DNA of 31,432 nucleotides. Origin: Anaerolineaceae bacterium. Lineage in GTDB: Bacteria; Chloroflexota; Anaerolineae; Anaerolineales; Villigracilaceae. Below, piece after piece: positions 1 to 31,432 of this stretch. Position numbers and translations under genes: made by a program. The stretch spans positions 1-31,432 of the forward strand of contig VFJR01000071.1 in NCBI GenBank assembly GCA_009885945.1. Direction: 5' to 3'. The notes beneath the pieces are model-generated. The model was not told the DNA's origin. It saw only the letters and a program-made list of their open reading frames with translations, and ran no database searches. Numbering within the stretch: position 1 is the first letter of the stretch; each line of letters opens with the position of its first letter.

Positions 1-1154
1 AAAAATCCACGCGTTACCAAAGATGGGGCGCGGATGATTTTACGGTGCCGCCTGAATTGGAAAATCACCCGTTACATGATGAATTTATGCAGACGGTGAG
101 ATTATTGTTCGCTGCGTATGCTGATTCGCTGGAACCTGTCAAAAATTTAATTGTAGCGCGTAGCAAACGCAAAGAAAATGAAAGTGACGAAGCCTTTGAT
201 CGCCGCATCCGCTCGCAGTATGTGGATGTGTGCCGATTCCTTTTGCCGGGCGCGGCGCTTGCCAACGTGGGTATGACTGCCAACGCGCGCGTCTTGGAGA
301 GTATGTTCCGCAAGATGTTGTCGCATCCGCTGGGGGAGGTGAGGGAGATTGGCGCTAAGGCGAAGGAAACTGCCCGAGAAGAAGTGCCAACCCTGGTTAA
401 ATATGCAGACGCGGTTCCTTATCTAATTGAAACGGCTGAGGCATTTGGAAATCGGAAATTGGGAATTGAGAATCGTAAATCGAAAATCGAAAATCGTAAG
501 TCAACTGATTGGTGCACGTTGATTGAGTATGACAAGCACGGTGAAAAGAAAGTGTTGGCGGCGGCTTTGTATCGTTTTGGCGAGATGAGTTTTCAGCAGG
601 CTTTTGATCATGTCAAGTTGATGGGCAAAAAAGAGCGCACTCAAATTGCTGAGATGTTGTTGGCAAAATTAACCCGCTTTGATGTGCCTTTGCGTGAGTT
701 GGAATATTGCAATTACACTTTTGATATTGTGATGGATCAGGGCGCGTATGCCGAGTTTAAGCGCCATCGTATGATGTCGCAGACGCCGCAGTTGTTAAGC
801 ACGCGGCTTGGATACACCACTCCGCGCTTGATCAATGAGGCGGGCTTTGGTGAGCAATATACAGCCGCTATGAATGCCGCCGCGCAAATGTATGAAACGT
901 TATTTGCTTTCAATCCGCAGGTGGCGCAATATATTGTGCCAAACGGATATAACCGCCGTGTGCTGGCTCAATTTAATTTGCGTGAGGCGTTTGCATTTTG
1001 TCAGTTACGCAGTGCGCCTAACGCGCACTTTTCCATTCGCCGCGTGGCGCAAAGAATGTATGAGCAGATGGCAGATGTGCACCCGTTGTTAACCAAGTAC
1101 ATGAACCTGCCCGCTGAGCCGTGGGAGAGTGTGGATGAGAAATATTTTGAGTGA
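1..1154 (+). CDS. thyX: FAD-dependent thymidylate synthase ThyX-like protein with two tandem ThyX domains; 5'-truncated at window edge (frame open to position 1, ORF-track start at 45 is GTG)
   Basis: First domain shows only its C-terminal conserved block 'TANARVLESMFRKMLSHPLGEVREIG' (ThyX NARxL...R....EI motif). Second domain has 'FDIVMDQGAYAEFKRHRMMSQ' (RHR motif) and 'NRRVLAQFNLREAFAFCQLRSAPNAHFSIRRVAQ'. No in-frame stop between position 1 and 45. Ends TGA at 1152-1154. Confidence 0.6.
   Translation, partial: KSTRYQRWGADDFTVPPELENHPLHDEFMQTVRLLFAAYADSLEPVKNLIVARSKRKENESDEAFDRRIRSQYVDVCRFLLPGAALANVGMTANARVLESMFRKMLSHPLGEVREIGAKAKETAREEVPTLVKYADAVPYLIETAEAFGNRKLGIENRKSKIENRKSTDWCTLIEYDKHGEKKVLAAALYRFGEMSFQQAFDHVKLMGKKERTQIAEMLLAKLTRFDVPLRELEYCNYTFDIVMDQGAYAEFKRHRMMSQTPQLLSTRLGYTTPRLINEAGFGEQYTAAMNAAAQMYETLFAFNPQVAQYIVPNGYNRRVLAQFNLREAFAFCQLRSAPNAHFSIRRVAQRMYEQMADVHPLLTKYMNLPAEPWESVDEKYFE
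447..500 (+). repeat. Short imperfect tandem repeat (aaatcg units) inside the thyX-like CDS, encoding the low-complexity inter-domain linker NRKLGIENRKSKIENRKS
   Basis: Read directly: ggaaatcggaaattgggaattgagaatcgtaaatcgaaaatcgaaaatcgtaag. At least 4 near-identical (a)aaatcg units. The peptide repeat IENRKS appears twice. Confidence 0.6.
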
Positions 1155-1163
1155 TAAATCCCC

Positions 1164-2105
1164 TTGATGAAAAAATTAATCCTCATATTCTTATTCACCC
1201 TCAGCGCCTGCGGCGTGGATGCGCCTGCGGTATTGCCCTTTCAAAGCGGGGAGCTGATTCCGTATTTCACTTCCACGCCCAGCGCCACGCCAGACGCAAA
1301 CTTGCAAGTGGTGTATGCTGATACGCCCTTGCCAACCTCCACGCCCTCCAAATACAACATCAAGGAAAACGATACCCTCAGTCAAATTGCGGAGAGGTTA
1401 GGGATTGCGTTAGATGATTTGCTGGCGGCGAATCCCAATGTCTCACCGAATAGTTTAAGCCCAGGGCAAGAGTTGATCATCCCCGCGCCGAGAAATGCAA
1501 ATGGGGAAGGCACGCCCACGCCTGTTCCGTTTGCGGTTCAGCAAATCATTTGTCATCCCACAGCCGATAAAGGCTTATGGTGTTTTGCGCTTTTGCGAAA
1601 TGATTTTTCCGAGCCGATTGAAAATGTCACCGCGCAAGTAACGCTTCTTGATTCAAGCGGCGGCGTGATTGCGAGCCAAGAGGCTTTACTCCCGCTGAAT
1701 ATTTTACCGCCGCACGAATCCCTGCCGCTGATGGTTTTCTTTGAGCCTGCCGATGGATTAAGTTCCGCGACCCCGCGTGTGCAGGTTTTTACTGCCATTC
1801 GCTTATCCGCCAATGATCCGCGTTATTTGCCTGCTGTGATGCAAAATACGATTGTGCAAGTAGATTGGTCTGGCAAAAGCGCGCAAGTGAATGGAAGCAT
1901 AGCGTTGCCCGCCGAATCAAAAGCCGTGACCAAAGTTTGGATCGCAGCAGTTGTGTATGATGAATCGAATCGGGTAGTGGGCGCTCGTAGATGGGAATCC
2001 GCTTCAGGCGCAGCTGGAGGCGGGATTCTGCCATTCGAGTTTAATGTCTACGCCTTGGCGGGTGTCATCTCGCGCGTTGAGTTATCTGTAGAAGCGCATC
2101 CATAA
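1164..2105 (+). CDS. LysM domain-containing lipoprotein
   Basis: N-terminal lipobox 'LIFLFTLSACG'. LysM-like segment 'YNIKENDTLSQIAERLGIALDDLLAANPNVSPNSLSPGQELIIP'. Confidence 0.65.
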   Translation: MMKKLILIFLFTLSACGVDAPAVLPFQSGELIPYFTSTPSATPDANLQVVYADTPLPTSTPSKYNIKENDTLSQIAERLGIALDDLLAANPNVSPNSLSPGQELIIPAPRNANGEGTPTPVPFAVQQIICHPTADKGLWCFALLRNDFSEPIENVTAQVTLLDSSGGVIASQEALLPLNILPPHESLPLMVFFEPADGLSSATPRVQVFTAIRLSANDPRYLPAVMQNTIVQVDWSGKSAQVNGSIALPAESKAVTKVWIAAVVYDESNRVVGARRWESASGAAGGGILPFEFNVYALAGVISRVELSVEAHP

Positions 2106-2109
2106 TAAA

Positions 2110-2151
2110 CCTCCCCCAAATGCGGCGAACTTCAGCCGTATTTGGGGGAGG
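2110..2151. terminator. Strong hairpin between convergent genes (12-bp perfect stem CCTCCCCCAAAT / ATTTGGGGGAGG, 18-nt loop); on the minus strand it is followed by TTTATTAT, so it acts chiefly as the SBP-operon terminator, possibly bidirectional
   Basis: Inverted repeat read directly. It lies between the stop of the + gene (2105) and the stop of the - gene (2173). A second small hairpin GCCCgaaGGGC follows at about 2152-2162. Confidence 0.5.
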
Positions 2152-2172
2152 TGCCCGAAGGGCGGTGGGGGC

Positions 2173-3795
2173 TTATTTCCCTTCCAGCCACATATATCTT
2201 TCGATTGGTATTGCAATGGGCGTTTTCACATACCCTTTTACATATGGCTTGACCAATTCATATCCTAGCGCGTGTGTGCTGAACATCAGCGGTGCATCAT
2301 TTACAATAATTCTTTGCGCTTCTTGATACATTTCCATGCGCTTGGTCACATCTTTTTCTACACGCGCCGCTTCAAGGAGCGCATCCAACTCTGGGTTGGA
2401 ATATTGACCCAGGTTTTGCTGTGCGCCGCTGTGCAAGAGCACATCTGCAAAGTTTTCAGGATCGGGGTAATCGGCGCACCAGCCGCCATCAAATAACTGT
2501 CCGTGATTGCCAGAATAAATCTGATCAAAGTAATGATCGAATTCAATATTTTCTACGGTGATGGTTACGCCAAGGTTTAACTGCCACATTTGCGCCAAGG
2601 CTGAGATATCAGGTCCAATGTAACTGCCAACGCCTGCAGTGGTGAAAAAGATTTTAGGTAAACCTTCAGCGCCGCCGTATTTTGATTCGGCTAGTAGTTG
2701 TTTTGCGCGCGCGGGATCATAAGGCAATCCTTCGAGATCATAGGTAAAGCCAGGCAAGCCGGGCGGGTATAGCCCGTTGGCAGGCAGGGCTTGTCCATTT
2801 AATACAACATCAATATATTGTTCGCGGTTAAAAGCCATGGTAAAAGCCTGGCGGACTTTCACGTCATCAAAAGGCGGCTGGGTGGTATCAAAGACAACAT
2901 AGTTGGTACACAACCCAACGCCGCCGACCAATTCAGCGTGCATGGGTTCTTCAGGGCTAAGGAAGCGATCGGCATCATAAATGCCAACGCCCGCCATATC
3001 CACATCACCTGTTTCATATAGCTGTACATCTCCACCCGCGTATAAATTCACAACTACAAACGGAATGGATGGCGCGCCTAAGTAAAAATCTTCATTGCGC
3101 TCGTACACAATGCGCTCAGCTTTTTTCCATTCGGTTAAGCGAAAGGGTCCTGTGCCGTTGGGAGTTCTGTACCAATTTGTCCCTTCGTTTATATTTTGCT
3201 CGTCTAATACAAATGCAGTTGCGTACGTAAGTTTGAGTAAAAAATATGGTTTGGATGCATCAATAGTCACTTGCAGTGTGAGATCATCAATTGCCTGCAA
3301 GCCAGAAATGGTGCTGGCTTTGCCAGAAAACTTTTCTTTCACACCAACAATGTCGCCAAGGTATGTGATGACCGTATCCGACTGCAAATCAGGGCTGGCG
3401 GCGCGTTCCCATGAATAGATTACATCCTGGGCGGTCACCGCGCGTCCATCATGAAATCTTGCGTTTTCACGCAAATGAAATGTATAAACTGTGCCGTCTG
3501 CGCTTAAGTCCCATGTTTCTGCAATATCAGGAGTTAAGTTTAAATTAGGATCCAGAGAAACCAGCCCGCTGAATACAAGCTTATCGCCTGAACTATGAGT
3601 GGTGGCTGGGTCATATTCACGAGGATTAGATGACTCGCCTCCGCTCAAGACCAAAGCCTGATTCAGCGGAATTTGCATTCCATTCACCTGAATGTGATTC
3701 TTATCCAACGCTGAGGCGTTATCTGCTGCGCTGGCGCCCAATGTTGCCACCATCAAAGCGAGAATGAATAATGAGATGTTGCGAATGTTTTTCAT
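2173..3795 (-). CDS. ABC transporter substrate-binding protein, family 5 (peptide/nickel/opine type, OppA/DppA-like), secreted
   Basis: Signal peptide 'MKNIRNISLFILALMVATLGASAA'. Typical SBP_bac_5 blocks 'FSGLVSLDPNLNLTPDIAETWDLSADGTVYTFHLRENARFHDGRAVTAQDVIYSWERA'. No cognate permease or ATPase genes adjacent. Confidence 0.85.
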   Translation of the reverse strand: MKNIRNISLFILALMVATLGASAADNASALDKNHIQVNGMQIPLNQALVLSGGESSNPREYDPATTHSSGDKLVFSGLVSLDPNLNLTPDIAETWDLSADGTVYTFHLRENARFHDGRAVTAQDVIYSWERAASPDLQSDTVITYLGDIVGVKEKFSGKASTISGLQAIDDLTLQVTIDASKPYFLLKLTYATAFVLDEQNINEGTNWYRTPNGTGPFRLTEWKKAERIVYERNEDFYLGAPSIPFVVVNLYAGGDVQLYETGDVDMAGVGIYDADRFLSPEEPMHAELVGGVGLCTNYVVFDTTQPPFDDVKVRQAFTMAFNREQYIDVVLNGQALPANGLYPPGLPGFTYDLEGLPYDPARAKQLLAESKYGGAEGLPKIFFTTAGVGSYIGPDISALAQMWQLNLGVTITVENIEFDHYFDQIYSGNHGQLFDGGWCADYPDPENFADVLLHSGAQQNLGQYSNPELDALLEAARVEKDVTKRMEMYQEAQRIIVNDAPLMFSTHALGYELVKPYVKGYVKTPIAIPIERYMWLEGK

Positions 3796-3797
3796 AA

Positions 3798-5180
3798 TTA
3801 TTTAGCCTTTTTATTTTGGGCGCGTACCATAAAACCCAAAATGACAATACCAATGATCAGTAAAAATATACAGCAGAAGCCAATTGTCAGCAGGACAAAT
3901 GAGGTGGATGGTCCTGCGCTTGGCAGCACATCTGAATCTGTGCCATTGGTGGATGAAGTAGGAACTGCAAATGGAGTGGGGGTCACTGCCAGAGGCGCAC
4001 CAGAAACGGGCACGATGGTGGGTACGTGGGTTGGAGCGGCAAGTGCGGTTGGTTGAGCAGAAACAGCTCTCGGCGCAGCCCCGACCGATTCTCTCCATTT
4101 ATCATCAAGCTTATCCACGTCAAATCCGTAAATAGATTTAAGCCCATCGTCAATAGTGCTGCCATCACGCAGGGAAATGAGCAAGCTATTCATTTTTTCC
4201 TGCCCATAAGTTTCTATAAGGTAGGCAACCACACTGTAAGATTGGCTGTAAGAAAGCAAAGCCTGATCGCGTACTTCTGCAAAACGCCCATTTAAAGTGC
4301 GTAACGGCAAGACAGTATCAGTATTGATTGCGTCGTCTAATATACTCTTAAATTCAGGGTCAAGCGCACCTTCTGAATAGACCGCCAGACCCTCATTGAG
4401 CCACTGAGGCACAAAACTTAAACAAGAGAAAGTTAGATTGCCAATCAAAACGTGGGTAAGTTCGTGAATGACTGTGCTTTGATTCCAATTGCTGTTTGAT
4501 TCAGAAAGCCCCATGATGACGATGTTATTTTCAGGGAAGGCTTGCCCGCCGACCCAGCCAGATTCATAAAGGATGGCTTCACGCAAGTCATCGTAATTTG
4601 GGTAAACATAGATATTGATGGGACTGACGGGTTTTAATCCCGCGCTTTTAAAATTACGTTCTAGGCTCATGTTTGCGGCATCGATCATGCTTTGCGCAAA
4701 AGCTGAATCATTGTCATACCAATGGACGTTGATCAACCCCTCCGTTTTGGTCTGCCAATTATGTTCATCGTCTAGCCAAATGATGGTCTGTTCTTTTGTT
4801 ATATATTCTTTACCGTTCGCATCGCTATAATGCCAACGCCACCAAATCGTGGTGCCGGGCGGCAGGGAACCGCTTTGACGCATATCCCAAGTCCATTCGA
4901 CATTCACTGTCTCTGATGGTGTGAATTGGGGATATGCTTTTGCAATTACATCTCCGCACGTTAATTGCTCGGTGCCATATTCCAGCACAATCGATGAGAT
5001 TACAGCAGACTCTTGTATATTTGCGCTGAATGTTATGGTATTAGGGAATGCCAATTGAGGCGTATCGTTCTCTACTTCACCAAGTATGGGCGAAGCAGAA
5101 GCGGGGGAGGTGGATAATGCCAGCCCTGTGATAAGACCAACAGCGATGATCAATCCGATGTATTTTTGTAATTTCTGCAT
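3798..5180 (-). CDS. Secreted/membrane-anchored zinc metallopeptidase (HExxH...E gluzincin, peptidase_MA-like) with C-terminal Pro/Thr/Ala-rich linker and TM anchor
   Basis: 'VIHELTHVLIGN' (HExxH) followed by 'WLNEGLAVYSEG' (third ligand Glu). Signal peptide 'MQKLQKYIGLIIAVGLITGLALSTSPASA'. C-terminal TM 'FVLLTIGFCCIFLLIIGIVILGFMV'. Start chosen at the internal ATG (5180) because the reverse complement shows GGAGAAAAACAATG (good SD); the ORF-track start at 5222 is probably too long. A 2-nt gap to the downstream SBP gene suggests an operon. Confidence 0.6.
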   Translation of the reverse strand: MQKLQKYIGLIIAVGLITGLALSTSPASASPILGEVENDTPQLAFPNTITFSANIQESAVISSIVLEYGTEQLTCGDVIAKAYPQFTPSETVNVEWTWDMRQSGSLPPGTTIWWRWHYSDANGKEYITKEQTIIWLDDEHNWQTKTEGLINVHWYDNDSAFAQSMIDAANMSLERNFKSAGLKPVSPINIYVYPNYDDLREAILYESGWVGGQAFPENNIVIMGLSESNSNWNQSTVIHELTHVLIGNLTFSCLSFVPQWLNEGLAVYSEGALDPEFKSILDDAINTDTVLPLRTLNGRFAEVRDQALLSYSQSYSVVAYLIETYGQEKMNSLLISLRDGSTIDDGLKSIYGFDVDKLDDKWRESVGAAPRAVSAQPTALAAPTHVPTIVPVSGAPLAVTPTPFAVPTSSTNGTDSDVLPSAGPSTSFVLLTIGFCCIFLLIIGIVILGFMVRAQNKKAK

Positions 5181-5241
5181 TGTTTTTCTCCTGTAAAAAC
5201 GACTATCCCTAAAATATATCATAATTGCAAATTATCTTTAA

Positions 5242-5270
5242 TTGACGCCCGCCCTTCTTACATGTATAAT
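5242..5270 (+). promoter_or_regulatory. Near-consensus sigma70-type promoter: TTGACG - 17 nt - TATAAT, about 45 nt upstream of the DUF4388 gene
   Basis: Read directly: TTGACG (5242-5247), 17-nt spacer, TATAAT (5265-5270), with TG immediately upstream of the -10. Sits in the AT-rich divergent intergenic region 5181-5316. Confidence 0.45.
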
Positions 5271-5316
5271 CTCTAAAATATCCATAATTTCGACCTGAAG
5301 GATTCAGAGGCAACCT

Positions 5317-6123
5317 ATGGCCCTTCGTGGCAACTTAAGAGATTTTACAATTACCCAATTGCTTAACTTGATCAATTTGGCTGGTAAAACAGGCACATTG
5401 ATTTTAGAAGGTCCCGCTGAGCAGGCGCATGTTTCTTTTCGCGAGGGCAAATTAGCATATGCGCGTATTGGTCAGGACGATGGCAGTTTGGCAAGTATTT
5501 TACATAAAGCCAACAAGTTGAATGCAAATCAATACCGCGCCATCGCAGACCGAGCTGGTCAAATGACTGATAAGGAACTTGGTCTCTTGTTAATTAATGC
5601 GGGCTATGTTTCACAAGATGATATTCTTCTCAATCTACAATCCCATTTTTCAGATGTAATTAGACGTTTATTTACCTGGGTTGAGGGTTTTTTCCGTTTT
5701 GAAGCAGAGATCATGCCTCCTGAAGATCGCATCAATGTGCGGCTGGATCTCGAAAATATTATTATTGAAGGCTCTCGTGAATTGCGTGAGCTTGAACAAC
5801 TTAAAGATGAAATTCCCAGCCTGGATATGGCATTGAAATTCACAGACCGCCCGATGAAGCACGTCAATTTGAGCGTAGAAGAGTGGCGCGTTGTTTCATT
5901 TATAAACCCAAAGAACACAATGAAGCAGATTGCGCAGACTAATAAAATGTCTGAATTGGAAGTTCGGCGCATTGTCTACGGTCTTTTGCAAGCTGGTTTG
6001 GTTGAGATGGTAAGGCCTGAAGGGGTAGTGGTTCAACAAAATCCCAAGACCTATCCAACTCAGGATAAAGAAGAACAAAAAACGCTGATCAATAAGTTGA
6101 TCGGGCGCATTCGCACCATGTAA
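5317..6123 (+). CDS. DUF4388-type protein (N-terminal DUF4388/PATAN-like domain plus C-terminal wHTH-like domain), probable partner/regulator of the downstream GTPase
   Basis: N-terminus 'LRGNLRDFTITQLLNLINLAGKTGTLIL' is the characteristic DUF4388 opening. C-terminal 'NLSVEEWRVVSFINPKNTMKQIAQTNKMSELEVRRIVYGLLQAGLVEMV' resembles the family's second domain. SD AGAGG 7 nt upstream. Family assignment is from memory, not a search. Confidence 0.5.
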   Translation: MALRGNLRDFTITQLLNLINLAGKTGTLILEGPAEQAHVSFREGKLAYARIGQDDGSLASILHKANKLNANQYRAIADRAGQMTDKELGLLLINAGYVSQDDILLNLQSHFSDVIRRLFTWVEGFFRFEAEIMPPEDRINVRLDLENIIIEGSRELRELEQLKDEIPSLDMALKFTDRPMKHVNLSVEEWRVVSFINPKNTMKQIAQTNKMSELEVRRIVYGLLQAGLVEMVRPEGVVVQQNPKTYPTQDKEEQKTLINKLIGRIRTM

Positions 6124-6147
6124 ATTTTTTGGAAGGAATAATTTATT

Positions 6148-6687
6148 ATGCAAACAGTAAAAATGGTGGTAACAGGTCCGTTCAGTGCCGGCAAGACTCA
6201 ATTTATTCAGTCTGTCAGTGAAATTGATGTAGTTGCAACAGAGCGTAAAATTTCATCCGAAGAAGAACGTGCAGTTAAGTCGGCGACCACTGTCGCAATG
6301 GACTTTGGGCGTATCACAGTGGATGAAGATCTTGTTCTTTATTTATTTGGTACTCCTGGGCAAAAAAGATTTGATTTTATGTGGGAAATTCTTTCTGAGG
6401 GCATGTTAGGGTTTATTGTGATGGTTGATAGTACCCGCCCTGAGACTTTCCGCGAAGCCCGTTCAATTTTAGAGACTTTCCGCGCATATGCTCCCACTCC
6501 TTTTGTGGTTGCCGCTAATAAGCAGGATATGCCAGAAGCTTGGGATATGGAAGATATTCGCCATGCTTTACGGCTTGATGCTGAAACAAAGCTGTTACCC
6601 TGCGTAGCAACCAATCGTGATACCGTCAAGACAGTTCTTTTGGAACTGCTTTTCAGCATCATGCAGGAAATGGAGTCCGGAAAATAG
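6148..6687 (+). CDS. Small Ras-like GTPase of the MglA/CvnD ('conservon' ATP/GTP-binding protein, COG2229) family
   Basis: P-loop 'GPFSAGKT'. 'TTVAMDFGRITVDEDLVLYLFGTPGQKRFDFMWEILSEGMLGFIVMVDSTR' closely matches the CvnD/MglA signature (TTVAMDFGR ... LYLFGTPGQ.RF.FMW). NKxD motif 'AANKQD'. SD GGAAGGAA upstream. Confidence 0.75.
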   Translation: MQTVKMVVTGPFSAGKTQFIQSVSEIDVVATERKISSEEERAVKSATTVAMDFGRITVDEDLVLYLFGTPGQKRFDFMWEILSEGMLGFIVMVDSTRPETFREARSILETFRAYAPTPFVVAANKQDMPEAWDMEDIRHALRLDAETKLLPCVATNRDTVKTVLLELLFSIMQEMESGK

Positions 6688-6709
6688 GCTATCCGGTGAA
6701 ACAGTTTTC

Positions 6710-7507
6710 GTGTCATCAATTACAACAGATCAGGGAATAGTTCATTATGAGGTATACGGGCGCGGGCGTCCCGTAATTCTTTTGCATGGTTGGCTTGGGT
6801 CGTGGGGGTTATGGCAGGAGACGATGGCATATTTGGGTGCTTTTTACCGCACATACGCCATGGATTTTTGTGGGTTTGGTGAATCTGGAAAGAAACGTGA
6901 AACCTATGCAGTACAGGATTTTGTCGGCTTAGTTAACCAATTCATGGAGCAATTGGGTATTGTGCATGCGCCATTGGTGGGGCATAGCATGGGTGGCACT
7001 GTTAGTTTGTCGGTGGCAATAAAACATCCCGAGCGGGTTAGCAAAGTTGTGGTGGTTGGATCGCCCATTGTTGGTTCGTCGCTTGCGCCATTGTTGAAGG
7101 TCTCAGGGTATCGGCCAGTTGCTTTTTTACTCTTTAATATGATGGGACCCTTTCGCGCCTTTATGAAATATTATTATTCACGCGCTATTTGCAGTGACCC
7201 TCGTTTTCCTGCAATGATGGACCGCGACCTTTCTCGTACGACAGTTGAATCGTTTCTGCTCTCTATTTCTTCACTTCGCCGTACCGATTTGCGCCCAATG
7301 TTGGATCAAATAAAAGTTCCTGCGCTCGGAATGTATGGTCATAAAGATAAAATTGTGCACCCGTTGCAATGGCAGCCTATGCAACAGGGAATTGTTGGGT
7401 CTAGAATTGAGCATTTCCCAAATGCTGGTCATTTTCCTATGCTGGAAGAACCTGCTGAATTTAGCAAAAGATTAAAAGCGTTTTTAGACGAGCCATTGCC
7501 AGCATAA
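6710..7507 (+). CDS. Alpha/beta-fold hydrolase with an intact catalytic triad (paralog of 18804..19592)
   Basis: Oxyanion 'LLHGW', nucleophile elbow 'GHSMGG' (Ser codon 6986-6988), acid 'GHKDKIVHP', His 'NAGHFPMLEEP'. Start set at in-frame GTG 6710 (VSSITTDQGIVHYEV...) by analogy to the paralog's N-terminus 'MSAILIDGSIVHYEA'. The ORF-track start at 6617 overlaps the GTPase gene and is unlikely. Confidence 0.65.
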   Translation: MSSITTDQGIVHYEVYGRGRPVILLHGWLGSWGLWQETMAYLGAFYRTYAMDFCGFGESGKKRETYAVQDFVGLVNQFMEQLGIVHAPLVGHSMGGTVSLSVAIKHPERVSKVVVVGSPIVGSSLAPLLKVSGYRPVAFLLFNMMGPFRAFMKYYYSRAICSDPRFPAMMDRDLSRTTVESFLLSISSLRRTDLRPMLDQIKVPALGMYGHKDKIVHPLQWQPMQQGIVGSRIEHFPNAGHFPMLEEPAEFSKRLKAFLDEPLPA

Positions 7508-7539
7508 TAGGGTACTGTACCTCGTATATAAGCACTCAA

Positions 7540-7572
7540 CGCGATGGATAAGAGAATATCCTCGCGTTTTTC
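7540..7572 (+). terminator. Rho-independent terminator after the hydrolase gene: CGCGA(T)GGATA-agagaa-TATCCTCGCG followed by TTTTT
   Basis: Inverted repeat plus T-tract read directly, about 30 nt after the 7507 stop. Confidence 0.55.
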
Positions 7573-7665
7573 ATCTAAATACCACTACAATTCTTTTGTA
7601 AGACCTGTAAACTCACCAAGCAGAAACCGTATTTAATCCTTGCAATCATTTATAATTGAAACAAT

Positions 7666-8937
7666 ATGCTGAAAATTATTTTACACGCTCCAAACAATGT
7701 GCATCCGTTTTGTGAGCCGGCCCGCGATTTACGCATTCAAAACTCTCCCCTTTGGCTTCATCAGCGTAATGTACTCACTCCTTATGTGACTCGTGAAGTG
7801 GAAGTGAAGCCAGGGGTACCTTTTAATCCCACCCGTGAACCATCCATTGTATATCGTGACAATTTATTCTTTGATCAGGAATACATTGATGCCTTTATCA
7901 GTGAGGCAAAAAGAAAAAATCGTGCTGTTCGTGCGGCTTTTTCTGCAGATGACCCAGCTTTTCGGGAACATGCGCTTCCTCTTTCATCATCCTATACACC
8001 TGCTGGTAGTTTATATCTTGCTGATTTATGGTACTACCCAAATGGCCCTGTAGCAGATGTAGAACCTCTGGTGATAGATTTGCAATCCCGTGAAATTGGG
8101 TATTATCATGTGCCGACCTATATGGCTGAGCAAACAGGGGATCTGTTATTTCAGGTACCTCTTCGTTCTTTGATTGCAATTGACTCTTGGGTACATATCT
8201 TCGTTGCTGATATGATTTTTAGTCAATTTGGTCGAGGAGCGCGCTTTGAGAAGCAGCTGCATGAAGACCTGGCTTTTAAGTTAAAAATTATTGGTACTGC
8301 TATTTATGAGGGCAGGCAGGTCTTGGATTGTTCAGAATTAGTACAGATGGGCAAAAATTGCGTGATTGATCCTAGCGCTGTTATCCATGGACCTACGATC
8401 ATTGGAGACAATGTCAATATCGGCGCTGGAACTGTGATTGAGAACTCGATCATTGGCAATAATGTGAATATTTCACAGGGTTGCCAAATTATGCTTTCAG
8501 TTGTGGGGGATGGGGCTTTCCTACCATTTCGTGCCGCTTTGTTTATGACCACAGTGATGGACCATAGCATGGTGGCGCAAAATACATGTTTGCAGATGTG
8601 CGTGATTGGACGTAATACATTTATTGGCGCTGGTACAACCTTCACAGATTACAATATTATCCCCGCACCGCTTCGCGCACTTTCGGGAGATGGCTCTTTG
8701 CGCCCGTCCAATCGTCCGGTATTGGGCGGCTGCGTTGGTCATAATTGCCGCTTAGGCTCTGGCATGATTGTTTATCCGGCGCGCACCATTGAATCAGATG
8801 TAGTGCTGGCTGCATCGCAGGAACGACGTGTGATTAGCAAGGATATTCGTTTTGAAGATAGTGATCATCATCGCATGAAGCTTTCTCATTTGCATCAGAC
8901 CCCTTATCATAAAAAGAAAGAAGAAGAGTCCTGGTAA
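7666..8937 (+). CDS. Left-handed beta-helix (hexapeptide-repeat) protein with an N-terminal domain of uncertain identity, possibly a degenerate sugar-nucleotidyltransferase-like fold lacking the Gly-rich loop
   Basis: Hexapeptide repeats 'IGDNVNIGAGTVIENSIIGNNVNISQGCQIM' and 'IGRNTFIGAGTTF'. N-terminus 'LKIILHAPNNVHPFCEP...PLWLHQRNVL' only loosely resembles the NTP-transferase 'KAIILAGGxGTRL...PLL' and has no GxGTRL. No SD before the ATG; a TATAAT sits 9 nt upstream, so the transcript may be leaderless. Confidence 0.45.
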   Translation: MLKIILHAPNNVHPFCEPARDLRIQNSPLWLHQRNVLTPYVTREVEVKPGVPFNPTREPSIVYRDNLFFDQEYIDAFISEAKRKNRAVRAAFSADDPAFREHALPLSSSYTPAGSLYLADLWYYPNGPVADVEPLVIDLQSREIGYYHVPTYMAEQTGDLLFQVPLRSLIAIDSWVHIFVADMIFSQFGRGARFEKQLHEDLAFKLKIIGTAIYEGRQVLDCSELVQMGKNCVIDPSAVIHGPTIIGDNVNIGAGTVIENSIIGNNVNISQGCQIMLSVVGDGAFLPFRAALFMTTVMDHSMVAQNTCLQMCVIGRNTFIGAGTTFTDYNIIPAPLRALSGDGSLRPSNRPVLGGCVGHNCRLGSGMIVYPARTIESDVVLAASQERRVISKDIRFEDSDHHRMKLSHLHQTPYHKKKEEESW

Positions 8938-10023
8938 ATGGACAGTTTTGCGTTCATCATACATCCAGTTGACCCCAAGCGCGATGTAAGCAGGAAGTTT
9001 CCATTTTTGGGGCGTACGTTGAGTGAAAAACAGATTGATTTTTTCTCAACTTTTTTCCCACCCGTATATATTTCTGAGATTAACGGCATTACGTCGAAGG
9101 CGACTGGAAAAGAGATTAAAGGTTGGTTTATTGCATGTCCGTTTACGCCGCGCCGTATGATGGAGTTGCGCGAGCAGAGGGTATATCGTAAAATTATCCA
9201 AACTGGGCGCGTCGCTGAGAAATTAGGAGCAAACATCCTTGGCTTGGGAGCCTTCACCTCGGTTGTGGGGGATTCTGGCGTGACGATTGCAAATGCGCTG
9301 GATGTGCCTGTGACCACAGGCGATTCTTATACTGTAGCTCTTGCTGTGCAGGCAATTCGTGATGCGGCAAAGGTGATGGATATTAAGATGCAGGATGCCA
9401 CAGTAGCAGTCGTTGGCGCTACAGGTACAATTGGGCGCGTCTGTGCTGAGCTGTTGGCTGGCGAGGCGGCACGGGTTTTGCTTGTGGCCCGGGATGAGAA
9501 AAAGCTTGAAGTTTTACGTGACAGGCTCAAGCTCCATGCTCGAAGCGAATTGCAAATCAGCACGAGCATGGATGTATTATCTGAGGCTAAATTGATCCTC
9601 ACTGTGACGAGTGCAGTGCATGACGTTATCAAGCCTGAGCATTTATTGCCTGGAAGTGTTGTTTGTGATGTGGCTCGTCCTCGTGATGTTTCTGCAATGG
9701 TAGCGGCTGTGAGAGATGATATATTAGTGATTGATGGTGGCATGGTAGACGTACCAGGTCCCGTTGATTTCCACTTTAATTTTGGTTTTCCAGAAGGCAA
9801 GGCGTATGCCTGTATGGCTGAGACCATGGCGCTGGCTTTGGAAGGCAGATTTGAAGATTACACTGTGGGTAAGGATATTACACTTGCTCGTGTTCAGGAA
9901 ATTACGACCATTGCTGAAAAACATGGCTTTCGTTTGAGCGGATTTCGCTCATTTGAAAAAGAAGTAACGGAAGCACAAATTGAAACTGTGAAAAGGAATG
10001 CCCGCAAAATGCGGCGTGCATAA
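8938..10023 (+). CDS. Predicted NAD(P)-binding dehydrogenase (COG5322-like 'predicted amino-acid dehydrogenase' / shikimate-DH-like Rossmann fold)
   Basis: Rossmann motif 'VAVVGATGTIGRVCAELLA'. N-terminal 'FAFIIHPVDPKRD...FIACPFTPRRMME' is typical of COG5322 members as I recall them. The start ATG directly abuts the upstream stop (TAAATG), indicating translational coupling. Confidence 0.45.
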   Translation: MDSFAFIIHPVDPKRDVSRKFPFLGRTLSEKQIDFFSTFFPPVYISEINGITSKATGKEIKGWFIACPFTPRRMMELREQRVYRKIIQTGRVAEKLGANILGLGAFTSVVGDSGVTIANALDVPVTTGDSYTVALAVQAIRDAAKVMDIKMQDATVAVVGATGTIGRVCAELLAGEAARVLLVARDEKKLEVLRDRLKLHARSELQISTSMDVLSEAKLILTVTSAVHDVIKPEHLLPGSVVCDVARPRDVSAMVAAVRDDILVIDGGMVDVPGPVDFHFNFGFPEGKAYACMAETMALALEGRFEDYTVGKDITLARVQEITTIAEKHGFRLSGFRSFEKEVTEAQIETVKRNARKMRRA

Positions 10024-10034
10024 GGAGGCTCGTC

Positions 10035-10940
10035 ATGGCAAAAGCCCGATTGTTAGTTGTGGAAGACGATATTGATATTGCGAATATGCTTAAGATCTAC
10101 TTCTCTGGATTAGAATTTGATGTAGATGTAGCAAATCGCGGGATGGATGCTTTGGAAAAGACAAAGCATGTGATTCCTCATTTAATGGTGTTGGATATTA
10201 TGCTGCCTGATATTGACGGCTATGAAGTATGCCGTCAGTTGCGTATGAATACCCGCACTAGCCATATTCCTGTGATTTTTCTTACCCAAAAGGATGAACG
10301 CAGTGATAAGTTACAGGGTTTGGAATTAGGCGCTGATGACTATATTACAAAACCCTTTGATATTGAGGAATTAAAATTGCGCGTGACGGGTGCTATTCGC
10401 CGCGCTGAGCGTGAGAGTCTTACTGACCCGCGTTCTGGTTTACCTGCTGGGCGTTTGATTGAAGAGCAGCTGCGCCGCATTATTCGTGAGACAAATTGGG
10501 CAATGTTAGATTTGCGCTTAAATTACTTTGATGCGTTCAAAGATGTTTATGGCTTTGTCGCTGGTGATGATGTTTTACGTTTTGCTACTATGATATTAAG
10601 TGAAGTGGTAGATGAACTAGGCACGAACAAGGATTTTATTGGGCACCCAGGCGGTGATAATTTTGTAATCATTAGTACTCCTGAAGCTGCAATTACAATT
10701 CGCCAACGCCTTAAGGATCGCTTTGCGAATGAAGTGCAAACGCACTATAATTTTATCGACCGACAACAGGGATTTATCCAGGCTCCAAGAGCTGATGGGG
10801 GGGTAGATAAAGTTCCCTTTATGACCCTTTCAATTGGATTGGTATCACCGACTCAGCATTCTTTTGCTGATATTCGCGAAATTACTGAGTTAGCGGCAGA
10901 AGCCAGACGGCAGGATACACCTGCGGCTTCTATTGCCTGA
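10035..10940 (+). CDS. Response regulator: REC receiver plus GGDEF-like domain with degenerate active site GGDNF (predicted catalytically inactive diguanylate cyclase)
   Basis: REC: 'LLVVEDD', phospho-acceptor 'MVLDIMLP', 'YITKPF'. GGDEF-like: 'RSGLPAGRL', 'YGFVAGDDVLR', 'IGHPGGDNFVIIS' (GGDNF codons at 10650-10664). The I-site RxxD is replaced by TNKD. Strong SD TAAGGAGG 6 nt upstream. Confidence 0.8.
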   Translation: MAKARLLVVEDDIDIANMLKIYFSGLEFDVDVANRGMDALEKTKHVIPHLMVLDIMLPDIDGYEVCRQLRMNTRTSHIPVIFLTQKDERSDKLQGLELGADDYITKPFDIEELKLRVTGAIRRAERESLTDPRSGLPAGRLIEEQLRRIIRETNWAMLDLRLNYFDAFKDVYGFVAGDDVLRFATMILSEVVDELGTNKDFIGHPGGDNFVIISTPEAAITIRQRLKDRFANEVQTHYNFIDRQQGFIQAPRADGGVDKVPFMTLSIGLVSPTQHSFADIREITELAAEARRQDTPAASIA

Positions 10941-10957
10941 GAGGTAGTCTTCTTATC

Positions 10958-13900
10958 ATGTTAGCCGGGGTAGGCCTCGGAATTTGGCTTATTATCGCTG
11001 GACTGGCGCTTGTCTTGCTAGTCTGGTTAGTATTATGGTTGCTACCTGGGGAAAAAACTGCGAAAGTATCTGAAGCTCCAAGTTATTTGCCAGATACAGC
11101 AAATTCAATTGATGCGGTTTTGATCGTTGAACCAGGCGGGCGTGTTAATTATATGAATTCGCTCGCTCGTCACTGGTTCGATATGGCTGAAAATGATGAG
11201 CCGGATATTGAGCGTTTAACGCGCCGGGTACGTCCTGCGGATCAGTTTTTAGATGTTTGTGTTATGCCTGGTCAAAAACGTGTGACGATAGGCGGGAGGT
11301 TAATGGAAGTTACTTCTTATGAAGTACCCGGTACTTCTCCTTTAATTCTCGTAACTTTGCGTGCTATGGATTTGGGATCTGCATTAATTGGCGGGACATC
11401 GGATTCTTCTACATCTATTCTAAAGGTAGTAAAAGATTTTAGTCAGGCTGTTTCTTTGAGCCTTAGCTTGATGCATACCCTTCAAGCCGTCCTGGAAAAT
11501 ATTAGCCGTTTAACTTCGTCTGATATTCTTGAGCTTAAGTTGTGGGATACCCAGTCTGATTCGTTAATTCCTTATCGTTTTGACGATCCTAATTCACCAG
11601 CACGCGTTATTGTACGTGCTTCAGTAACTCAATTCGGAGAATTTACAAGCCAGTTACTTACTACTCGTCAGCCGGTTTTTATTGCCAGCACCGAAGCGCG
11701 CTCAAACACTGCTCCGCGCAATGCAGAAATTAAATCCATTCATTCTTATTTAGGAATCCCATTAATTGTTGGCGATAAATTGGTTGGAACATTGGAAGCA
11801 GGGCAGACGAGCGGTGGTTCATTTGGTCAGCATGACCTTGACCTTTTGTTATTGGTTTCAGGACAAGCAGCATCTGCTCTTCGAAATGCCGGACGATATG
11901 AAGAAGAGGAAAAACGCTCACTAGAATTATCCGGTTTGGCAAACCTTACTCAGGCTTTTAGTTCTATTCAAGACGTGCGGGACCTTTTTGCTAGTCTTAT
12001 CGAGAGTATTTCTCTGCTCTTCAACACAGATATTATTGGTTTCCTCCTCTTTGACGAGGACAAGAGTACTTTAGAAGGCCAAATCCCTTTTCGAGGCATT
12101 CCTGCTCATATTGTAGAAATTTTCCGCTCATCCATTCCGTCTGGCAGCAGTGCAGAGCAGGTTTTAAACAGCCGCAATTCTATCTATACCTTGGATGCAT
12201 CCAAAGACGAATCATGGCGTTTGCTTGGGTTTACCAACATTGCCATTGCTGCTAGTTTGCGGGATTGCGCCTTGATTCCTTTGGTATCTTCGAGCCGTGT
12301 TGTAGGTTATTTTCTTCTCGCACATCATCGTGGTGGTACTTCTGCTTTTACAAAAGACGAATCTCGTTTAATTGATATTGTTGCCGATCAAGTTGCGGCA
12401 ATTGTTGATAATGCCTTGCTTGTACAACATGCTCGCATTAGAAGTCAGCGATCTGATTCCTTGCGGCGTATTGCTAGTCTTTCAGCTTCTTCCGCTACAT
12501 TGAATGAAGTTCTGACATTTTCTATTCAAGAACTTGCCAACCTTTTTCAGGCAGAAGCTGGCGCTGTTTTTCTACTAAACAGTAAATCTGGCGAACTAAC
12601 GCTGGAGAAAAATTCAGCTTTTGGCGTTGATGAAAATACTAAGGAAGCTTTCAAAGTAATTTATATAGATCAGCCTCAATACCGCCAGACCGTTTCTGGC
12701 AGTCAAAGATCGTTTGTTTCCGGTAGGTTAAGCACAGATCGACGTGTTAGCCCTCCGTACCAGCAGTTAGCCGGCGTTTTGCATATGGAATCGGTGCTTT
12801 TGGTGCCTCTTGTTGCGCGTGATAAAAGTATTGGCGAATTAATGTTGGGAAATCGCCGCTCCGATTATTTCACAACCTACGATCTGCAAATTGTATCTAC
12901 TGCCGCTGGTTTGCTTGCGACAGCTATAGAAAATTCAAACTTATTGAAGCAAACAGATGATTCTTTGCGTCAAAAGGTTGATCAATTATCGTCTGCATCT
13001 GTTACTGCAAGGGAAATCAGCGCCTCGCTTGAATATGATCATCTGTTACAGATTATTTATGAAGAAGCTTTAAAGATTTCACATGCTACCTGCGGATCAG
13101 TCATCTTTTTTAAATTTAATGAGAATGATGAAATTCCTCATATAACACATTCCATAGGCTGTTTTAACTCCAAAGTTGTTACTCCTTTCGAACTTGCAGC
13201 AATCAAGCGCGGTTCTGCAATTGAAATGCCAGACTTCTTTAGCCAAATAGATTATTCCGCCCCCCACGAAAGTGTTCACTCTGCATTACTGGTTCCAATT
13301 GTTCACCATGGGAAAACGACTGGTTTAATACAGTTACATAGTAGCCAGGCTGCTTTTTTCAAATCGATGATTTCTGAATCTGTTCAATCGCTTGCTTTGC
13401 AAAGCGGCATCGCTCTCGAAAATGCGCGTCAATATAATGATGAGCGTTTGCACGTAGAAGTCTTGCGGCGCCGTGCCGAAACATTGGTTGACTTGTCTAA
13501 TGTAAGTTATTCTCTAAACCTTGAAGAACCACTTGAAGGCTCGCTGCTCTCTATTGCTCACGGCATTAGTAAAGCTACTTCTTTTCAGGTTGTCTTGATT
13601 AGTATATTTGAATCTGAAACAGGAATGTTGCGTCGTGTTACAGGTGTTGGCATTCCTCAGGATATTTTAAACGAATTACTTTCAAGAAAACAGCCCTATA
13701 GCAGTGTTCAATCCCTGCTACGCCCCGAATTTAAGATTGGGCGCACCTACTACATCCCAGCAGATCAAACACCAATAGTGCCTTCGGATGTGCACATGGT
13801 AACTTTACAATTAAGTAGTGATCAAAAAACATCGAATTCATGGTACTCAGAAGATTTTCTTCTTATTCCTCTTGAAGATGGACAAGGAAACCCCATTGGC

Positions 13901-16900
13901 TTAATCAGCCTTGATGATCCATCCAATGGTTTACGCCCGGATATGGCGACCATTTCTTCGCTCGAAGCGTTTGCAGCGCAAGCAACATTAGTGATCACTA
14001 ATGTTGCTCGAGCAAGCGATTTAAAAAATAAGGTAGATGCATTAACCGCAGGCCTGCAGCGTCAACAAAAACTATTAAGCGTTACGCAAAATGATGTTCC
14101 GATTTTGTTACGCAAGGATTTAGAACAAACTATTTCGGTACATAGCCTTGAGAGGCGTGCTCAGCGCGTCCGCGCAGGATTGCTTATTACGGAAAGTGTC
14201 AGCCGTCAACTGGATGCAAGTTCAGCGCTGATGGCGCTTGCCCGCGAAGTTCTTACCCAGTTAAACATGTCCGCGTCTATCGTAGCTGAAAGTGGGGCAG
14301 AGGGACCACGCCTTCTTCACATCCTAGGCAGTGTGCCCAAATCCACAAACGTAGACGCATTGTTTGGTCAACGCAATCCATTACGGAGTTGTTTGCAATC
14401 TGGTGAGCCTTTATTAGTAGCAACGCTTGAAGAAAATGAAGAATGGCGTGATGCGCCATTGTTAACATCTCTGCGCGCAAAAGCTTTTATTTGCCTTCCC
14501 GTCATGGTGGAAAATGTTCCAGTTGCTGCCATGCTTGCCGTCAGCCCTGAACCGCTCACTGCATTTACAGATGAAGACCGTCAAGTTTATTACCAAATTT
14601 CTCGTCAAACATCTGTTATTCTGCAGAATATTTCCCTGCTTAATGAAACTCGCAGACGTTTGCAAGAAGTGAATCTTCTGTTGGAGTTCAGTCAACATCT
14701 TAGCGGGTTAAGCCCGGAAGAAATTTTACGTTCTCTGCTTGACAGTGCCCGCCGTGTATTACATTCTGCTCACGCTGGGAATGTTCTTTTATGGGATTTT
14801 CAATCTGATCTTCTTGTTTCACGCGCTGTTTCTGGATATGCAGATAATGAAAGTTTGACTCGAATTACGTACCGTTCTGGTGAAGCTTTGCCAGGTTCTG
14901 TATATGCATCTCGCAAACCACGCAAAGTGGATGAAATTAATTTTTCCAGAGATTACAATATTTCTTCAGAGAATTTACTTCTCTATCGTCAGGCAACCGG
15001 CGGGCGCATTCCCGTATCCAGTTTGCTCGTTCCTATTATTTCTGGCGATCGAAATCTTGGTTTATTAGTTCTGGATAATTTTAATGCTACAGGCGCATTT
15101 AAGGTAGAAGATGAAACTTTACTTCTTTCTTTGACACAGCAGGTTGCGCTATCGCTCGAAAACGTTCGATTAGTACTGGCAACCCAAGAACGCGCAGGTC
15201 AATTGCAGGCATTAAACGATGTTGCCGCCTCACTTACTTCAAATTTACGTAATGATCAATTGGTTAAATCATTGCTAGATCAGCTTGCTCCGGTAATTCC
15301 ATTTGATACCGCTACATTATTGGTTCGCGAAAAAGACCGCCTTAAGGTAATGGATGTGCGCGGGTTTGAAGATAATGATCAACGCCTAGGCCTCAGTTTG
15401 GCAGTGGCGGATAGCGCTATTTTTAACGAAATGAGTCGCAAGGGACAGCCTGTTGTAGTGAGCGATGTGCGTGAGGACCCACGTTTTCCGCGGGTAGATG
15501 CTCCTCGTCTGTCATGGCTTGGCATTCCTATGATTTCAAAAGGCGAATTAGTAGGTGTGATTACGCTGGAAAAGGCGCAGGTACGTTTCTATAATAAAGA
15601 ACAGGCGCAAGTCGCTGCAACATTTGCTAGTCAGGCTGCTGTAGCGTTGGAAAATGCCACTCTTTATGAAGACAGTTTAAGTCGCGCAGCAGAACTTGAC
15701 CAACGTTCCCAGCGTTTAATGGTATTGAATCGTTTCTCGGCTTCTCTTGGCGGTTTGTTGGATGTTGATCAGATACTACAATTAACTGCTCAGGAATTAT
15801 TACAGGCTTTGACAAATGTCAAACGTATTTCAATAATTACGTTTGAAGGCGAAAAAGCAATTTGGAAATTGGCATCTCCTCGCACTAATATGAAACTGCC
15901 GCGACCCCTTCCTCATGCCCCAATTTTTGATCGTTTACGTAGTTCTATGGGACTTTTCACCTCAGATAATATTGCTAATGAACCTGATCTAATGCCTTTG
16001 AAAGATATGCTGGGCCAAGACAATGCTTCTCTAATGATTGTTCCTCTCGGGGTTGCATCCAAGTTAACCGGTTTGCTATTTGCTTACACACCAGGCCAAT
16101 ATCGCTTCACTTCCACTGAAGTGGACCTAGCCCGTACTATGGTCACGCAAGCTTCGATCACGTTAGAAAATGCCCGTTTATACGAATCAAGTGTTCGTAC
16201 GGCAGAACGATTCGCTGCATTAAACGAAACTAGCTCGCAGATCAGTGCAAACCTTAATGCTGAGGAAATTTATCAAGCTGTGCATAAAGCGGCAAAACGT
16301 GTTATGCCAGTAGAATCATTTGTGATCAGTTTGTTGGATGAAGATACAAATGAAATTATCGGTGCATATTTAATAGATCATGATCAGCGTTCTCCAGCTA
16401 CGCGTGTTCCTAGATCGCAAGGCCTTACCGGTAAAATTCTTGAGAGTGGCCAACCTTTGTTAATAAGCGGAGATGAAGTAAAAGCAGCTGGTGGAATTCA
16501 ATATGGGGATGCTCCCAAATCGCCATTATCTATTATTGCTGTGCCAATGACCTTGGGAGGAAAGACCTTGGGGATGCTTTCTGCACAGAGCTATGAACCA
16601 AATATATATACTGATGATGATGTGCAAATTCTGGGTACTCTTGCAAATCAGACTATTGTTGCACTTCAAAACAGCAAACTTTTAATAGAAACTCAAACAC
16701 TAGCCGCAGAGCAAGAACGCCGTGTGGTTGAACGTACTGCACAATTACAACATGAGCAACAAAATACAGAAACATTGTTGCGCATTCTCACAGAAGTATC
16801 TTCAAGTCTTGATCTTGACCGTGCTTTGAATCGCACGCTTTCCTTACTTAATGATGCCATCGGCGCTGAACAGGGCACAATTATGCTTCTGCACGCCGAA

Positions 16901-18397
16901 GACAATCTTTTGCATTATCGTGCTGGCTATGGATACCTTTCCGAACGAGCAGATGGAGTTAATCGCACCCTTACATTAAAGGTGGGGGAAGGCTTAGCTG
17001 GATGGGTTGTACAAAACCGTGAAGCAACATTAGTCGATGATTTACATGAAGATAGTCGCTGGACACGATCTCCTAGCTCGTCACAAGATCACCGCAGCGC
17101 TTTAATTACCCCCATGTTGGTAAGTGAAGACGTTATTGGCGTTTTAATGGTTTTTCACCGTGAAGTCAGTTTCTTTAGCCCTGAAATGCTCAATTTGGTA
17201 AAGGCAATTGCAAGTCAGGTAGCTGTAGCAATAAATAATGCGCATTTATATGAATTAATTCGTGATCAAGCAGAACGTCTTGGTGTAATGCTCCGCAAGG
17301 AACAAGAGGAAGCCAGCCGTTCTCAAGCTATTCTTGAAGCTGTTGCCGATGGCGTTTTGGTAACAGGCGCAGATAACCGAATTACATTTGTTAACTACTC
17401 CATTGAACGTATCCTTGGGTTAAAAGTTGAACAAATCCTTGGGCAATCATTGGATGTGTTTGGCGGATTATTCGGCAAGACAGCTAGTGATTGGATGGAA
17501 ACGATTCGCCTTTGGTCAGAAGCGCCCGCATCCTATCAAACGGGTGATTCCTATGCGGAACAGATCGAACTTGAAAATGGGCATATAGCGTTGGTCCATC
17601 TGGCGCCTGTTATTTTACAAAACGATTTCCTTGGCACTGTTTCCATCTTTCGTGATATTACTCATGAAGTTGAGGTGGATCGTCTGAAGTCCGAATTTGT
17701 AGCAACGGTTAGCCATGAATTACGTACCCCTATGACAGCCATTAAGGGCTATGTCGAAATCTTGCTAATGGGTGCGGCTGGTGCTATTGGCGAAAACCAA
17801 GCACACTTCTTATCTATAGTAAAGAATAATATCGAACGACTTAATTCTTTAGTGGATGACTTGCTTGACATATCTCGCATCGAATCAGGTCGTGTCACTC
17901 TTACGCCGCAACCATTAGAAATGCGCGAAGTGGCAGAGGATGTAATTGCCGAGCTTTTGCGCCGTTCTCAAGAAGAGAAAAAACCAATGGCAGTATCGCT
18001 CGATGCTGAAAAGAATCTCCCGCCAGTTGTTGGTGATGTTGGACGGGTACGTCAAATACTCGGAAACCTGGTGGACAACGCCTATCATTACACCCCAGAG
18101 AATGGCACTATCCATGTTAATATTTACACAACAAACGGAAATGGCGAAAAACAGCTGCGCGTGGATGTGCAAGACAATGGTGTTGGCATTGCAGTAGAAG
18201 ACCAAGAGCGCATCTTCGATCGCTTTTATCGTGGTGAACACCCTCTTGTATTGGCTACCCCTGGAACAGGATTGGGACTCTCCATTGTCCGCCAACTTGT
18301 GGAAATGCATAATGGAAAACTTTGGATGAATAGCTCAGGCGTAGCTGGTGAAGGAAGTATCTTCTCCTTCACATTGCCAGTCTATAAAAATCAATGA
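10958..18397 (+). CDS. Giant (2479 aa) membrane-anchored sensor histidine kinase: N-terminal TM, PAS, about 11 tandem GAF domains, PAS, HisKA, HATPase_c
   Basis: TM 'GVGLGIWLIIAGLALVLLVWLVLWLL'. At least 11 repeated GAF C-terminal blocks (e.g. AALENATLYEDS, ITLENARLYESS, VAINNAHLYELI, ALQNSKLLIETQ, SLENVRLVLATQ). H-box 'EFVATVSHELRTPMTAIKGY'. N-box 'GNLVDNAYHYTPENG'. G1 'DNGVGIAVED'. G2 'GTGLGLSIVRQLVEMHNGKLW'. Single uninterrupted ORF. Confidence 0.85.
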   Translation: MLAGVGLGIWLIIAGLALVLLVWLVLWLLPGEKTAKVSEAPSYLPDTANSIDAVLIVEPGGRVNYMNSLARHWFDMAENDEPDIERLTRRVRPADQFLDVCVMPGQKRVTIGGRLMEVTSYEVPGTSPLILVTLRAMDLGSALIGGTSDSSTSILKVVKDFSQAVSLSLSLMHTLQAVLENISRLTSSDILELKLWDTQSDSLIPYRFDDPNSPARVIVRASVTQFGEFTSQLLTTRQPVFIASTEARSNTAPRNAEIKSIHSYLGIPLIVGDKLVGTLEAGQTSGGSFGQHDLDLLLLVSGQAASALRNAGRYEEEEKRSLELSGLANLTQAFSSIQDVRDLFASLIESISLLFNTDIIGFLLFDEDKSTLEGQIPFRGIPAHIVEIFRSSIPSGSSAEQVLNSRNSIYTLDASKDESWRLLGFTNIAIAASLRDCALIPLVSSSRVVGYFLLAHHRGGTSAFTKDESRLIDIVADQVAAIVDNALLVQHARIRSQRSDSLRRIASLSASSATLNEVLTFSIQELANLFQAEAGAVFLLNSKSGELTLEKNSAFGVDENTKEAFKVIYIDQPQYRQTVSGSQRSFVSGRLSTDRRVSPPYQQLAGVLHMESVLLVPLVARDKSIGELMLGNRRSDYFTTYDLQIVSTAAGLLATAIENSNLLKQTDDSLRQKVDQLSSASVTAREISASLEYDHLLQIIYEEALKISHATCGSVIFFKFNENDEIPHITHSIGCFNSKVVTPFELAAIKRGSAIEMPDFFSQIDYSAPHESVHSALLVPIVHHGKTTGLIQLHSSQAAFFKSMISESVQSLALQSGIALENARQYNDERLHVEVLRRRAETLVDLSNVSYSLNLEEPLEGSLLSIAHGISKATSFQVVLISIFESETGMLRRVTGVGIPQDILNELLSRKQPYSSVQSLLRPEFKIGRTYYIPADQTPIVPSDVHMVTLQLSSDQKTSNSWYSEDFLLIPLEDGQGNPIGLISLDDPSNGLRPDMATISSLEAFAAQATLVITNVARASDLKNKVDALTAGLQRQQKLLSVTQNDVPILLRKDLEQTISVHSLERRAQRVRAGLLITESVSRQLDASSALMALAREVLTQLNMSASIVAESGAEGPRLLHILGSVPKSTNVDALFGQRNPLRSCLQSGEPLLVATLEENEEWRDAPLLTSLRAKAFICLPVMVENVPVAAMLAVSPEPLTAFTDEDRQVYYQISRQTSVILQNISLLNETRRRLQEVNLLLEFSQHLSGLSPEEILRSLLDSARRVLHSAHAGNVLLWDFQSDLLVSRAVSGYADNESLTRITYRSGEALPGSVYASRKPRKVDEINFSRDYNISSENLLLYRQATGGRIPVSSLLVPIISGDRNLGLLVLDNFNATGAFKVEDETLLLSLTQQVALSLENVRLVLATQERAGQLQALNDVAASLTSNLRNDQLVKSLLDQLAPVIPFDTATLLVREKDRLKVMDVRGFEDNDQRLGLSLAVADSAIFNEMSRKGQPVVVSDVREDPRFPRVDAPRLSWLGIPMISKGELVGVITLEKAQVRFYNKEQAQVAATFASQAAVALENATLYEDSLSRAAELDQRSQRLMVLNRFSASLGGLLDVDQILQLTAQELLQALTNVKRISIITFEGEKAIWKLASPRTNMKLPRPLPHAPIFDRLRSSMGLFTSDNIANEPDLMPLKDMLGQDNASLMIVPLGVASKLTGLLFAYTPGQYRFTSTEVDLARTMVTQASITLENARLYESSVRTAERFAALNETSSQISANLNAEEIYQAVHKAAKRVMPVESFVISLLDEDTNEIIGAYLIDHDQRSPATRVPRSQGLTGKILESGQPLLISGDEVKAAGGIQYGDAPKSPLSIIAVPMTLGGKTLGMLSAQSYEPNIYTDDDVQILGTLANQTIVALQNSKLLIETQTLAAEQERRVVERTAQLQHEQQNTETLLRILTEVSSSLDLDRALNRTLSLLNDAIGAEQGTIMLLHAEDNLLHYRAGYGYLSERADGVNRTLTLKVGEGLAGWVVQNREATLVDDLHEDSRWTRSPSSSQDHRSALITPMLVSEDVIGVLMVFHREVSFFSPEMLNLVKAIASQVAVAINNAHLYELIRDQAERLGVMLRKEQEEASRSQAILEAVADGVLVTGADNRITFVNYSIERILGLKVEQILGQSLDVFGGLFGKTASDWMETIRLWSEAPASYQTGDSYAEQIELENGHIALVHLAPVILQNDFLGTVSIFRDITHEVEVDRLKSEFVATVSHELRTPMTAIKGYVEILLMGAAGAIGENQAHFLSIVKNNIERLNSLVDDLLDISRIESGRVTLTPQPLEMREVAEDVIAELLRRSQEEKKPMAVSLDAEKNLPPVVGDVGRVRQILGNLVDNAYHYTPENGTIHVNIYTTNGNGEKQLRVDVQDNGVGIAVEDQERIFDRFYRGEHPLVLATPGTGLGLSIVRQLVEMHNGKLWMNSSGVAGEGSIFSFTLPVYKNQ

Positions 18398-18405
18398 GGA
18401 ATTGA

Positions 18406-18780
18406 ATGGCAAAAATTTTAATAGCTGAAGATGAACCAGACATTCGTGACCTAGTGGCATTTACACTTCGATTTGCAGGACATGAAGTAGTCGCAACCTC
18501 CAATGGGGAGGATGCGTTACACTCAGCTCCCAATGTAAAACCAGATTTAATTCTTATGGATGTGCGTATGCCAAAGATGACTGGATACGAGGCTTGCCGA
18601 GCCATGAAAGCAGACCCTCAGCTAAGAGACATTCCCGTTGTATTTCTCTCTGCTAAAGGGCAAGAGAGCGAAATTCAAATAGGCATGGAAGCAGGCGCCG
18701 AAGAATATTTATTAAAACCATTTGCCCCCGATCAATTGACCGAGCGCATAAGATCCATCCTTGCTAAATACGGAAAATAA
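18406..18780 (+). CDS. Stand-alone CheY-like response-regulator receiver
   Basis: 'ILIAEDEPDIRDL', phospho-acceptor 'LILMDVRMPKMTGYE', 'YLLKPF'. 8 nt after the HK stop; SD TGAGGA. Confidence 0.85.
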   Translation: MAKILIAEDEPDIRDLVAFTLRFAGHEVVATSNGEDALHSAPNVKPDLILMDVRMPKMTGYEACRAMKADPQLRDIPVVFLSAKGQESEIQIGMEAGAEEYLLKPFAPDQLTERIRSILAKYGK

Positions 18781-18803
18781 GTACAGTTGGATAAATTGAA
18801 ACA

Positions 18804-19592
18804 ATGAGTGCCATTTTAATTGACGGATCTATCGTTCACTACGAAGCATTGGGTCGCGGCCGTCCCATTGTCTTTCTAAACGGCTGGGTTGGCTCATGGC
18901 GCTACTGGGTATCTGCCATGCAGGTTGCATCCACTTCATTTCGCGCATATGCAATAGATTTATTTGGATACGGTGACACAGCCCATGAAACCATTCGCTA
19001 CTCTCTCGACAAACAAGCAAGCCTCATTAATCGATTTATGGAAGAAATGGGTATCGGGAAAATAGCAATTGTTGGTCATGGGCTTGGCGCATTGGTTGGG
19101 TTTTCATTTATTCAACAATGGCCAAAAAGTGTAGATCGTATGATGGCAATCAATGCCCCCTTGGATTTTGTATCAGTAAGCGCGCGCTTGAAGACTGCCC
19201 CCATGACAGAATTAATAGAATGGCTTTCGAGTAAATCCCCAGAAGCAATCAGCGCCCTAGCAGACGCTTCAAAAGCAGACCTCGCGGCTGTTGCCGCTTC
19301 GATGGGCAGTTTGCAAGCTGACAACCTCTTTACTCATATTCGCACAGCGGGTATTCCCTGCCTGTTGGTACATGGACAAAATGATCCCGCCATAGTAACT
19401 CCCACCCAAGAGAGCATTGATGGAATGCCATCGCACCTGCACCAAATTACATTAGATTCTATAGGTCATTTTCCAATGATAGACAATCCATCGCAGTTTA
19501 ACCGCCTTATGACAGATTTCCTTGCTTTAGAAACTGGACTCAGCCCCAAAGAACTGCAACTCAAAGAAGAATGGAAACGCAGGGTGCGCTAA
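18804..19592 (+). CDS. Alpha/beta-hydrolase-fold protein, paralog of 6710..7507, lacking the catalytic Ser (GHGLG instead of GHSMG) and the oxyanion His (FLNGW instead of LLHGW): predicted pseudo-hydrolase
   Basis: Direct alignment with the 6710 paralog (same length to the nucleophile elbow, both at codon 93). The Gly codon 19080-19082 replaces Ser. His 'SIGHFPMIDNP' and Asp 'GQNDPAIV' are retained. Confidence 0.7.
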   Translation: MSAILIDGSIVHYEALGRGRPIVFLNGWVGSWRYWVSAMQVASTSFRAYAIDLFGYGDTAHETIRYSLDKQASLINRFMEEMGIGKIAIVGHGLGALVGFSFIQQWPKSVDRMMAINAPLDFVSVSARLKTAPMTELIEWLSSKSPEAISALADASKADLAAVAASMGSLQADNLFTHIRTAGIPCLLVHGQNDPAIVTPTQESIDGMPSHLHQITLDSIGHFPMIDNPSQFNRLMTDFLALETGLSPKELQLKEEWKRRVR

Positions 19593-19607
19593 TATAACGC
19601 GACATCT

Positions 19608-19708
19608 AATTGAACGGGGAGCCTGCCCAAGAGGCTGAGAGGAGCGTATACAACGCTCGACCCGCACTACCTGATCTGGTTAATACCAGCGGAGGGATTT
19701 TCTCGTTT
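19608..19708 (+). ncRNA. TPP (thiamine pyrophosphate, THI-box) riboswitch aptamer
   Basis: ACGGGGAGCCTGCCCAAGAGGCTGAGAGGAGCG...CGCTCGACCCGCACTACCTGATCTGGTTAATACCAGCGGAGGGA. This matches the conserved CUGAGA and ACCUGAUCUGGnUAAUnCCAGCGnAGGGA blocks and the P2/P3 helices of RF00059-type elements (from memory of the consensus). Confidence 0.85.
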
Positions 19709-19711
19709 TCT

Positions 19712-19741
19712 AAAACATCCTCTGCTTGAGGATGTTTTTTT
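19712..19741 (+). terminator. Riboswitch expression-platform intrinsic terminator: AAAACATCCTC-tgctt-GAGGATGTTTT plus TTTTTT
   Basis: 11-bp perfect stem, 5-nt loop, U-tract, read directly. About 30 nt upstream of the thiN ATG. Implies transcription-attenuation (OFF) control. Confidence 0.65.
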
Positions 19742-19770
19742 ATGATTAGAACCAACTATGAAAGAAACTT

Positions 19771-20400
19771 ATGCATCGTATACTGATCTTTGCCAATGGG
19801 GAACTGCCCAGCCTCGAAAAAGCCCGTACGCTTATCCGTGCAGGGGACTATATTATCGCGGTGGATGGGGGCATACGTCATATCCTTGCTTTGAAGCTTA
19901 TCCCCGCCGTTATTATTGGCGACCTCGACTCATTGCCTTCAGACTTTCAGCTTTCAACCTTCAGCGGAGAACTGATCCGATACCCTCGAGACAAAAATGA
20001 AACTGACCTTGAGCTTGCTATTCAACATACTCTTACATTAAACCCTGAGAAAATAATAATTATTGCTGCGCTTGGAGGTCGCCTCGATCAAACTCTGGCT
20101 AATATTTCTTTACTTGCAGACCAGCAACTCTCAGGTTTTGACATCCGATTAAACGATGGGGTGGAGGAAATTTTCATTTGCCGAGCTCAAGCCCAAGTTA
20201 TAGGAATAAGCGGCGATATTATTTCGTTAATTCCCTGGGGCAACCCAGTGACAGGCATCCAGACTACGAATCTAAAATGGGCGCTCAATAAAGAAACGCT
20301 GTTCCCTGAAAAAACACGCGGTATTAGCAATGAAATGACCGCAGATGAAGCGACTATTTCAATTGAATCAGGCTTGCTGGTAATTGTTCGCCGCTATTAA
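19771..20400 (+). CDS. thiN: Thiamine pyrophosphokinase (thiamine diphosphokinase, TPK)
   Basis: 'ILIFANGELPS', 'VIIGDLDSL' and 'IIAALGGRLDQTLANI' match the TPK catalytic-domain motifs (GDxDS, GGRxDH/Q). C-terminal thiamin-binding-like domain. Directly downstream of the TPP riboswitch. Confidence 0.75.
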   Translation: MHRILIFANGELPSLEKARTLIRAGDYIIAVDGGIRHILALKLIPAVIIGDLDSLPSDFQLSTFSGELIRYPRDKNETDLELAIQHTLTLNPEKIIIIAALGGRLDQTLANISLLADQQLSGFDIRLNDGVEEIFICRAQAQVIGISGDIISLIPWGNPVTGIQTTNLKWALNKETLFPEKTRGISNEMTADEATISIESGLLVIVRRY

Positions 20401-20426
20401 ATTTATATCTAAAATTTAAGGTTTCG

Positions 20427-20873
20427 ATGAAAATCATTAAGAAGAATTTTGTTGGCGAAGTCACATGGCAATATGATGGTTCTATACTTCAACGCAACGA
20501 AAACTCAGTGACAATTGAAGCATTTTTCAATCGCGATGATATGCCTTTTATGAATATTGTGTTGAAACGTAATGACCGTTTTGTGGAAACTTTTTACTCG
20601 GACAAATGGTATAACATTTTTGCGATTTATGATCGAGATGACGCCAAATTTAAAGGTTGGTATTGCAATATTACAAAGCCAGCGATTATCCAAATGGATT
20701 TAATAACTTATGAAGACCTTGCACTGGATTTATGGGTTGATGCTGCTGGTGCACAAACTATCTTGGATGAAGAAGAATTACTAGATTTAAAGTTGAGTGA
20801 TGAGCTAAACCAAAAAATTTATCAGGCAATGGAAGAATTGAAGCTTGAGATTAAAAACAAAAAACTCCCATGA
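20427..20873 (+). CDS. DUF402 / Ntdp-like nucleoside tri-/diphosphate phosphatase family protein
   Basis: 'KWYNIFAIYDRDDAKFKGWYCNITKPAIIQMDLITYEDLALDLWVDAAGAQTILDEEEL' parallels S. aureus Ntdp '[24 protein letters not shown]...[26 protein letters not shown]' (recalled, not searched). SD TAAGG upstream. Co-operonic with thiN. Confidence 0.6.
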   Translation: MKIIKKNFVGEVTWQYDGSILQRNENSVTIEAFFNRDDMPFMNIVLKRNDRFVETFYSDKWYNIFAIYDRDDAKFKGWYCNITKPAIIQMDLITYEDLALDLWVDAAGAQTILDEEELLDLKLSDELNQKIYQAMEELKLEIKNKKLP

Positions 20874-20893
20874 GCAAGGAGTTTTTTGTTTAA
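20858..20893. terminator. Bidirectional intrinsic terminator (AAAAACTCC-catgagcaa-GGAGTTTTT) flanked by an A-run upstream and a T-run downstream; overlaps the DUF402 stop codon and lies 12 nt from the stop of the convergent minus-strand small ORF
   Basis: 9-bp perfect stem read directly at 20860-20886. Poly-A and poly-T on either side allow function in both directions. Confidence 0.7.
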
Positions 20894-20904
20894 GTGATGT
20901 GTTT

Positions 20905-21066
20905 TTAACTAAAAGCTTGGACAAGAGTATCGCCGTAAGACCAAAGTCCAACAGCAGATAAACAGCAACAGCAAAGAATTACAACCACAGCGACAACAAT
21001 CATAATTGTTCTATTGTTGTTTTTCTTGGGCTCAGTTCCGCCAGACATTTCAGGTGTTTCATTCAT
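20905..21066 (-). CDS. Small (53 aa) predicted single-pass membrane peptide with a CCCC cysteine cluster in the TM segment (not in the ORF track)
   Basis: Reverse-strand translation MNETPEMSGGTEPKKNNNRTIMIVVAVVVILCCCCLSAVGLWSYGDTLVQAFS. Excellent SD GGAGAG 5 nt upstream of the ATG. 35 nt downstream of the DUF4126 gene, same strand. Confidence 0.4.
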   Translation of the reverse strand: MNETPEMSGGTEPKKNNNRTIMIVVAVVVILCCCCLSAVGLWSYGDTLVQAFS

Positions 21067-21101
21067 AATAGCTCTCCTAAAAAATAATTTTATACATTAT
21101 A

Positions 21102-21668
21102 TCAGGCTGTTTGCTGTTTGCGTCGTGACCACCACCAAAGGAAAATAATGGTGAACATAATAAGGATAACGCCCATAACAATAGGGACAAATATCGAAAG
21201 AATAGACACCGCCGTTGCCGTAACATCCTCTGCGATAGAAACGGGGGTATTGCCAGCCCCGGCAGTGGTTGCGCTGACCATTGGGCGTATCACGGCAGAT
21301 TTGGTAACGTGCACACCTCCAGCGATCAAAAGCCCGCACGCAAGCGCAATGAGCGGATTAACATCTGTGATGACTTTTGCGCTGGCGGCAAATGCGATTG
21401 CGCCTGCTGCTGGGCGGATGAAAGTTTGGATTAGGTCATTAATGTGATTGACTGCGGGGAATTTATCTGCGAGCGTTTCTATGATCACCAATACACACAG
21501 CAGAATCAAAATCCATGCATTTGCTAGTAAACTCCACGGTTCGTTGAGCTGAAATGTGTTTGGTAAATAATGTGCGATAGCGCCAACTACCAGCAATGGA
21601 ATGTAAGCATTCACCCCAGCGCTGGCAGATAAACCGAATGCCGAAAAAACTCCTAGTAAAAGTTCCAT
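21102..21668 (-). CDS. DUF4126-like polytopic membrane protein
   Basis: 'MELLLGVFSAFGLSASAGVNAYIPLLVVGAIAHYLP' followed by further TM helices. SD AAGGAG 8 nt upstream. Family assignment from memory. Confidence 0.45.
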   Translation of the reverse strand: MELLLGVFSAFGLSASAGVNAYIPLLVVGAIAHYLPNTFQLNEPWSLLANAWILILLCVLVIIETLADKFPAVNHINDLIQTFIRPAAGAIAFAASAKVITDVNPLIALACGLLIAGGVHVTKSAVIRPMVSATTAGAGNTPVSIAEDVTATAVSILSIFVPIVMGVILIMFTIIFLWWWSRRKQQTA

Positions 21669-21694
21669 TTTTAGTTCTCCTTTATTTTTTTAAA

Positions 21695-22531
21695 TTAACC
21701 AGTAATTCCAGGGAAGCCGCCCCAGGTACCCGTCAGCTGTAAGCGGAATAGGTCAATGCTAATGATCAGAATCAAGCCGAGGGTTAGTCCTGATGCGGCG
21801 GCTAGCCAAAGCTGGCGAGGGTGATCAAATGTATTTTCCTGACGCATGATCATGATCCATGCCATTGAGAACACAGCGCTCAACAGGACGAGTATACCGA
21901 ATATACTTAAGTAAGCGATTAAATATAGCATGATTGTACTATCTGCTAACACTGCTAAATTCATTGCGCTGACAATGCCAATGATGATACCTAATATTTT
22001 CCAATCAAGCGCCTCAATTTGTTCAGAGTTGCGCCAAATGGTTTGATTGACGGCGGGGTAGAGAATGGCTGCAAGCGCGATGCCCATGCCGCTGCCAGTG
22101 AAAATACGTAATATGCTGTTGGGAATATACAAGTTGGGGATATTGTCCAGCGCGCCTTGCGATGTTTGTTTTAGCAGATATAGATATGAGTTACTTCCAT
22201 CTATCCCAAACGCCAGAAAAAAAAGAAATAACAGAACAAGGATACTGCGTTTTGGAAATTTACTTCTTTTGCCGCTCATCCATCCCAGAACTATAAATGA
22301 AATTGCCGCAGCGTTGAATTCGCCAGTGCAGCGCGCGCATAATGGAAGTTGACGTTCTCCAATTTGAAAGGATCGCGCATCAATGCGATGACAAATTGCA
22401 TATCCAACAGCATCTAATTTTCCCAGCGCGCCTTCGGGAGAAATATAAAACCACACGCTAATTGCTGCTAGCATAGCGATTATCACGAACCAGCGCAAAG
22501 GCTTTATATAAGGAGTATTTTCTGTTTGCAT
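21695..22531 (-). CDS. DUF2085-family membrane protein (Cys-rich CH...C..C motif)
   Basis: 'YAICHRIDARSFQIGERQLPLCARCTGEF' matches the conserved DUF2085 CHQ..RSF....P.CARCTG block; 5-6 TM helices. Start ambiguous: ATG at 22531 (used here) or TTG at 22555 (ORF track). Overlaps the upstream gene's end, which is operon-typical. Confidence 0.55.
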   Translation of the reverse strand: MQTENTPYIKPLRWFVIIAMLAAISVWFYISPEGALGKLDAVGYAICHRIDARSFQIGERQLPLCARCTGEFNAAAISFIVLGWMSGKRSKFPKRSILVLLFLFFLAFGIDGSNSYLYLLKQTSQGALDNIPNLYIPNSILRIFTGSGMGIALAAILYPAVNQTIWRNSEQIEALDWKILGIIIGIVSAMNLAVLADSTIMLYLIAYLSIFGILVLLSAVFSMAWIMIMRQENTFDHPRQLWLAAASGLTLGLILIISIDLFRLQLTGTWGGFPGITG

Positions 22532-22544
22532 TGTAACGTTTGCC

Positions 22545-22937
22545 TCAGCGCTCAAAATATTCTTTCATCGGTTTGAAGTAAAAATCGTCCCAGCCTTTTT
22601 TGTATCCGTCTGCTTGTTGATCGGGGATGCTGGTATGGATAAGGGTTACTTTTGTCTGCCCATTTTTTTCTTCAAATAATATTTCTACAAGTGAGTCGTT
22701 ATCATCTTCAGAAAATTCACTGGTGCGCCAAGTTTGCAGGATGCGCTGATTTTCAGTTAATTCTAAAAATGTACCCCAAATATAACCATCCCATGCAGTA
22801 AATTCACCGCGCGCCCGCCCGTCCACTTTTGCGGGGCTGCCCGTCATGGCGCTATGCCCTGTGGTGGAAAGCCATGATGAATAAATTTTCTCGGCGCTTG
22901 TCTTGAATGTTTCAATAAGTGTAAATTCGTTTTTCAT
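22545..22937 (-). CDS. SRPBCC-superfamily protein, AHSA1 (activator of Hsp90 ATPase homolog 1-like) domain
   Basis: 130 aa. The 'TFKTSAEKIYSSWLST...GEFTAWDGYIWGTFLELTENQRILQTWRTSEF...TKVTLIHTSIP' pattern is typical of PF08327-like proteins. Confidence 0.55.
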   Translation of the reverse strand: MKNEFTLIETFKTSAEKIYSSWLSTTGHSAMTGSPAKVDGRARGEFTAWDGYIWGTFLELTENQRILQTWRTSEFSEDDNDSLVEILFEEKNGQTKVTLIHTSIPDQQADGYKKGWDDFYFKPMKEYFER

Positions 22938-22954
22938 TTTCCTACTCTCATTTT

Positions 22955-23881
22955 TTATAGCGCTTTTATTTTTTTCTTCTCGGTCATCTCGCTTGCAATT
23001 TGTGCGGCGAGACGCGCGTTGTTTAATAACAAAGCTAGGTTTGCCTTTAATGATTTTCCCGCAGATAATGCACTGATGCGGCTTAATAAAAATGGAGTCA
23101 GCGCCTGCCCGTGGATTCCCTGTTTCATTGCCTCAGCAGATGCTTGAGCGATCAGCGGCTCCATCTCAGACTGGGGGATGGATTCTGTTTCAGGGAGCGG
23201 ATTCGCCACGAGGACTGCGCTCTGTAATCCCATTTCCCAATGTGTGCGCGCAAAATCAGCGACCTCTTTTGCCGAGTCTAATTGCACGCTGACCTTCAAT
23301 CCGCTTTCGCGTGTGTAGAATGCAGGAAATTCATTGGTTTGATAGCCCACCACAGGCACACCCATTGTTTCCAGATATTCGAGCGTAGCAGGCAGGTCTA
23401 AAATGGATTTTGCTCCTGCACAGACAACGATCATGGGGGTCTCTGCCAAAGCGCGCAGGTCAGTTGAAATATCAAACGCAGATTCTTTATGTACGCCACC
23501 AATTCCGCCAGTGGCAAATACTTTAATACCAGCCAATTGCGCGGCGAGCATTGTGCCAGCTACTGTTGTGCCGCCATTCCTCTTTTTAAGAATAGCAGTT
23601 GCGAAATCACGGTGACTCACTTTCAGCGGCGAATCTGTTTCAGAAAGCTGAATCAAATCTTCGTCAGAGAGACCGATGCGCAGTTTTCCATCCAACAATG
23701 CAATGGTGGCGGGGATCGCTTCTGCCTTGCGGATTTGTGTTTCCATGTCGCGCGCTAACGCTAGGTTTTGCGGGTATGGCAATCCGTGTGTAATCACAGT
23801 AGATTCTAGCGCGACAACAGGAGTTCCAAAATTTAATGCGCGTGTGATCTCAGTTGTAATATGTACGTGTGGATTTTTCAA
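22955..23881 (-). CDS. psuG: Pseudouridine-5'-phosphate glycosidase
   Basis: 'PVVALESTVITHGLPYPQN', 'GGTTVAGTMLAAQLAGIKVFATGGIGGVH', 'MIVVCAGAKSILD' are PsuG/IndA-family hallmarks. TTG start with good SD AGGAAAGGAAAA. No in-frame ATG upstream before a stop. Confidence 0.85.
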   Translation of the reverse strand: MKNPHVHITTEITRALNFGTPVVALESTVITHGLPYPQNLALARDMETQIRKAEAIPATIALLDGKLRIGLSDEDLIQLSETDSPLKVSHRDFATAILKKRNGGTTVAGTMLAAQLAGIKVFATGGIGGVHKESAFDISTDLRALAETPMIVVCAGAKSILDLPATLEYLETMGVPVVGYQTNEFPAFYTRESGLKVSVQLDSAKEVADFARTHWEMGLQSAVLVANPLPETESIPQSEMEPLIAQASAEAMKQGIHGQALTPFLLSRISALSAGKSLKANLALLLNNARLAAQIASEMTEKKKIKAL

Positions 23882-23918
23882 TGAATTTTCCTTTCCTTTT
23901 TCTCTGGAAAGGCGATGG

Positions 23919-25532
23919 TTATTTTAACCAATGCATTTCCAGCAAGTTGATATCGCGGATTACTTTTTCAATATTATCCAGCGCGCGCTTATCCTCTAGG
24001 CTGGGGTCTTCTATAAATTCAATGTCGAGCAATTCTTTGCCCGCCAGTAATTCTTTGCGAATGGCTTTTAGAATATCGAGCGCGATCGTATTGGGGCTTT
24101 TTTCTACCTGAACGACTTCTCCAAACTTACGCGCAAAATTATTGTATTCTTCAAAAAATACCGTTTCTGATTCTTTTGCTTTTTCAACATGGTCTTTTTT
24201 ATGAGAGGTATTTTTCGGCTGTTCGAATTTTTCAATAATAGCAGAATTAACCAGTTTGATAAATTCCTCGTTGGCTGTTTTGCCTTTTTTACGTTCGGCA
24301 TCGGTTTTTTTGCTGGCATTGTCACCAGCTTTTTTCCAAGCTTCTTGCAATTTGTCGAAGATTGGAGCAGGGGGGTGCTTCCATGTGCCGATGTCAATCC
24401 ATTCAAGTGAGATGCCAGTTTTGGCGGCTTTTTCTTTGAACTCACGGGAATAAAATTGCGATGTGATCATTGAGCGCGATGTGAATTTTGGCGCGTTCAC
24501 GGGTTTGCTGTCGCGAGGTATGGCTTTTTGCTGGCGGGTTAATTCATTGCGAATTTGTTCTACTGAATCTTGGTTGACCAGCGCCTGATCAATTTCCTTT
24601 TGCCCAATCGATGCCAAAATTTCCGCCAGGGTGTGCTTGCGAATTAAGTCTTCTAATTCGTTTTGAATTAAACGTAAAACAGTGGTGTTCCACGGGAATG
24701 CACTTTTTTCTTCTAGGGGTTCGGGGCGCACAATGGTTTGTTCATAGACAAGCGCTTTTACTGCTTCAGGGTCATATAGTAAAGCGGCATCGTCTGTATC
24801 ATCTGTTTCTTCTTGCCGCCGCAGAACGCGGAACATGATTTTGATGTCATGTGCTCCCAAAGGGATGCCGTCCTTTGTGCGCGAATTGACCGAAAGGTCT
24901 GTAAGGAATTGGTCGCTTAAGTTGATGACCGCATATTCGGCATCGCCAATTTCACGGATGCGCTCGAACCTGCTGATCTTCCAAGGTTTGCCGCGCGCGT
25001 GCATAATTTCGGGTGCACCGCTTATTTTTTCAAATAAGACCACGTTGCCAAGGTTTACCTGAACATGCCCAGGTCCGCCAATTTGAACAATGGTGGTCTC
25101 TTGATCCGATTCTGAAATTTCACCTTCAGTAATTTTGATAATGGATTGCCCATCGCCGTTCCATATTCTGCCGCCGTGTTCAAGGGCGTCTTCATCGTCA
25201 TAGCCGAACGCTACTTTGTCTAAAAAGGTAACGGCGATTTCTTCATCTTCCAATTCGTAGATGTCTTGTAAATATTTTGCGCAAACATTCTTTGCGATTC
25301 TATACGCTACATAAATAATCGGTGCGTACTTAAGGAAACTTAGCGCCGCCAAAATTAATCGCCATATATTTTCACTTACCCCAATGAAGGTTAAAATCAT
25401 TGTCAAGCCGCTCAGCGTAAACCAGACCGCAATGAAGAGGATCATGCGCCACTGTTTGCGAAAAGCAACACTTTGCGGGGTGAGTGCAAACATCATTTCC
25501 GTCATTCTTTCAAGCTGTAAAGAGCGATTCAT
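23919..25532 (-). CDS. Membrane-anchored, highly divergent SPFH/band-7-like protein (537 aa), second gene of a tandem SPFH pair
   Basis: N-terminal TM hairpin 'ILFIAVWFTLSGLTMILTFIGV...LILAALSFL'. Core 'TTIVQIGGPGHVQVNLGNVVLF...SDQFLTDLSVNSRTKDGIPLGAHDIKIMFRV' and 'GISLEWIDIGTWKHPPAPIFDKLQEAWKKA' resemble SPFH blocks. Lys/Glu-rich coiled-coil tail. 4-bp overlap (ATGA) with the upstream gene. Confidence 0.4.
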   Translation of the reverse strand: MNRSLQLERMTEMMFALTPQSVAFRKQWRMILFIAVWFTLSGLTMILTFIGVSENIWRLILAALSFLKYAPIIYVAYRIAKNVCAKYLQDIYELEDEEIAVTFLDKVAFGYDDEDALEHGGRIWNGDGQSIIKITEGEISESDQETTIVQIGGPGHVQVNLGNVVLFEKISGAPEIMHARGKPWKISRFERIREIGDAEYAVINLSDQFLTDLSVNSRTKDGIPLGAHDIKIMFRVLRRQEETDDTDDAALLYDPEAVKALVYEQTIVRPEPLEEKSAFPWNTTVLRLIQNELEDLIRKHTLAEILASIGQKEIDQALVNQDSVEQIRNELTRQQKAIPRDSKPVNAPKFTSRSMITSQFYSREFKEKAAKTGISLEWIDIGTWKHPPAPIFDKLQEAWKKAGDNASKKTDAERKKGKTANEEFIKLVNSAIIEKFEQPKNTSHKKDHVEKAKESETVFFEEYNNFARKFGEVVQVEKSPNTIALDILKAIRKELLAGKELLDIEFIEDPSLEDKRALDNIEKVIRDINLLEMHWLK

Positions 25533-26914
25533 GACTTGCCCTTCTCTTTGGCTTGTGACGCGGCGCGATTATTATCGAGTATCCATTTCCATACTTCTTG
25601 CATTTTTTGCAAGGTGGTTTCTAGTTCACGAGGGTCAATATTTTCGTTTACAACAGCTTCCTTAACAGGCTCAATGATCAGGTTTAGAGCAGTAAAAGGA
25701 TGTTTAGACGGGCTGACTCTGCCCGAATATTTTTGACTGGAAATTCGTGCAAAACGTTTACTGGCTTCTTCACGCCCATGGGCGTTGATCAGAGATTCCA
25801 TGTCTAAAATTATCTTTGCTTCTTTTTCTGCGTTGGTTTGCCATTCATTGCGCCAGTTTTGAATGATCTGTTCTTGCATGGCAGTCTCAAAAATAATGTC
25901 ATGGATGCGCACTTCAATGACCTCAAGCCCGCGCGTATCGAGCTGCTGAAATTCAATACTCTCATGCATCAACCCATTTGGCAGCCCTGTATCATCTAGC
26001 TCCACAACTCTTTCGTTTTTCAACCTTTTGTTGATCATATCTTCAATGGTTTGCAAGCCGCTCACATTGTTGTTGGTGGTGAACAGCTCAGCTAATTTAA
26101 ACTTGCGAACATACTCACGCCACAAATTGATCACTAAATAAGGTGGCAGTCCCTTCCAGTCCATTTTTTCCTGTGTGCTGGTGTTAATAATGTCGTTGGT
26201 GATTGCATTTCGCACAGCAGATTCATCATATCCATAGCCAGAGTACACGCCGCTTTCTGTAGGGTCAAGCAGAGATGTGGGGCGTTTGATCGAAAATTTT
26301 ATACTGATGGTGGGCGTCACTTCAAAACCATCACGCGATAATTCTGTAGTCGTTTCACGTTTATTTTGTGTTTCATCTGCAAGATCGCCCCATACTTCTT
26401 CGGGCAGTGGTCCAACATATTGCATTTGGTCGCGTAAATCAACACTGCCCGCAATGTATTCGTTGGGCTTCGTAAATTTGATGCCAGGTCCCGCCGCCCC
26501 TTTTATTTCTGCGTCTGTTCTTAAGACAACTGCGCTGGCAGTATCCAACACTATCACGCCCAAGCCGCGCTTTTTTTCTTCCCCCTCATGCCTAATTACA
26601 TCTCCGTTTTTTACAAAAAGAGCCTGCCCATTTTTGCCCACTTGAAAAGCCTGCACACGTTCATATACTTCTTTGCGATGTTTTGCGGTTTGCACAGGCA
26701 AAATAAACTGTGAGAAGAAATACGTAAATCCATTCAGCAGTAGAATGGAAAGTACAATATCCAATACCAGCAAAATTGCGCTGACAACCAAGTTAATAGG
26801 AATCCCTGCCAGCCAGGCGATTAAGTGCCAAACAACAGTAATTCCAATCACCACGCCTATTGGTGTTTGCAAGCCATTCATTAGGACGTCCATCACTCTG
26901 CGCATATTGAACAT
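25529..26914 (-). CDS. Membrane-anchored divergent SPFH/band-7 (stomatin/HflKC/flotillin-like) protein (461 aa), first gene of the tandem pair
   Basis: Two N-terminal TM helices. 'GLGVIVLDTASAVVLRTDAEIKGAAGPGIKFTKPNEYIAGSVDLRDQMQYVG' matches SPFH 'G.r.v..rlG.....gPGl.f..P.i.....vdlR.q'. 'GLEVIEVRIHDIIFETAMQEQIIQNWRNEWQTNAEKEAKI' matches the SPFH C-terminal 'GievvdV.i.di..p.ev..am......AEre..a'. Possibly leaderless: a TAGAAT box abuts the ATG. Confidence 0.45.
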   Translation of the reverse strand: MFNMRRVMDVLMNGLQTPIGVVIGITVVWHLIAWLAGIPINLVVSAILLVLDIVLSILLLNGFTYFFSQFILPVQTAKHRKEVYERVQAFQVGKNGQALFVKNGDVIRHEGEEKKRGLGVIVLDTASAVVLRTDAEIKGAAGPGIKFTKPNEYIAGSVDLRDQMQYVGPLPEEVWGDLADETQNKRETTTELSRDGFEVTPTISIKFSIKRPTSLLDPTESGVYSGYGYDESAVRNAITNDIINTSTQEKMDWKGLPPYLVINLWREYVRKFKLAELFTTNNNVSGLQTIEDMINKRLKNERVVELDDTGLPNGLMHESIEFQQLDTRGLEVIEVRIHDIIFETAMQEQIIQNWRNEWQTNAEKEAKIILDMESLINAHGREEASKRFARISSQKYSGRVSPSKHPFTALNLIIEPVKEAVVNENIDPRELETTLQKMQEVWKWILDNNRAASQAKEKGKS

Positions 26915-26970
26915 GATTCTATATCAAAATCGTGTAAAACACCAACAGCAAATACGGTTAAAATCCTTTT

Positions 26971-27627
26971 ATGCTAAAAGTCGAATTTCATTGCCATACC
27001 AACGCCTCAAAGGATTCTTTAACCAGTCCTGAGGATTTAATCAAAGCCGCGCGGAAAAAAGGCATTGACCGCCTGATCGTTACCGACCATAACTCGATTG
27101 CTGGCGCACAGGCGGCTCATTCTCTCGCCCCAGGCTTGATCATTGTTGGCGAGGAAATTTTAACTACCCGAGGCGAAATTCTAGCGGCGTTTGTGCACGA
27201 GGAAATCCCCGCGCGTCTTTCGCCTATGGAAACGATAAAAAGGCTAAAAGCTCAGGGTGCATTTATTAGCGTCTCGCACCCATTTGATGAATTACGAGAG
27301 GGCGGCTGGGAGCAGGATGACTTGCTAGAAATTATCCCTTTTGTAGATGCCATTGAAGTATATAACTCGCGTTGTATGTTCCCTTGGTTTAATAGCAGGG
27401 CAAAAGAATTCGCTGAAAAGCATAATATTGCAGGCACTGTTGGCTCAGACGCGCACGCCGCCTTTGAGCTGGGCAGGTCGCTGCTTTTGTTGGAGCAGTT
27501 TTCAAGCGCAGGCGAGATGCGTAAGGTCGTTCGGGCTGGAGTTCCGCGAGTAAGGTGGTCTCCGCCTTGGTTTCATCTAACATCGCGCTATGCATCTATT
27601 AAAAAGAAATTGTTGCGCTTGATATAA
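26971..27627 (+). CDS. PHP-domain (polymerase/histidinol-phosphatase-like) metal-dependent phosphoesterase
   Basis: 'VEFHCHTNASKDS', 'IVTDHNSIAG', 'ISVSHPFD', 'GSDAHAA' are the canonical PHP His/Asp metal-ligand motifs. Confidence 0.7.
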   Translation: MLKVEFHCHTNASKDSLTSPEDLIKAARKKGIDRLIVTDHNSIAGAQAAHSLAPGLIIVGEEILTTRGEILAAFVHEEIPARLSPMETIKRLKAQGAFISVSHPFDELREGGWEQDDLLEIIPFVDAIEVYNSRCMFPWFNSRAKEFAEKHNIAGTVGSDAHAAFELGRSLLLLEQFSSAGEMRKVVRAGVPRVRWSPPWFHLTSRYASIKKKLLRLI

Positions 27628-27635
27628 TTCAACTT

Positions 27636-28817
27636 ATGAAAAATTCAATGCGATACTTTATTTCCATTTTTGCGGCTGTCGTTATCTTTGTAATTACATA
27701 TTTTAATAAAGCAGAATTGCCGCCTGTACTTTTTTCTGGTTTTGGTTCAGAAACAGTGCGCGCTGAAGTGACCCAAATCCTAGACGAGGGTGAAATTAAA
27801 CTTGGAGAACATGTTCAGCCGTATCAAATATTGGAAGTAAAAGCATTGGAAGGGGACTATGCCGGAGTTCCTATGCAGGTGGATTTTGGAAAACGGCAGG
27901 TTCGTTCGGACGATTATGCACTTGCGCTTGGCGATAAGATTATTATTACCATCAGCAAAACTCCTGATAATGTGGTCAATGCTTATTTTGTAGATTATGT
28001 GCGCGTTAATCCAATCTTATGGTTGACCGCATTATTTGCAATTTCTATTTTATGGATCAGCGGTTGGAAGGGTTTGCGCGCGCTTTTAAGCATGGCATTT
28101 AGTTTGTATATGATTATTGGTTATATTATTCCGCATATTTTGGCAGGCGAAGACCCGTTGCGCGTCAGTATTATTGGCTCGGCAATTTTGCTGGGCATTA
28201 CTTTATATCTCACGTATGGCTGGACGCTTAAAACACATGCGGCGGTATTGAGCATGATCCTTGTGCTTTTGCTGACGGGCGCGCTTTCCTATTTCTTTGT
28301 GATTCTTACCCGTTTGAATGGACTTGGTGATGAAAATACCATGTTCCTTATTCAAATGCTGGATACACCGATTAATTTGCGCGGGCTGTTGCTGGGCGGT
28401 ATGATCATTGGCGCTTTGGGTGTCTTGGATGATCTGGTAACGACTCAAGCCTCTGCTGTGTTTGAACTTCACCATGCCAATCCGACTCTTGGCTTTGGTA
28501 GACTCTACTCAAGCGCCATGCGCATCGGGCAGGACCATGTGGCGGCTACTGTCAATACTTTAGTGTTAGCCTACGCTGGAGCGGCTCTGCCAATGTTGTT
28601 GATGTTTTCATTGGGGCGTGGTAATTATGGTTACCTCATTAATTTTTCGGTAGTGGCAGAGGAAGTAGTGCGTACTTTGGTTGGATCACTTGGCTTGATT
28701 GCAGCTGTGCCGCTTACTACGGTCATTGCAATTTGGTTCGTTCAAAGCGCTGATTCGCTTGGGTGGCTGAGACAGTTTCTTGGTCCAGAGGGAAGCGGCG
28801 AAGGGCATATTCATTAA
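27636..28817 (+). CDS. YibE/F-family polytopic membrane protein
   Basis: N-terminal TM plus soluble domain plus about 8 TM helices. 'GLLLGGMIIGALGVLDDLVTTQASAV' and 'TVNTLVLAYAGAALPMLLMF' are typical of the YibE/F (PF07907) organisation as I recall it. Confidence 0.55.
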   Translation: MKNSMRYFISIFAAVVIFVITYFNKAELPPVLFSGFGSETVRAEVTQILDEGEIKLGEHVQPYQILEVKALEGDYAGVPMQVDFGKRQVRSDDYALALGDKIIITISKTPDNVVNAYFVDYVRVNPILWLTALFAISILWISGWKGLRALLSMAFSLYMIIGYIIPHILAGEDPLRVSIIGSAILLGITLYLTYGWTLKTHAAVLSMILVLLLTGALSYFFVILTRLNGLGDENTMFLIQMLDTPINLRGLLLGGMIIGALGVLDDLVTTQASAVFELHHANPTLGFGRLYSSAMRIGQDHVAATVNTLVLAYAGAALPMLLMFSLGRGNYGYLINFSVVAEEVVRTLVGSLGLIAAVPLTTVIAIWFVQSADSLGWLRQFLGPEGSGEGHIH

Positions 28818-28827
28818 GGAGAGATGT

Positions 28828-29577
28828 ATGAGGATTGGTATCATCGGCGCGTTGGATGAGGAACTATTGCCTATTCGAGAATTTACCCAGCATCTTGAAA
28901 GAAAGCACATTCGTAATCGAATTTATTGGCATGGCGATGTTTATGGGCATGAGCTTTATTTGACGCGTTGTGATGTTGGCAAAGTGAATGCCGCAGTTGC
29001 CGCGCAACAAATCATTGATCATTTTTCAGTGGATCTTATGTTTAATATCGGTAGTTCAGGTGCACTCTCGCCTGAACTTGAGGTAGGTGATCTTGTAATT
29101 GCTACTGAAGCCATTCAACATGATTTTGATCTATCCAGCTGGGGCTTACAGCCTGGTGAAATATTGTTTGATGCAGTGACAGAGAATGGACAATTGAAGT
29201 TTCGCTCACAGCAAATATTTACATGCGATAAAAAAATCTCAAAGTTGATAATGGATGTTGCGCACAAGCTTAAATTTACAGAGGTGCTGGGGCATTCCCC
29301 TAAAATTATTTCTGGCAGGATCTTAAGCGGCGATCAATTTATTGGACAGCAAACCAAGGCAAATGAGTTGTGGAATATTTTACAGGGTCTATGTACTGAT
29401 ATGGAAGCTGCGGGAATTGCACACGCCTGTACTGTGAACGATGTGCCTTTTGTGTGTGTACGTGCAATTTCTGATAAGGCAGACCACTCTGCTACTGTAG
29501 CTTTTACAGAATTTTTACAAGCGGCGGTAGTGAATTACGGAAAGCTATTTGAAAAAGTGATCATGCAGTTGGAGTGA
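28828..29577 (+). CDS. mtnN: 5'-methylthioadenosine/S-adenosylhomocysteine nucleosidase (PNP_UDP_1 fold)
   Basis: 'MRIGIIGALDEEL', 'CDVGKVNAAVAAQQIIDHFSVDLMFNIGSSGAL', 'GDLVIATEAIQHDFDL', 'TDMEAAGIAHAC'. The true start is ATG 28828 with strong SD AAGGAGAG; the ORF-track TTG start at 28780 overlaps the YibE/F gene. Confidence 0.8.
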   Translation: MRIGIIGALDEELLPIREFTQHLERKHIRNRIYWHGDVYGHELYLTRCDVGKVNAAVAAQQIIDHFSVDLMFNIGSSGALSPELEVGDLVIATEAIQHDFDLSSWGLQPGEILFDAVTENGQLKFRSQQIFTCDKKISKLIMDVAHKLKFTEVLGHSPKIISGRILSGDQFIGQQTKANELWNILQGLCTDMEAAGIAHACTVNDVPFVCVRAISDKADHSATVAFTEFLQAAVVNYGKLFEKVIMQLE

Positions 29578-29745
29578 TGGGCAATTTTATTTTACTCACT
29601 AACCGCCAAGTATCCATAACGCCAAGCCTATAGGAAGGTCACCAAGGGCTTTTCTTGGCATCTTATGAAAAACTTGGCGTTCCTTGCGCCTATGCCCTCT
29701 TTAGAGGGTGGCGGTGAAAAAGAATTTGATTCTGTGTATGATCAC

Positions 29746-31158
29746 TTACTTTGCTTGCGCTGAATTATATTTATCTAATTGTACAAAGCCATCATAGGCG
29801 GCATATTTATATAGATCAGAGAGAGTGGGGAAATTGTAAACAGCGCGGATAAAACTTTCGATGTCGCCTTTTTCTTCCAAAATATGCGCTCCAATATGAA
29901 TTAACTCTGAAGCCATTTCGCCAAGGATGTGAACGCCGAGCAGGGTGTTATCTGTGGGAGAGAAGATTAATTTGAGCATCCCGTTCTTATCGCCGATGAT
30001 CAATCCGCGCGGATTGTTGTTGTAATAGGCACGTCCTACCAAATAAGGAATATTCTTTGTTTTGCAATCTTCCTCGGTTAAGCCAACCATTGAAACTTCT
30101 GGAATAGTGTAAACAGCCAGCGGAATAATGGGGGAGATGGCATCTTTGGCGCGCAGTCCAAATGCGTGAGCGATGGCGGCGCGGCTTTGCTCCATGGATG
30201 CAGAGGCAAGCGCGGGGAAGCCTATAACATCTCCTGCCGCATAAATAGTTGGGATATTGGTTTGATATCTTTCATTGACTTTAACAAGCCCGCGCGCGCC
30301 CATCTCCACGCCTATGGATTCGAGTCCCAGCCCATATGTATTTCCCTGACGCCCTGCCGCTAATAATGCCATTTCACATTCCAATTTTTGATTATTTGGA
30401 AGGAATAAAGTGACATGGTCTTTGTGGGCTTCCATATTTGCCTGCCAATCAATAAACATTAAATCGACCCCAAACTCTTTTAGCCCTTTTATTAAAACTT
30501 CTGTGATCTCATCATCTATAAAAGTTAATAATCTCTCGCGGGCTGTGATTAAGGTTACTTTTACGCCCAGCGCCGCAAAAATGGATGCGTATTCAGAACC
30601 GATCACCCCGCCTCCAATGACTGCCAATGTTTTGGGAATAGTATCCAGTTCCAAGATCGAGTCTGAGTCGTGAATCAGGGGATGGTCAAACTCGATATCT
30701 GTAGGATGAAAAGGCGTGGAGCCGGTTGCAATGAGAATGAATTCCCCTCTTAGTTGTTTTACCTCGCCCTTGTCTGTAATCACTTGTACTGTATGGATAT
30801 CGATCAATGAGGCAGTTCCGTGAATTTCATCAATTTTATGTCTTTGTATATTTCGATTGATGATTTTCCACTCTTCCTCCACAACCATTTGCTTGCGATA
30901 CATAAAGTCTTTGACGGTTACGCCTTTTTTTAATGAATAGTCAATACCAAATAATCCCCGTTGTAGTAAACCAGAAAAATATAAAGCAGTCTCACGCAAA
31001 GTTTTGGAAGGTATCGTACCTGTATTTATGCCCGCTCCGCCGGGATGCGCGGCACGTTCTATCAAAGCCACTCTTTTGCCAAAATAGGCAGCTTCTGCCG
31101 CGCCCTTCTCGCCTGCGGGTCCCGCGCCAATTACAATTAAGTCATAATTTGTATCCAT
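29746..31158 (-). CDS. sthA: Soluble pyridine nucleotide transhydrogenase (Si-specific NAD(P)+ transhydrogenase), FAD/NAD-binding class-I disulfide-oxidoreductase fold without the redox-active CxxxxC
   Basis: Near end-to-end collinearity with E. coli SthA: 'YDLIVIGAGPAGEKGA', 'GGAGINTGTIPSK' (no Cys pair, as in SthA rather than Lpd), 'HPTDIEFDHPLIHDSDSIL', 'GDVIGFPALASA', 'YTIPEVSMVGLTE', 'YNFPTLSDLYKYAA'. Confidence 0.85.
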   Translation of the reverse strand: MDTNYDLIVIGAGPAGEKGAAEAAYFGKRVALIERAAHPGGAGINTGTIPSKTLRETALYFSGLLQRGLFGIDYSLKKGVTVKDFMYRKQMVVEEEWKIINRNIQRHKIDEIHGTASLIDIHTVQVITDKGEVKQLRGEFILIATGSTPFHPTDIEFDHPLIHDSDSILELDTIPKTLAVIGGGVIGSEYASIFAALGVKVTLITARERLLTFIDDEITEVLIKGLKEFGVDLMFIDWQANMEAHKDHVTLFLPNNQKLECEMALLAAGRQGNTYGLGLESIGVEMGARGLVKVNERYQTNIPTIYAAGDVIGFPALASASMEQSRAAIAHAFGLRAKDAISPIIPLAVYTIPEVSMVGLTEEDCKTKNIPYLVGRAYYNNNPRGLIIGDKNGMLKLIFSPTDNTLLGVHILGEMASELIHIGAHILEEKGDIESFIRAVYNFPTLSDLYKYAAYDGFVQLDKYNSAQAK

Positions 31159-31248
31159 GAATAGTTCCTTTTATATGTTAACCCCATCTTGAACAAGAGT
31201 TTCGTAATGCCATTAAGGAAGTCGTATTAGAAATTAATTTTGGCTTTT

Positions 31249-31292
31249 ATTTAAATAGAAAACGCTGAAGAATCAGCGTTTTCTATTTAAAT
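31249..31292. repeat. Perfect 20-bp inverted repeat (ATTTAAATAGAAAACGCTGA-agaa-TCAGCGTTTTCTATTTAAAT) about 90 bp upstream of the sthA start: bidirectional terminator or palindromic operator
   Basis: Read directly. AT-rich arms with a GC core; T-runs on both flanks. Confidence 0.5.
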
Positions 31293-31432
31293 TTTATTGT
31301 CGAATTATATTATCAGAGCTTAGGCATTTGCCTTCATGACCCCAAAGGGGTCAAATGATTATAGAATTGTAGATGGATGTTGCGAATTCAACCCCGAAGG
31401 GGTGTCAGAGCTTGTAAAATCCATATCATCCC

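What the first reader, a model, noticed from the sequence alone, without database searches (positions are those of the whole stretch)
5242..7507. Conservon-like mini-module: DUF4388 protein plus CvnD/MglA-type GTPase plus hydrolase, driven by a near-consensus promoter and placed directly upstream of the giant kinase operon
The GTPase carries the CvnD/COG2229 signature (TTVAMDFGR...LYLFGTPGQKRF.FMW). In actinobacterial conservons and in MglA/MglB systems, these GTPases partner with Roadblock/LC7 and DUF742 proteins and a sensor-kinase-like CvnA. Here there is no Roadblock or DUF742 gene. The partner is instead a DUF4388 (PATAN-like) protein. An intact alpha/beta hydrolase follows, and a very large sensor kinase lies immediately downstream. 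This may be a variant 'GTPase plus kinase' signalling architecture in which DUF4388 substitutes for the MglB/CvnB GAP or GEF role.
Basis: partly seen in the sequence, partly recalled or inferred. Interest (0 to 1): 0.6.

Follow-up and report, generated by a model that had tools for sequence, protein, structure and literature searches.

The report
PATAN partner plus MglA-type small GTPase
This is an ordinary member of an already catalogued bacterial switch, a small Ras-like GTPase encoded next to a PATAN-domain partner protein; the new point is that the partner's second half looks like the exchange factor of the actinobacterial "conservon" system.

Summary
The three genes and the promoter are real. 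They are a 268-aa DUF4388/PATAN protein (5317-6123), a 179-aa small GTPase (6148-6687), an intact alpha/beta hydrolase (about 6710-7507) and a TTGACG-17-TATAAT promoter (5242-5270). That promoter is conserved in 57 of 74 related loci. The organism is an Anaerolineales bacterium (Chloroflexota).

The PATAN gene sits directly upstream of the GTPase gene in 84 of 84 Anaerolineae loci. The same pair occurs in Thermus and Deinococcus, and the two proteins are fused in three independent protein clusters. The functional link is therefore solid, but it is not new. Wuichet and Sogaard-Andersen (2015) list the Anaerolinea thermophila ortholog as a "Group 5 MglA" with a PATAN neighbour.

The idea that PATAN replaces Roadblock/MglB is not supported. 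Most PATAN-linked Group 5 loci also carry MglB. Anaerolineae keep a conserved Roadblock-V4R-REC/GGDEF operon elsewhere in the genome.

Profile-profile comparison instead matches the C-terminal half of the PATAN protein (winged helix plus terminal helix) to DUF742/CvnC/MfpC (93% probability, P = 3e-7). MfpC is the known exchange factor of the conservon GTPase.

The giant kinase is not immediately downstream; three genes intervene. It is nevertheless syntenic in 58 of 69 loci.

The parts
5242..5270 (+). Sigma-70-type promoter: -35 TTGACG (5242-5247), 17-nt spacer, -10 TATAAT (5265-5270), 46 nt before the ATG
   Evidence: The consensus scan gives 11 of 12 matches. The same hexamers are conserved in 57 of 74 Anaerolineae loci, 28-59 nt from the start codon, in otherwise divergent upstream DNA.
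5317..6123 (+). 268-aa PATAN (DUF4388/PatA_N) protein with a C-terminal CvnC/DUF742-like module
   Evidence: Pfam PF14332 scores 86.7 bits. Orthologs are 80-94% identical across Anaerolineales. The AF2 model has pLDDT 82.9.
5485..5670 (+). Alpha-clip insertion (residues ~57-118, four helices) inside the PATAN domain
   Evidence: The AF2 secondary structure shows H58-64, H70-78, H85-94 and H100-118. This segment is absent from the Thermus and Deinococcus partners and from the fused homologs (alignment A4). Makarova 2006, as quoted, describes such an insertion.
5863..6015 (+). Winged helix-turn-helix (residues ~183-233), MarR-like
   Evidence: There are weak Pfam hits to MarR_2, Rrf2 and TrmB. 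A profile search against PDB hits MarR-family chains at E about 2e-3. It forms the core of the hhalign match to DUF742.
6067..6117 (+). Extreme C-terminal amphipathic helix (residues 251-267, ...KTLINKLIGRIRTM)
   Evidence: It is conserved in Anaerolineae, Thermus and Deinococcus partners. It aligns with the terminal LLxxhLxGLxxL helix of DUF742 proteins.
6148..6687 (+). 179-aa small GTPase, MglA family, Group-5 type
   Evidence: Pfam hits are ATP_bind_1, Ras and Arf. Motifs are GPFSAGKT / TTVAMDFG / GTPGQ / NKQD. It is 83-91% identical to many Anaerolineales proteins. The A. thermophila ortholog ANT_06780 is listed as Group 5.
6710..7507 (+). Alpha/beta-fold hydrolase (the mechanical ORF begins at 6617; the likely start is GTG 6710)
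   Evidence: Abhydrolase_1 scores 2.2e-32 and the GHSMG motif is present. This gene follows the GTPase in 65 of 81 loci.
7538..7576 (+). Hairpin followed by a U-run (terminator-like), at the position where relatives carry a V4R gene
   Evidence: The fold of 7508-7600 has MFE -20.8 kcal/mol, z = -2.6. The V4R gene is present here in 55 of 79 relatives.
7666..8937 (+). 423-aa left-handed beta-helix (hexapeptide-repeat) protein
   Evidence: Pfam Hexapep and LbH_EIF2B. Syntenic in 59 of 76 loci.
8938..10023 (+). 361-aa NAD(P)-binding reductase resembling acyl-ACP reductase and the PigE N-terminal half
   Evidence: NCBIfam PigE N-terminal region scores 225 bits and AcACP_reductase 132 bits, both below their cut-offs; Pfam Shikimate_DH also hits.
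10035..10940 (+). Response regulator: REC plus a degenerate GGDEF domain (GGDNF)
   Evidence: Pfam REC 8.7e-27 and GGDEF 2.5e-10. The GGDNF motif is conserved in 41 orthologs.
10958..18397 (+). 2479-aa membrane-anchored sensor histidine kinase (about 10 GAF domains, PAS, HisKA, HATPase_c)
   Evidence: Pfam. It lies within 6 kb downstream of the GTPase in 58 of 69 loci, and directly after the pair in L053, L070 and L074.
18406..18780 (+). Stand-alone REC response regulator, 8 nt after the kinase
   Evidence: Pfam Response_reg 3.5e-30.

Best explanation
The locus encodes a Group-5 MglA-family small-GTPase switch together with its dedicated partner protein. The pair is transcribed from a conserved strong promoter.

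The 268-aa partner has two parts. The N-terminal part is a PATAN domain with an alpha-clip insertion, a protein-protein interaction or targeting domain. The C-terminal part is a winged helix plus a terminal helix, and it is a distant homolog of CvnC/MfpC (DUF742).

By analogy with MfpC acting on MfpB, this C-terminal module binds the GTPase and most likely promotes nucleotide exchange (GEF). The PATAN part couples the switch to another machine or location.

The GTPase-activating Roadblock/MglB protein has not been replaced. It is encoded elsewhere in the genome, in Anaerolineae typically in a Roadblock-V4R-REC/GGDEF operon.

The downstream REC-GGDNF regulator, the giant multi-GAF histidine kinase and the REC protein are the likely signal input or output, as CvnA is in conservons. 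The hydrolase, LbH protein and reductase are lineage-specific accessory genes.

What is shown: domain identities, motifs, conserved adjacency, fusions and promoter conservation. What is inferred: DUF742 homology (profile-profile only), GEF activity, Roadblock located elsewhere in this particular genome, and coupling to the kinase.
For: Linkage of the PATAN gene and the GTPase gene:
- The PATAN gene is directly upstream of the GTPase gene in 84 of 84 Anaerolineae loci from 80 GTDB species.
- The same pair is annotated on Thermus plasmids as DUF4388 plus ATP/GTP-binding protein with overlapping stop and start. It also occurs in Deinococcus.
- Single polypeptides PATAN-wHTH-GTPase exist in three 50%-identity clusters. 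Two of these recur in several assemblies.
- Published Table S2 lists A. thermophila ANT_06780 (179 aa) as Group 5 MglA next to PATAN. By my count PATAN is adjacent in 26 of 38 Group 5 loci.

Equivalence to CvnC:
- The order MglB>PATAN>MglA in Aquificae and Roseiflexus equals CvnB>CvnC>CvnD.
- hhalign of the C-terminal half against 12 DUF742 proteins gives probability 93%, P = 3.3e-7. The alignment runs through the winged helix to the last residue.
- Reversed, column-shuffled and other-HTH controls score 7-23 against 44.
- MfpC is an experimentally shown GEF of MfpB (PMC11343762).

Roadblock elsewhere.

Kinase synteny holds in 58 of 69 loci, including loci where the kinase directly follows the pair.

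Promoter conservation.
Against: - Pfam's DUF742 HMM does not hit any of 16 diverse partner proteins. Only generic winged-helix families appear, and weakly.
- The Anaerolineae-only alignment gives only P = 0.003 against DUF742. The homology therefore rests on one profile-profile method and a 12-sequence DUF742 profile.
- No biochemical data exist for any PATAN-MglA pair.
- A 2026 preprint reports mfpC as exclusive to Actinobacteria.
- In A. thermolimosa the cluster ends before any kinase. In this window a terminator-like hairpin separates the first three genes from the rest. Coupling to the kinase is therefore not obligatory.
- This organism's own Roadblock gene was not seen, because only a 31-kb contig is available.
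Confidence: 0.55

Rival explanations
1. One reading: the PATAN protein has taken over the MglB/CvnB (Roadblock) role, acts as the GAP platform for the GTPase, and no Roadblock protein is needed.
Against: PATAN and MglB co-occur next to Group 5 GTPases in 19 of 26 published loci and in all five Deinococcota loci inspected. Roadblock-V4R pairs lie within 6 kb in 10 of 84 Anaerolineae loci. A very conserved Roadblock-V4R-REC/GGDEF operon exists in this lineage. A. thermophila has an orphan MglB. hhalign of the PATAN core against Roadblock is not significant (P = 0.07). The structural matches have rmsd of 10-14 A and may be driven by the winged helix.
Confidence: 0.1
2. The PATAN protein is an effector or adaptor, not a regulator. 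The GTP-bound GTPase binds it to recruit or control another machine, for example a PilB-type ATPase as with cyanobacterial PATAN regulators. Alternatively it controls DNA binding by the winged helix, so the protein would be a GTPase-controlled transcription factor.
For: PATAN domains of PatA-type regulators bind PilB1 and PilC, and the alpha-clip resembles the N1 region of PilB-type ATPases (preprint 10.1101/2021.06.11.447907). The C-terminal domain is MarR-like by sequence profile and by fold. The authors of the MfpC paper themselves raise DNA binding or an effector role for MfpC.
Against: No pilus or secretion genes lie in the window or in the 84 loci examined. The authors of the cyanobacterial study argue against DNA binding by PatA-type proteins. 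Conserved tight adjacency, translational coupling in Thermus and covalent fusion fit a stoichiometric regulator at least as well. This reading is also compatible with GEF activity, so it is only partly a rival.
Confidence: 0.25
3. Only the PATAN-GTPase pair is a functional unit. The hydrolase, LbH protein, reductase, REC-GGDNF protein and giant kinase merely share inherited gene order within Anaerolineae and do not belong to the switch.
For: The downstream set varies. Eight of 69 long loci have none of these genes. The hydrolase is absent in 16 of 81 loci and the kinase in 11 of 69. A. thermolimosa lacks the kinase next to the cluster. A 158-nt gap with a terminator-like hairpin follows the hydrolase here. 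All 84 loci come from one class, so the synteny may be vertical inheritance. In Deinococcota the neighbours are different: Roadblock, protoglobin, EAL and HD-GYP.
Against: When the metabolic genes are lost, the kinase and REC-GGDEF genes still follow the pair directly (L053, L070, L071, L073, L074, L079). The separate Roadblock operon carries paralogs of the same V4R and REC-GGDEF genes. In Thermus brockianus the module also sits beside c-di-GMP enzymes and sensor domains. Conservons likewise link a kinase to the GTPase.
Confidence: 0.3

Closest known systems
Group 5 MglA-family GTPase modules with a PATAN neighbour (Wuichet and Sogaard-Andersen 2015, Table S2; e.g. Anaerolinea thermophila ANT_06780, Deinococcus proteolyticus Deipr_2135)
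   Same: Same GTPase length (179 aa) and motif set (TT, GTPGQ, canonical NKxD). The PATAN gene is directly upstream on the same strand. The A. thermophila entry is the ortholog of this pair. Like the other Chloroflexi entries of 176-179 aa, it has no adjacent MglB.
   Different: Nothing essential differs. The paper calls the association 'occasional' and does not analyse the partner's C-terminal half, the fusions, the promoter or the Anaerolineae operon with the kinase.
Actinobacterial conservon (CvnA-D of Streptomyces; MfpB-E of mycobacteria)
   Same: A small GTPase of the TT / GTPGQ type. A small winged-helix protein with a terminal helix is encoded directly upstream of it (CvnC/MfpC, DUF742; the hhalign match is 93%). 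A histidine-kinase-type sensor lies in the same gene cluster. Gene order in related Group 5 loci (MglB-PATAN-MglA) equals CvnB-CvnC-CvnD.
   Different: - The GTPase has NKQD rather than NxFD, VAT rather than DAR, and lacks the actinobacterial G1-G2 insertion.
- The partner carries an extra N-terminal PATAN domain and fails the Pfam DUF742 model.
- There is no Roadblock gene in the cluster.
- The kinase is a 2479-aa multi-GAF HisKA kinase with cognate REC proteins. It ends ...LPVYKNQ and lacks the LPxR tail.
- The kinase lies downstream, not upstream.
MglA/MglB/RomR-RomX polarity module of Myxococcus xanthus and Thermus thermophilus (Group 1 MglA)
   Same: A Ras-superfamily switch of the same family. 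It is weakly similar to solved MglA structures (E about 2e-6). Regulation is by a Roadblock GAP and a separate GEF.
   Different: Group 1 proteins have an intrinsic arginine finger next to the G2 threonine and a TVPGQ G3 motif. Here the motifs are TT and GTPGQ. The GEF RomR-RomX is unrelated to PATAN and DUF742.
PatA-type PATAN-REC response regulators of cyanobacteria (PatA, PixG, PixE)
   Same: The same N-terminal PATAN domain with an alpha-clip insertion.
   Different: Those proteins end in a receiver domain and act on the type IV pilus motor. This one ends in a winged helix plus terminal helix and is paired with a GTPase.
NPRL2/NPRL3 (Npr2/Npr3) subunits of GATOR1/SEACIT, the GAP for Rag GTPases
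   Different: There is no sequence similarity (12-15% identity) and the rmsd is 10-14 A. The aligned region could not be inspected and the match may rest mainly on the winged helix. This is a resemblance, not membership.

Membership tests
PATAN / DUF4388 / PatA_N (PF14332) | Match to the Pfam model above its gathering score | tested here: met
   86.7 bits against a cut-off of 25, residues 4-159. Fifteen of 16 diverse partner homologs also match.
PATAN / DUF4388 / PatA_N (PF14332) | Optional alpha-clip: a helical insertion within the domain (Makarova 2006) | tested here: met
   Four helices at residues 58-118 in the AF2 model. They form an insertion relative to Thermus and Deinococcus homologs.
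MglA family, Group 5 (Wuichet and Sogaard-Andersen 2015) | Single-domain GTPase of at most 240 aa with G1 GxxxxGK[ST] | tested here: met
   179 aa, GPFSAGKT.
MglA family, Group 5 (Wuichet and Sogaard-Andersen 2015) | G2 with Thr in place of the Group 1 arginine finger, and G3 GTPGQ (Groups 2-5) | tested here: met
   TTVAMDFG and GTPGQ. GTPGQ is conserved in 82 of 83 orthologs.
MglA family, Group 5 (Wuichet and Sogaard-Andersen 2015) | Canonical G4 [NT]KxD, which separates Groups 1, 4 and 5 from Groups 2 and 3 | tested here: met
   NKQD in 82 of 83 orthologs. Conservon GTPases in the same alignment have NxFD.
MglA family, Group 5 (Wuichet and Sogaard-Andersen 2015) | Placement in the Group 5 clade of the family tree | not tested
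   No phylogeny was built here. The assignment rests on motifs and on the published listing of the 179-aa A. thermophila protein ANT_06780 with a PATAN neighbour.
Actinobacterial conservon (CvnABCD / MfpBCDE) | Group 2 GTPase with G4 NxFD and G5 DAR | tested here: not met
   The window has NKQD and VAT. It also lacks the 8-residue G1-G2 insertion of conservon GTPases.
Actinobacterial conservon (CvnABCD / MfpBCDE) | Roadblock/LC7 (CvnB) gene in the cluster | tested here: not met
   No Roadblock hit among window ORFs of at least 60 aa with an HMM that recovers all 12 training genes and 10 Anaerolineae genes.
Actinobacterial conservon (CvnABCD / MfpBCDE) | DUF742 (CvnC) protein encoded directly upstream of the GTPase | tested here: inconclusive
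   The Pfam DUF742 model gives no hit. hhalign of the C-terminal half against 12 DUF742 proteins gives probability 93%, P = 3.3e-7, with clean controls. The position upstream of the GTPase is the same.
Actinobacterial conservon (CvnABCD / MfpBCDE) | CvnA-type kinase with a C-terminal LPxR motif and no cognate response regulator | tested here: not met
   The kinase is a multi-GAF/PAS/HisKA/HATPase protein ending ...FTLPVYKNQ and is flanked by two REC proteins.
Coupled MglA-MglB module | MglB (Roadblock) gene adjacent to the GTPase gene | tested here: not met
   None in the window. It is met in Deinococcota relatives.
Alpha/beta-fold hydrolases | Pfam Abhydrolase match and the nucleophile elbow GxSxG | tested here: met
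   Abhydrolase_1 scores 113 bits and GHSMG is present. The substrate is unknown; all NCBIfam equivalog hits are far below their cut-offs.

The most novel reading that the evidence does not exclude
The partner proteins of Group 5 MglA GTPases are fusions of a PATAN domain with a cryptic CvnC/MfpC-type exchange-factor module. If so, the triad Roadblock (GAP) - PATAN/CvnC-like (GEF) - MglA-type GTPase is the widespread form of what is known in Actinobacteria as the conservon, found in Chloroflexota, Deinococcota, Aquificota and Cyanobacteria. The published statement that mfpC is confined to Actinobacteria would then be wrong. In addition, the PATAN core may be a longin/roadblock-like platform, as hinted by the NPRL2/NPRL3 structural matches.
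Probability: 0.35. Interest if true: 0.6.

Novelty: new member of a known kind. Interest (0 to 1): 0.38.

Why it matters
As found, the locus is one more example of a gene pair catalogued in 2015. Its function is still untested in any organism.

Its value is as a lead. Apart from RomR-RomX and MfpC, exchange factors for bacterial MglA-type GTPases are unknown. If the C-terminal half of the PATAN partner is a CvnC/MfpC homolog, the GEF of the whole Group 5 clade is identified by inference. Conservons and MglA/MglB/PATAN modules would then become one system.

A direct test is possible in tractable hosts, namely the megaplasmid modules of Thermus thermophilus or Deinococcus radiodurans.

The very high conservation of both proteins in Anaerolineales (about 80-94% identity) and the conserved strong promoter suggest a core cellular role in these abundant but poorly studied filamentous bacteria.

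Tried and rejected
- Single-sequence AF2 of the PATAN protein gave an unusable model (pLDDT 38.7). It was repeated with a 125-sequence alignment.
- Alignments A1 (63 sequences) and A2 (15 sequences) were not used for the locus scan. Cross-phylum evidence therefore had to come from plasmid records and the literature.
- The third homology search, with a mixed-phylum profile, was again saturated by Anaerolineae. It served only to diversify the AF2 alignment.
- The afdb50 fold library was unavailable.
- The Pfam DUF742 model never hit the partner proteins.
- The Anaerolineae-only C-terminal alignment against 6 DUF742 sequences was weak (P = 0.0055).
- hhalign of the PATAN core against Roadblock (P = 0.07), V4R (0.11) and DUF742 (0.53) showed nothing. 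A sequence-level PATAN-Roadblock relationship is therefore rejected.
- I suspected that the small protein after Roadblock in D. gobiensis is V4R-like, from a Cys/Gly pattern. Neither Pfam nor my V4R HMM supports this, so I dropped it.
- The hypothetical protein in the T. brockianus module is a protoglobin, not V4R.
- One literature search on PATAN, DUF742 and DUF4388 was swamped by the place name Patan. It showed only that none of the top-ranked papers holds DUF742 together with PATAN or DUF4388.
- I considered a reading of the GTPase as an SRP-receptor-beta or Arf-type protein, as some annotations say. I rejected it on the MglA-family motifs.


Full report
**What is in the window.**
On the + strand, tightly spaced, lie the following genes:
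- 5317-6123: a 268-aa protein.
- 6148-6687: a 179-aa protein, after a 24-nt gap with a GGAAGGA ribosome-binding site.
- A hydrolase ending at 7507.
- 7666-8937: a 423-aa protein, after a 158-nt gap.
- 8938-10023: a 361-aa protein.
- 10035-10940: a 301-aa protein.
- 10958-18397: a 2479-aa protein.
- 18406-18780: a 124-aa protein.
- 18804-19592: a 262-aa protein.

Pfam assigns them as follows:
- The first is DUF4388/PatA_N (86.7 bits).
- The second is ATP_bind_1/Ras/Arf.
- The third is Abhydrolase_1.
- The next three are a hexapeptide LbH protein, a Shikimate_DH-type NAD(P)-binding protein and a REC-GGDEF protein.
- The large protein is a kinase with about ten GAF domains, PAS, HisKA and HATPase_c.
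- The last two are a REC protein and a second alpha/beta hydrolase.

NCBIfam relates the NAD(P)-binding protein to acyl-ACP reductase and the PigE N-terminal half, below the cut-offs. The hydrolase most likely starts at GTG 6710, not 6617. That start gives the 265-aa length of its orthologs and removes the overlap with the GTPase gene. One correction applies: the kinase is three genes and 3.4 kb away, not immediately downstream.

**Source organism and conservation.**
The identical PATAN protein is on record from a 31,432-bp contig. The nearest relatives are all Anaerolineales and other Chloroflexota MAGs. Both proteins are unusually conserved. The GTPase is 83-91% identical and the partner 79-94% identical over full length in the listed 90%-identity clusters (the best 120 of several thousand).

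**The promoter.**
TTGACG-17-TATAAT at 5242-5270 matches 11 of 12 consensus positions. Overall, such sites are no commoner in the region than in shuffled sequence (14 found against 12.6 expected). The decisive evidence is comparative. In 57 of 74 related loci the same two hexamers (11 of 12) lie 28-59 nt before the PATAN start codon. The surrounding sequence and the upstream genes differ (compare). I take the promoter as real.

**Linkage of the two genes.**
Eighty loci from 80 GTDB species, plus four more places, were screened with the window proteins as queries.
- A PATAN gene lies directly upstream of the GTPase gene in 84 of 84 loci.
- Downstream content is less constant: hydrolase 65 of 81, V4R protein 55 of 79, LbH 59 of 76, reductase 47 of 72, REC-GGDEF 57 of 69, kinase 58 of 69.
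- The commonest order, in 39 loci, is hydrolase-V4R-LbH-reductase-REC/GGDEF-kinase.
- This window belongs to the minority without V4R. At that place it has a hairpin followed by a U-run.
- In several loci the metabolic genes are missing and the kinase or REC-GGDEF genes follow the pair directly (L053, L070, L071, L073, L074, L079).

All of these loci come from one class, so they could reflect inheritance alone. Independent evidence came from three sources.
- On megaplasmids of Thermus and Deinococcus, a GTPase 40-45% identical to this one is preceded by a PATAN-type protein. RefSeq names the Thermus proteins DUF4388, with overlapping stop and start codons. In each case a Roadblock/LC7 gene follows in the same cluster, directly in four of the five loci.
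- Among 50%-identity representatives of the GTPase family there are single polypeptides with PATAN, winged helix and GTPase in that order (P0358, P0360, P0389). Two of these clusters have 4 and 8 full-length members from different assemblies, so they are not one-off errors.
- The literature supports it too (next paragraph).

**What is already known.**
Wuichet and Sogaard-Andersen (2015, PMC4316618) split prokaryotic MglA-family GTPases into five groups.
- Groups 2-5 have Thr instead of the Group 1 arginine finger in G2, and GTPGQ in G3.
- Group 2, the conservon CvnD/MfpB proteins, has NxFD in G4 and DAR in G5.
- Groups 1, 4 and 5 keep [NT]KxD.

The window protein has TT, GTPGQ, NKQD and VAT. 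In an alignment with seven conservon GTPases it lacks their G1-G2 insertion. By motifs it is Group 5, not CvnD.

Their Table S2 lists Anaerolinea thermophila ANT_06780, 179 aa, Group 5, with the neighbourhood "<MglA<PATAN". This is the ortholog of the present pair.

By my count of that table, 26 of 38 Group 5 loci have PATAN adjacent and 19 of those 26 also have MglB adjacent. The seven without MglB are all Chloroflexi with 176-179-aa GTPases. The same supplement lists an orphan MglB in A. thermophila, ANT_03760. The main text calls the association occasional and cites Makarova et al. 2006 for PATAN-MglB neighbourhoods. A cyanobacterial study states that MglA and MglB homologs are regularly encoded near PATAN proteins. 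The gene pair is therefore a known kind, and this is a new member of it.

**Does PATAN replace Roadblock?**
The evidence says no.
- The co-occurrence described above argues against it.
- A Roadblock HMM finds Roadblock genes within 6 kb of the pair in 10 of 84 Anaerolineae loci, confirmed by Pfam at 67-70 bits. Each is paired with a V4R gene.
- A metagenome scan with one of these Roadblock proteins returned 80 contigs at 85-95% identity. V4R follows immediately in 55 of 57 usable contigs, and a REC-GGDEF-like gene usually comes next.
- None of the 10 contigs with at least 4.5 kb on both sides carries PATAN or the GTPase.

This lineage therefore keeps a conserved Roadblock operon elsewhere in the genome. 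I could not check this particular genome beyond its 31-kb contig.

**The second half of the partner protein.**
Pfam covers only residues 4-159. The rest gives weak hits to MarR-type winged helices.

Aligning partners from Anaerolineae, Thermus, Deinococcus and the fusions (A4) shows a shared plan:
1. A PATAN core.
2. An alpha-clip insertion, present only in Anaerolineae.
3. A short strand.
4. A winged helix.
5. A variable linker.
6. A conserved amphipathic helix at the very C-terminus (LINKLIGRIRTM here; LLRRLLGALRRL in Deinococcus).

Actinobacterial DUF742/CvnC proteins, taken from annotated conservons on plasmids, have the same plan. They have a winged helix, a linker and a terminal LLxxhLxGLxxL helix. 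They also sit directly upstream of the GTPase gene.

hhalign of the C-terminal half (16 sequences) against DUF742 gave the following:
- Against 6 DUF742 sequences: probability 93%, P = 3.5e-7, 90 columns.
- Against 12 DUF742 sequences: 93.1%, P = 3.3e-7, 77 columns, running to the last residue.
- Deinococcota sequences alone gave P = 7e-5 and Anaerolineae alone P = 0.003.
- Reversed profiles, 20 column-shuffled profiles and five unrelated HTH regulators scored 7-23 against 44.

HMMER with Pfam's DUF742 model sees nothing, so this is remote homology supported by one method plus architecture and gene position. The order MglB>PATAN>MglA in Aquificae and Roseiflexus equals CvnB>CvnC>CvnD. MfpC, the mycobacterial DUF742 protein, binds MfpB and accelerates its nucleotide exchange, while MfpD (Roadblock) is the GAP (PMC11343762). 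A 2026 preprint states that mfpC is found only in Actinobacteria. If my inference is right, that statement is too narrow. Among the top-ranked papers of the held library I saw none that mentions DUF742 together with PATAN or DUF4388.

**Structure.**
With a 125-sequence alignment AF2 gave pLDDT 82.9 and pTM 0.68. The secondary structure reads:
- Strand-helix-three strands (residues 4-51).
- Four helices (58-118).
- A strand (125-129) and a long helix (145-165).
- A strand, then the winged helix (187-232).
- A disordered linker and a terminal helix (251-267).

**Most likely mechanism.**
The pair is a GTPase switch and its dedicated regulator.
- The CvnC-like half of the partner binds the GTPase and probably acts as its exchange factor.
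- The PATAN half links the switch to another component. In cyanobacteria PATAN binds the pilus motor.
- A Roadblock protein encoded elsewhere supplies GAP activity.
- The REC-GGDNF regulator, the multi-GAF kinase and the REC protein provide sensory input or output.

The GGDEF signature is GGDNF here and in 41 orthologs, so the domain is probably not a cyclase.

My confidence in each step is:
- Functional coupling of the two proteins: about 0.9.
- DUF742 homology: about 0.65.
- GEF activity: about 0.35.
- Coupling to the kinase: about 0.5.

**Verdict.**
The conservon analogy and the PATAN-GTPase linkage hold, and a GEF-type role is plausible. Substitution for Roadblock does not hold, and neither does the claim of a novel architecture. 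The finding is a new member of a known, functionally untested kind. A moderately interesting and testable by-product is the likely CvnC/MfpC-like module in PATAN partners of Group 5 MglA GTPases.

Noticed in passing
window 7508-7665: Most relatives carry a 200-210-aa V4R-domain gene between the hydrolase and the LbH gene. This window has only a 158-nt spacer, with a 12-bp hairpin followed by a U-run (7538-7576). The first three genes may therefore be a separate transcript here.
   Followed up: partly
window 10035-10940: The REC-GGDEF response regulator has GGDNF instead of GG[DE]EF. The same change is conserved in 41 orthologs, so the domain is probably a non-catalytic, possibly nucleotide-binding, GGDEF.
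   Followed up: partly
L104-L183 (metagenome contigs); also L057, L059, L063, L071 at about 2240-4190: Anaerolineae-type contigs carry a very conserved three-gene unit: Roadblock/LC7, V4R and a REC-GGDEF-like gene. V4R is directly downstream of Roadblock in 55 of 57 contigs. The V4R and REC-GGDEF genes are paralogs of those in the PATAN-GTPase operon, which suggests two matched halves of one system.
   Followed up: partly
proteins P0245, P0251, P0254, P0271, P0273, P0277, P0304, P0315, P0317, P0335, P0339 (relatives of the window GTPase 6148-6687): GTPases 41-60% identical to this one occur fused behind TIR-HEAT, nSTAND1 NTPase or GAF domains, some with GNAT or REC tails. The TIR and STAND fusions look like defence or NLR-type proteins that use this GTPase as a module.
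   Followed up: no
window 7666-10023: The 423-aa LbH/hexapeptide protein has an unassigned 190-residue N-terminal part. The 361-aa protein resembles acyl-ACP reductase and the N-terminal half of PigE. They are translationally abutted (stop at 8937, start at 8938) and syntenic with the switch in most Anaerolineae. This hints at a lipid or aldehyde-forming step under its control.
   Followed up: no
L088 5908-6498; L089 5545-10381: In Thermus megaplasmids the PATAN-GTPase-Roadblock module is interleaved with protoglobin-domain genes. In T. brockianus it is followed by EAL and HD-GYP genes, which points to gas or redox sensing and c-di-GMP turnover around the same switch.
   Followed up: no
window 10958-18397: The kinase has one N-terminal transmembrane segment and about ten consecutive GAF domains before PAS-HisKA-HATPase. 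This size is conserved (2468 aa in L001).
   Followed up: no
window 23919-26914 (- strand): A 537-aa ORF with no Pfam family above noise overlaps by 4 nt the end of a 461-aa SPFH/Band 7 membrane protein gene. This is probably an uncharacterised two-gene unit.
   Followed up: no
window 45-1154: The ThyX (Thy1) homolog is 369 aa. The Pfam match begins only at residue 158, which leaves an unassigned N-terminal extension of about 150 residues.
   Followed up: no

Follow-up and report, generated by a model that had tools for sequence, protein, structure and literature searches.

Why does a bacterial gene cluster keep several proteins that have the fold of an enzyme and not its catalytic residues, and does such a cluster serve signaling or metabolism? 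This question is raised by a locus in the window that we analyzed, a stretch of 31,432 nucleotides from an Anaerolineaceae bacterium (contig VFJR01000071.1, positions 1 to 31,432). The reading that we prefer, with a probability of roughly 0.55, is that the locus encodes a conserved, Chloroflexota-wide two-component module whose accessory proteins have the folds of enzymes and put them to non-catalytic use.

Gene layout and surroundings

A sequence-only reading of the locus had described six plus-strand genes separated by 0–23 nt. The six ORFs are found where they were first placed, with intergenic gaps of 0, 11, 17, 8 and 23 nt, and all six reading frames are intact. The first gene, g1 (7666..8937), encodes a sugar-nucleotidyltransferase-fold N-terminal domain followed by a left-handed β-helix (Hexapep/LbH). 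It is followed by g2 (8938..10023), an accessory gene for a homolog of AAR/PigE-N-like NAD(P)-dependent acyl-thioester reductases; g3 (10035..10940), a response regulator with a receiver (REC) and a degenerate GGDEF domain; g4 (10958..18397), a 2479 amino acid histidine kinase with ~11 GAF domains; g5 (18406..18780), an accessory single-domain CheY-like receiver; and g6 (18804..19592), an α/β-hydrolase-fold protein (Abhydrolase_1/6) with a Gly at the nucleophile elbow. The domain matches agree with the first naming of g1 as a hexapeptide/LbH protein, g4 as a multi-GAF kinase and g5 as a CheY-like receiver.

The cluster was also said to be bracketed by terminators, and both hairpins are real. 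On the upstream side, a plus-strand hairpin with a UUUUU tract (7538..7573) is a plausible intrinsic terminator or attenuator; the hairpin (7538–7568, then U5) has a ΔG of −15.1 kcal/mol and a z of −3.9, and 0 of 200 shuffles fold equally well. It is located in a 158-nt spacer where most relatives have a V4R gene instead, a gene that was not found at the window locus. The downstream hairpin (19712–19738) is supported by a terminator scan but adjoins a TPP riboswitch aptamer (19605–19714; Rfam RF00059, 69 bits, gathering score 54.3) ahead of a thiamin pyrophosphokinase gene (TPK Pfam match), and is therefore the expression platform of this riboswitch. The whole plus-strand element (19605..19738) is a boundary outside the system.

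In Anaerolineae the six genes do not form the whole unit, as had been thought, because a block that encodes a PATAN protein, an MglA-like GTPase, a hydrolase with intact Ser and, in most cases, a V4R protein travels with the cluster directly upstream. In the window this block is also on the plus strand and begins with the PATAN (DUF4388/PatA_N) gene (5317..6123; Pfam PF14332, 86.7 bits), which is syntenic in ~65 of 80 Anaerolineales loci and in four further loci (L084, L085, L086 and L094). The C-terminal ~90 amino acids of its product may be a winged helix; residues 177–240 gave only weak MarR/Rrf2 matches (E ~0.2). Next is an MglA/CvnD-like small Ras-type GTPase (6148..6687; Pfam ATP_bind_1, Ras and Arf; motifs GPFSAGKT, TPGQ and NKQD), which is 76–94% identical among relatives, and then an α/β hydrolase (6704..7507; start codon uncertain, 6704 or 6710; Pfam Abhydrolase_1, 113 bits; G-H-S-M-G-G, Asp, His). 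The association of PATAN and MglA is already known, and their neighborhoods were described together with the Streptomyces conservon, which consists of a kinase, Roadblock, DUF742 and GTPase and has no response regulator (PMC4316618). Here too an MglA/CvnD-like GTPase stands beside a PATAN protein, near a histidine kinase. Unlike the conservon, the cluster has response regulators, and no Pfam match to Roadblock/MglB or DUF742 was found in the scanned window ORFs; furthermore, the GTPase block is missing from Chloroflexia-type loci (L087 and L092) and from ~7 of 80 Anaerolineales loci.

Enzyme folds and their catalytic residues

The predicted structure of g1, a confident model, matches ST0452, GMPPB and eIF2B ε/γ across both domains and shows the GlmU/ST0452-type two-domain fold. 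However, in the alignment of the g1 family profile with the ST0452 N-terminus the GSGER loop is deleted or replaced and the Lys is gone: ST0452 LAAGSGERLEPITHTRPK aligns with the profile Lk--tgrriePFg--dpa, and the window protein reads LHAPNNVHPFCEPARD. The earlier observation that this N-terminus has no Gly-rich loop is thereby borne out, and no NTP_transferase match was found for it among Pfam or NCBIfam models. The general-base His of the LbH domain presumably lies within PHLSYVGD of ST0452 and within GHLTYLGD of GlmU. The ST0452 residue falls in an insertion that has no counterpart in the g1 family, where the window protein has A304-Q305-N306; this assignment comes from HMM alignment rather than from structure superposition. 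Compared with the ST0452/GlmU sugar-1-phosphate nucleotidylyltransferase-acetyltransferases, g1 is thus probably a pseudoenzyme that lacks the G-x-G-x-R loop, the nucleotidyltransferase Lys and, apparently, the acetyltransferase His. Its nearest functional parallels may be GMPPA, the regulatory paralog of GMPPB, and eIF2B γ/ε, which we take to be nucleotidyltransferase–LbH proteins without nucleotidyltransferase activity; yet these are eukaryotic, have other partners and are only 13–17% identical to g1, whose ligand binding is putative. A distant g1-like module (P0377) is fused to a GT2 glycosyltransferase.

The g6 protein scores above the cutoffs of Pfam Abhydrolase_1 and Abhydrolase_6 (64.9 and 53.7 bits), and a PDB sequence search returned 225 matches, with epoxide hydrolases the best and RsbQ not among the best 60. 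In its elbow, G-H-G93-L-G, G93 is aligned with the nucleophile of solved hydrolases, which is Asp in HDWGA and Ser in GNSMGG. The acid Asp (GQNDP) and the His (GHFP) are kept, the oxyanion motif is NG rather than HG, and the basic C-terminal tail LKEEWKRRVR is retained, as KEEW[KR]RR, as far as Chloroflexaceae-type loci. The Ser-to-Gly change that was first noticed is real in the window but not fixed in the family. Close orthologs have D (61), G (41), N (15) or S (1) at this position, and more distant ones G (39), A (12), S (8) or T (4), while the GHFPM His is found in 120 of 120 close orthologs and GxNDPA mostly has Asp (Asn in ~11 of 120). Judged by these alignments, orthologs differ freely at the nucleophile position (G/A/S/T/D/N). 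Since Ser occurs in 8 of 64 distant orthologs and Asp in about half of the close ones, some g6 proteins could be active, and the invariant His could support a nucleophile-independent catalysis. The upstream hydrolase is a paralog of g6 (~29% identity) with the full Ser-Asp-His triad, and its type has GHSMGG in 16 of 16 metagenomic examples.

A small α/β hydrolase that is encoded beside a PAS-containing signaling protein, on which it presumably acts, recalls RsbQ–RsbP of Bacillus and D14/KAI2 of plants, as was proposed before. RsbQ and D14/KAI2 are catalytically competent receptors that keep and use their Ser-His-Asp triad, and so the parallel with g6, in which the nucleophile is dispensable (absent or variable), extends to the use of the fold only. 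The partners differ as well: a histidine kinase and receivers at the g6 locus, a PP2C phosphatase or an F-box protein in the known systems.

The g2 protein was correctly described as having a Rossmann domain, of the Shikimate_DH type, but it is more precisely a thioester reductase homolog than a dehydrogenase. Its closer matches are PDB 4ppm (E 1e-36) and 6jzq (E 1e-29), and it scores below the cutoffs of the NCBIfam models for PigE (225 bits, cutoff 850) and AAR (TIGR04058; 132 bits, cutoff 449.7), which marks it by sequence as a homolog, and not an ortholog, of the long-chain acyl-ACP reductase AAR and the PigE N-domain. The NAD(P) glycine motif GATGTIG and the catalytic Cys motif ACMAET are kept in alignment with PigE, the latter in 69 of 69 orthologs, and g2 looks catalytically competent. 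Nevertheless, g2 is dispensable, a lineage-specific accessory that is absent from many lineages keeping everything else; it is lost in L045, L053, L072, L087, L092 and L094.

These features raise the question of whether the locus might be a small operon for biosynthesis or modification that has a two-component regulator of its own, an option that we consider unlikely. Here g1 would act as an LbH acyltransferase and g2 as a thioester reductase, with esterase roles for g6 and the upstream hydrolase; together they would synthesize or alter a lipid, aldehyde or glycan, leaving the kinase and regulators merely to control their activity or expression. The conserved NAD(P) and Cys motifs of g2 and its AAR and PigE-N homology, the intact upstream triad, the GT2 fusion of the distant g1-like module and the elbow Asp that about half of the close g6 orthologs share with epoxide hydrolases all fit such an operon. 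What this option does not fit is the loss of g2 from lineages that otherwise retain the cluster, the six different residues at the g6 nucleophile position inside one orthologous family, the missing catalytic residues in both domains of g1 (those of LbH by HMM alignment) and the lack of a regulator with a recognized DNA-binding domain that could govern expression.

The kinase, the receivers and the degenerate GGDEF domain

The g4 kinase consists of an N-terminal transmembrane helix, a PAS-like region, ~11 GAF domains, a PAS domain, HisKA and HATPase_c. Its motifs SHELRTP (H), NLVDNA, DNGVGI, FDRFYRG and GTGLGL include the N, G1, F and G2 boxes, so that every autophosphorylation motif is seen in its sequence. 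The phospho-acceptor set of the g5 receiver is also intact (E8-D9, D52, S82 and K104; D52, S82 and K104 are conserved across orthologs), and relatives have 0–3 copies of such single REC genes. In g3 the corresponding set, D54/T84/K106, is intact and invariant among 31 diverse orthologs. The three proteins together have the classical two-component features, namely HisKA kinase boxes and the REC Asp, Thr/Ser and Lys.

The second domain of g3 scores above the threshold of Pfam PF00990 (40.8 bits, cutoff 23.8) over profile positions 3–109 of 161 only, and in both PDB and NCBIfam the protein is matched best by PleD. Against PleD, D327 is replaced by R161, D329 by N163, N335 by K, E370 by D and E371 by N, giving GGDNF in place of GG(D/E)EF and removing the metal-binding Asp. 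No RxxD I-site is found in g3, where the aligned segment, ..GTNKDFIGHP.., has no Arg and orthologs read T[TPAS][SNT]DFIGHA. The E-to-N change and the I-site loss had thus been read correctly. The GGDNF residues D208 and N209 occur in 70 of 70 close orthologs, and the degenerate active-site states as a whole in 66–70 of 70. The motif is not constant in the 31 diverse orthologs (GGDDF, VGPDF, GGTNF, GSDNF and others), none of which has Asp at the D327 position; the metal-site Asp is R, H, G or K in orthologs and the N335 position K or R. The C-terminal helix DIRE[IL][TS]E is invariant in this diverse set.

A single-domain receiver and a REC–GGDEF regulator that are encoded together, HisKA-type kinases and a non-transcriptional output, which is a proposed one here, are also found in the DivK–PleD and DivJ/PleC system of Caulobacter. 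PleD, however, has two receivers, an active GGEEF and an RxxD I-site, while g3 has one receiver and neither catalytic nor I-site residues, and neither an LbH protein nor a hydrolase is known to accompany the Caulobacter proteins. Inactive GGDEF adaptors and receptors such as PopA and PelD similarly use the fold for regulation and not for synthesis. They bind c-di-GMP via a retained RxxD I-site, whereas g3 lacks RxxD and has the DIRE[IL][TS]E motif of its own.

Another hypothesis, quite improbable to us, is a receptor pathway for a nucleotide second messenger, in which the GGDEF domain of g3 binds c-di-GMP, GTP or a related nucleotide and the GAF array binds cyclic nucleotides, making a c-di-GMP/cNMP effector instead of a pseudoenzyme scaffold. 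The recognizable GGDEF fold is consistent with this, as is D178/D179, conserved in 70 of 70 orthologs and equivalent to PleD D344, which we take to contact the guanine base in PleD; GAF domains, moreover, frequently bind cyclic nucleotides. The missing RxxD, through which inactive GGDEF receptors usually bind c-di-GMP, and the replaced metal-site Asp and N335 argue against it, and it leaves the constant presence of g1 and g6 unexplained.

A conserved core and its proposed function

In species-representative genomes 529 g1 relatives were found, and among the best 80 of these g1-g2-g3-kinase-REC is present in all loci that are long enough. Identities of g1, g3, g5 and g6 are 67–88% over at least 80 species. 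The cluster is kept between different flanks in L084 (57% g1 identity), L085, L086 and L094, only g1-g3-kinase-g6 is retained in L087 (Chloroflexaceae) and L092, and the arrangement holds down to 43–45% g1 identity amid unrelated flanks. In metagenome contigs all 46 g6-type hydrolases with a scorable neighbor are directly 3′ of a kinase, and none with at least 3 kb of upstream sequence is without one. A recurrence in every related locus long enough is far beyond chance. The cluster occurs in hundreds of Chloroflexota species, syntenic well beyond close relatives; its evolutionary core across Anaerolineae and Chloroflexia is g1, g3, g4 and g6, so the six-gene unit first described is conserved as a cluster, but g2 and g5 come and go as accessories. 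That the genes lie together by chance or are decaying to pseudogenes, for which nothing but the missing catalytic residues speaks, is refuted by this synteny, the intact frames, the high identities and the conservation of the degenerate residues themselves.

Across orthologs, g1, the GGDEF domain of g3 and g6 consistently lack the catalytic residues of their families as aligned, though some g6 proteins keep Ser. The observation that three of the six products are catalytically degenerate is confirmed: the residues are truly absent, and selection maintains the degenerate states. Neither of the two refuting outcomes named beforehand, catalytic residues present after all or a lack of synteny in relatives, came about. 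The interpretation first given to it is partly supported, and we infer a receptor or scaffold function for the module.

In the two-component module that we prefer, the pseudoenzymes would act as sensors or adaptors in a non-transcriptional system. The cytoplasmic PAS/GAF array of g4 would sense intracellular ligands, and g4 would phosphorylate g3, and g5 where present; single receivers may serve as phosphate sinks or connectors. In phosphorylated g3 the dead GGDEF domain would be a protein-interaction output. A role as a small-molecule-binding regulatory subunit, like GMPPA and eIF2B γ/ε, may be proposed for g1, and g6 is likewise probably regulatory, with the hydrolase fold and the His kept and the nucleophile free to vary; each of the two may tune the kinase or be the target of phosphorylated g3. 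The core has no gene with a clear DNA-binding domain, and a post-translational output is therefore probable. With g2 apparently competent and the upstream triad complete, the wider cluster nevertheless probably performs some chemistry.

The co-located block of PATAN protein, MglA-like GTPase, active hydrolase and V4R protein would be the likeliest target in Anaerolineae and would give the module a link with polarity, motility or the envelope. The cluster does not match known defense systems and, as had been suspected, we found no description of this module in the literature. Taken together, this points to an undescribed signaling device and not to a metabolic pathway.

The gene cluster, its boundaries and its core

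All six plus-strand open reading frames delineated in the sequence-only reading were recovered with exactly the same ends, and Pfam and NCBIfam models assign them to a hexapeptide/LbH protein (g1, 7666-8937), a Shikimate_DH-type Rossmann protein (g2, 8938-10023), a REC plus GGDEF protein (g3, 10035-10940), a 2479-aa protein with GAF repeats, PAS, HisKA and HATPase_c domains (g4, 10958-18397), a single REC domain (g5, 18406-18780) and an Abhydrolase_1/6 protein (g6, 18804-19592). The gaps between them are, in order, 0, 11, 17, 8 and 23 nt. The same reading had bracketed the operon with two terminators. The upstream hairpin stands (7538-7568, followed by UUUUU; -15.1 kcal/mol, z -3.9). The downstream hairpin (19712-19738) also exists, but it is not the operon's own terminator: it lies directly 3' of a TPP riboswitch aptamer (19605-19714, RF00059, 69 bits) and ahead of a thiamin pyrophosphokinase gene (19771-20400), and is thus the expression platform of that riboswitch (19605-19738 with the aptamer). 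The aptamer starts 12 nt past the g6 stop codon, no terminator belonging to the operon was found before it, and transcription running through the operon end would enter the riboswitch. Directly 5' of g1 in the window no convincing sigma-70-type promoter was found. In three relatives (L001-L003) the genes on the riboswitch side also include a thiamine-type ABC transporter, which the window lacks. Elsewhere in the window (23919-26914, minus strand) a 537-aa open reading frame without a Pfam match adjoins a 461-aa SPFH/Band-7 protein.

Both g1 and g6 have thousands of close homologs, all in Anaerolineales-type Chloroflexota, among them Candidatus Villigracilis. When each GTDB species was scanned through one genome, 529 relatives of g1 emerged, and the best 80 of these were inspected (72-80% identity, Anaerolineales); counts from these loci are samples and not censuses. 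The order g1-g2-g3-kinase-REC is found in all of the best 80 loci that are long enough, yet close relatives share their outer flanks, so that their synteny alone proves little. More distant relatives were reached through a search of 50%-cluster representatives, a profile search and contig look-ups. At 57% g1 identity (L084) the order is PATAN, GTPase, hydrolase, g1, g2, g3, an 845-aa kinase, REC and g6 within unrelated flanks; at 50% (L085) the same order has V4R and Rce1-like genes inserted; at 47% (L086) the kinase exceeds 3500 aa and a further gene, of 409 aa, is present; and at 45% (L094) the cluster lacks g2. Two Chloroflexia-type loci, one from a Chloroflexaceae MAG (L087, 44%) and L092 (43%), have only g1, g3, kinase and g6. 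A metagenome scan anchored on g6 added at least 80 loci. In all 46 g6-type loci among them with a scorable neighbour the C-terminus of a kinase lies just upstream of g6, with zero, one, two or three single-receiver genes in between; among the g6-type metagenome loci listed, every one with at least 3 kb of sequence on that side has a kinase. Further upstream, where the contig allows, g3, in some cases g2, and g1 follow.

From these gene orders we conclude that the evolutionary core is g1, g3, the kinase and g6, with g2 and g5 as accessory genes. The six-gene arrangement recurs in relatives, but the six are not the evolutionary unit. The linkage of the four core genes is tight and ancient, and synteny extends beyond close relatives, down to 43% g1 identity (L092) and into unrelated flanks (L084). 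Homologs of g1 at 36% identity or less (L088-L091) have no two-component genes nearby. The dehydrogenases beside them do not match g2 at E 1e-4, and an ancient g1-g2 unit was rejected on these neighbourhoods.

Kinase, receivers and reductase homolog

Iterated self-search resolves about 11 GAF units in g4; an N-terminal transmembrane helix precedes them, and none of the H, N, G1, F and G2 boxes is missing. The phospho-acceptor set of g5 is complete in 55 of 55 orthologs; in 31 diverse orthologs of g3 the receiver residues D54, T84 and K106 never vary, nor does a C-terminal helix, DIRE[IL][TS]E. Judged from their sequences, the kinase and both receivers are competent. At orthologous positions the kinase ranges from 715 aa with one GAF (L092:12842-14989) to more than 3500 aa (L086:15199-end), a range that reflects expansion of the GAF array, and the membrane helix is not universal, being restricted to certain lineages (it is present in the window, L085 and L094). 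The number of single-receiver genes before g6 differs by lineage (L113, L115-L119, L122, L125 and others).

The homologs of g2 include the N-domain of PigE (4ppm, E 1e-36) and a cyanobacterial acyl-ACP reductase (6jzq, E 1e-29), and its score is far under the NCBIfam equivalog cutoffs. GATGTIG is kept, and so is ACMAET, which holds the catalytic Cys and is found in 69 of 69 orthologs; by sequence g2 looks like an active enzyme. The gene is largely deleted in three Anaerolineales species (L045, 10725-11132; L053; L072), where all other genes stay, and it is absent from several deeper lineages that retain the remaining genes (L087, L092, L094). As the other genes are kept, g2 is not essential to the module.

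Enzyme folds without catalytic residues

The sequence-only reading had described g3, g6 and the N-terminus of g1 as looking like pseudoenzymes. Alignment of g3 with PleD bears out the E-to-N change and the loss of the I-site: GGEEF of PleD reads GGDNF, RxxD has no Arg, and the Mg-binding D327 is replaced by Arg, D329 by Asn and N335 by Lys. Among 70 orthologs from species-representative genomes R161 is kept in 67, N163 in 66, and D208 and N209 in all; the degenerate state is therefore selected and not decaying. The 31 more diverse orthologs show drift in the motif (GGDDF, VGPDF, GGTNF, GSDNF, GNDNF, GGSDF and one GGEEF), and none of them has Asp at the position of PleD D327.

In g6 the nucleophile elbow is G93, which aligns with the Asp of epoxide hydrolases (HDWGA) and also with the Ser of a meta-cleavage hydrolase (GNSMGG). 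The Gly at the elbow had been read correctly, but not as a fixed Ser-to-Gly change, for it is one state of a freely varying position: 118 orthologs with at least 67% identity have Asp (61), Gly (41), Asn (15) or Ser (1), and 64 more distant kinase-linked orthologs include Gly (39), Ala (12), Ser (8) and Thr (4). An Asp-nucleophile epoxide hydrolase or dehalogenase was considered and rejected, because Asp alternates with Gly and Asn among these close orthologs and is followed by Leu, in contrast to the Trp of HDWGA. The His of GHFPM is present in 120 of 120 orthologs. Outside the hydrolase fold, residues 253-262 (LKEEWKRRVR) form a basic C-terminal tail, KEEW[KR]RR[VT]R, that is nearly invariant in close orthologs, matches a strict pattern in about 60% of the distant ones checked and is retained in many Chloroflexia-type loci, L087 and L092 among them; the tail may serve for docking, or for binding to membrane or nucleic acid. 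In two lineages (L123:2216-2995 and L173:10001-10795) the array of kinase and receivers ends in a hydrolase that has an intact Ser (GHSMGG type) and no such tail, and that may represent the ancestral state that gave rise to g6.

By sequence methods only the LbH domain of g1 is visible; its N domain was undetected in the PDB by single sequence and by family profiles, and was found only by fold search. An AlphaFold2 model built with 67 diverse homologs is confident (pLDDT 93.5, pTM 0.92). The suggestion that this nucleotidyltransferase-like domain has no Gly-rich loop agrees with the profile alignment to the N-terminus of ST0452, where the GSGER loop is shortened and replaced and the following Lys is gone. 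The LbH His of ST0452 (PHLSYVGD) has no counterpart in the g1 family, a call made from the HMM alignment. With these losses g1 is more like GMPPA and eIF2B gamma/epsilon, regulatory NT-LbH paralogs that are non-catalytic, than like GlmU. Source databases name g1 "hypothetical", "DapH/DapD/GlmU-related" or "multidrug transporter"; the last name (P0132, P0150, P0172, P0237, P0402, P0447) is unsupported, as the fold is nucleotidyltransferase plus LbH and the model has no predicted membrane segments, and this widespread label is corrected by the present finding. In P0377 (813 aa) a family-2 glycosyltransferase is followed, within one protein, by a distant g1-like NT-LbH module of 25% identity, a hint of some tie between the wider family and glycan synthesis or the sensing of nucleotide sugars. 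On HMM and alignment evidence, catalytic residues are consistently missing from all three folds, GGDEF, alpha/beta hydrolase and NT-LbH.

The adjacent GTPase block and a possible function

Upstream of g1 stand three tightly spaced genes (5317-7507), for a PATAN/DUF4388 protein (5317-6123), an MglA/CvnD-like small GTPase (6148-6687) and an alpha/beta hydrolase (about 6704-7507). The hydrolase is a paralog of g6 (29% identical) that keeps G-H-S-M-G-G, Asp and His. This trio lies beside the cluster in about 65 of the best 80 Anaerolineales loci (of 529). L084-L086 and L094 have it too, at g1 identities as low as 45% and amid unrelated outer flanks; it is absent from the Chloroflexia-type loci L087 and L092. 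Of the 70 Anaerolineales loci with the hydrolase retained, 61 have between it and g1 a gene of about 205 aa for a V4R domain, which binds small molecules. The window is one of the nine without this gene and has instead a 158-nt spacer (7508-7665) with a terminator-like hairpin. In relatives the gene is found, for example, at L085:9184-9831 and L004:9320-9925, and directly 5' of g1 also in L106-L108, L119, L136 and L140. PATAN-MglA neighbourhoods and kinase-GTPase "conservons" were already described (PMC4316618). Unlike a conservon, the present cluster has neither a Roadblock nor a DUF742 gene, and it has receivers.

Our proposal is that the PAS/GAF array would sense cytoplasmic ligands and the kinase would phosphorylate g3, and g5 where present. 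Phosphorylated g3 would then signal by protein contact through its dead GGDEF domain, with g1 and g6 as putative ligand-binding regulatory subunits or targets. No DNA-binding domain is recognisable in the core, so the output is probably post-translational, and the partner that seems most plausible in Anaerolineae is the neighbouring GTPase/PATAN/hydrolase/V4R block. We give this whole picture a probability of roughly 0.55; the narrower claim, that the module is conserved and functional and that its enzyme folds are non-catalytic, we hold with far greater confidence. It is considerably more tentative that the three folds have each become non-catalytic ligand receptors or adaptors that assemble on the GAF-array kinase in a phylum-specific machine, and that phosphorylation is relayed, with no transcriptional step, to a polarity module of MglA-like GTPase and PATAN protein.

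We consider a small biosynthetic operon that carries its own regulators unlikely, given that g2 is dispensable and the nucleophile position of g6 is free. A receptor pathway for a nucleotide second messenger is less probable again, for the I-site is missing. Chance association or decay is refuted by the conservation and receives next to no weight. A defence system was rejected, as PADLOC gave no meaningful match.

A two-component system is a known kind of machinery; here it comes with an undescribed conserved set of pseudoenzyme partners. None of the Pfam, NCBIfam or PADLOC models gives a name to the N domain of g1, the output domain of g3 or the subfamily of g6, and a literature search found no description of this cluster, in line with the earlier impression that the combination was not a described system. 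Pseudoenzymes are well studied in eukaryotic signalling and, to our knowledge, rarely documented in bacteria as a conserved set. Here three of them are tied to a single kinase, in several hundred species of Chloroflexota at the least, and offer a natural test case, and the g6 family, with Gly, Ala, Ser, Thr, Asp or Asn beside a Ser-intact paralog, gives a direct route to asking how an enzyme becomes a receptor. Chloroflexota dominate wastewater sludge, sediments and hot-spring mats, and we know of almost no characterised signalling pathways in them. If the machine outlined here is real, bacteria would have a counterpart to the receptor-pseudoenzyme signalling of eukaryotes, and a two-component system would for the first time in Chloroflexota be seen wired directly to a small GTPase switch. 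The link to the MglA-like GTPase, if it holds, would tie two-component signalling to the control of polarity or motility in the filamentous members of this phylum.

Follow-up and report, generated by a model that had tools for sequence, protein, structure and literature searches.

A small alpha/beta-hydrolase-fold protein encoded beside a cytoplasmic sensor is known from the RsbQ-PAS module, represented by RsbQ and RsbP of B. subtilis and 45 homologous pairs (PMC3183031). In this module the RsbQ gene directly precedes that of its partner, a protein whose first, N-terminal domain is an RsbP-type PAS, and the RsbQ triad Ser96-Asp219-His247 is both conserved and required (PMC3183031). The protein described here, ABH2, resembles RsbQ in being a small stand-alone hydrolase-fold protein encoded with a cytoplasmic sensor; the sensors paired with RsbQ proteins include histidine kinases and GGDEF proteins. 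RsbQ is also a structural neighbor of ABH2 (TM 0.75). However, the two share about 15% identity, RsbQ has no tail motif, and the nucleophile that RsbQ requires is unconstrained in ABH2. An assignment to RsbQ was rejected: ABH2 is encoded downstream of its kinase, from which a receiver (REC) gene separates it; GAF domains come first in the kinase; and the ABH2 family does not preserve the nucleophile.

Non-catalytic proteins with the alpha/beta-hydrolase fold are known in eukaryotes, where GID1, EDS1/PAD4/SAG101, NDRG, and the neuroligins act as signaling receptors or adaptors. By analogy, ABH2 may likewise keep a fold that is under selection while catalysis is dispensable. ABH2 differs in coming from bacteria, in having a single domain coupled to a two-component system, and in being defined by a C-terminal linear motif that the eukaryotic proteins lack; Pfam Ndr gave only faint matches to some ABH2 relatives, with no specific homology. 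A precedent for a receiver combined with a catalytically dead enzyme fold used as an adaptor exists in RssB. In RssB the fold is PP2C rather than an alpha/beta hydrolase, and in the present case the receiver and ABH2 are separate polypeptides. A further precedent is offered by the C-terminus of CheZ and the N-terminus of FliM, in which a short conserved peptide on a flexible linker docks onto the single-domain receiver CheY. Both analogies are functional only. In the literature searched we found no description of a bacterial non-catalytic hydrolase-fold family tied to a two-component system, nor any of the ABH2 family or its cluster in work on PATAN, MglA, and Chloroflexi, on Anaerolineae clusters, or on bacterial hydrolase-fold pseudoenzymes.

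Organization of the gene cluster

The window (the whole stretch of 31,432 nucleotides that was analyzed) contains two alpha/beta-hydrolase-fold open reading frames, ABH1 and ABH2, whose translations match those reported in the first-pass annotation (Table 1). Both belong to a conserved cluster with the order PATAN, small GTPase, ABH1, V4R, LbH, reductase-like, REC-GGDNF, multi-GAF kinase, REC, and ABH2, from which the V4R gene is absent in the window and in certain relatives. The best predicted sigma-70-like site of the cluster region lies at 5242-5270. The two copies had been read as the last genes of separate regulatory clusters, a GTPase module and an HK/REC module. ABH1 does follow the GTPase gene, but the modules are not separate, as both copies lie within the one conserved ten-gene cluster. 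A terminal position was likewise upheld for ABH2, which closes its unit, as shown by a TPP riboswitch that begins 13 nt past its stop codon. It was not upheld for ABH1: the genes that resume 158 bp beyond it run in the same direction, and their synteny is kept across orders.

Table 1. Positions of the cluster genes and of the ABH2 sites discussed in the text.
Feature	Position	Strand	Basis or description
PATAN (DUF4388/PatA_N) protein, first cluster gene	5317..6123	+	Pfam DUF4388 86.7 bits; syntenic
Ras/MglA-like small GTPase	6148..6687	+	Pfam ATP_bind_1, Ras, Arf; syntenic with ABH1
ABH1, canonical paralog	6710..7507	+	Triad Ser93-Asp213-His241 intact; without tail
Left-handed beta-helix (LbH, hexapeptide-repeat) protein	7666..8937	+	Pfam Hexapep, LbH_EIF2B; syntenic cluster member
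Acyl-ACP-reductase/PigE-N-like NAD(P)-binding protein	8938..10023	+	Pfam Shikimate_DH; syntenic cluster member
REC + degenerate GGDEF (GGDNF) protein	10035..10940	+	Pfam, sequence
Histidine kinase, cytoplasmic, 2479 aa	10958..18397	+	Pfam: ten GAF domains, PAS, HisKA, HATPase
Receiver (REC), stand-alone, 124 aa	18406..18780	+	Pfam Response_reg 104.9 bits; directly upstream of ABH2
ABH2, 262 aa	18804..19592	+	Alpha/beta-hydrolase-fold protein; nucleophile position unconstrained; conserved C-terminal tail
ABH2 codon 26 (AAC, Asn), replacing HG-motif His	18879..18881	+	Unique to this genome
ABH2 codon 93 (GGG, Gly), nucleophile elbow	19080..19082	+	Sequence; DSSP of both AlphaFold models
ABH2 codon 194 (GAT, Asp), former triad acid	19383..19385	+	HMM alignment to acid loop of 4io0
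ABH2 codon 222 (CAT, His), triad histidine, invariant HFPM motif	19467..19469	+	HMM alignment to His loop of 4io0
ABH2 tail KEEWKRRVR, residues 254-262	19563..19589	+	Family motif K-x-x-W-x-R-R-x-R; predicted flexible; absent from ABH1

The N-terminus of the kinase is made up of GAF domains, and its PAS domain occupies residues 2121-2238. The predicted phospho-acceptor residues of the stand-alone receiver are intact, with D9, E10, D52, S82, and K104 kept in 85-88 of 88 orthologs. The GGDNF motif that marks the neighboring REC-GGDNF protein is found in 95 of its 98 orthologs. The reductase-like product reached 225 bits against NCBIfam NF053554 and 132 bits against TIGR04058, each under the cut-off. 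The REC and ABH2 genes are in different reading frames, which makes in-frame read-through from one to the other impossible.

Distribution of the ABH2 family

The ABH2 family is found in 432 species genomes from several orders of the class Anaerolineae, with identities of 65-78% across these genomes. The order REC-GGDNF, multi-GAF kinase, REC, ABH2 is present in all 80 Anaerolineales loci with enough flanking sequence. Distant lineages, among them Aggregatilineales and Ardenticatenaceae, have these four genes in the same order, with an ABH2 of only 33-51% identity and with different downstream genes; linkage to the kinase and REC was seen in 6/6 loci from orders beyond Anaerolineales. The association of the Ser-less form, as a conserved clade, with multi-GAF kinases, proposed from the single locus, is therefore borne out together with the receiver in both sets of loci. 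REC always adjoins ABH2, with the kinase upstream of REC in all loci examined, and the spacer between the REC and ABH2 genes is typically 6 nt, giving way to a 4-nt gene overlap in one locus (L088). Common descent, and not function, can account in part for a gene order that is kept within a single bacterial class.

The window ABH2 carries all four marks of the family, namely the tail, the GH-x-LGA elbow, GSWRYW after the HG motif, and a position directly after a REC that follows a multi-GAF kinase. Its sole departure is Asn26 in place of the HG histidine.

Two ancient paralogs

ABH1 and ABH2 align colinearly from end to end with 29% identity over 263 columns (BLASTP, E 2e-41), far beyond chance, and both score above the Pfam Abhydrolase_1/6 cut-offs. 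The colinear alignment proposed from the sequence alone thus reflects true paralogy. The two proteins have in common an unusually conserved N-terminal block (VHYE..GRGRP....HGW.GSW..W) and a GHFPM His loop, and every order examined has both in one cluster. The nucleophile position is codon 93 in both, as had been reported; ABH1 has Ser there (GHSMGG), and ABH2 has Gly (GHGLGA). ABH1 retains its complete triad, which is invariant in its orthologs (Ser 83/83, Asp 82/82, His 82/82, and HG 85/85), and it provides an internal control from the same cluster.

On a tree of 171 sequences, the tail-bearing ABH2 family is monophyletic relative to an ABH1-like outgroup in which every sequence has Ser at the elbow. 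Given this grouping and the presence of the family in several orders, the duplication is, to judge from the tree, ancient and not local. The duplication into a non-catalytic sensor or adaptor that had been suggested for the window stands as to paralogy, and a non-catalytic role is the best reading; a local event is not supported.

The nucleophile elbow and former catalytic site

The AlphaFold model of ABH2 has a pLDDT of 91.4 and a pTM of 0.91. In the models of both paralogs, DSSP places residue 93 exactly between strand 87-92 and helix 94-105, so that the structural check agrees with the position of the elbow assigned from sequence. In the HMM alignment to the epoxide hydrolase 4io0, Asp194 and His222 of ABH2 fall in the acid and His loops. 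The residues described for the window, Gly93 and Asn26 in the HG dipeptide with the acid and the His kept, are all confirmed, and neither of the two substitutions is a fixed trait of the family.

Gly93 had been interpreted as the loss of serine to glycine. Among 119 close homologs, however, column 93 contains Asp in 62, Gly in 40, Asn in 16, and Ser in 1, making Asp the commonest elbow residue of the close ABH2 relatives, and in three other sets it contains Ser, Gly, Ala, Asp, or Thr. Across 81 species the column has an entropy of 1.41 bits and at least 8 changes, with its neighbors G91, H92, L94, and G95 invariant; on the tree of 171 family sequences it has changed at least 45 times. Parsimony places Gly at the family root, a reconstruction that is unreliable with so many changes on the tree. 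Roughly one in four members of the family, chiefly from beyond Anaerolineales, have Ser at the elbow and could be active hydrolases, which counts against a non-catalytic role. A sequencing error at the Gly codon is unlikely, as the first-pass annotation had argued, given that Gly93 is common to 31 of the 81 species and is encoded by four different Gly codons.

The absence of the HG histidine is peculiar to the window. His26 is present in 432 of the 433 other family members and codon 26 is CAC or CAT in all 80 other species loci; Asn26 appears in 1 of 434 members and differs from His by a single base. The remaining positions of the former site are kept to varying degrees. His222 is found in 428/433 family members and in 81/81 species. 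Asp194 is Asp in 405/433 members, with at least 11 changes within Anaerolineales, where it is replaced by Asn, Thr, Ser, or Gly, and the oxyanion Gly27 is variable in the family (Ser, Thr, Asp, Asn). The lid is the least conserved region of ABH2, with a mean top-residue frequency of 0.39 and insertions of 70-130 aa in one order; its residues K157 and D159 are conserved across orders, and it has no conserved Tyr.

The median dN/dS of ABH2 over 350 pairs is 0.088. Judged by these patterns of substitution, ABH2 is unconstrained as a serine hydrolase, yet under strong purifying selection, and this combination makes a non-catalytic sensor or adaptor the best reading. On balance, the conserved function of ABH2 would seem to need no catalytic nucleophile. 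The two paralogs constitute a natural experiment within one operon-like cluster repeated in hundreds of species, with an immutable triad in one copy and a freely drifting nucleophile in the other.

The C-terminal tail

The hallmark of the family is the C-terminal K-x-x-W-x-R-R-x-R tail, a feature absent from the first-pass annotation. Residues K254, E256, W257, R259, R260, and R262 do not vary among the 81 species, and K254, W257, and R259/R260 are conserved across orders. The tail is predicted to be disordered, its pLDDT falling from 58 to 44 without secondary structure in the AlphaFold model. In all fetched loci the motif was found at the C-terminus of ABH2 orthologs only and of no other proteins. 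The invariant tail offers a testable handle on an uncharacterized signaling cluster that is apparently core to the class Anaerolineae. Binding of c-di-GMP from the neighboring GGDEF protein by the Arg/Trp tail was considered and not adopted; the site of that protein is the degenerate GGDNF, and local synthesis is doubtful.

Relationship to known hydrolase classes

ABH2 belongs to the alpha/beta-hydrolase fold, an eight-stranded beta-sheet fold with a nucleophile elbow, with a profile above the curated cut-off (Pfam Abhydrolase_1 / Abhydrolase_6). Neither ABH2 nor distant members reached the cut-off of any curated NCBIfam model, and Pfam returned only generic hydrolase-fold families. Active serine hydrolases combine a conserved nucleophile (Ser, Cys, or Asp) in the motif Sm-X-Nu-X-Sm with a His and an acid. 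ABH2 does not conform to this pattern: at the nucleophile position it has Gly93, in a column occupied by Gly, Asp, Asn, Ser, Ala, or Thr. Under the definition of pseudoenzymes in PMC5106787, ABH2 would be counted among them, with its fold kept, its nucleophile drifting, and the low dN/dS in a family of 432 species genomes.

The closest family with an intact triad is that of ABH1 itself, which belongs to the BioH/PcaD/MenH-like Abhydrolase_1 group and has a longer lid. BioH was rejected as an assignment for ABH2, which scored 39.9 bits against TIGR01738 (cut-off 206.95) and is without the Ser. The name "pimeloyl-ACP methyl ester carboxylesterase" that JGI assigns automatically to many homologs is unsupported, and the present analysis corrects this widespread annotation.

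Proposed role and alternatives

We marginally favor the proposal that ABH2 is a non-catalytic signaling subunit with the alpha/beta-hydrolase fold, a partner of the kinase-receiver pair that would dock through its tail peptide. In this scheme the giant histidine kinase, with its GAF and PAS domains, would phosphorylate the stand-alone receiver whose gene directly precedes ABH2, and ABH2, the product of the tightly spaced next gene, would be the partner or output adaptor of that receiver. The flexible, invariant basic/aromatic tail may serve as the docking element, in proposed resemblance to the terminal peptides of CheZ and FliM, while the globular hydrolase-fold body would act as a scaffold or binding surface. 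A candidate downstream target is the half of the cluster that encodes PATAN, the GTPase, and ABH1. The fold, the unconstrained nucleophile, the acid relaxed within Anaerolineales, the strong purifying selection, the tail, and the invariant gene order are observed; that target, the direction of signaling, and REC or REC~P as the partner of the tail are what we infer.

It is tentatively possible, and rather doubtful, that ABH2 represents an undescribed class of bacterial pseudoenzyme adaptors, in which the phosphorylated stand-alone receiver, supplied by the giant kinase, is connected through a disordered docking peptide to the half of the cluster composed of PATAN, small GTPase, and active hydrolase, the same sensor-like domain having been recruited into TIR/CHAT fusions. 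The Anaerolineae are filamentous bacteria that abound in sediments, soils, and sludge. If true, this proposal would tie polarity or filament behavior in multicellular members of the class to the sensing of environmental or metabolic conditions.

The variability of the lid, with its large insertions, counts against a conserved ligand pocket. A pocket-based function of ABH2, either binding or nucleophile-independent chemistry, is nevertheless possible, because the conservation of His222, His26, and Asp194 far exceeds what a purely structural scaffold would need. One such function, which we regard as fairly unlikely, is that of a non-hydrolyzing small-molecule receptor, comparable to GID1 or to D14/KAI2 without hydrolysis, that binds a hydrophobic signal produced or processed by ABH1, LbH, the reductase-like protein, and V4R and reports to the kinase-receiver pair; this corresponds to the sensor suggested in the first-pass annotation. 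The retention of pocket-lining residues of the former active site, the conserved lid residues K157 and D159, and the presence of an active paralog and an acyl-ACP-reductase-like gene in the same cluster are in keeping with such a receptor, as is the fusion of Gly-elbow relatives to TIR or CHAT effector domains, which would be expected of a sensor module. However, the rest of the lid is hypervariable, the elbow residue shifts in size and charge (Gly, Ala, Ser, Asp, Asn) in a way that would alter a snug pocket, and V4R is missing in the window and some relatives.

Enzymatic activity without a covalent nucleophile is unlikely. The conserved His222/Asp194 dyad together with the HG oxyanion hole would then supply a general base and a polarizing site. 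Precedents are HOD and QDO, two dioxygenases that work without a cofactor, and hydrolase-fold enzymes that abstract a proton, MenH among them. Against this, the acid has been replaced repeatedly within Anaerolineales with constraint kept elsewhere in the protein, the oxyanion Gly27 varies, the window ABH2 lacks His26, and the pocket-forming lid is poorly conserved and tolerant of insertions. The matches of HOD and QDO to ABH2 are also no better than those of dozens of ordinary esterases.

It is distinctly unlikely that ABH2 is a dead paralog regulating the active ABH1, perhaps as a heterodimer formed through the shared N-terminal block. Many pseudoenzymes regulate their catalytic relatives (PMC5106787), and the constant presence of both genes in one cluster and the unusual conservation of the shared block agree with this arrangement. 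Common ancestry alone may explain the block, however, and ABH2 adjoins REC and lies about 11 kb away from ABH1.

Many ABH2 orthologs read GHDLGA, which recalls the HDWG motif of epoxide hydrolases and haloalkane dehalogenases, and the best PDB sequence matches are to these enzymes (E 4e-15 and weaker), in which h-D-w-G lies opposite h-G-l-G. With Asp the commonest elbow residue in close relatives, such members could be Asp-nucleophile enzymes and the window Gly a degenerate form. Motif tests largely refute this reading and leave it very improbable. The proline of the oxyanion motif HGXP is absent (HGWV, or NGWV in the window), the lid lacks the two tyrosines as conserved residues, and Asp is present in only part of the family, where closely related species readily have Gly or Asn instead, so that epoxide hydrolase was rejected as an assignment. 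Haloalkane dehalogenase was likewise rejected, with residue 94 an invariant Leu rather than the halide-binding Trp that follows the nucleophile in dehalogenases, and with NCBIfam scores of 67.5 bits for NF002938, 39.5 for NF002043, and 22.5 for NF002873 against cut-offs of 241, 265, and 466.

That Gly93 and Asn26 reflect a sequencing error or a decaying pseudogene in this one assembly is scarcely credible: Asn26 is unique and one nucleotide from His, and the window protein is known from a single contig, but the frame is intact and full-length, Gly93 recurs in other species with several codons, and the gene is under strong purifying selection. Asn26 alone could be an error, which would leave the main conclusion unaffected.

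Fused relatives

Among 508 ABH2 relatives there were no fusions with REC or with the kinase, and the absence of a REC-ABH2 fusion counts against the proposed role; the extended forms are fusions to TIR_2 or CHAT domains, or carry lid insertions. No kinase or receiver was found near a TIR-fused relative in the one locus retrieved. In the rare fused relatives, the tail is replaced by the TIR or CHAT domain and the elbow residue is also Gly. The TIR-fused forms may recall the TIR signaling through lipase-like EDS1-family proteins outlined in 10.1101/572826.

Catalytic positions of the two paralogues

ABH1, the canonical alpha/beta hydrolase, and ABH2, the subject of this report, both pass Pfam alpha/beta-hydrolase cut-offs and align colinearly from end to end (29% identity, E 2e-41, BLASTP), as the first-pass annotation had described; the sequence strings quoted there are present in both translations. 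ABH1 carries an intact Ser/Asp/His set (GHSMGG with Ser at codon 93, Asp213, His241). ABH2 has Gly at the nucleophile position (GHGLGA, Gly93, GGG at 19080-19082) and Asn in the HG dipeptide (Asn26, AAC), with the acid and His kept as Asp194 and His222. No alternative Ser, Cys or Asp could be placed at the nucleophile elbow (residue 93) of ABH2, so the original observation stands.

ABH2 is not peculiar to this locus but belongs to a large, old family. Thousands of relatives turned up in a protein search, and the 120 closest are 67-78% identical and almost all 262-263 aa. Their named sources are all Anaerolineales or Chloroflexota; when one genome per species was scanned, 432 genomes, again Anaerolineae, contained relatives. 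All close relatives end in SPRELQ[LM]KEEWKRRVR, which ABH1 lacks, and its K-x-x-W-x-R-R-x-R pattern (the tail) is retained down to ~32% identity in an exhaustive representative search. A long form of 330-530 aa, with a lid insertion of 70-130 aa, is found in Aggregatilineales, the cultured Aggregatilinea lenta among them, and distant short forms are found in Ardenticatenaceae, Promineifilaceae and other Anaerolineae. The Aggregatilineales insertion lies at the lid start, after residues 119-126, in proteins whose core motifs, tail and place after the receiver (REC) gene are retained. The tail-bearing proteins form a single clade in a neighbour-joining tree, apart from tail-less GHSMGG relatives of ABH1, and the duplication is therefore older than the split of these orders; the proposed paralogy holds, but not as a recent or local event.

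Catalytic positions were surveyed in 434 full-length tail-bearing members, window included. The elbow column reads D62/G40/N16/S1 in close Anaerolineales, G59/S19/A13/D6/T2 in 50%-identity representatives, S54/G20/D17/A11 in the long form and A43/S43/G20/D6/T1 in the distant short form. Among 81 species-level coding sequences, elbow entropy is 1.41 bits between invariant G91, H92, L94 and G95, and under parsimony the elbow must have changed 8 times or more and the acid position 11 times or more. The Ser-to-Gly replacement is true of the window but is not a single state of the family, whose column holds G, D, N, S, A and T and requires at least 45 changes on a 171-member tree with an all-Ser outgroup. 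The loss of the oxyanion His is likewise real in this genome but is not a family trait: of the 433 other family members, 432 have the HG His, Asn26 being the sole family exception, and the window codon AAC is a single step from the CAC or CAT of 80/80 other species. The acid is Asp in 405/433 and the triad His is present in 428/433 of the same members.

ABH1 served as an internal control, with orthologues from 80 metagenomic loci and distant-order loci; these retain Ser (83/83), Asp (82/82), His (82/82) and HG (85/85). ABH2 itself is under strong purifying selection (median dN/dS 0.088, 350 pairs). Together, the drift at elbow and acid, this selection and the constancy of ABH1 show that the nucleophile is dispensable for the selected function of ABH2 and that, within Anaerolineales, the acid position is likewise dispensable.

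The gene cluster

All genes of 5317-19592 lie on the + strand, with intergenic gaps of 24, 22, 158, 0, 11, 17, 8 and 23 nt.

Features of the window and of related loci
Feature	Position (nt)	Strand	Remarks
ThyX (Thy1) homologue	45-1154	+	369 aa, two matched stretches
Best sigma-70-like site of 15-kb region	5242-5270	+	TTGACG-17-TATAAT, 11/12
1, PATAN/DUF4388 protein	5317 onward	+	first cluster gene
2, Ras/MglA-like GTPase		+	
3, ABH1	6710-7507	+	ORF, 265 aa
4, hexapeptide (left-handed beta-helix, LbH) protein	7666-8937	+	
5, acyl-ACP-reductase/PigE-N-like ("shikimate-DH-like") protein	8938-10023	+	
6, REC-GGDEF protein	10035-10940	+	
GGDNF motif of gene 6	10650-10664	+	residues 206-210
7, kinase	10958-18397	+	2479 aa; ten GAF + PAS + HisKA + HATPase
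8, REC		+	124 aa
9, ABH2	18804-19592	+	ORF, 262 aa
TPP riboswitch	19605-19714	+	Rfam RF00059, 69 bits vs gathering score 54.3
Terminator-like hairpin with U-run	19712-19738	+	after riboswitch, upstream of thiamin pyrophosphokinase gene
Thiamin pyrophosphokinase gene	19771-20400		headed by riboswitch
~210-aa gene between ABH1 and LbH	L093 8855-9481; L087 566-1225; L088 1746-2384; L089 2196-2900		relatives' loci
ABH2 with lid insertion	L084 10001-11155; L085 10001-11218; L086 10001-11176		Aggregatilineales

The segment from the reductase-like gene through REC-GGDEF, kinase and REC to ABH2 recurs in all of the 80 species loci with sufficient flank, and the segment from PATAN through GTPase, ABH1, LbH, reductase-like and REC-GGDEF genes to the kinase was found in ABH1-centred loci. 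The whole order also occurs in distant orders, where ABH2 is 33-51% identical and the downstream neighbours differ. This shared synteny places both paralogues in one conserved cluster; ABH2 does end its unit, as first described, but ABH1 does not close a separate module. The suggested co-occurrence of the Ser-less clade with multi-GAF kinases was borne out in every species locus with enough flank and in distant orders.

The cytoplasmic kinase ranges from about 1018 to 3145 aa across other Anaerolineae orders (L084, L085, L087-L089), indicating that the GAF array grows and shrinks against a constant PAS-HisKA-CA end and constant neighbouring genes. The stand-alone REC has the full set of phospho-acceptor residues and typically lies 6 nt from ABH2, with a 4-nt overlap in one order. 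The REC-GGDEF protein has GGDNF in place of GGDEF in 95/98 orthologues, which makes it a second conserved "degenerate enzyme" of the cluster; no RxxD I-site lies immediately upstream of GGDNF.

A V4R-like gene stands between ABH1 and LbH in distant orders and many Anaerolineales; it is absent from the window, which has only a 158-bp gap there (7508-7665). In many relatives, close Anaerolineales included, the intervening gene encodes ~210 aa and is weakly V4R-like in L087-L089. The reductase-like protein, whose gene abuts that of the LbH protein, has below-cut-off matches to the prodigiosin PigE N-terminus (225 bits) and to the acyl-ACP reductase of cyanobacteria (132 bits). Reductase-like and LbH proteins, with ABH1 and V4R, hint at acyl-thioester or small-lipid chemistry within a signalling cluster.

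The strongest sigma-70-like site lies right upstream of the PATAN gene, and the sole convincing + strand terminator of the region lies 3' of ABH2, an arrangement consistent with a single long transcription unit. Shuffled sequence has promoter-like sites at least as often as the region does, which makes the placement of the promoter-like site and the terminator weak evidence. The TPP riboswitch starting 13 nt past the ABH2 stop marks ABH2 as the 3' boundary of the unit.

Function of ABH2

Across orders, conservation in ABH2 is highest in the N-terminal hairpin, HG loop and helix A (HYE.lGRG.P....HgW.GSWRYW...MQ), in the elbow flanks, in the HFPM His loop with helix F, and in the tail; it is lowest in the lid, which tolerates large insertions. 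The N-terminal block is common to ABH1 and ABH2, while R33, Y34, Q40 and the tail are found only in ABH2, the tail motif being restricted, as a C-terminal feature, to ABH2 orthologues at all fetched loci. In an otherwise confident structural model, the last dozen residues fall from pLDDT 58 to 44 and lack secondary structure, a signature suggesting a short linear docking motif outside the fold.

Nucleophile drift under purifying selection favours the kind of reading first put forward, a non-catalytic sensor or adaptor, and we lean slightly towards ABH2 being a non-catalytic hydrolase-fold subunit of a kinase-to-receiver pathway. Docking to a partner would be the task of its flexible tail. Terminal peptides that bind CheY are a precedent, and by this analogy the adjacent single-domain receiver would be the most economical candidate; function and partner are both what we infer. 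The chief reservation is how strongly His222, His26 and Asp194 are conserved, which keeps alive two pocket-based alternatives, both unlikely: a non-hydrolysing ligand receptor and a nucleophile-independent enzyme. Regulation of ABH1 by ABH2 as its dead paralogue seems improbable, and Asp-nucleophile chemistry, a sequencing error or gene decay can be all but dismissed.

Of known arrangements the RsbQ-PAS module comes nearest: it pairs an alpha/beta hydrolase with PAS-phosphatase, PAS-kinase or PAS-cyclase proteins, the hydrolase gene lying directly upstream of that for a partner with an N-terminal PAS, and the hydrolase triad being conserved and required (PMC3183031). ABH2 has neither this layout nor the conserved triad and is not a member. 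"Pimeloyl-ACP methyl ester carboxylesterase", the name assigned automatically, finds no support (TIGR01738, 39.9 bits vs cut-off 206.95), and an epoxide hydrolase or dehalogenase identity is rejected: these are the top PDB sequence matches, but their defining motifs are missing. Conceptually, ABH2 would fit the pseudoenzyme notion of PMC5106787; among eukaryotes it has parallels in non-catalytic hydrolase-fold receptors and adaptors, with no specific homology to them.

That a large enzyme superfamily has non-catalytic members is no surprise in itself. Literature searches found no description of the ABH2 family or its cluster; what is new is a bacterial hydrolase-fold protein that is class-wide, bears a tail, can dispense with its nucleophile and is linked to a two-component system. 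Comparison across genomes gives unusually clean evidence, and through the tail the protein is immediately accessible to experiment.

Rare tail-less relatives with a Gly elbow (P0123, P0143, P0216, P0222, P0235, P0221; at most 54% identity to ABH2) carry a fused TIR_2 or CHAT domain at one end or the other, TIR_2 occurring at the N- or C-terminus. Judged by these architectures, the hydrolase-fold domain appears to behave as a modular non-catalytic unit, and the TIR fusions recall plant TIR signalling via lipase-like proteins. The single fusion context retrieved (L170 1028-2476) contains no kinase or receiver; the fusion lies near an AAA_16/TPR/guanylate-cyclase protein.

Elsewhere in the window, the ThyX homologue exceeds the length expected of a single ThyX domain.

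Follow-up and report, generated by a model that had tools for sequence, protein, structure and literature searches.

A conserved pair of divergent SPFH-fold membrane proteins encoded with a pseudouridine-5′-phosphate glycosidase family gene in Anaerolineales

SPFH proteins are found in every domain of life. An NfeD or NfeD-like partner (YuaF/YqeZ/YbbJ) defines the bacterial SPFH2 and SPFH1/5 operons, and HflK and HflC face the periplasm, where they enclose the periplasmic domain of FtsH. NfeD proteins are the only operon partners of bacterial SPFH genes that we know of, with FtsH as a further, functional partner, and to our knowledge no bacterial flotillins come as pairs of paralogues with overlapping genes. 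Two cases serve as precedents for SPFH scaffolds that aid RNA-degradosome assemblies: the oligomerisation and activity of RNase Y are promoted by FloA in S. aureus, and foci of RNase J by a flotillin in H. pylori, where floA adjoins rhpA. Pseudouridine catabolism in E. coli is encoded by the psuK-psuG-psuT operon.

We analysed a 31,432-nt stretch from an Anaerolineaceae bacterium (contig VFJR01000071.1, assembly GCA_009885945.1), referred to here as the window. A preliminary description had pointed to two adjacent minus-strand genes for proteins of 461 and 537 aa that overlap by a 4-bp ATGA, and both coordinates and junction match:

25529..26914, minus strand: gene A, membrane protein of the SPFH/Band_7 type, open reading frame of 461 aa
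23919..25532, minus strand: gene B, SPFH-fold membrane protein and distant paralogue of A, 537 aa
25529..25532, minus strand: ATGA stop-start overlap of A and B, putative translational coupling (sequence and conservation)

At the junction, which reads GTCATGAAT, the TGA stop of A shares 4 bp with the ATG of B. Because the homologue alignment and an upstream promoter-like box place it there, the true start of A is probably the second ATG (Met4, position 26905), which would give a protein of 458 aa. Full-length homologues numbered 289 matches for A and 352 for B. Of 86 related loci, 73 show an ATGA or GTGA overlap of the two genes and seven others a 1-bp overlap; the ATGA or GTGA overlap is also present in the distant pairs L087, L088, L090, L091, and L092 and is kept even in pairs at only 27–39% identity. 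With hundreds of homologues and a recurring overlap, the pair is far beyond chance. It is conserved across Anaerolineales/Chloroflexota, the group to which every named locus belongs (the statement covers named loci only). These results confirm that A and B are a real, largely unannotated SPFH heteropair.

The two proteins differ in how readily they can be classified. A matched Pfam Band_7 (PF01145) at 32.3 bits (GA 23.6, E 1.3e-7), with protein residues 127–365 aligned to positions 8–170 of the 176 in the profile. B itself was matched by no Pfam, NCBIfam, or PADLOC model and by nothing in the PDB with phmmer, and BLASTP of A against B returned nothing significant. Such results would suit a reading in which A alone is an SPFH protein and B an accessory membrane partner unrelated to it, like the NfeD/YuaF-type operon partners. 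We consider this almost certainly wrong, as it is refuted by three comparisons. Aligned with hhalign, a diverse B-family profile matched the A family at 97.5% probability (E 8.3e-12) over 255 columns (A 93–370 against B 110–415); 19 of 86 distant B relatives match Band_7 (best E 4.6e-8); and the structure matches include core-only ones at 2.2–3.6 Å rmsd. The hhalign result became decisive only once distant relatives from the exhaustive search had joined the alignments, the probability with narrow orthologue alignments of A and B being only 47% (E 2e-4). The A-family HMM also retrieved B among the open reading frames of the window (E 1.4e-5), and the SPFH alpha/beta fold was found.

Assignment to a particular SPFH family was less direct. 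At E ≤ 1, an NCBIfam scan of A and B returned no SPFH-family model, those for HflK/HflC included, and neither protein matched a flotillin-specific Pfam or NCBIfam model. The PDB yielded little for A by phmmer. A profile search of the PDB with the A family gave HflC as its sole match (E ~0.1, over the last core strand and helix), and the B orthologue alignment gave only a TM-region artefact (TMEM175). Together, the profile and structure comparisons show that A and B are both SPFH-fold proteins and paralogous; they are very divergent, fast-evolving members of the SPFH (stomatin/prohibitin/flotillin/HflK-C) superfamily. The SPFH-like identity proposed in the preliminary description is thus borne out, by Band_7 for A and by hhalign for B, and the motif blocks it had named are present (GPGIKFTKPNEYIAGSVDLR and RGLEVIEVRIHDI in A, TGISLEWIDIGTW in B). 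Its remark that both proteins are far longer than HflK/HflC or flotillin pairs needs qualifying: they do exceed the HflC, QmcA, and prohibitin chains of solved structure in length, but FloT, YqiK, and similar bacterial flotillins are themselves ~500–550 aa long.

Hydropathy, profile alignments, and AlphaFold2 (AF2) models gave the following layout:

26702..26860, minus strand: two-helix hydrophobic hairpin of A, predicted membrane anchor, residues ~19–71 (hydropathy; AF2 helices 18–36 and 42–71)
25886..26638, minus strand: family-specific beta-hairpin, then SPFH core of A, residues ~93–343 (Pfam, hhalign, AF2)
25727..25885, minus strand: 53-residue CC1-like wall helix of A, immediately following the SPFH core, residues 344–396 (AF2)
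25302..25442, minus strand: two-helix hydrophobic hairpin of B, residues ~31–77 (hydropathy; AF2 helices 19–51 and 55–92)
24378..25205, minus strand: beta-hairpin and SPFH core of B, residues ~110–385
24225..24368, minus strand: 48-residue helix of B after the SPFH core, residues 389–436 (AF2)

Relative to Pfam Band_7, the core of A carries insertions of ~75 residues. HflC aligns to A 331–397, and the helix at A 344–396 corresponds to HflC region 196–262; further helices follow up to the C-terminus in the AF2 model. Invariant sites in the B core are GGPG (152–155), R218/D221/G222, and WIDIGTW (378–384), the B family consensus includes IINLRDQ, and the C-terminus beyond residue 436 is helical at lower confidence. 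The models are of monomers, with mean pLDDT of 73–76, pTM of 0.53–0.58, and poorly modelled C-terminal parts. Hydrophobic segments of both proteins are restricted to the first 65–80 residues, and charged helices make up their C-terminal halves; hydropathy and AF2 agree with the N-terminal TM segments and charged coiled-coil tails noted earlier. Family-wide, the loop between the two hydrophobic helices has 0–3 residues and no K/R, and K/R flank both sides. From the hairpin and this K/R distribution, read by hydropathy and the positive-inside rule, we predict that the SPFH domains of A and B and both termini lie on the cytoplasmic side.

The predicted orientation bears on whether the pair is an HflK/HflC-type regulator that encloses FtsH or a similar membrane protease and controls membrane-protein degradation. 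A tandem pair of SPFH paralogues is reminiscent of hflK-hflC, and the one PDB profile match of the A family was to HflC. The absence of an adjacent ftsH is not decisive, because in E. coli hflKC and ftsH are likewise apart. We nonetheless find this explanation very doubtful: besides the negative NCBIfam scan, the SPFH domains are predicted to be cytoplasmic whereas those of HflK/C are periplasmic, and neither across 11 annotated contexts nor in a 14-locus census does Peptidase_M41/FtsH or any other protease turn up repeatedly. There is no ftsH gene in the window and none recurs in related neighbourhoods, and the NfeD family is absent from the 11 annotated contexts and from the recurrent families of the census. 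A nearby FtsH or NfeD-like partner, for which the preliminary description had proposed to look, therefore does not recur with the pair, and gene context lends nothing to the protease-regulatory option raised there.

What does recur lies downstream of B:

22955..23881, minus strand: psuG, pseudouridine-5′-phosphate glycosidase family, Indigoidine_A (Pfam E 4.2e-123 over the full profile)
22545..22937, minus strand: AHSA1/SRPBCC small protein, frequent fourth gene (Pfam E 1.2e-17)
21695..22555, minus strand: DUF2085 (Pfam)
21102..21668, minus strand: DUF4126 (Pfam)
20905..21066, minus strand: 53-aa open reading frame with a CCCC-containing TM helix (small ORF)

psuG begins 37 nt downstream of B in the window and, as a conserved gene, comes third in the operon; glycosidase activity of its product is predicted from sequence. 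In essentially all of 86 B-centred loci the gene directly follows B, and it does so in 65 of 67 psuG-centred metagenomic loci as well. Exceptions occur both ways, with two psuG-centred loci without the pair and one pair without psuG (L092). B and psuG are typically separated by 4–30 bp and share 4 bp in L005. In L087, L090, and L091 a psuK/PfkB gene in the same orientation separates B from psuG; the cluster in the window has none. An AHSA1 gene follows psuG in about half of the related loci. The intergenic gaps of the cluster are all free of terminator-like sites, and no Rfam RNA element was detected within the cluster. A and B are thus conserved as one module with psuG, sometimes psuK, and often AHSA1/SRPBCC. 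In the literature on SPFH proteins with pseudouridine, or on psuG/psuK with membrane gene clusters, we found incidental co-mentions only; the link between A/B and psuG in Anaerolineae is near-constant and previously undescribed.

The order psuG, AHSA1, DUF2085, DUF4126, and Cys-rich peptide is present as first listed, and the last three (20905..22555) are co-directional and tightly spaced. However, tblastn for DUF2085 and DUF4126 gave no match in 170 related loci, and these two genes, like the Cys-rich peptide, represent local additions not conserved with A-B. The label "membrane-protein operon" given in the preliminary description is accordingly apt for the window but not for other loci, where the partners are psuG, at times psuK, AHSA1, and a divergent PHP gene; neighbourhood conservation, which it had proposed to check, is near-universal for the order A-B-psuG and does not extend to DUF2085 and DUF4126. 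Elsewhere in the window, a candidate second SPFH pair at 2173–5222 was rejected, as it consists of Peptidase_MA_2 and a family-5 solute-binding protein. A defence-system or prophage reading was also discarded, with no PADLOC match and a base composition like that of the surroundings.

The PHP gene lies on the other side of A:

26971..27627, plus strand: PHP-domain phosphoesterase, divergent from A (Pfam PHP and PHP_C)
26906..26970, no strand assigned: putative shared divergent control region, ~55 bp

The closest NCBIfam models to the PHP protein, all below cutoff, were CehA/McbA, RNase RNM, and 3′,5′-bisphosphate phosphatase, its best PDB match was 3e0f, and it is related to the pAp-phosphatase/RNase AM branch. 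The gene is directly upstream of A and divergent in ~20 loci, lies 2–5 kb away in ~17 more, and accompanies the distant pairs L088–L090 too. Between the two genes, a −10-like TAGAAT at 26916–26921 (minus strand), preceded by TTTTGATA, is located 10 nt before Met4 of A, and a TAAAAT box at 26959–26964 (plus strand) is 6 nt before the PHP ATG. In an alignment of 15 loci, TTnTGnTnTAnAAT on the A side and ATTnTA (= TAnAAT) on the PHP side are invariant, and the A-PHP gap is 38–60 bp in 14 loci. A sigma-70 and terminator scan gave nothing convincing in the intergenic gaps; it overlooked the conserved −10-only boxes because it demands a −35 element. The boxes suggest that the A-B operon may be co-regulated with the PHP gene.

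Taken together, we think it probable that A and B are a co-translated, membrane-anchored SPFH pair that builds an alternating cage and is encoded in one operon with psuG, with a promoter region in common with PHP. Each protein would be anchored in the cytoplasmic membrane by its N-terminal two-helix hairpin, and the SPFH domain and long coiled-coil helix would sit on the cytoplasmic face. The conserved ATGA overlap would couple translation, so that A and B would be produced at a ratio of roughly 1:1. By analogy with the solved SPFH heteropairs (HflK/C, prohibitin 1/2, flotillin 1/2, and erlin 1/2) and from the gene organisation, we infer that the two proteins contact each other and would alternate as subunits of a large ring- or cage-shaped assembly enclosing an area of membrane. 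The A-B-psuG operon would share its ~55-bp divergent promoter region with the PHP gene.

The pair might instead be a generic flotillin-like microdomain scaffold to which psuG and PHP became attached by functionless operon hitch-hiking within one lineage. All named loci are from Anaerolineales/Chloroflexota, so that the linkage is seen in one lineage only, and wider residual synteny (4HBT, AA_kinase, and FTHFS in a census of 14 loci) within Anaerolineales means that inheritance, and not selection, could explain part of the conserved order. The exceptions in both directions fit this explanation, as does the contrast between the slow enzymes (psuG at 55–80% identity, PHP at 65–83%) and the fast A and B (27–55%), which suggests different selective regimes. 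On the other hand, the module persists with unrelated flanks in L087, L088, L090, and L091, where A and B are at 27–39% identity, the B-psuG junctions are typically short and in L005 overlapping, the psuK insertion leaves the operon intact, and the PHP/A control region is invariant at key positions. We regard hitch-hiking as rather unlikely. A more specific proposal is that the A/B cage is a dedicated membrane platform for RNA/nucleotide salvage that organises or regulates PHP together with PsuK and PsuG, whereby products of RNA breakdown that contain pseudouridine would be processed at the membrane. The flotillin-RNase cases are precedents, although we put this forward tentatively and rate it as unlikely. 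If true, it would be the first SPFH scaffold with defined metabolic, non-protease clients in one co-regulated module.

Compared with known systems, the paired A/B scaffold resembles in gene organisation HflK/HflC of E. coli (prokaryotic SPFH3; 7vhp, 7vhq), which is likewise an adjacent, co-transcribed pair of paralogous SPFH genes. However, HflK/HflC have a single TM segment and periplasmic domains whereas A/B have a predicted hairpin and cytoplasmic domains, neither hflX nor ftsH is in the A/B context, and A/B have in addition an N-terminal beta-hairpin, C-terminal helices, and an operon that runs on into psuG. The hairpin anchor and cytoplasmic SPFH domain predicted for A/B resemble flotillin-1/2 and the bacterial flotillins (FloT/YuaG, FloA, and YqiK; SPFH2), and the predicted cytoplasmic orientation also matches stomatin and QmcA. 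Since no flotillin-specific model was matched, we do not claim membership of the bacterial flotillins; unlike SPFH2 operons, the A/B operon is without an NfeD-like partner such as YuaF. QmcA-YbbJ and archaeal stomatin PH1511-PH1510 (SPFH1) combine a homo-oligomer with an NfeD protein, in contrast to the two SPFH paralogues and no NfeD seen here. The prohibitin 1/2 and Erlin 1/2 cages (9o9z, 9o9u) are eukaryotic, shorter, and held by a single N-terminal anchor, and identity to them is ~9–14%. The A/B operon shares psuG (Indigoidine_A) with E. coli psuK-psuG-psuT, as well as a neighbouring PfkB kinase gene (psuK) in certain relatives, but it has two SPFH genes at its head, a divergent PHP gene, and no nucleoside transporter gene. 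The locus thus adds a second SPFH heteropair of bacteria, with a predicted orientation opposite to that of HflK/C, and it makes the B family, unrecognised by any domain library, assignable to the SPFH fold. Even if hitch-hiking were the whole explanation, the annotation of several hundred Chloroflexota protein clusters is improved. The tight, bidirectional, and unreported genomic coupling of an SPFH scaffold with pseudouridine catabolism and a PHP phosphoesterase provides a concrete and testable client lead of the kind that the SPFH field usually lacks.

A and B form an overlapping gene pair at the head of a minus-strand cluster; at their junction, GTCATGAAT, the TGA stop of A shares 4 bp with the ATG of B. 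The preliminary description had listed the two minus-strand ORFs, their ATGA overlap and the genes downstream, and all of its checkable details were correct. The cluster is unremarkable in base composition, and its pair is the only SPFH pair in the window. Its genes are arranged as follows:

upstream of and beyond A, plus strand: YibE/F membrane protein, divergent from A
26971–27627, plus strand: PHP phosphoesterase, upstream of A and divergent
25529–26914, minus strand: A, ORF of 461 aa
23919–25532, minus strand: B, ORF of 537 aa
downstream of B, minus strand: psuG (Pfam Indigoidine_A, E 4e-123)
3′ of psuG, minus strand: AHSA1/SRPBCC protein
downstream, minus strand: DUF2085 and DUF4126 genes
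20905–21066, minus strand: small ORF of 53 aa, beginning 35 nt past DUF4126

The putative product of the 53-aa ORF has a charged N-terminus and a single TM helix with four cysteines in a row (ILCCCCLSAV).

The SPFH character first proposed for both proteins was clearly borne out by profile searches. A scored above the Pfam gathering threshold for Band_7 (32.3 versus 23.6 bits), and its match spread 239 residues over 163 profile positions, so that A carries ~75 residues of insertions. B had no match in Pfam, NCBIfam, PADLOC or PDB sequences, and A and B were not significantly similar by BLASTP. Each has hundreds of full-length homologues; some A orthologues are named "SPFH domain-containing protein" at NCBI and the B orthologues are all "hypothetical". 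A profile–profile comparison of the A and B orthologue alignments was suggestive only (47%, E 2e-4). We then added distant relatives from an exhaustive B-family profile search (672 clusters at 50% identity, 214 with E < 1e-30) to the B profile, and hhalign aligned 255 columns (B 110–415 on A 93–370) with 97.5% probability and E 8.3e-12. Band_7 was matched directly by 19 of 86 distant B relatives, and B-family invariants became visible: GGPG, R218/D221/G222 and a WIDIGTW strand. Taken together, the Band_7 match, the hhalign result and the matches of the B relatives identify A and B as distant SPFH paralogues.

In both families, hydrophobic stretches are limited to the first 65–80 residues and consist of two helices joined by a loop of 0–3 uncharged residues, with K/R flanking both sides. 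This pattern predicts a membrane hairpin that leaves the N-terminus and the entire SPFH/coiled-coil part in the cytoplasm. Past the hairpin, a short helix leads to a beta-hairpin specific to the family (A ~92–107, B ~128–141; mutually aligned by hhalign), followed by the SPFH core. After the core comes a helix, 53 residues long in A and 48 in B, that sits where the cages have their "wall" helix, with HflC aligning to this part of A; the further charged helices C-terminal to it are poorly modelled in B. We consider it likely that the two proteins would alternate 1:1 to build a membrane cage facing the cytoplasm, which is the best-fitting mechanism.

The pair is widely kept. A scan of species-representative genomes gave 80 loci, and all those with named hosts are from Anaerolineales/Chloroflexota MAGs except one labelled Herpetosiphon sp. 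A lies directly upstream of B wherever the sequence reaches. The overlap is a 4-bp ATGA/GTGA in 73 of 86 loci and 1 bp in 7 more, and the 4-bp form persists even in pairs 27–39% identical to that of the window. Extra SPFH paralogues adjoin the module in some relatives (locus L006, 3035–6488; locus L011, 1085–4079; ~20 other loci), so that a single cluster in related Anaerolineales can hold as many as four SPFH genes. They occur either as a same-strand pair of 530 aa and 399 aa, both above the Band_7 gathering score, with a TPR-like protein of 171 aa that lies between PHP and A, or as a divergent pair of ~590 aa and 400–500 aa.

Of the conserved partners, psuG directly follows B in essentially all B-centred loci, usually after 4–30 bp (with a 4-bp overlap in locus L005). 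Conversely, a psuG-centred search found the pair in 65 of 67 metagenomic loci with sufficient upstream sequence. The exceptions are L092, a pair without psuG, and L098 and L138, psuG without the pair. A PfkB kinase gene (psuK) lies between B and psuG in the distant relatives L087, L090 and L091, and in roughly half the loci the gene after psuG is AHSA1. PHP is divergent from A, either adjacent or with extra SPFH paralogues in between, and is 65–83% identical across loci where A and B have drifted to 27–55%. Wider Anaerolineales synteny around the module (4HBT, AA_kinase, FTHFS) means that inheritance adds to the conservation of gene order; the module is kept even amid unrelated flanks. DUF2085 and DUF4126 were found in none of 170 related loci, so the "membrane-protein operon" of the preliminary description stands for this genome and is peculiar to it. 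The FtsH or NfeD-like partner raised there was found neither in the window, nor in 11 annotated related contexts, nor among the recurrent families of a neighbour census (128 ORFs from 14 loci).

The region between PHP and A was aligned across 15 loci (alignment A8), with these features in the window:

26906–26970, no strand assigned: PHP/A divergent intergenic region
26959–26964, plus strand: PHP-side box TAnAAT, 5–6 nt ahead of the PHP ATG
26916–26921, minus strand: A-side −10-like box

Where both genes adjoin, the gap is 38–60 bp in 14 loci, and the two outward-facing −10-like boxes are invariant. The A-side box, TTnTGnTnTAnAAT, lies 8–11 nt ahead of the start codon common to A homologues. 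Because the homologues and this promoter-like box line up with the second ATG (Met4, 26905), A probably starts there, with 458 aa, and not at the annotated first ATG (26914). The box-to-start spacing leaves no room for a Shine-Dalgarno sequence; both transcripts look leaderless or near-leaderless, arising from back-to-back putative promoters. Between the boxes, most related loci carry an AATTCG...CGAATT palindrome, absent from the window, that may be an operator. The arrangement suggests that PHP is co-regulated with the A-B-psuG operon.

Precedents tie SPFH proteins to RNA degradation: FloA of S. aureus promotes RNase Y oligomerisation and activity, and in H. pylori, where floA adjoins rhpA, flotillin promotes RNase J foci. 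The PHP protein comes closest to pAp phosphatases and RNase RNM/AM, with no match reaching its cutoff. These observations together raise a role for A/B in membrane-proximal RNA and nucleotide salvage, which we regard as rather unlikely. Our literature search found no paper connecting SPFH proteins with pseudouridine genes. In several relatives an RNA-related gene lies just past PHP, encoding a cold-shock domain protein (L088, 4322–4534; L089, 4569–4781) or ribosomal protein L25/Ctc (L001, 6479–7147), in loose agreement with an RNA-turnover theme. Close to the cluster, the window also carries two nucleotide-related genes, a PNP_UDP_1 nucleoside phosphorylase-family gene (28780–29577, plus strand) after YibE/F (region 27636–29577) and a DUF402 protein gene (20427–20873, plus strand); neither was found beside the module in related loci, and their proximity may be coincidence.

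Elsewhere in the window, a TPP riboswitch (19605–19714, plus strand; Rfam RF00059, 69 bits) lies directly 5′ of a thiamin pyrophosphokinase gene (19771–20400), a slightly unusual position compared with biosynthesis or transport genes. A giant sensor histidine kinase of 2479 aa (10958–18397, plus strand; at least 10 GAF domains, plus PAS, HisKA and HATPase_c) is flanked by response-regulator genes (10035–10940, REC-GGDEF; 18406–18780, REC). A DUF4388 protein gene followed by that of a small Ras/MglA-like GTPase (ATP_bind_1/Ras matches; 5317–6687, plus strand) resembles MglA/MglB-type polarity modules.

A and B are thus a real, conserved and largely unannotated SPFH heteropair. The surprise, so far unexplained, is their tight linkage to psuG, psuK and PHP, which provides a lead that can be tested. 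The result is solid and useful to SPFH biology and annotation; on present evidence it does not define a new kind of system. The pair is part of the SPFH superfamily and works like its members, and neither protein matched any curated SPFH subfamily model. HflK/C is likewise encoded as a heteropair, but we rejected identity with it: there was no HflK/HflC model match, the predicted orientation is opposite, and hflX/ftsH context is lacking. Membership in the SPFH1, SPFH2 or SPFH5 operon types was also rejected, as these are defined by NfeD partners. In size and predicted topology, A and B are nearest to flotillin, YqiK and QmcA.
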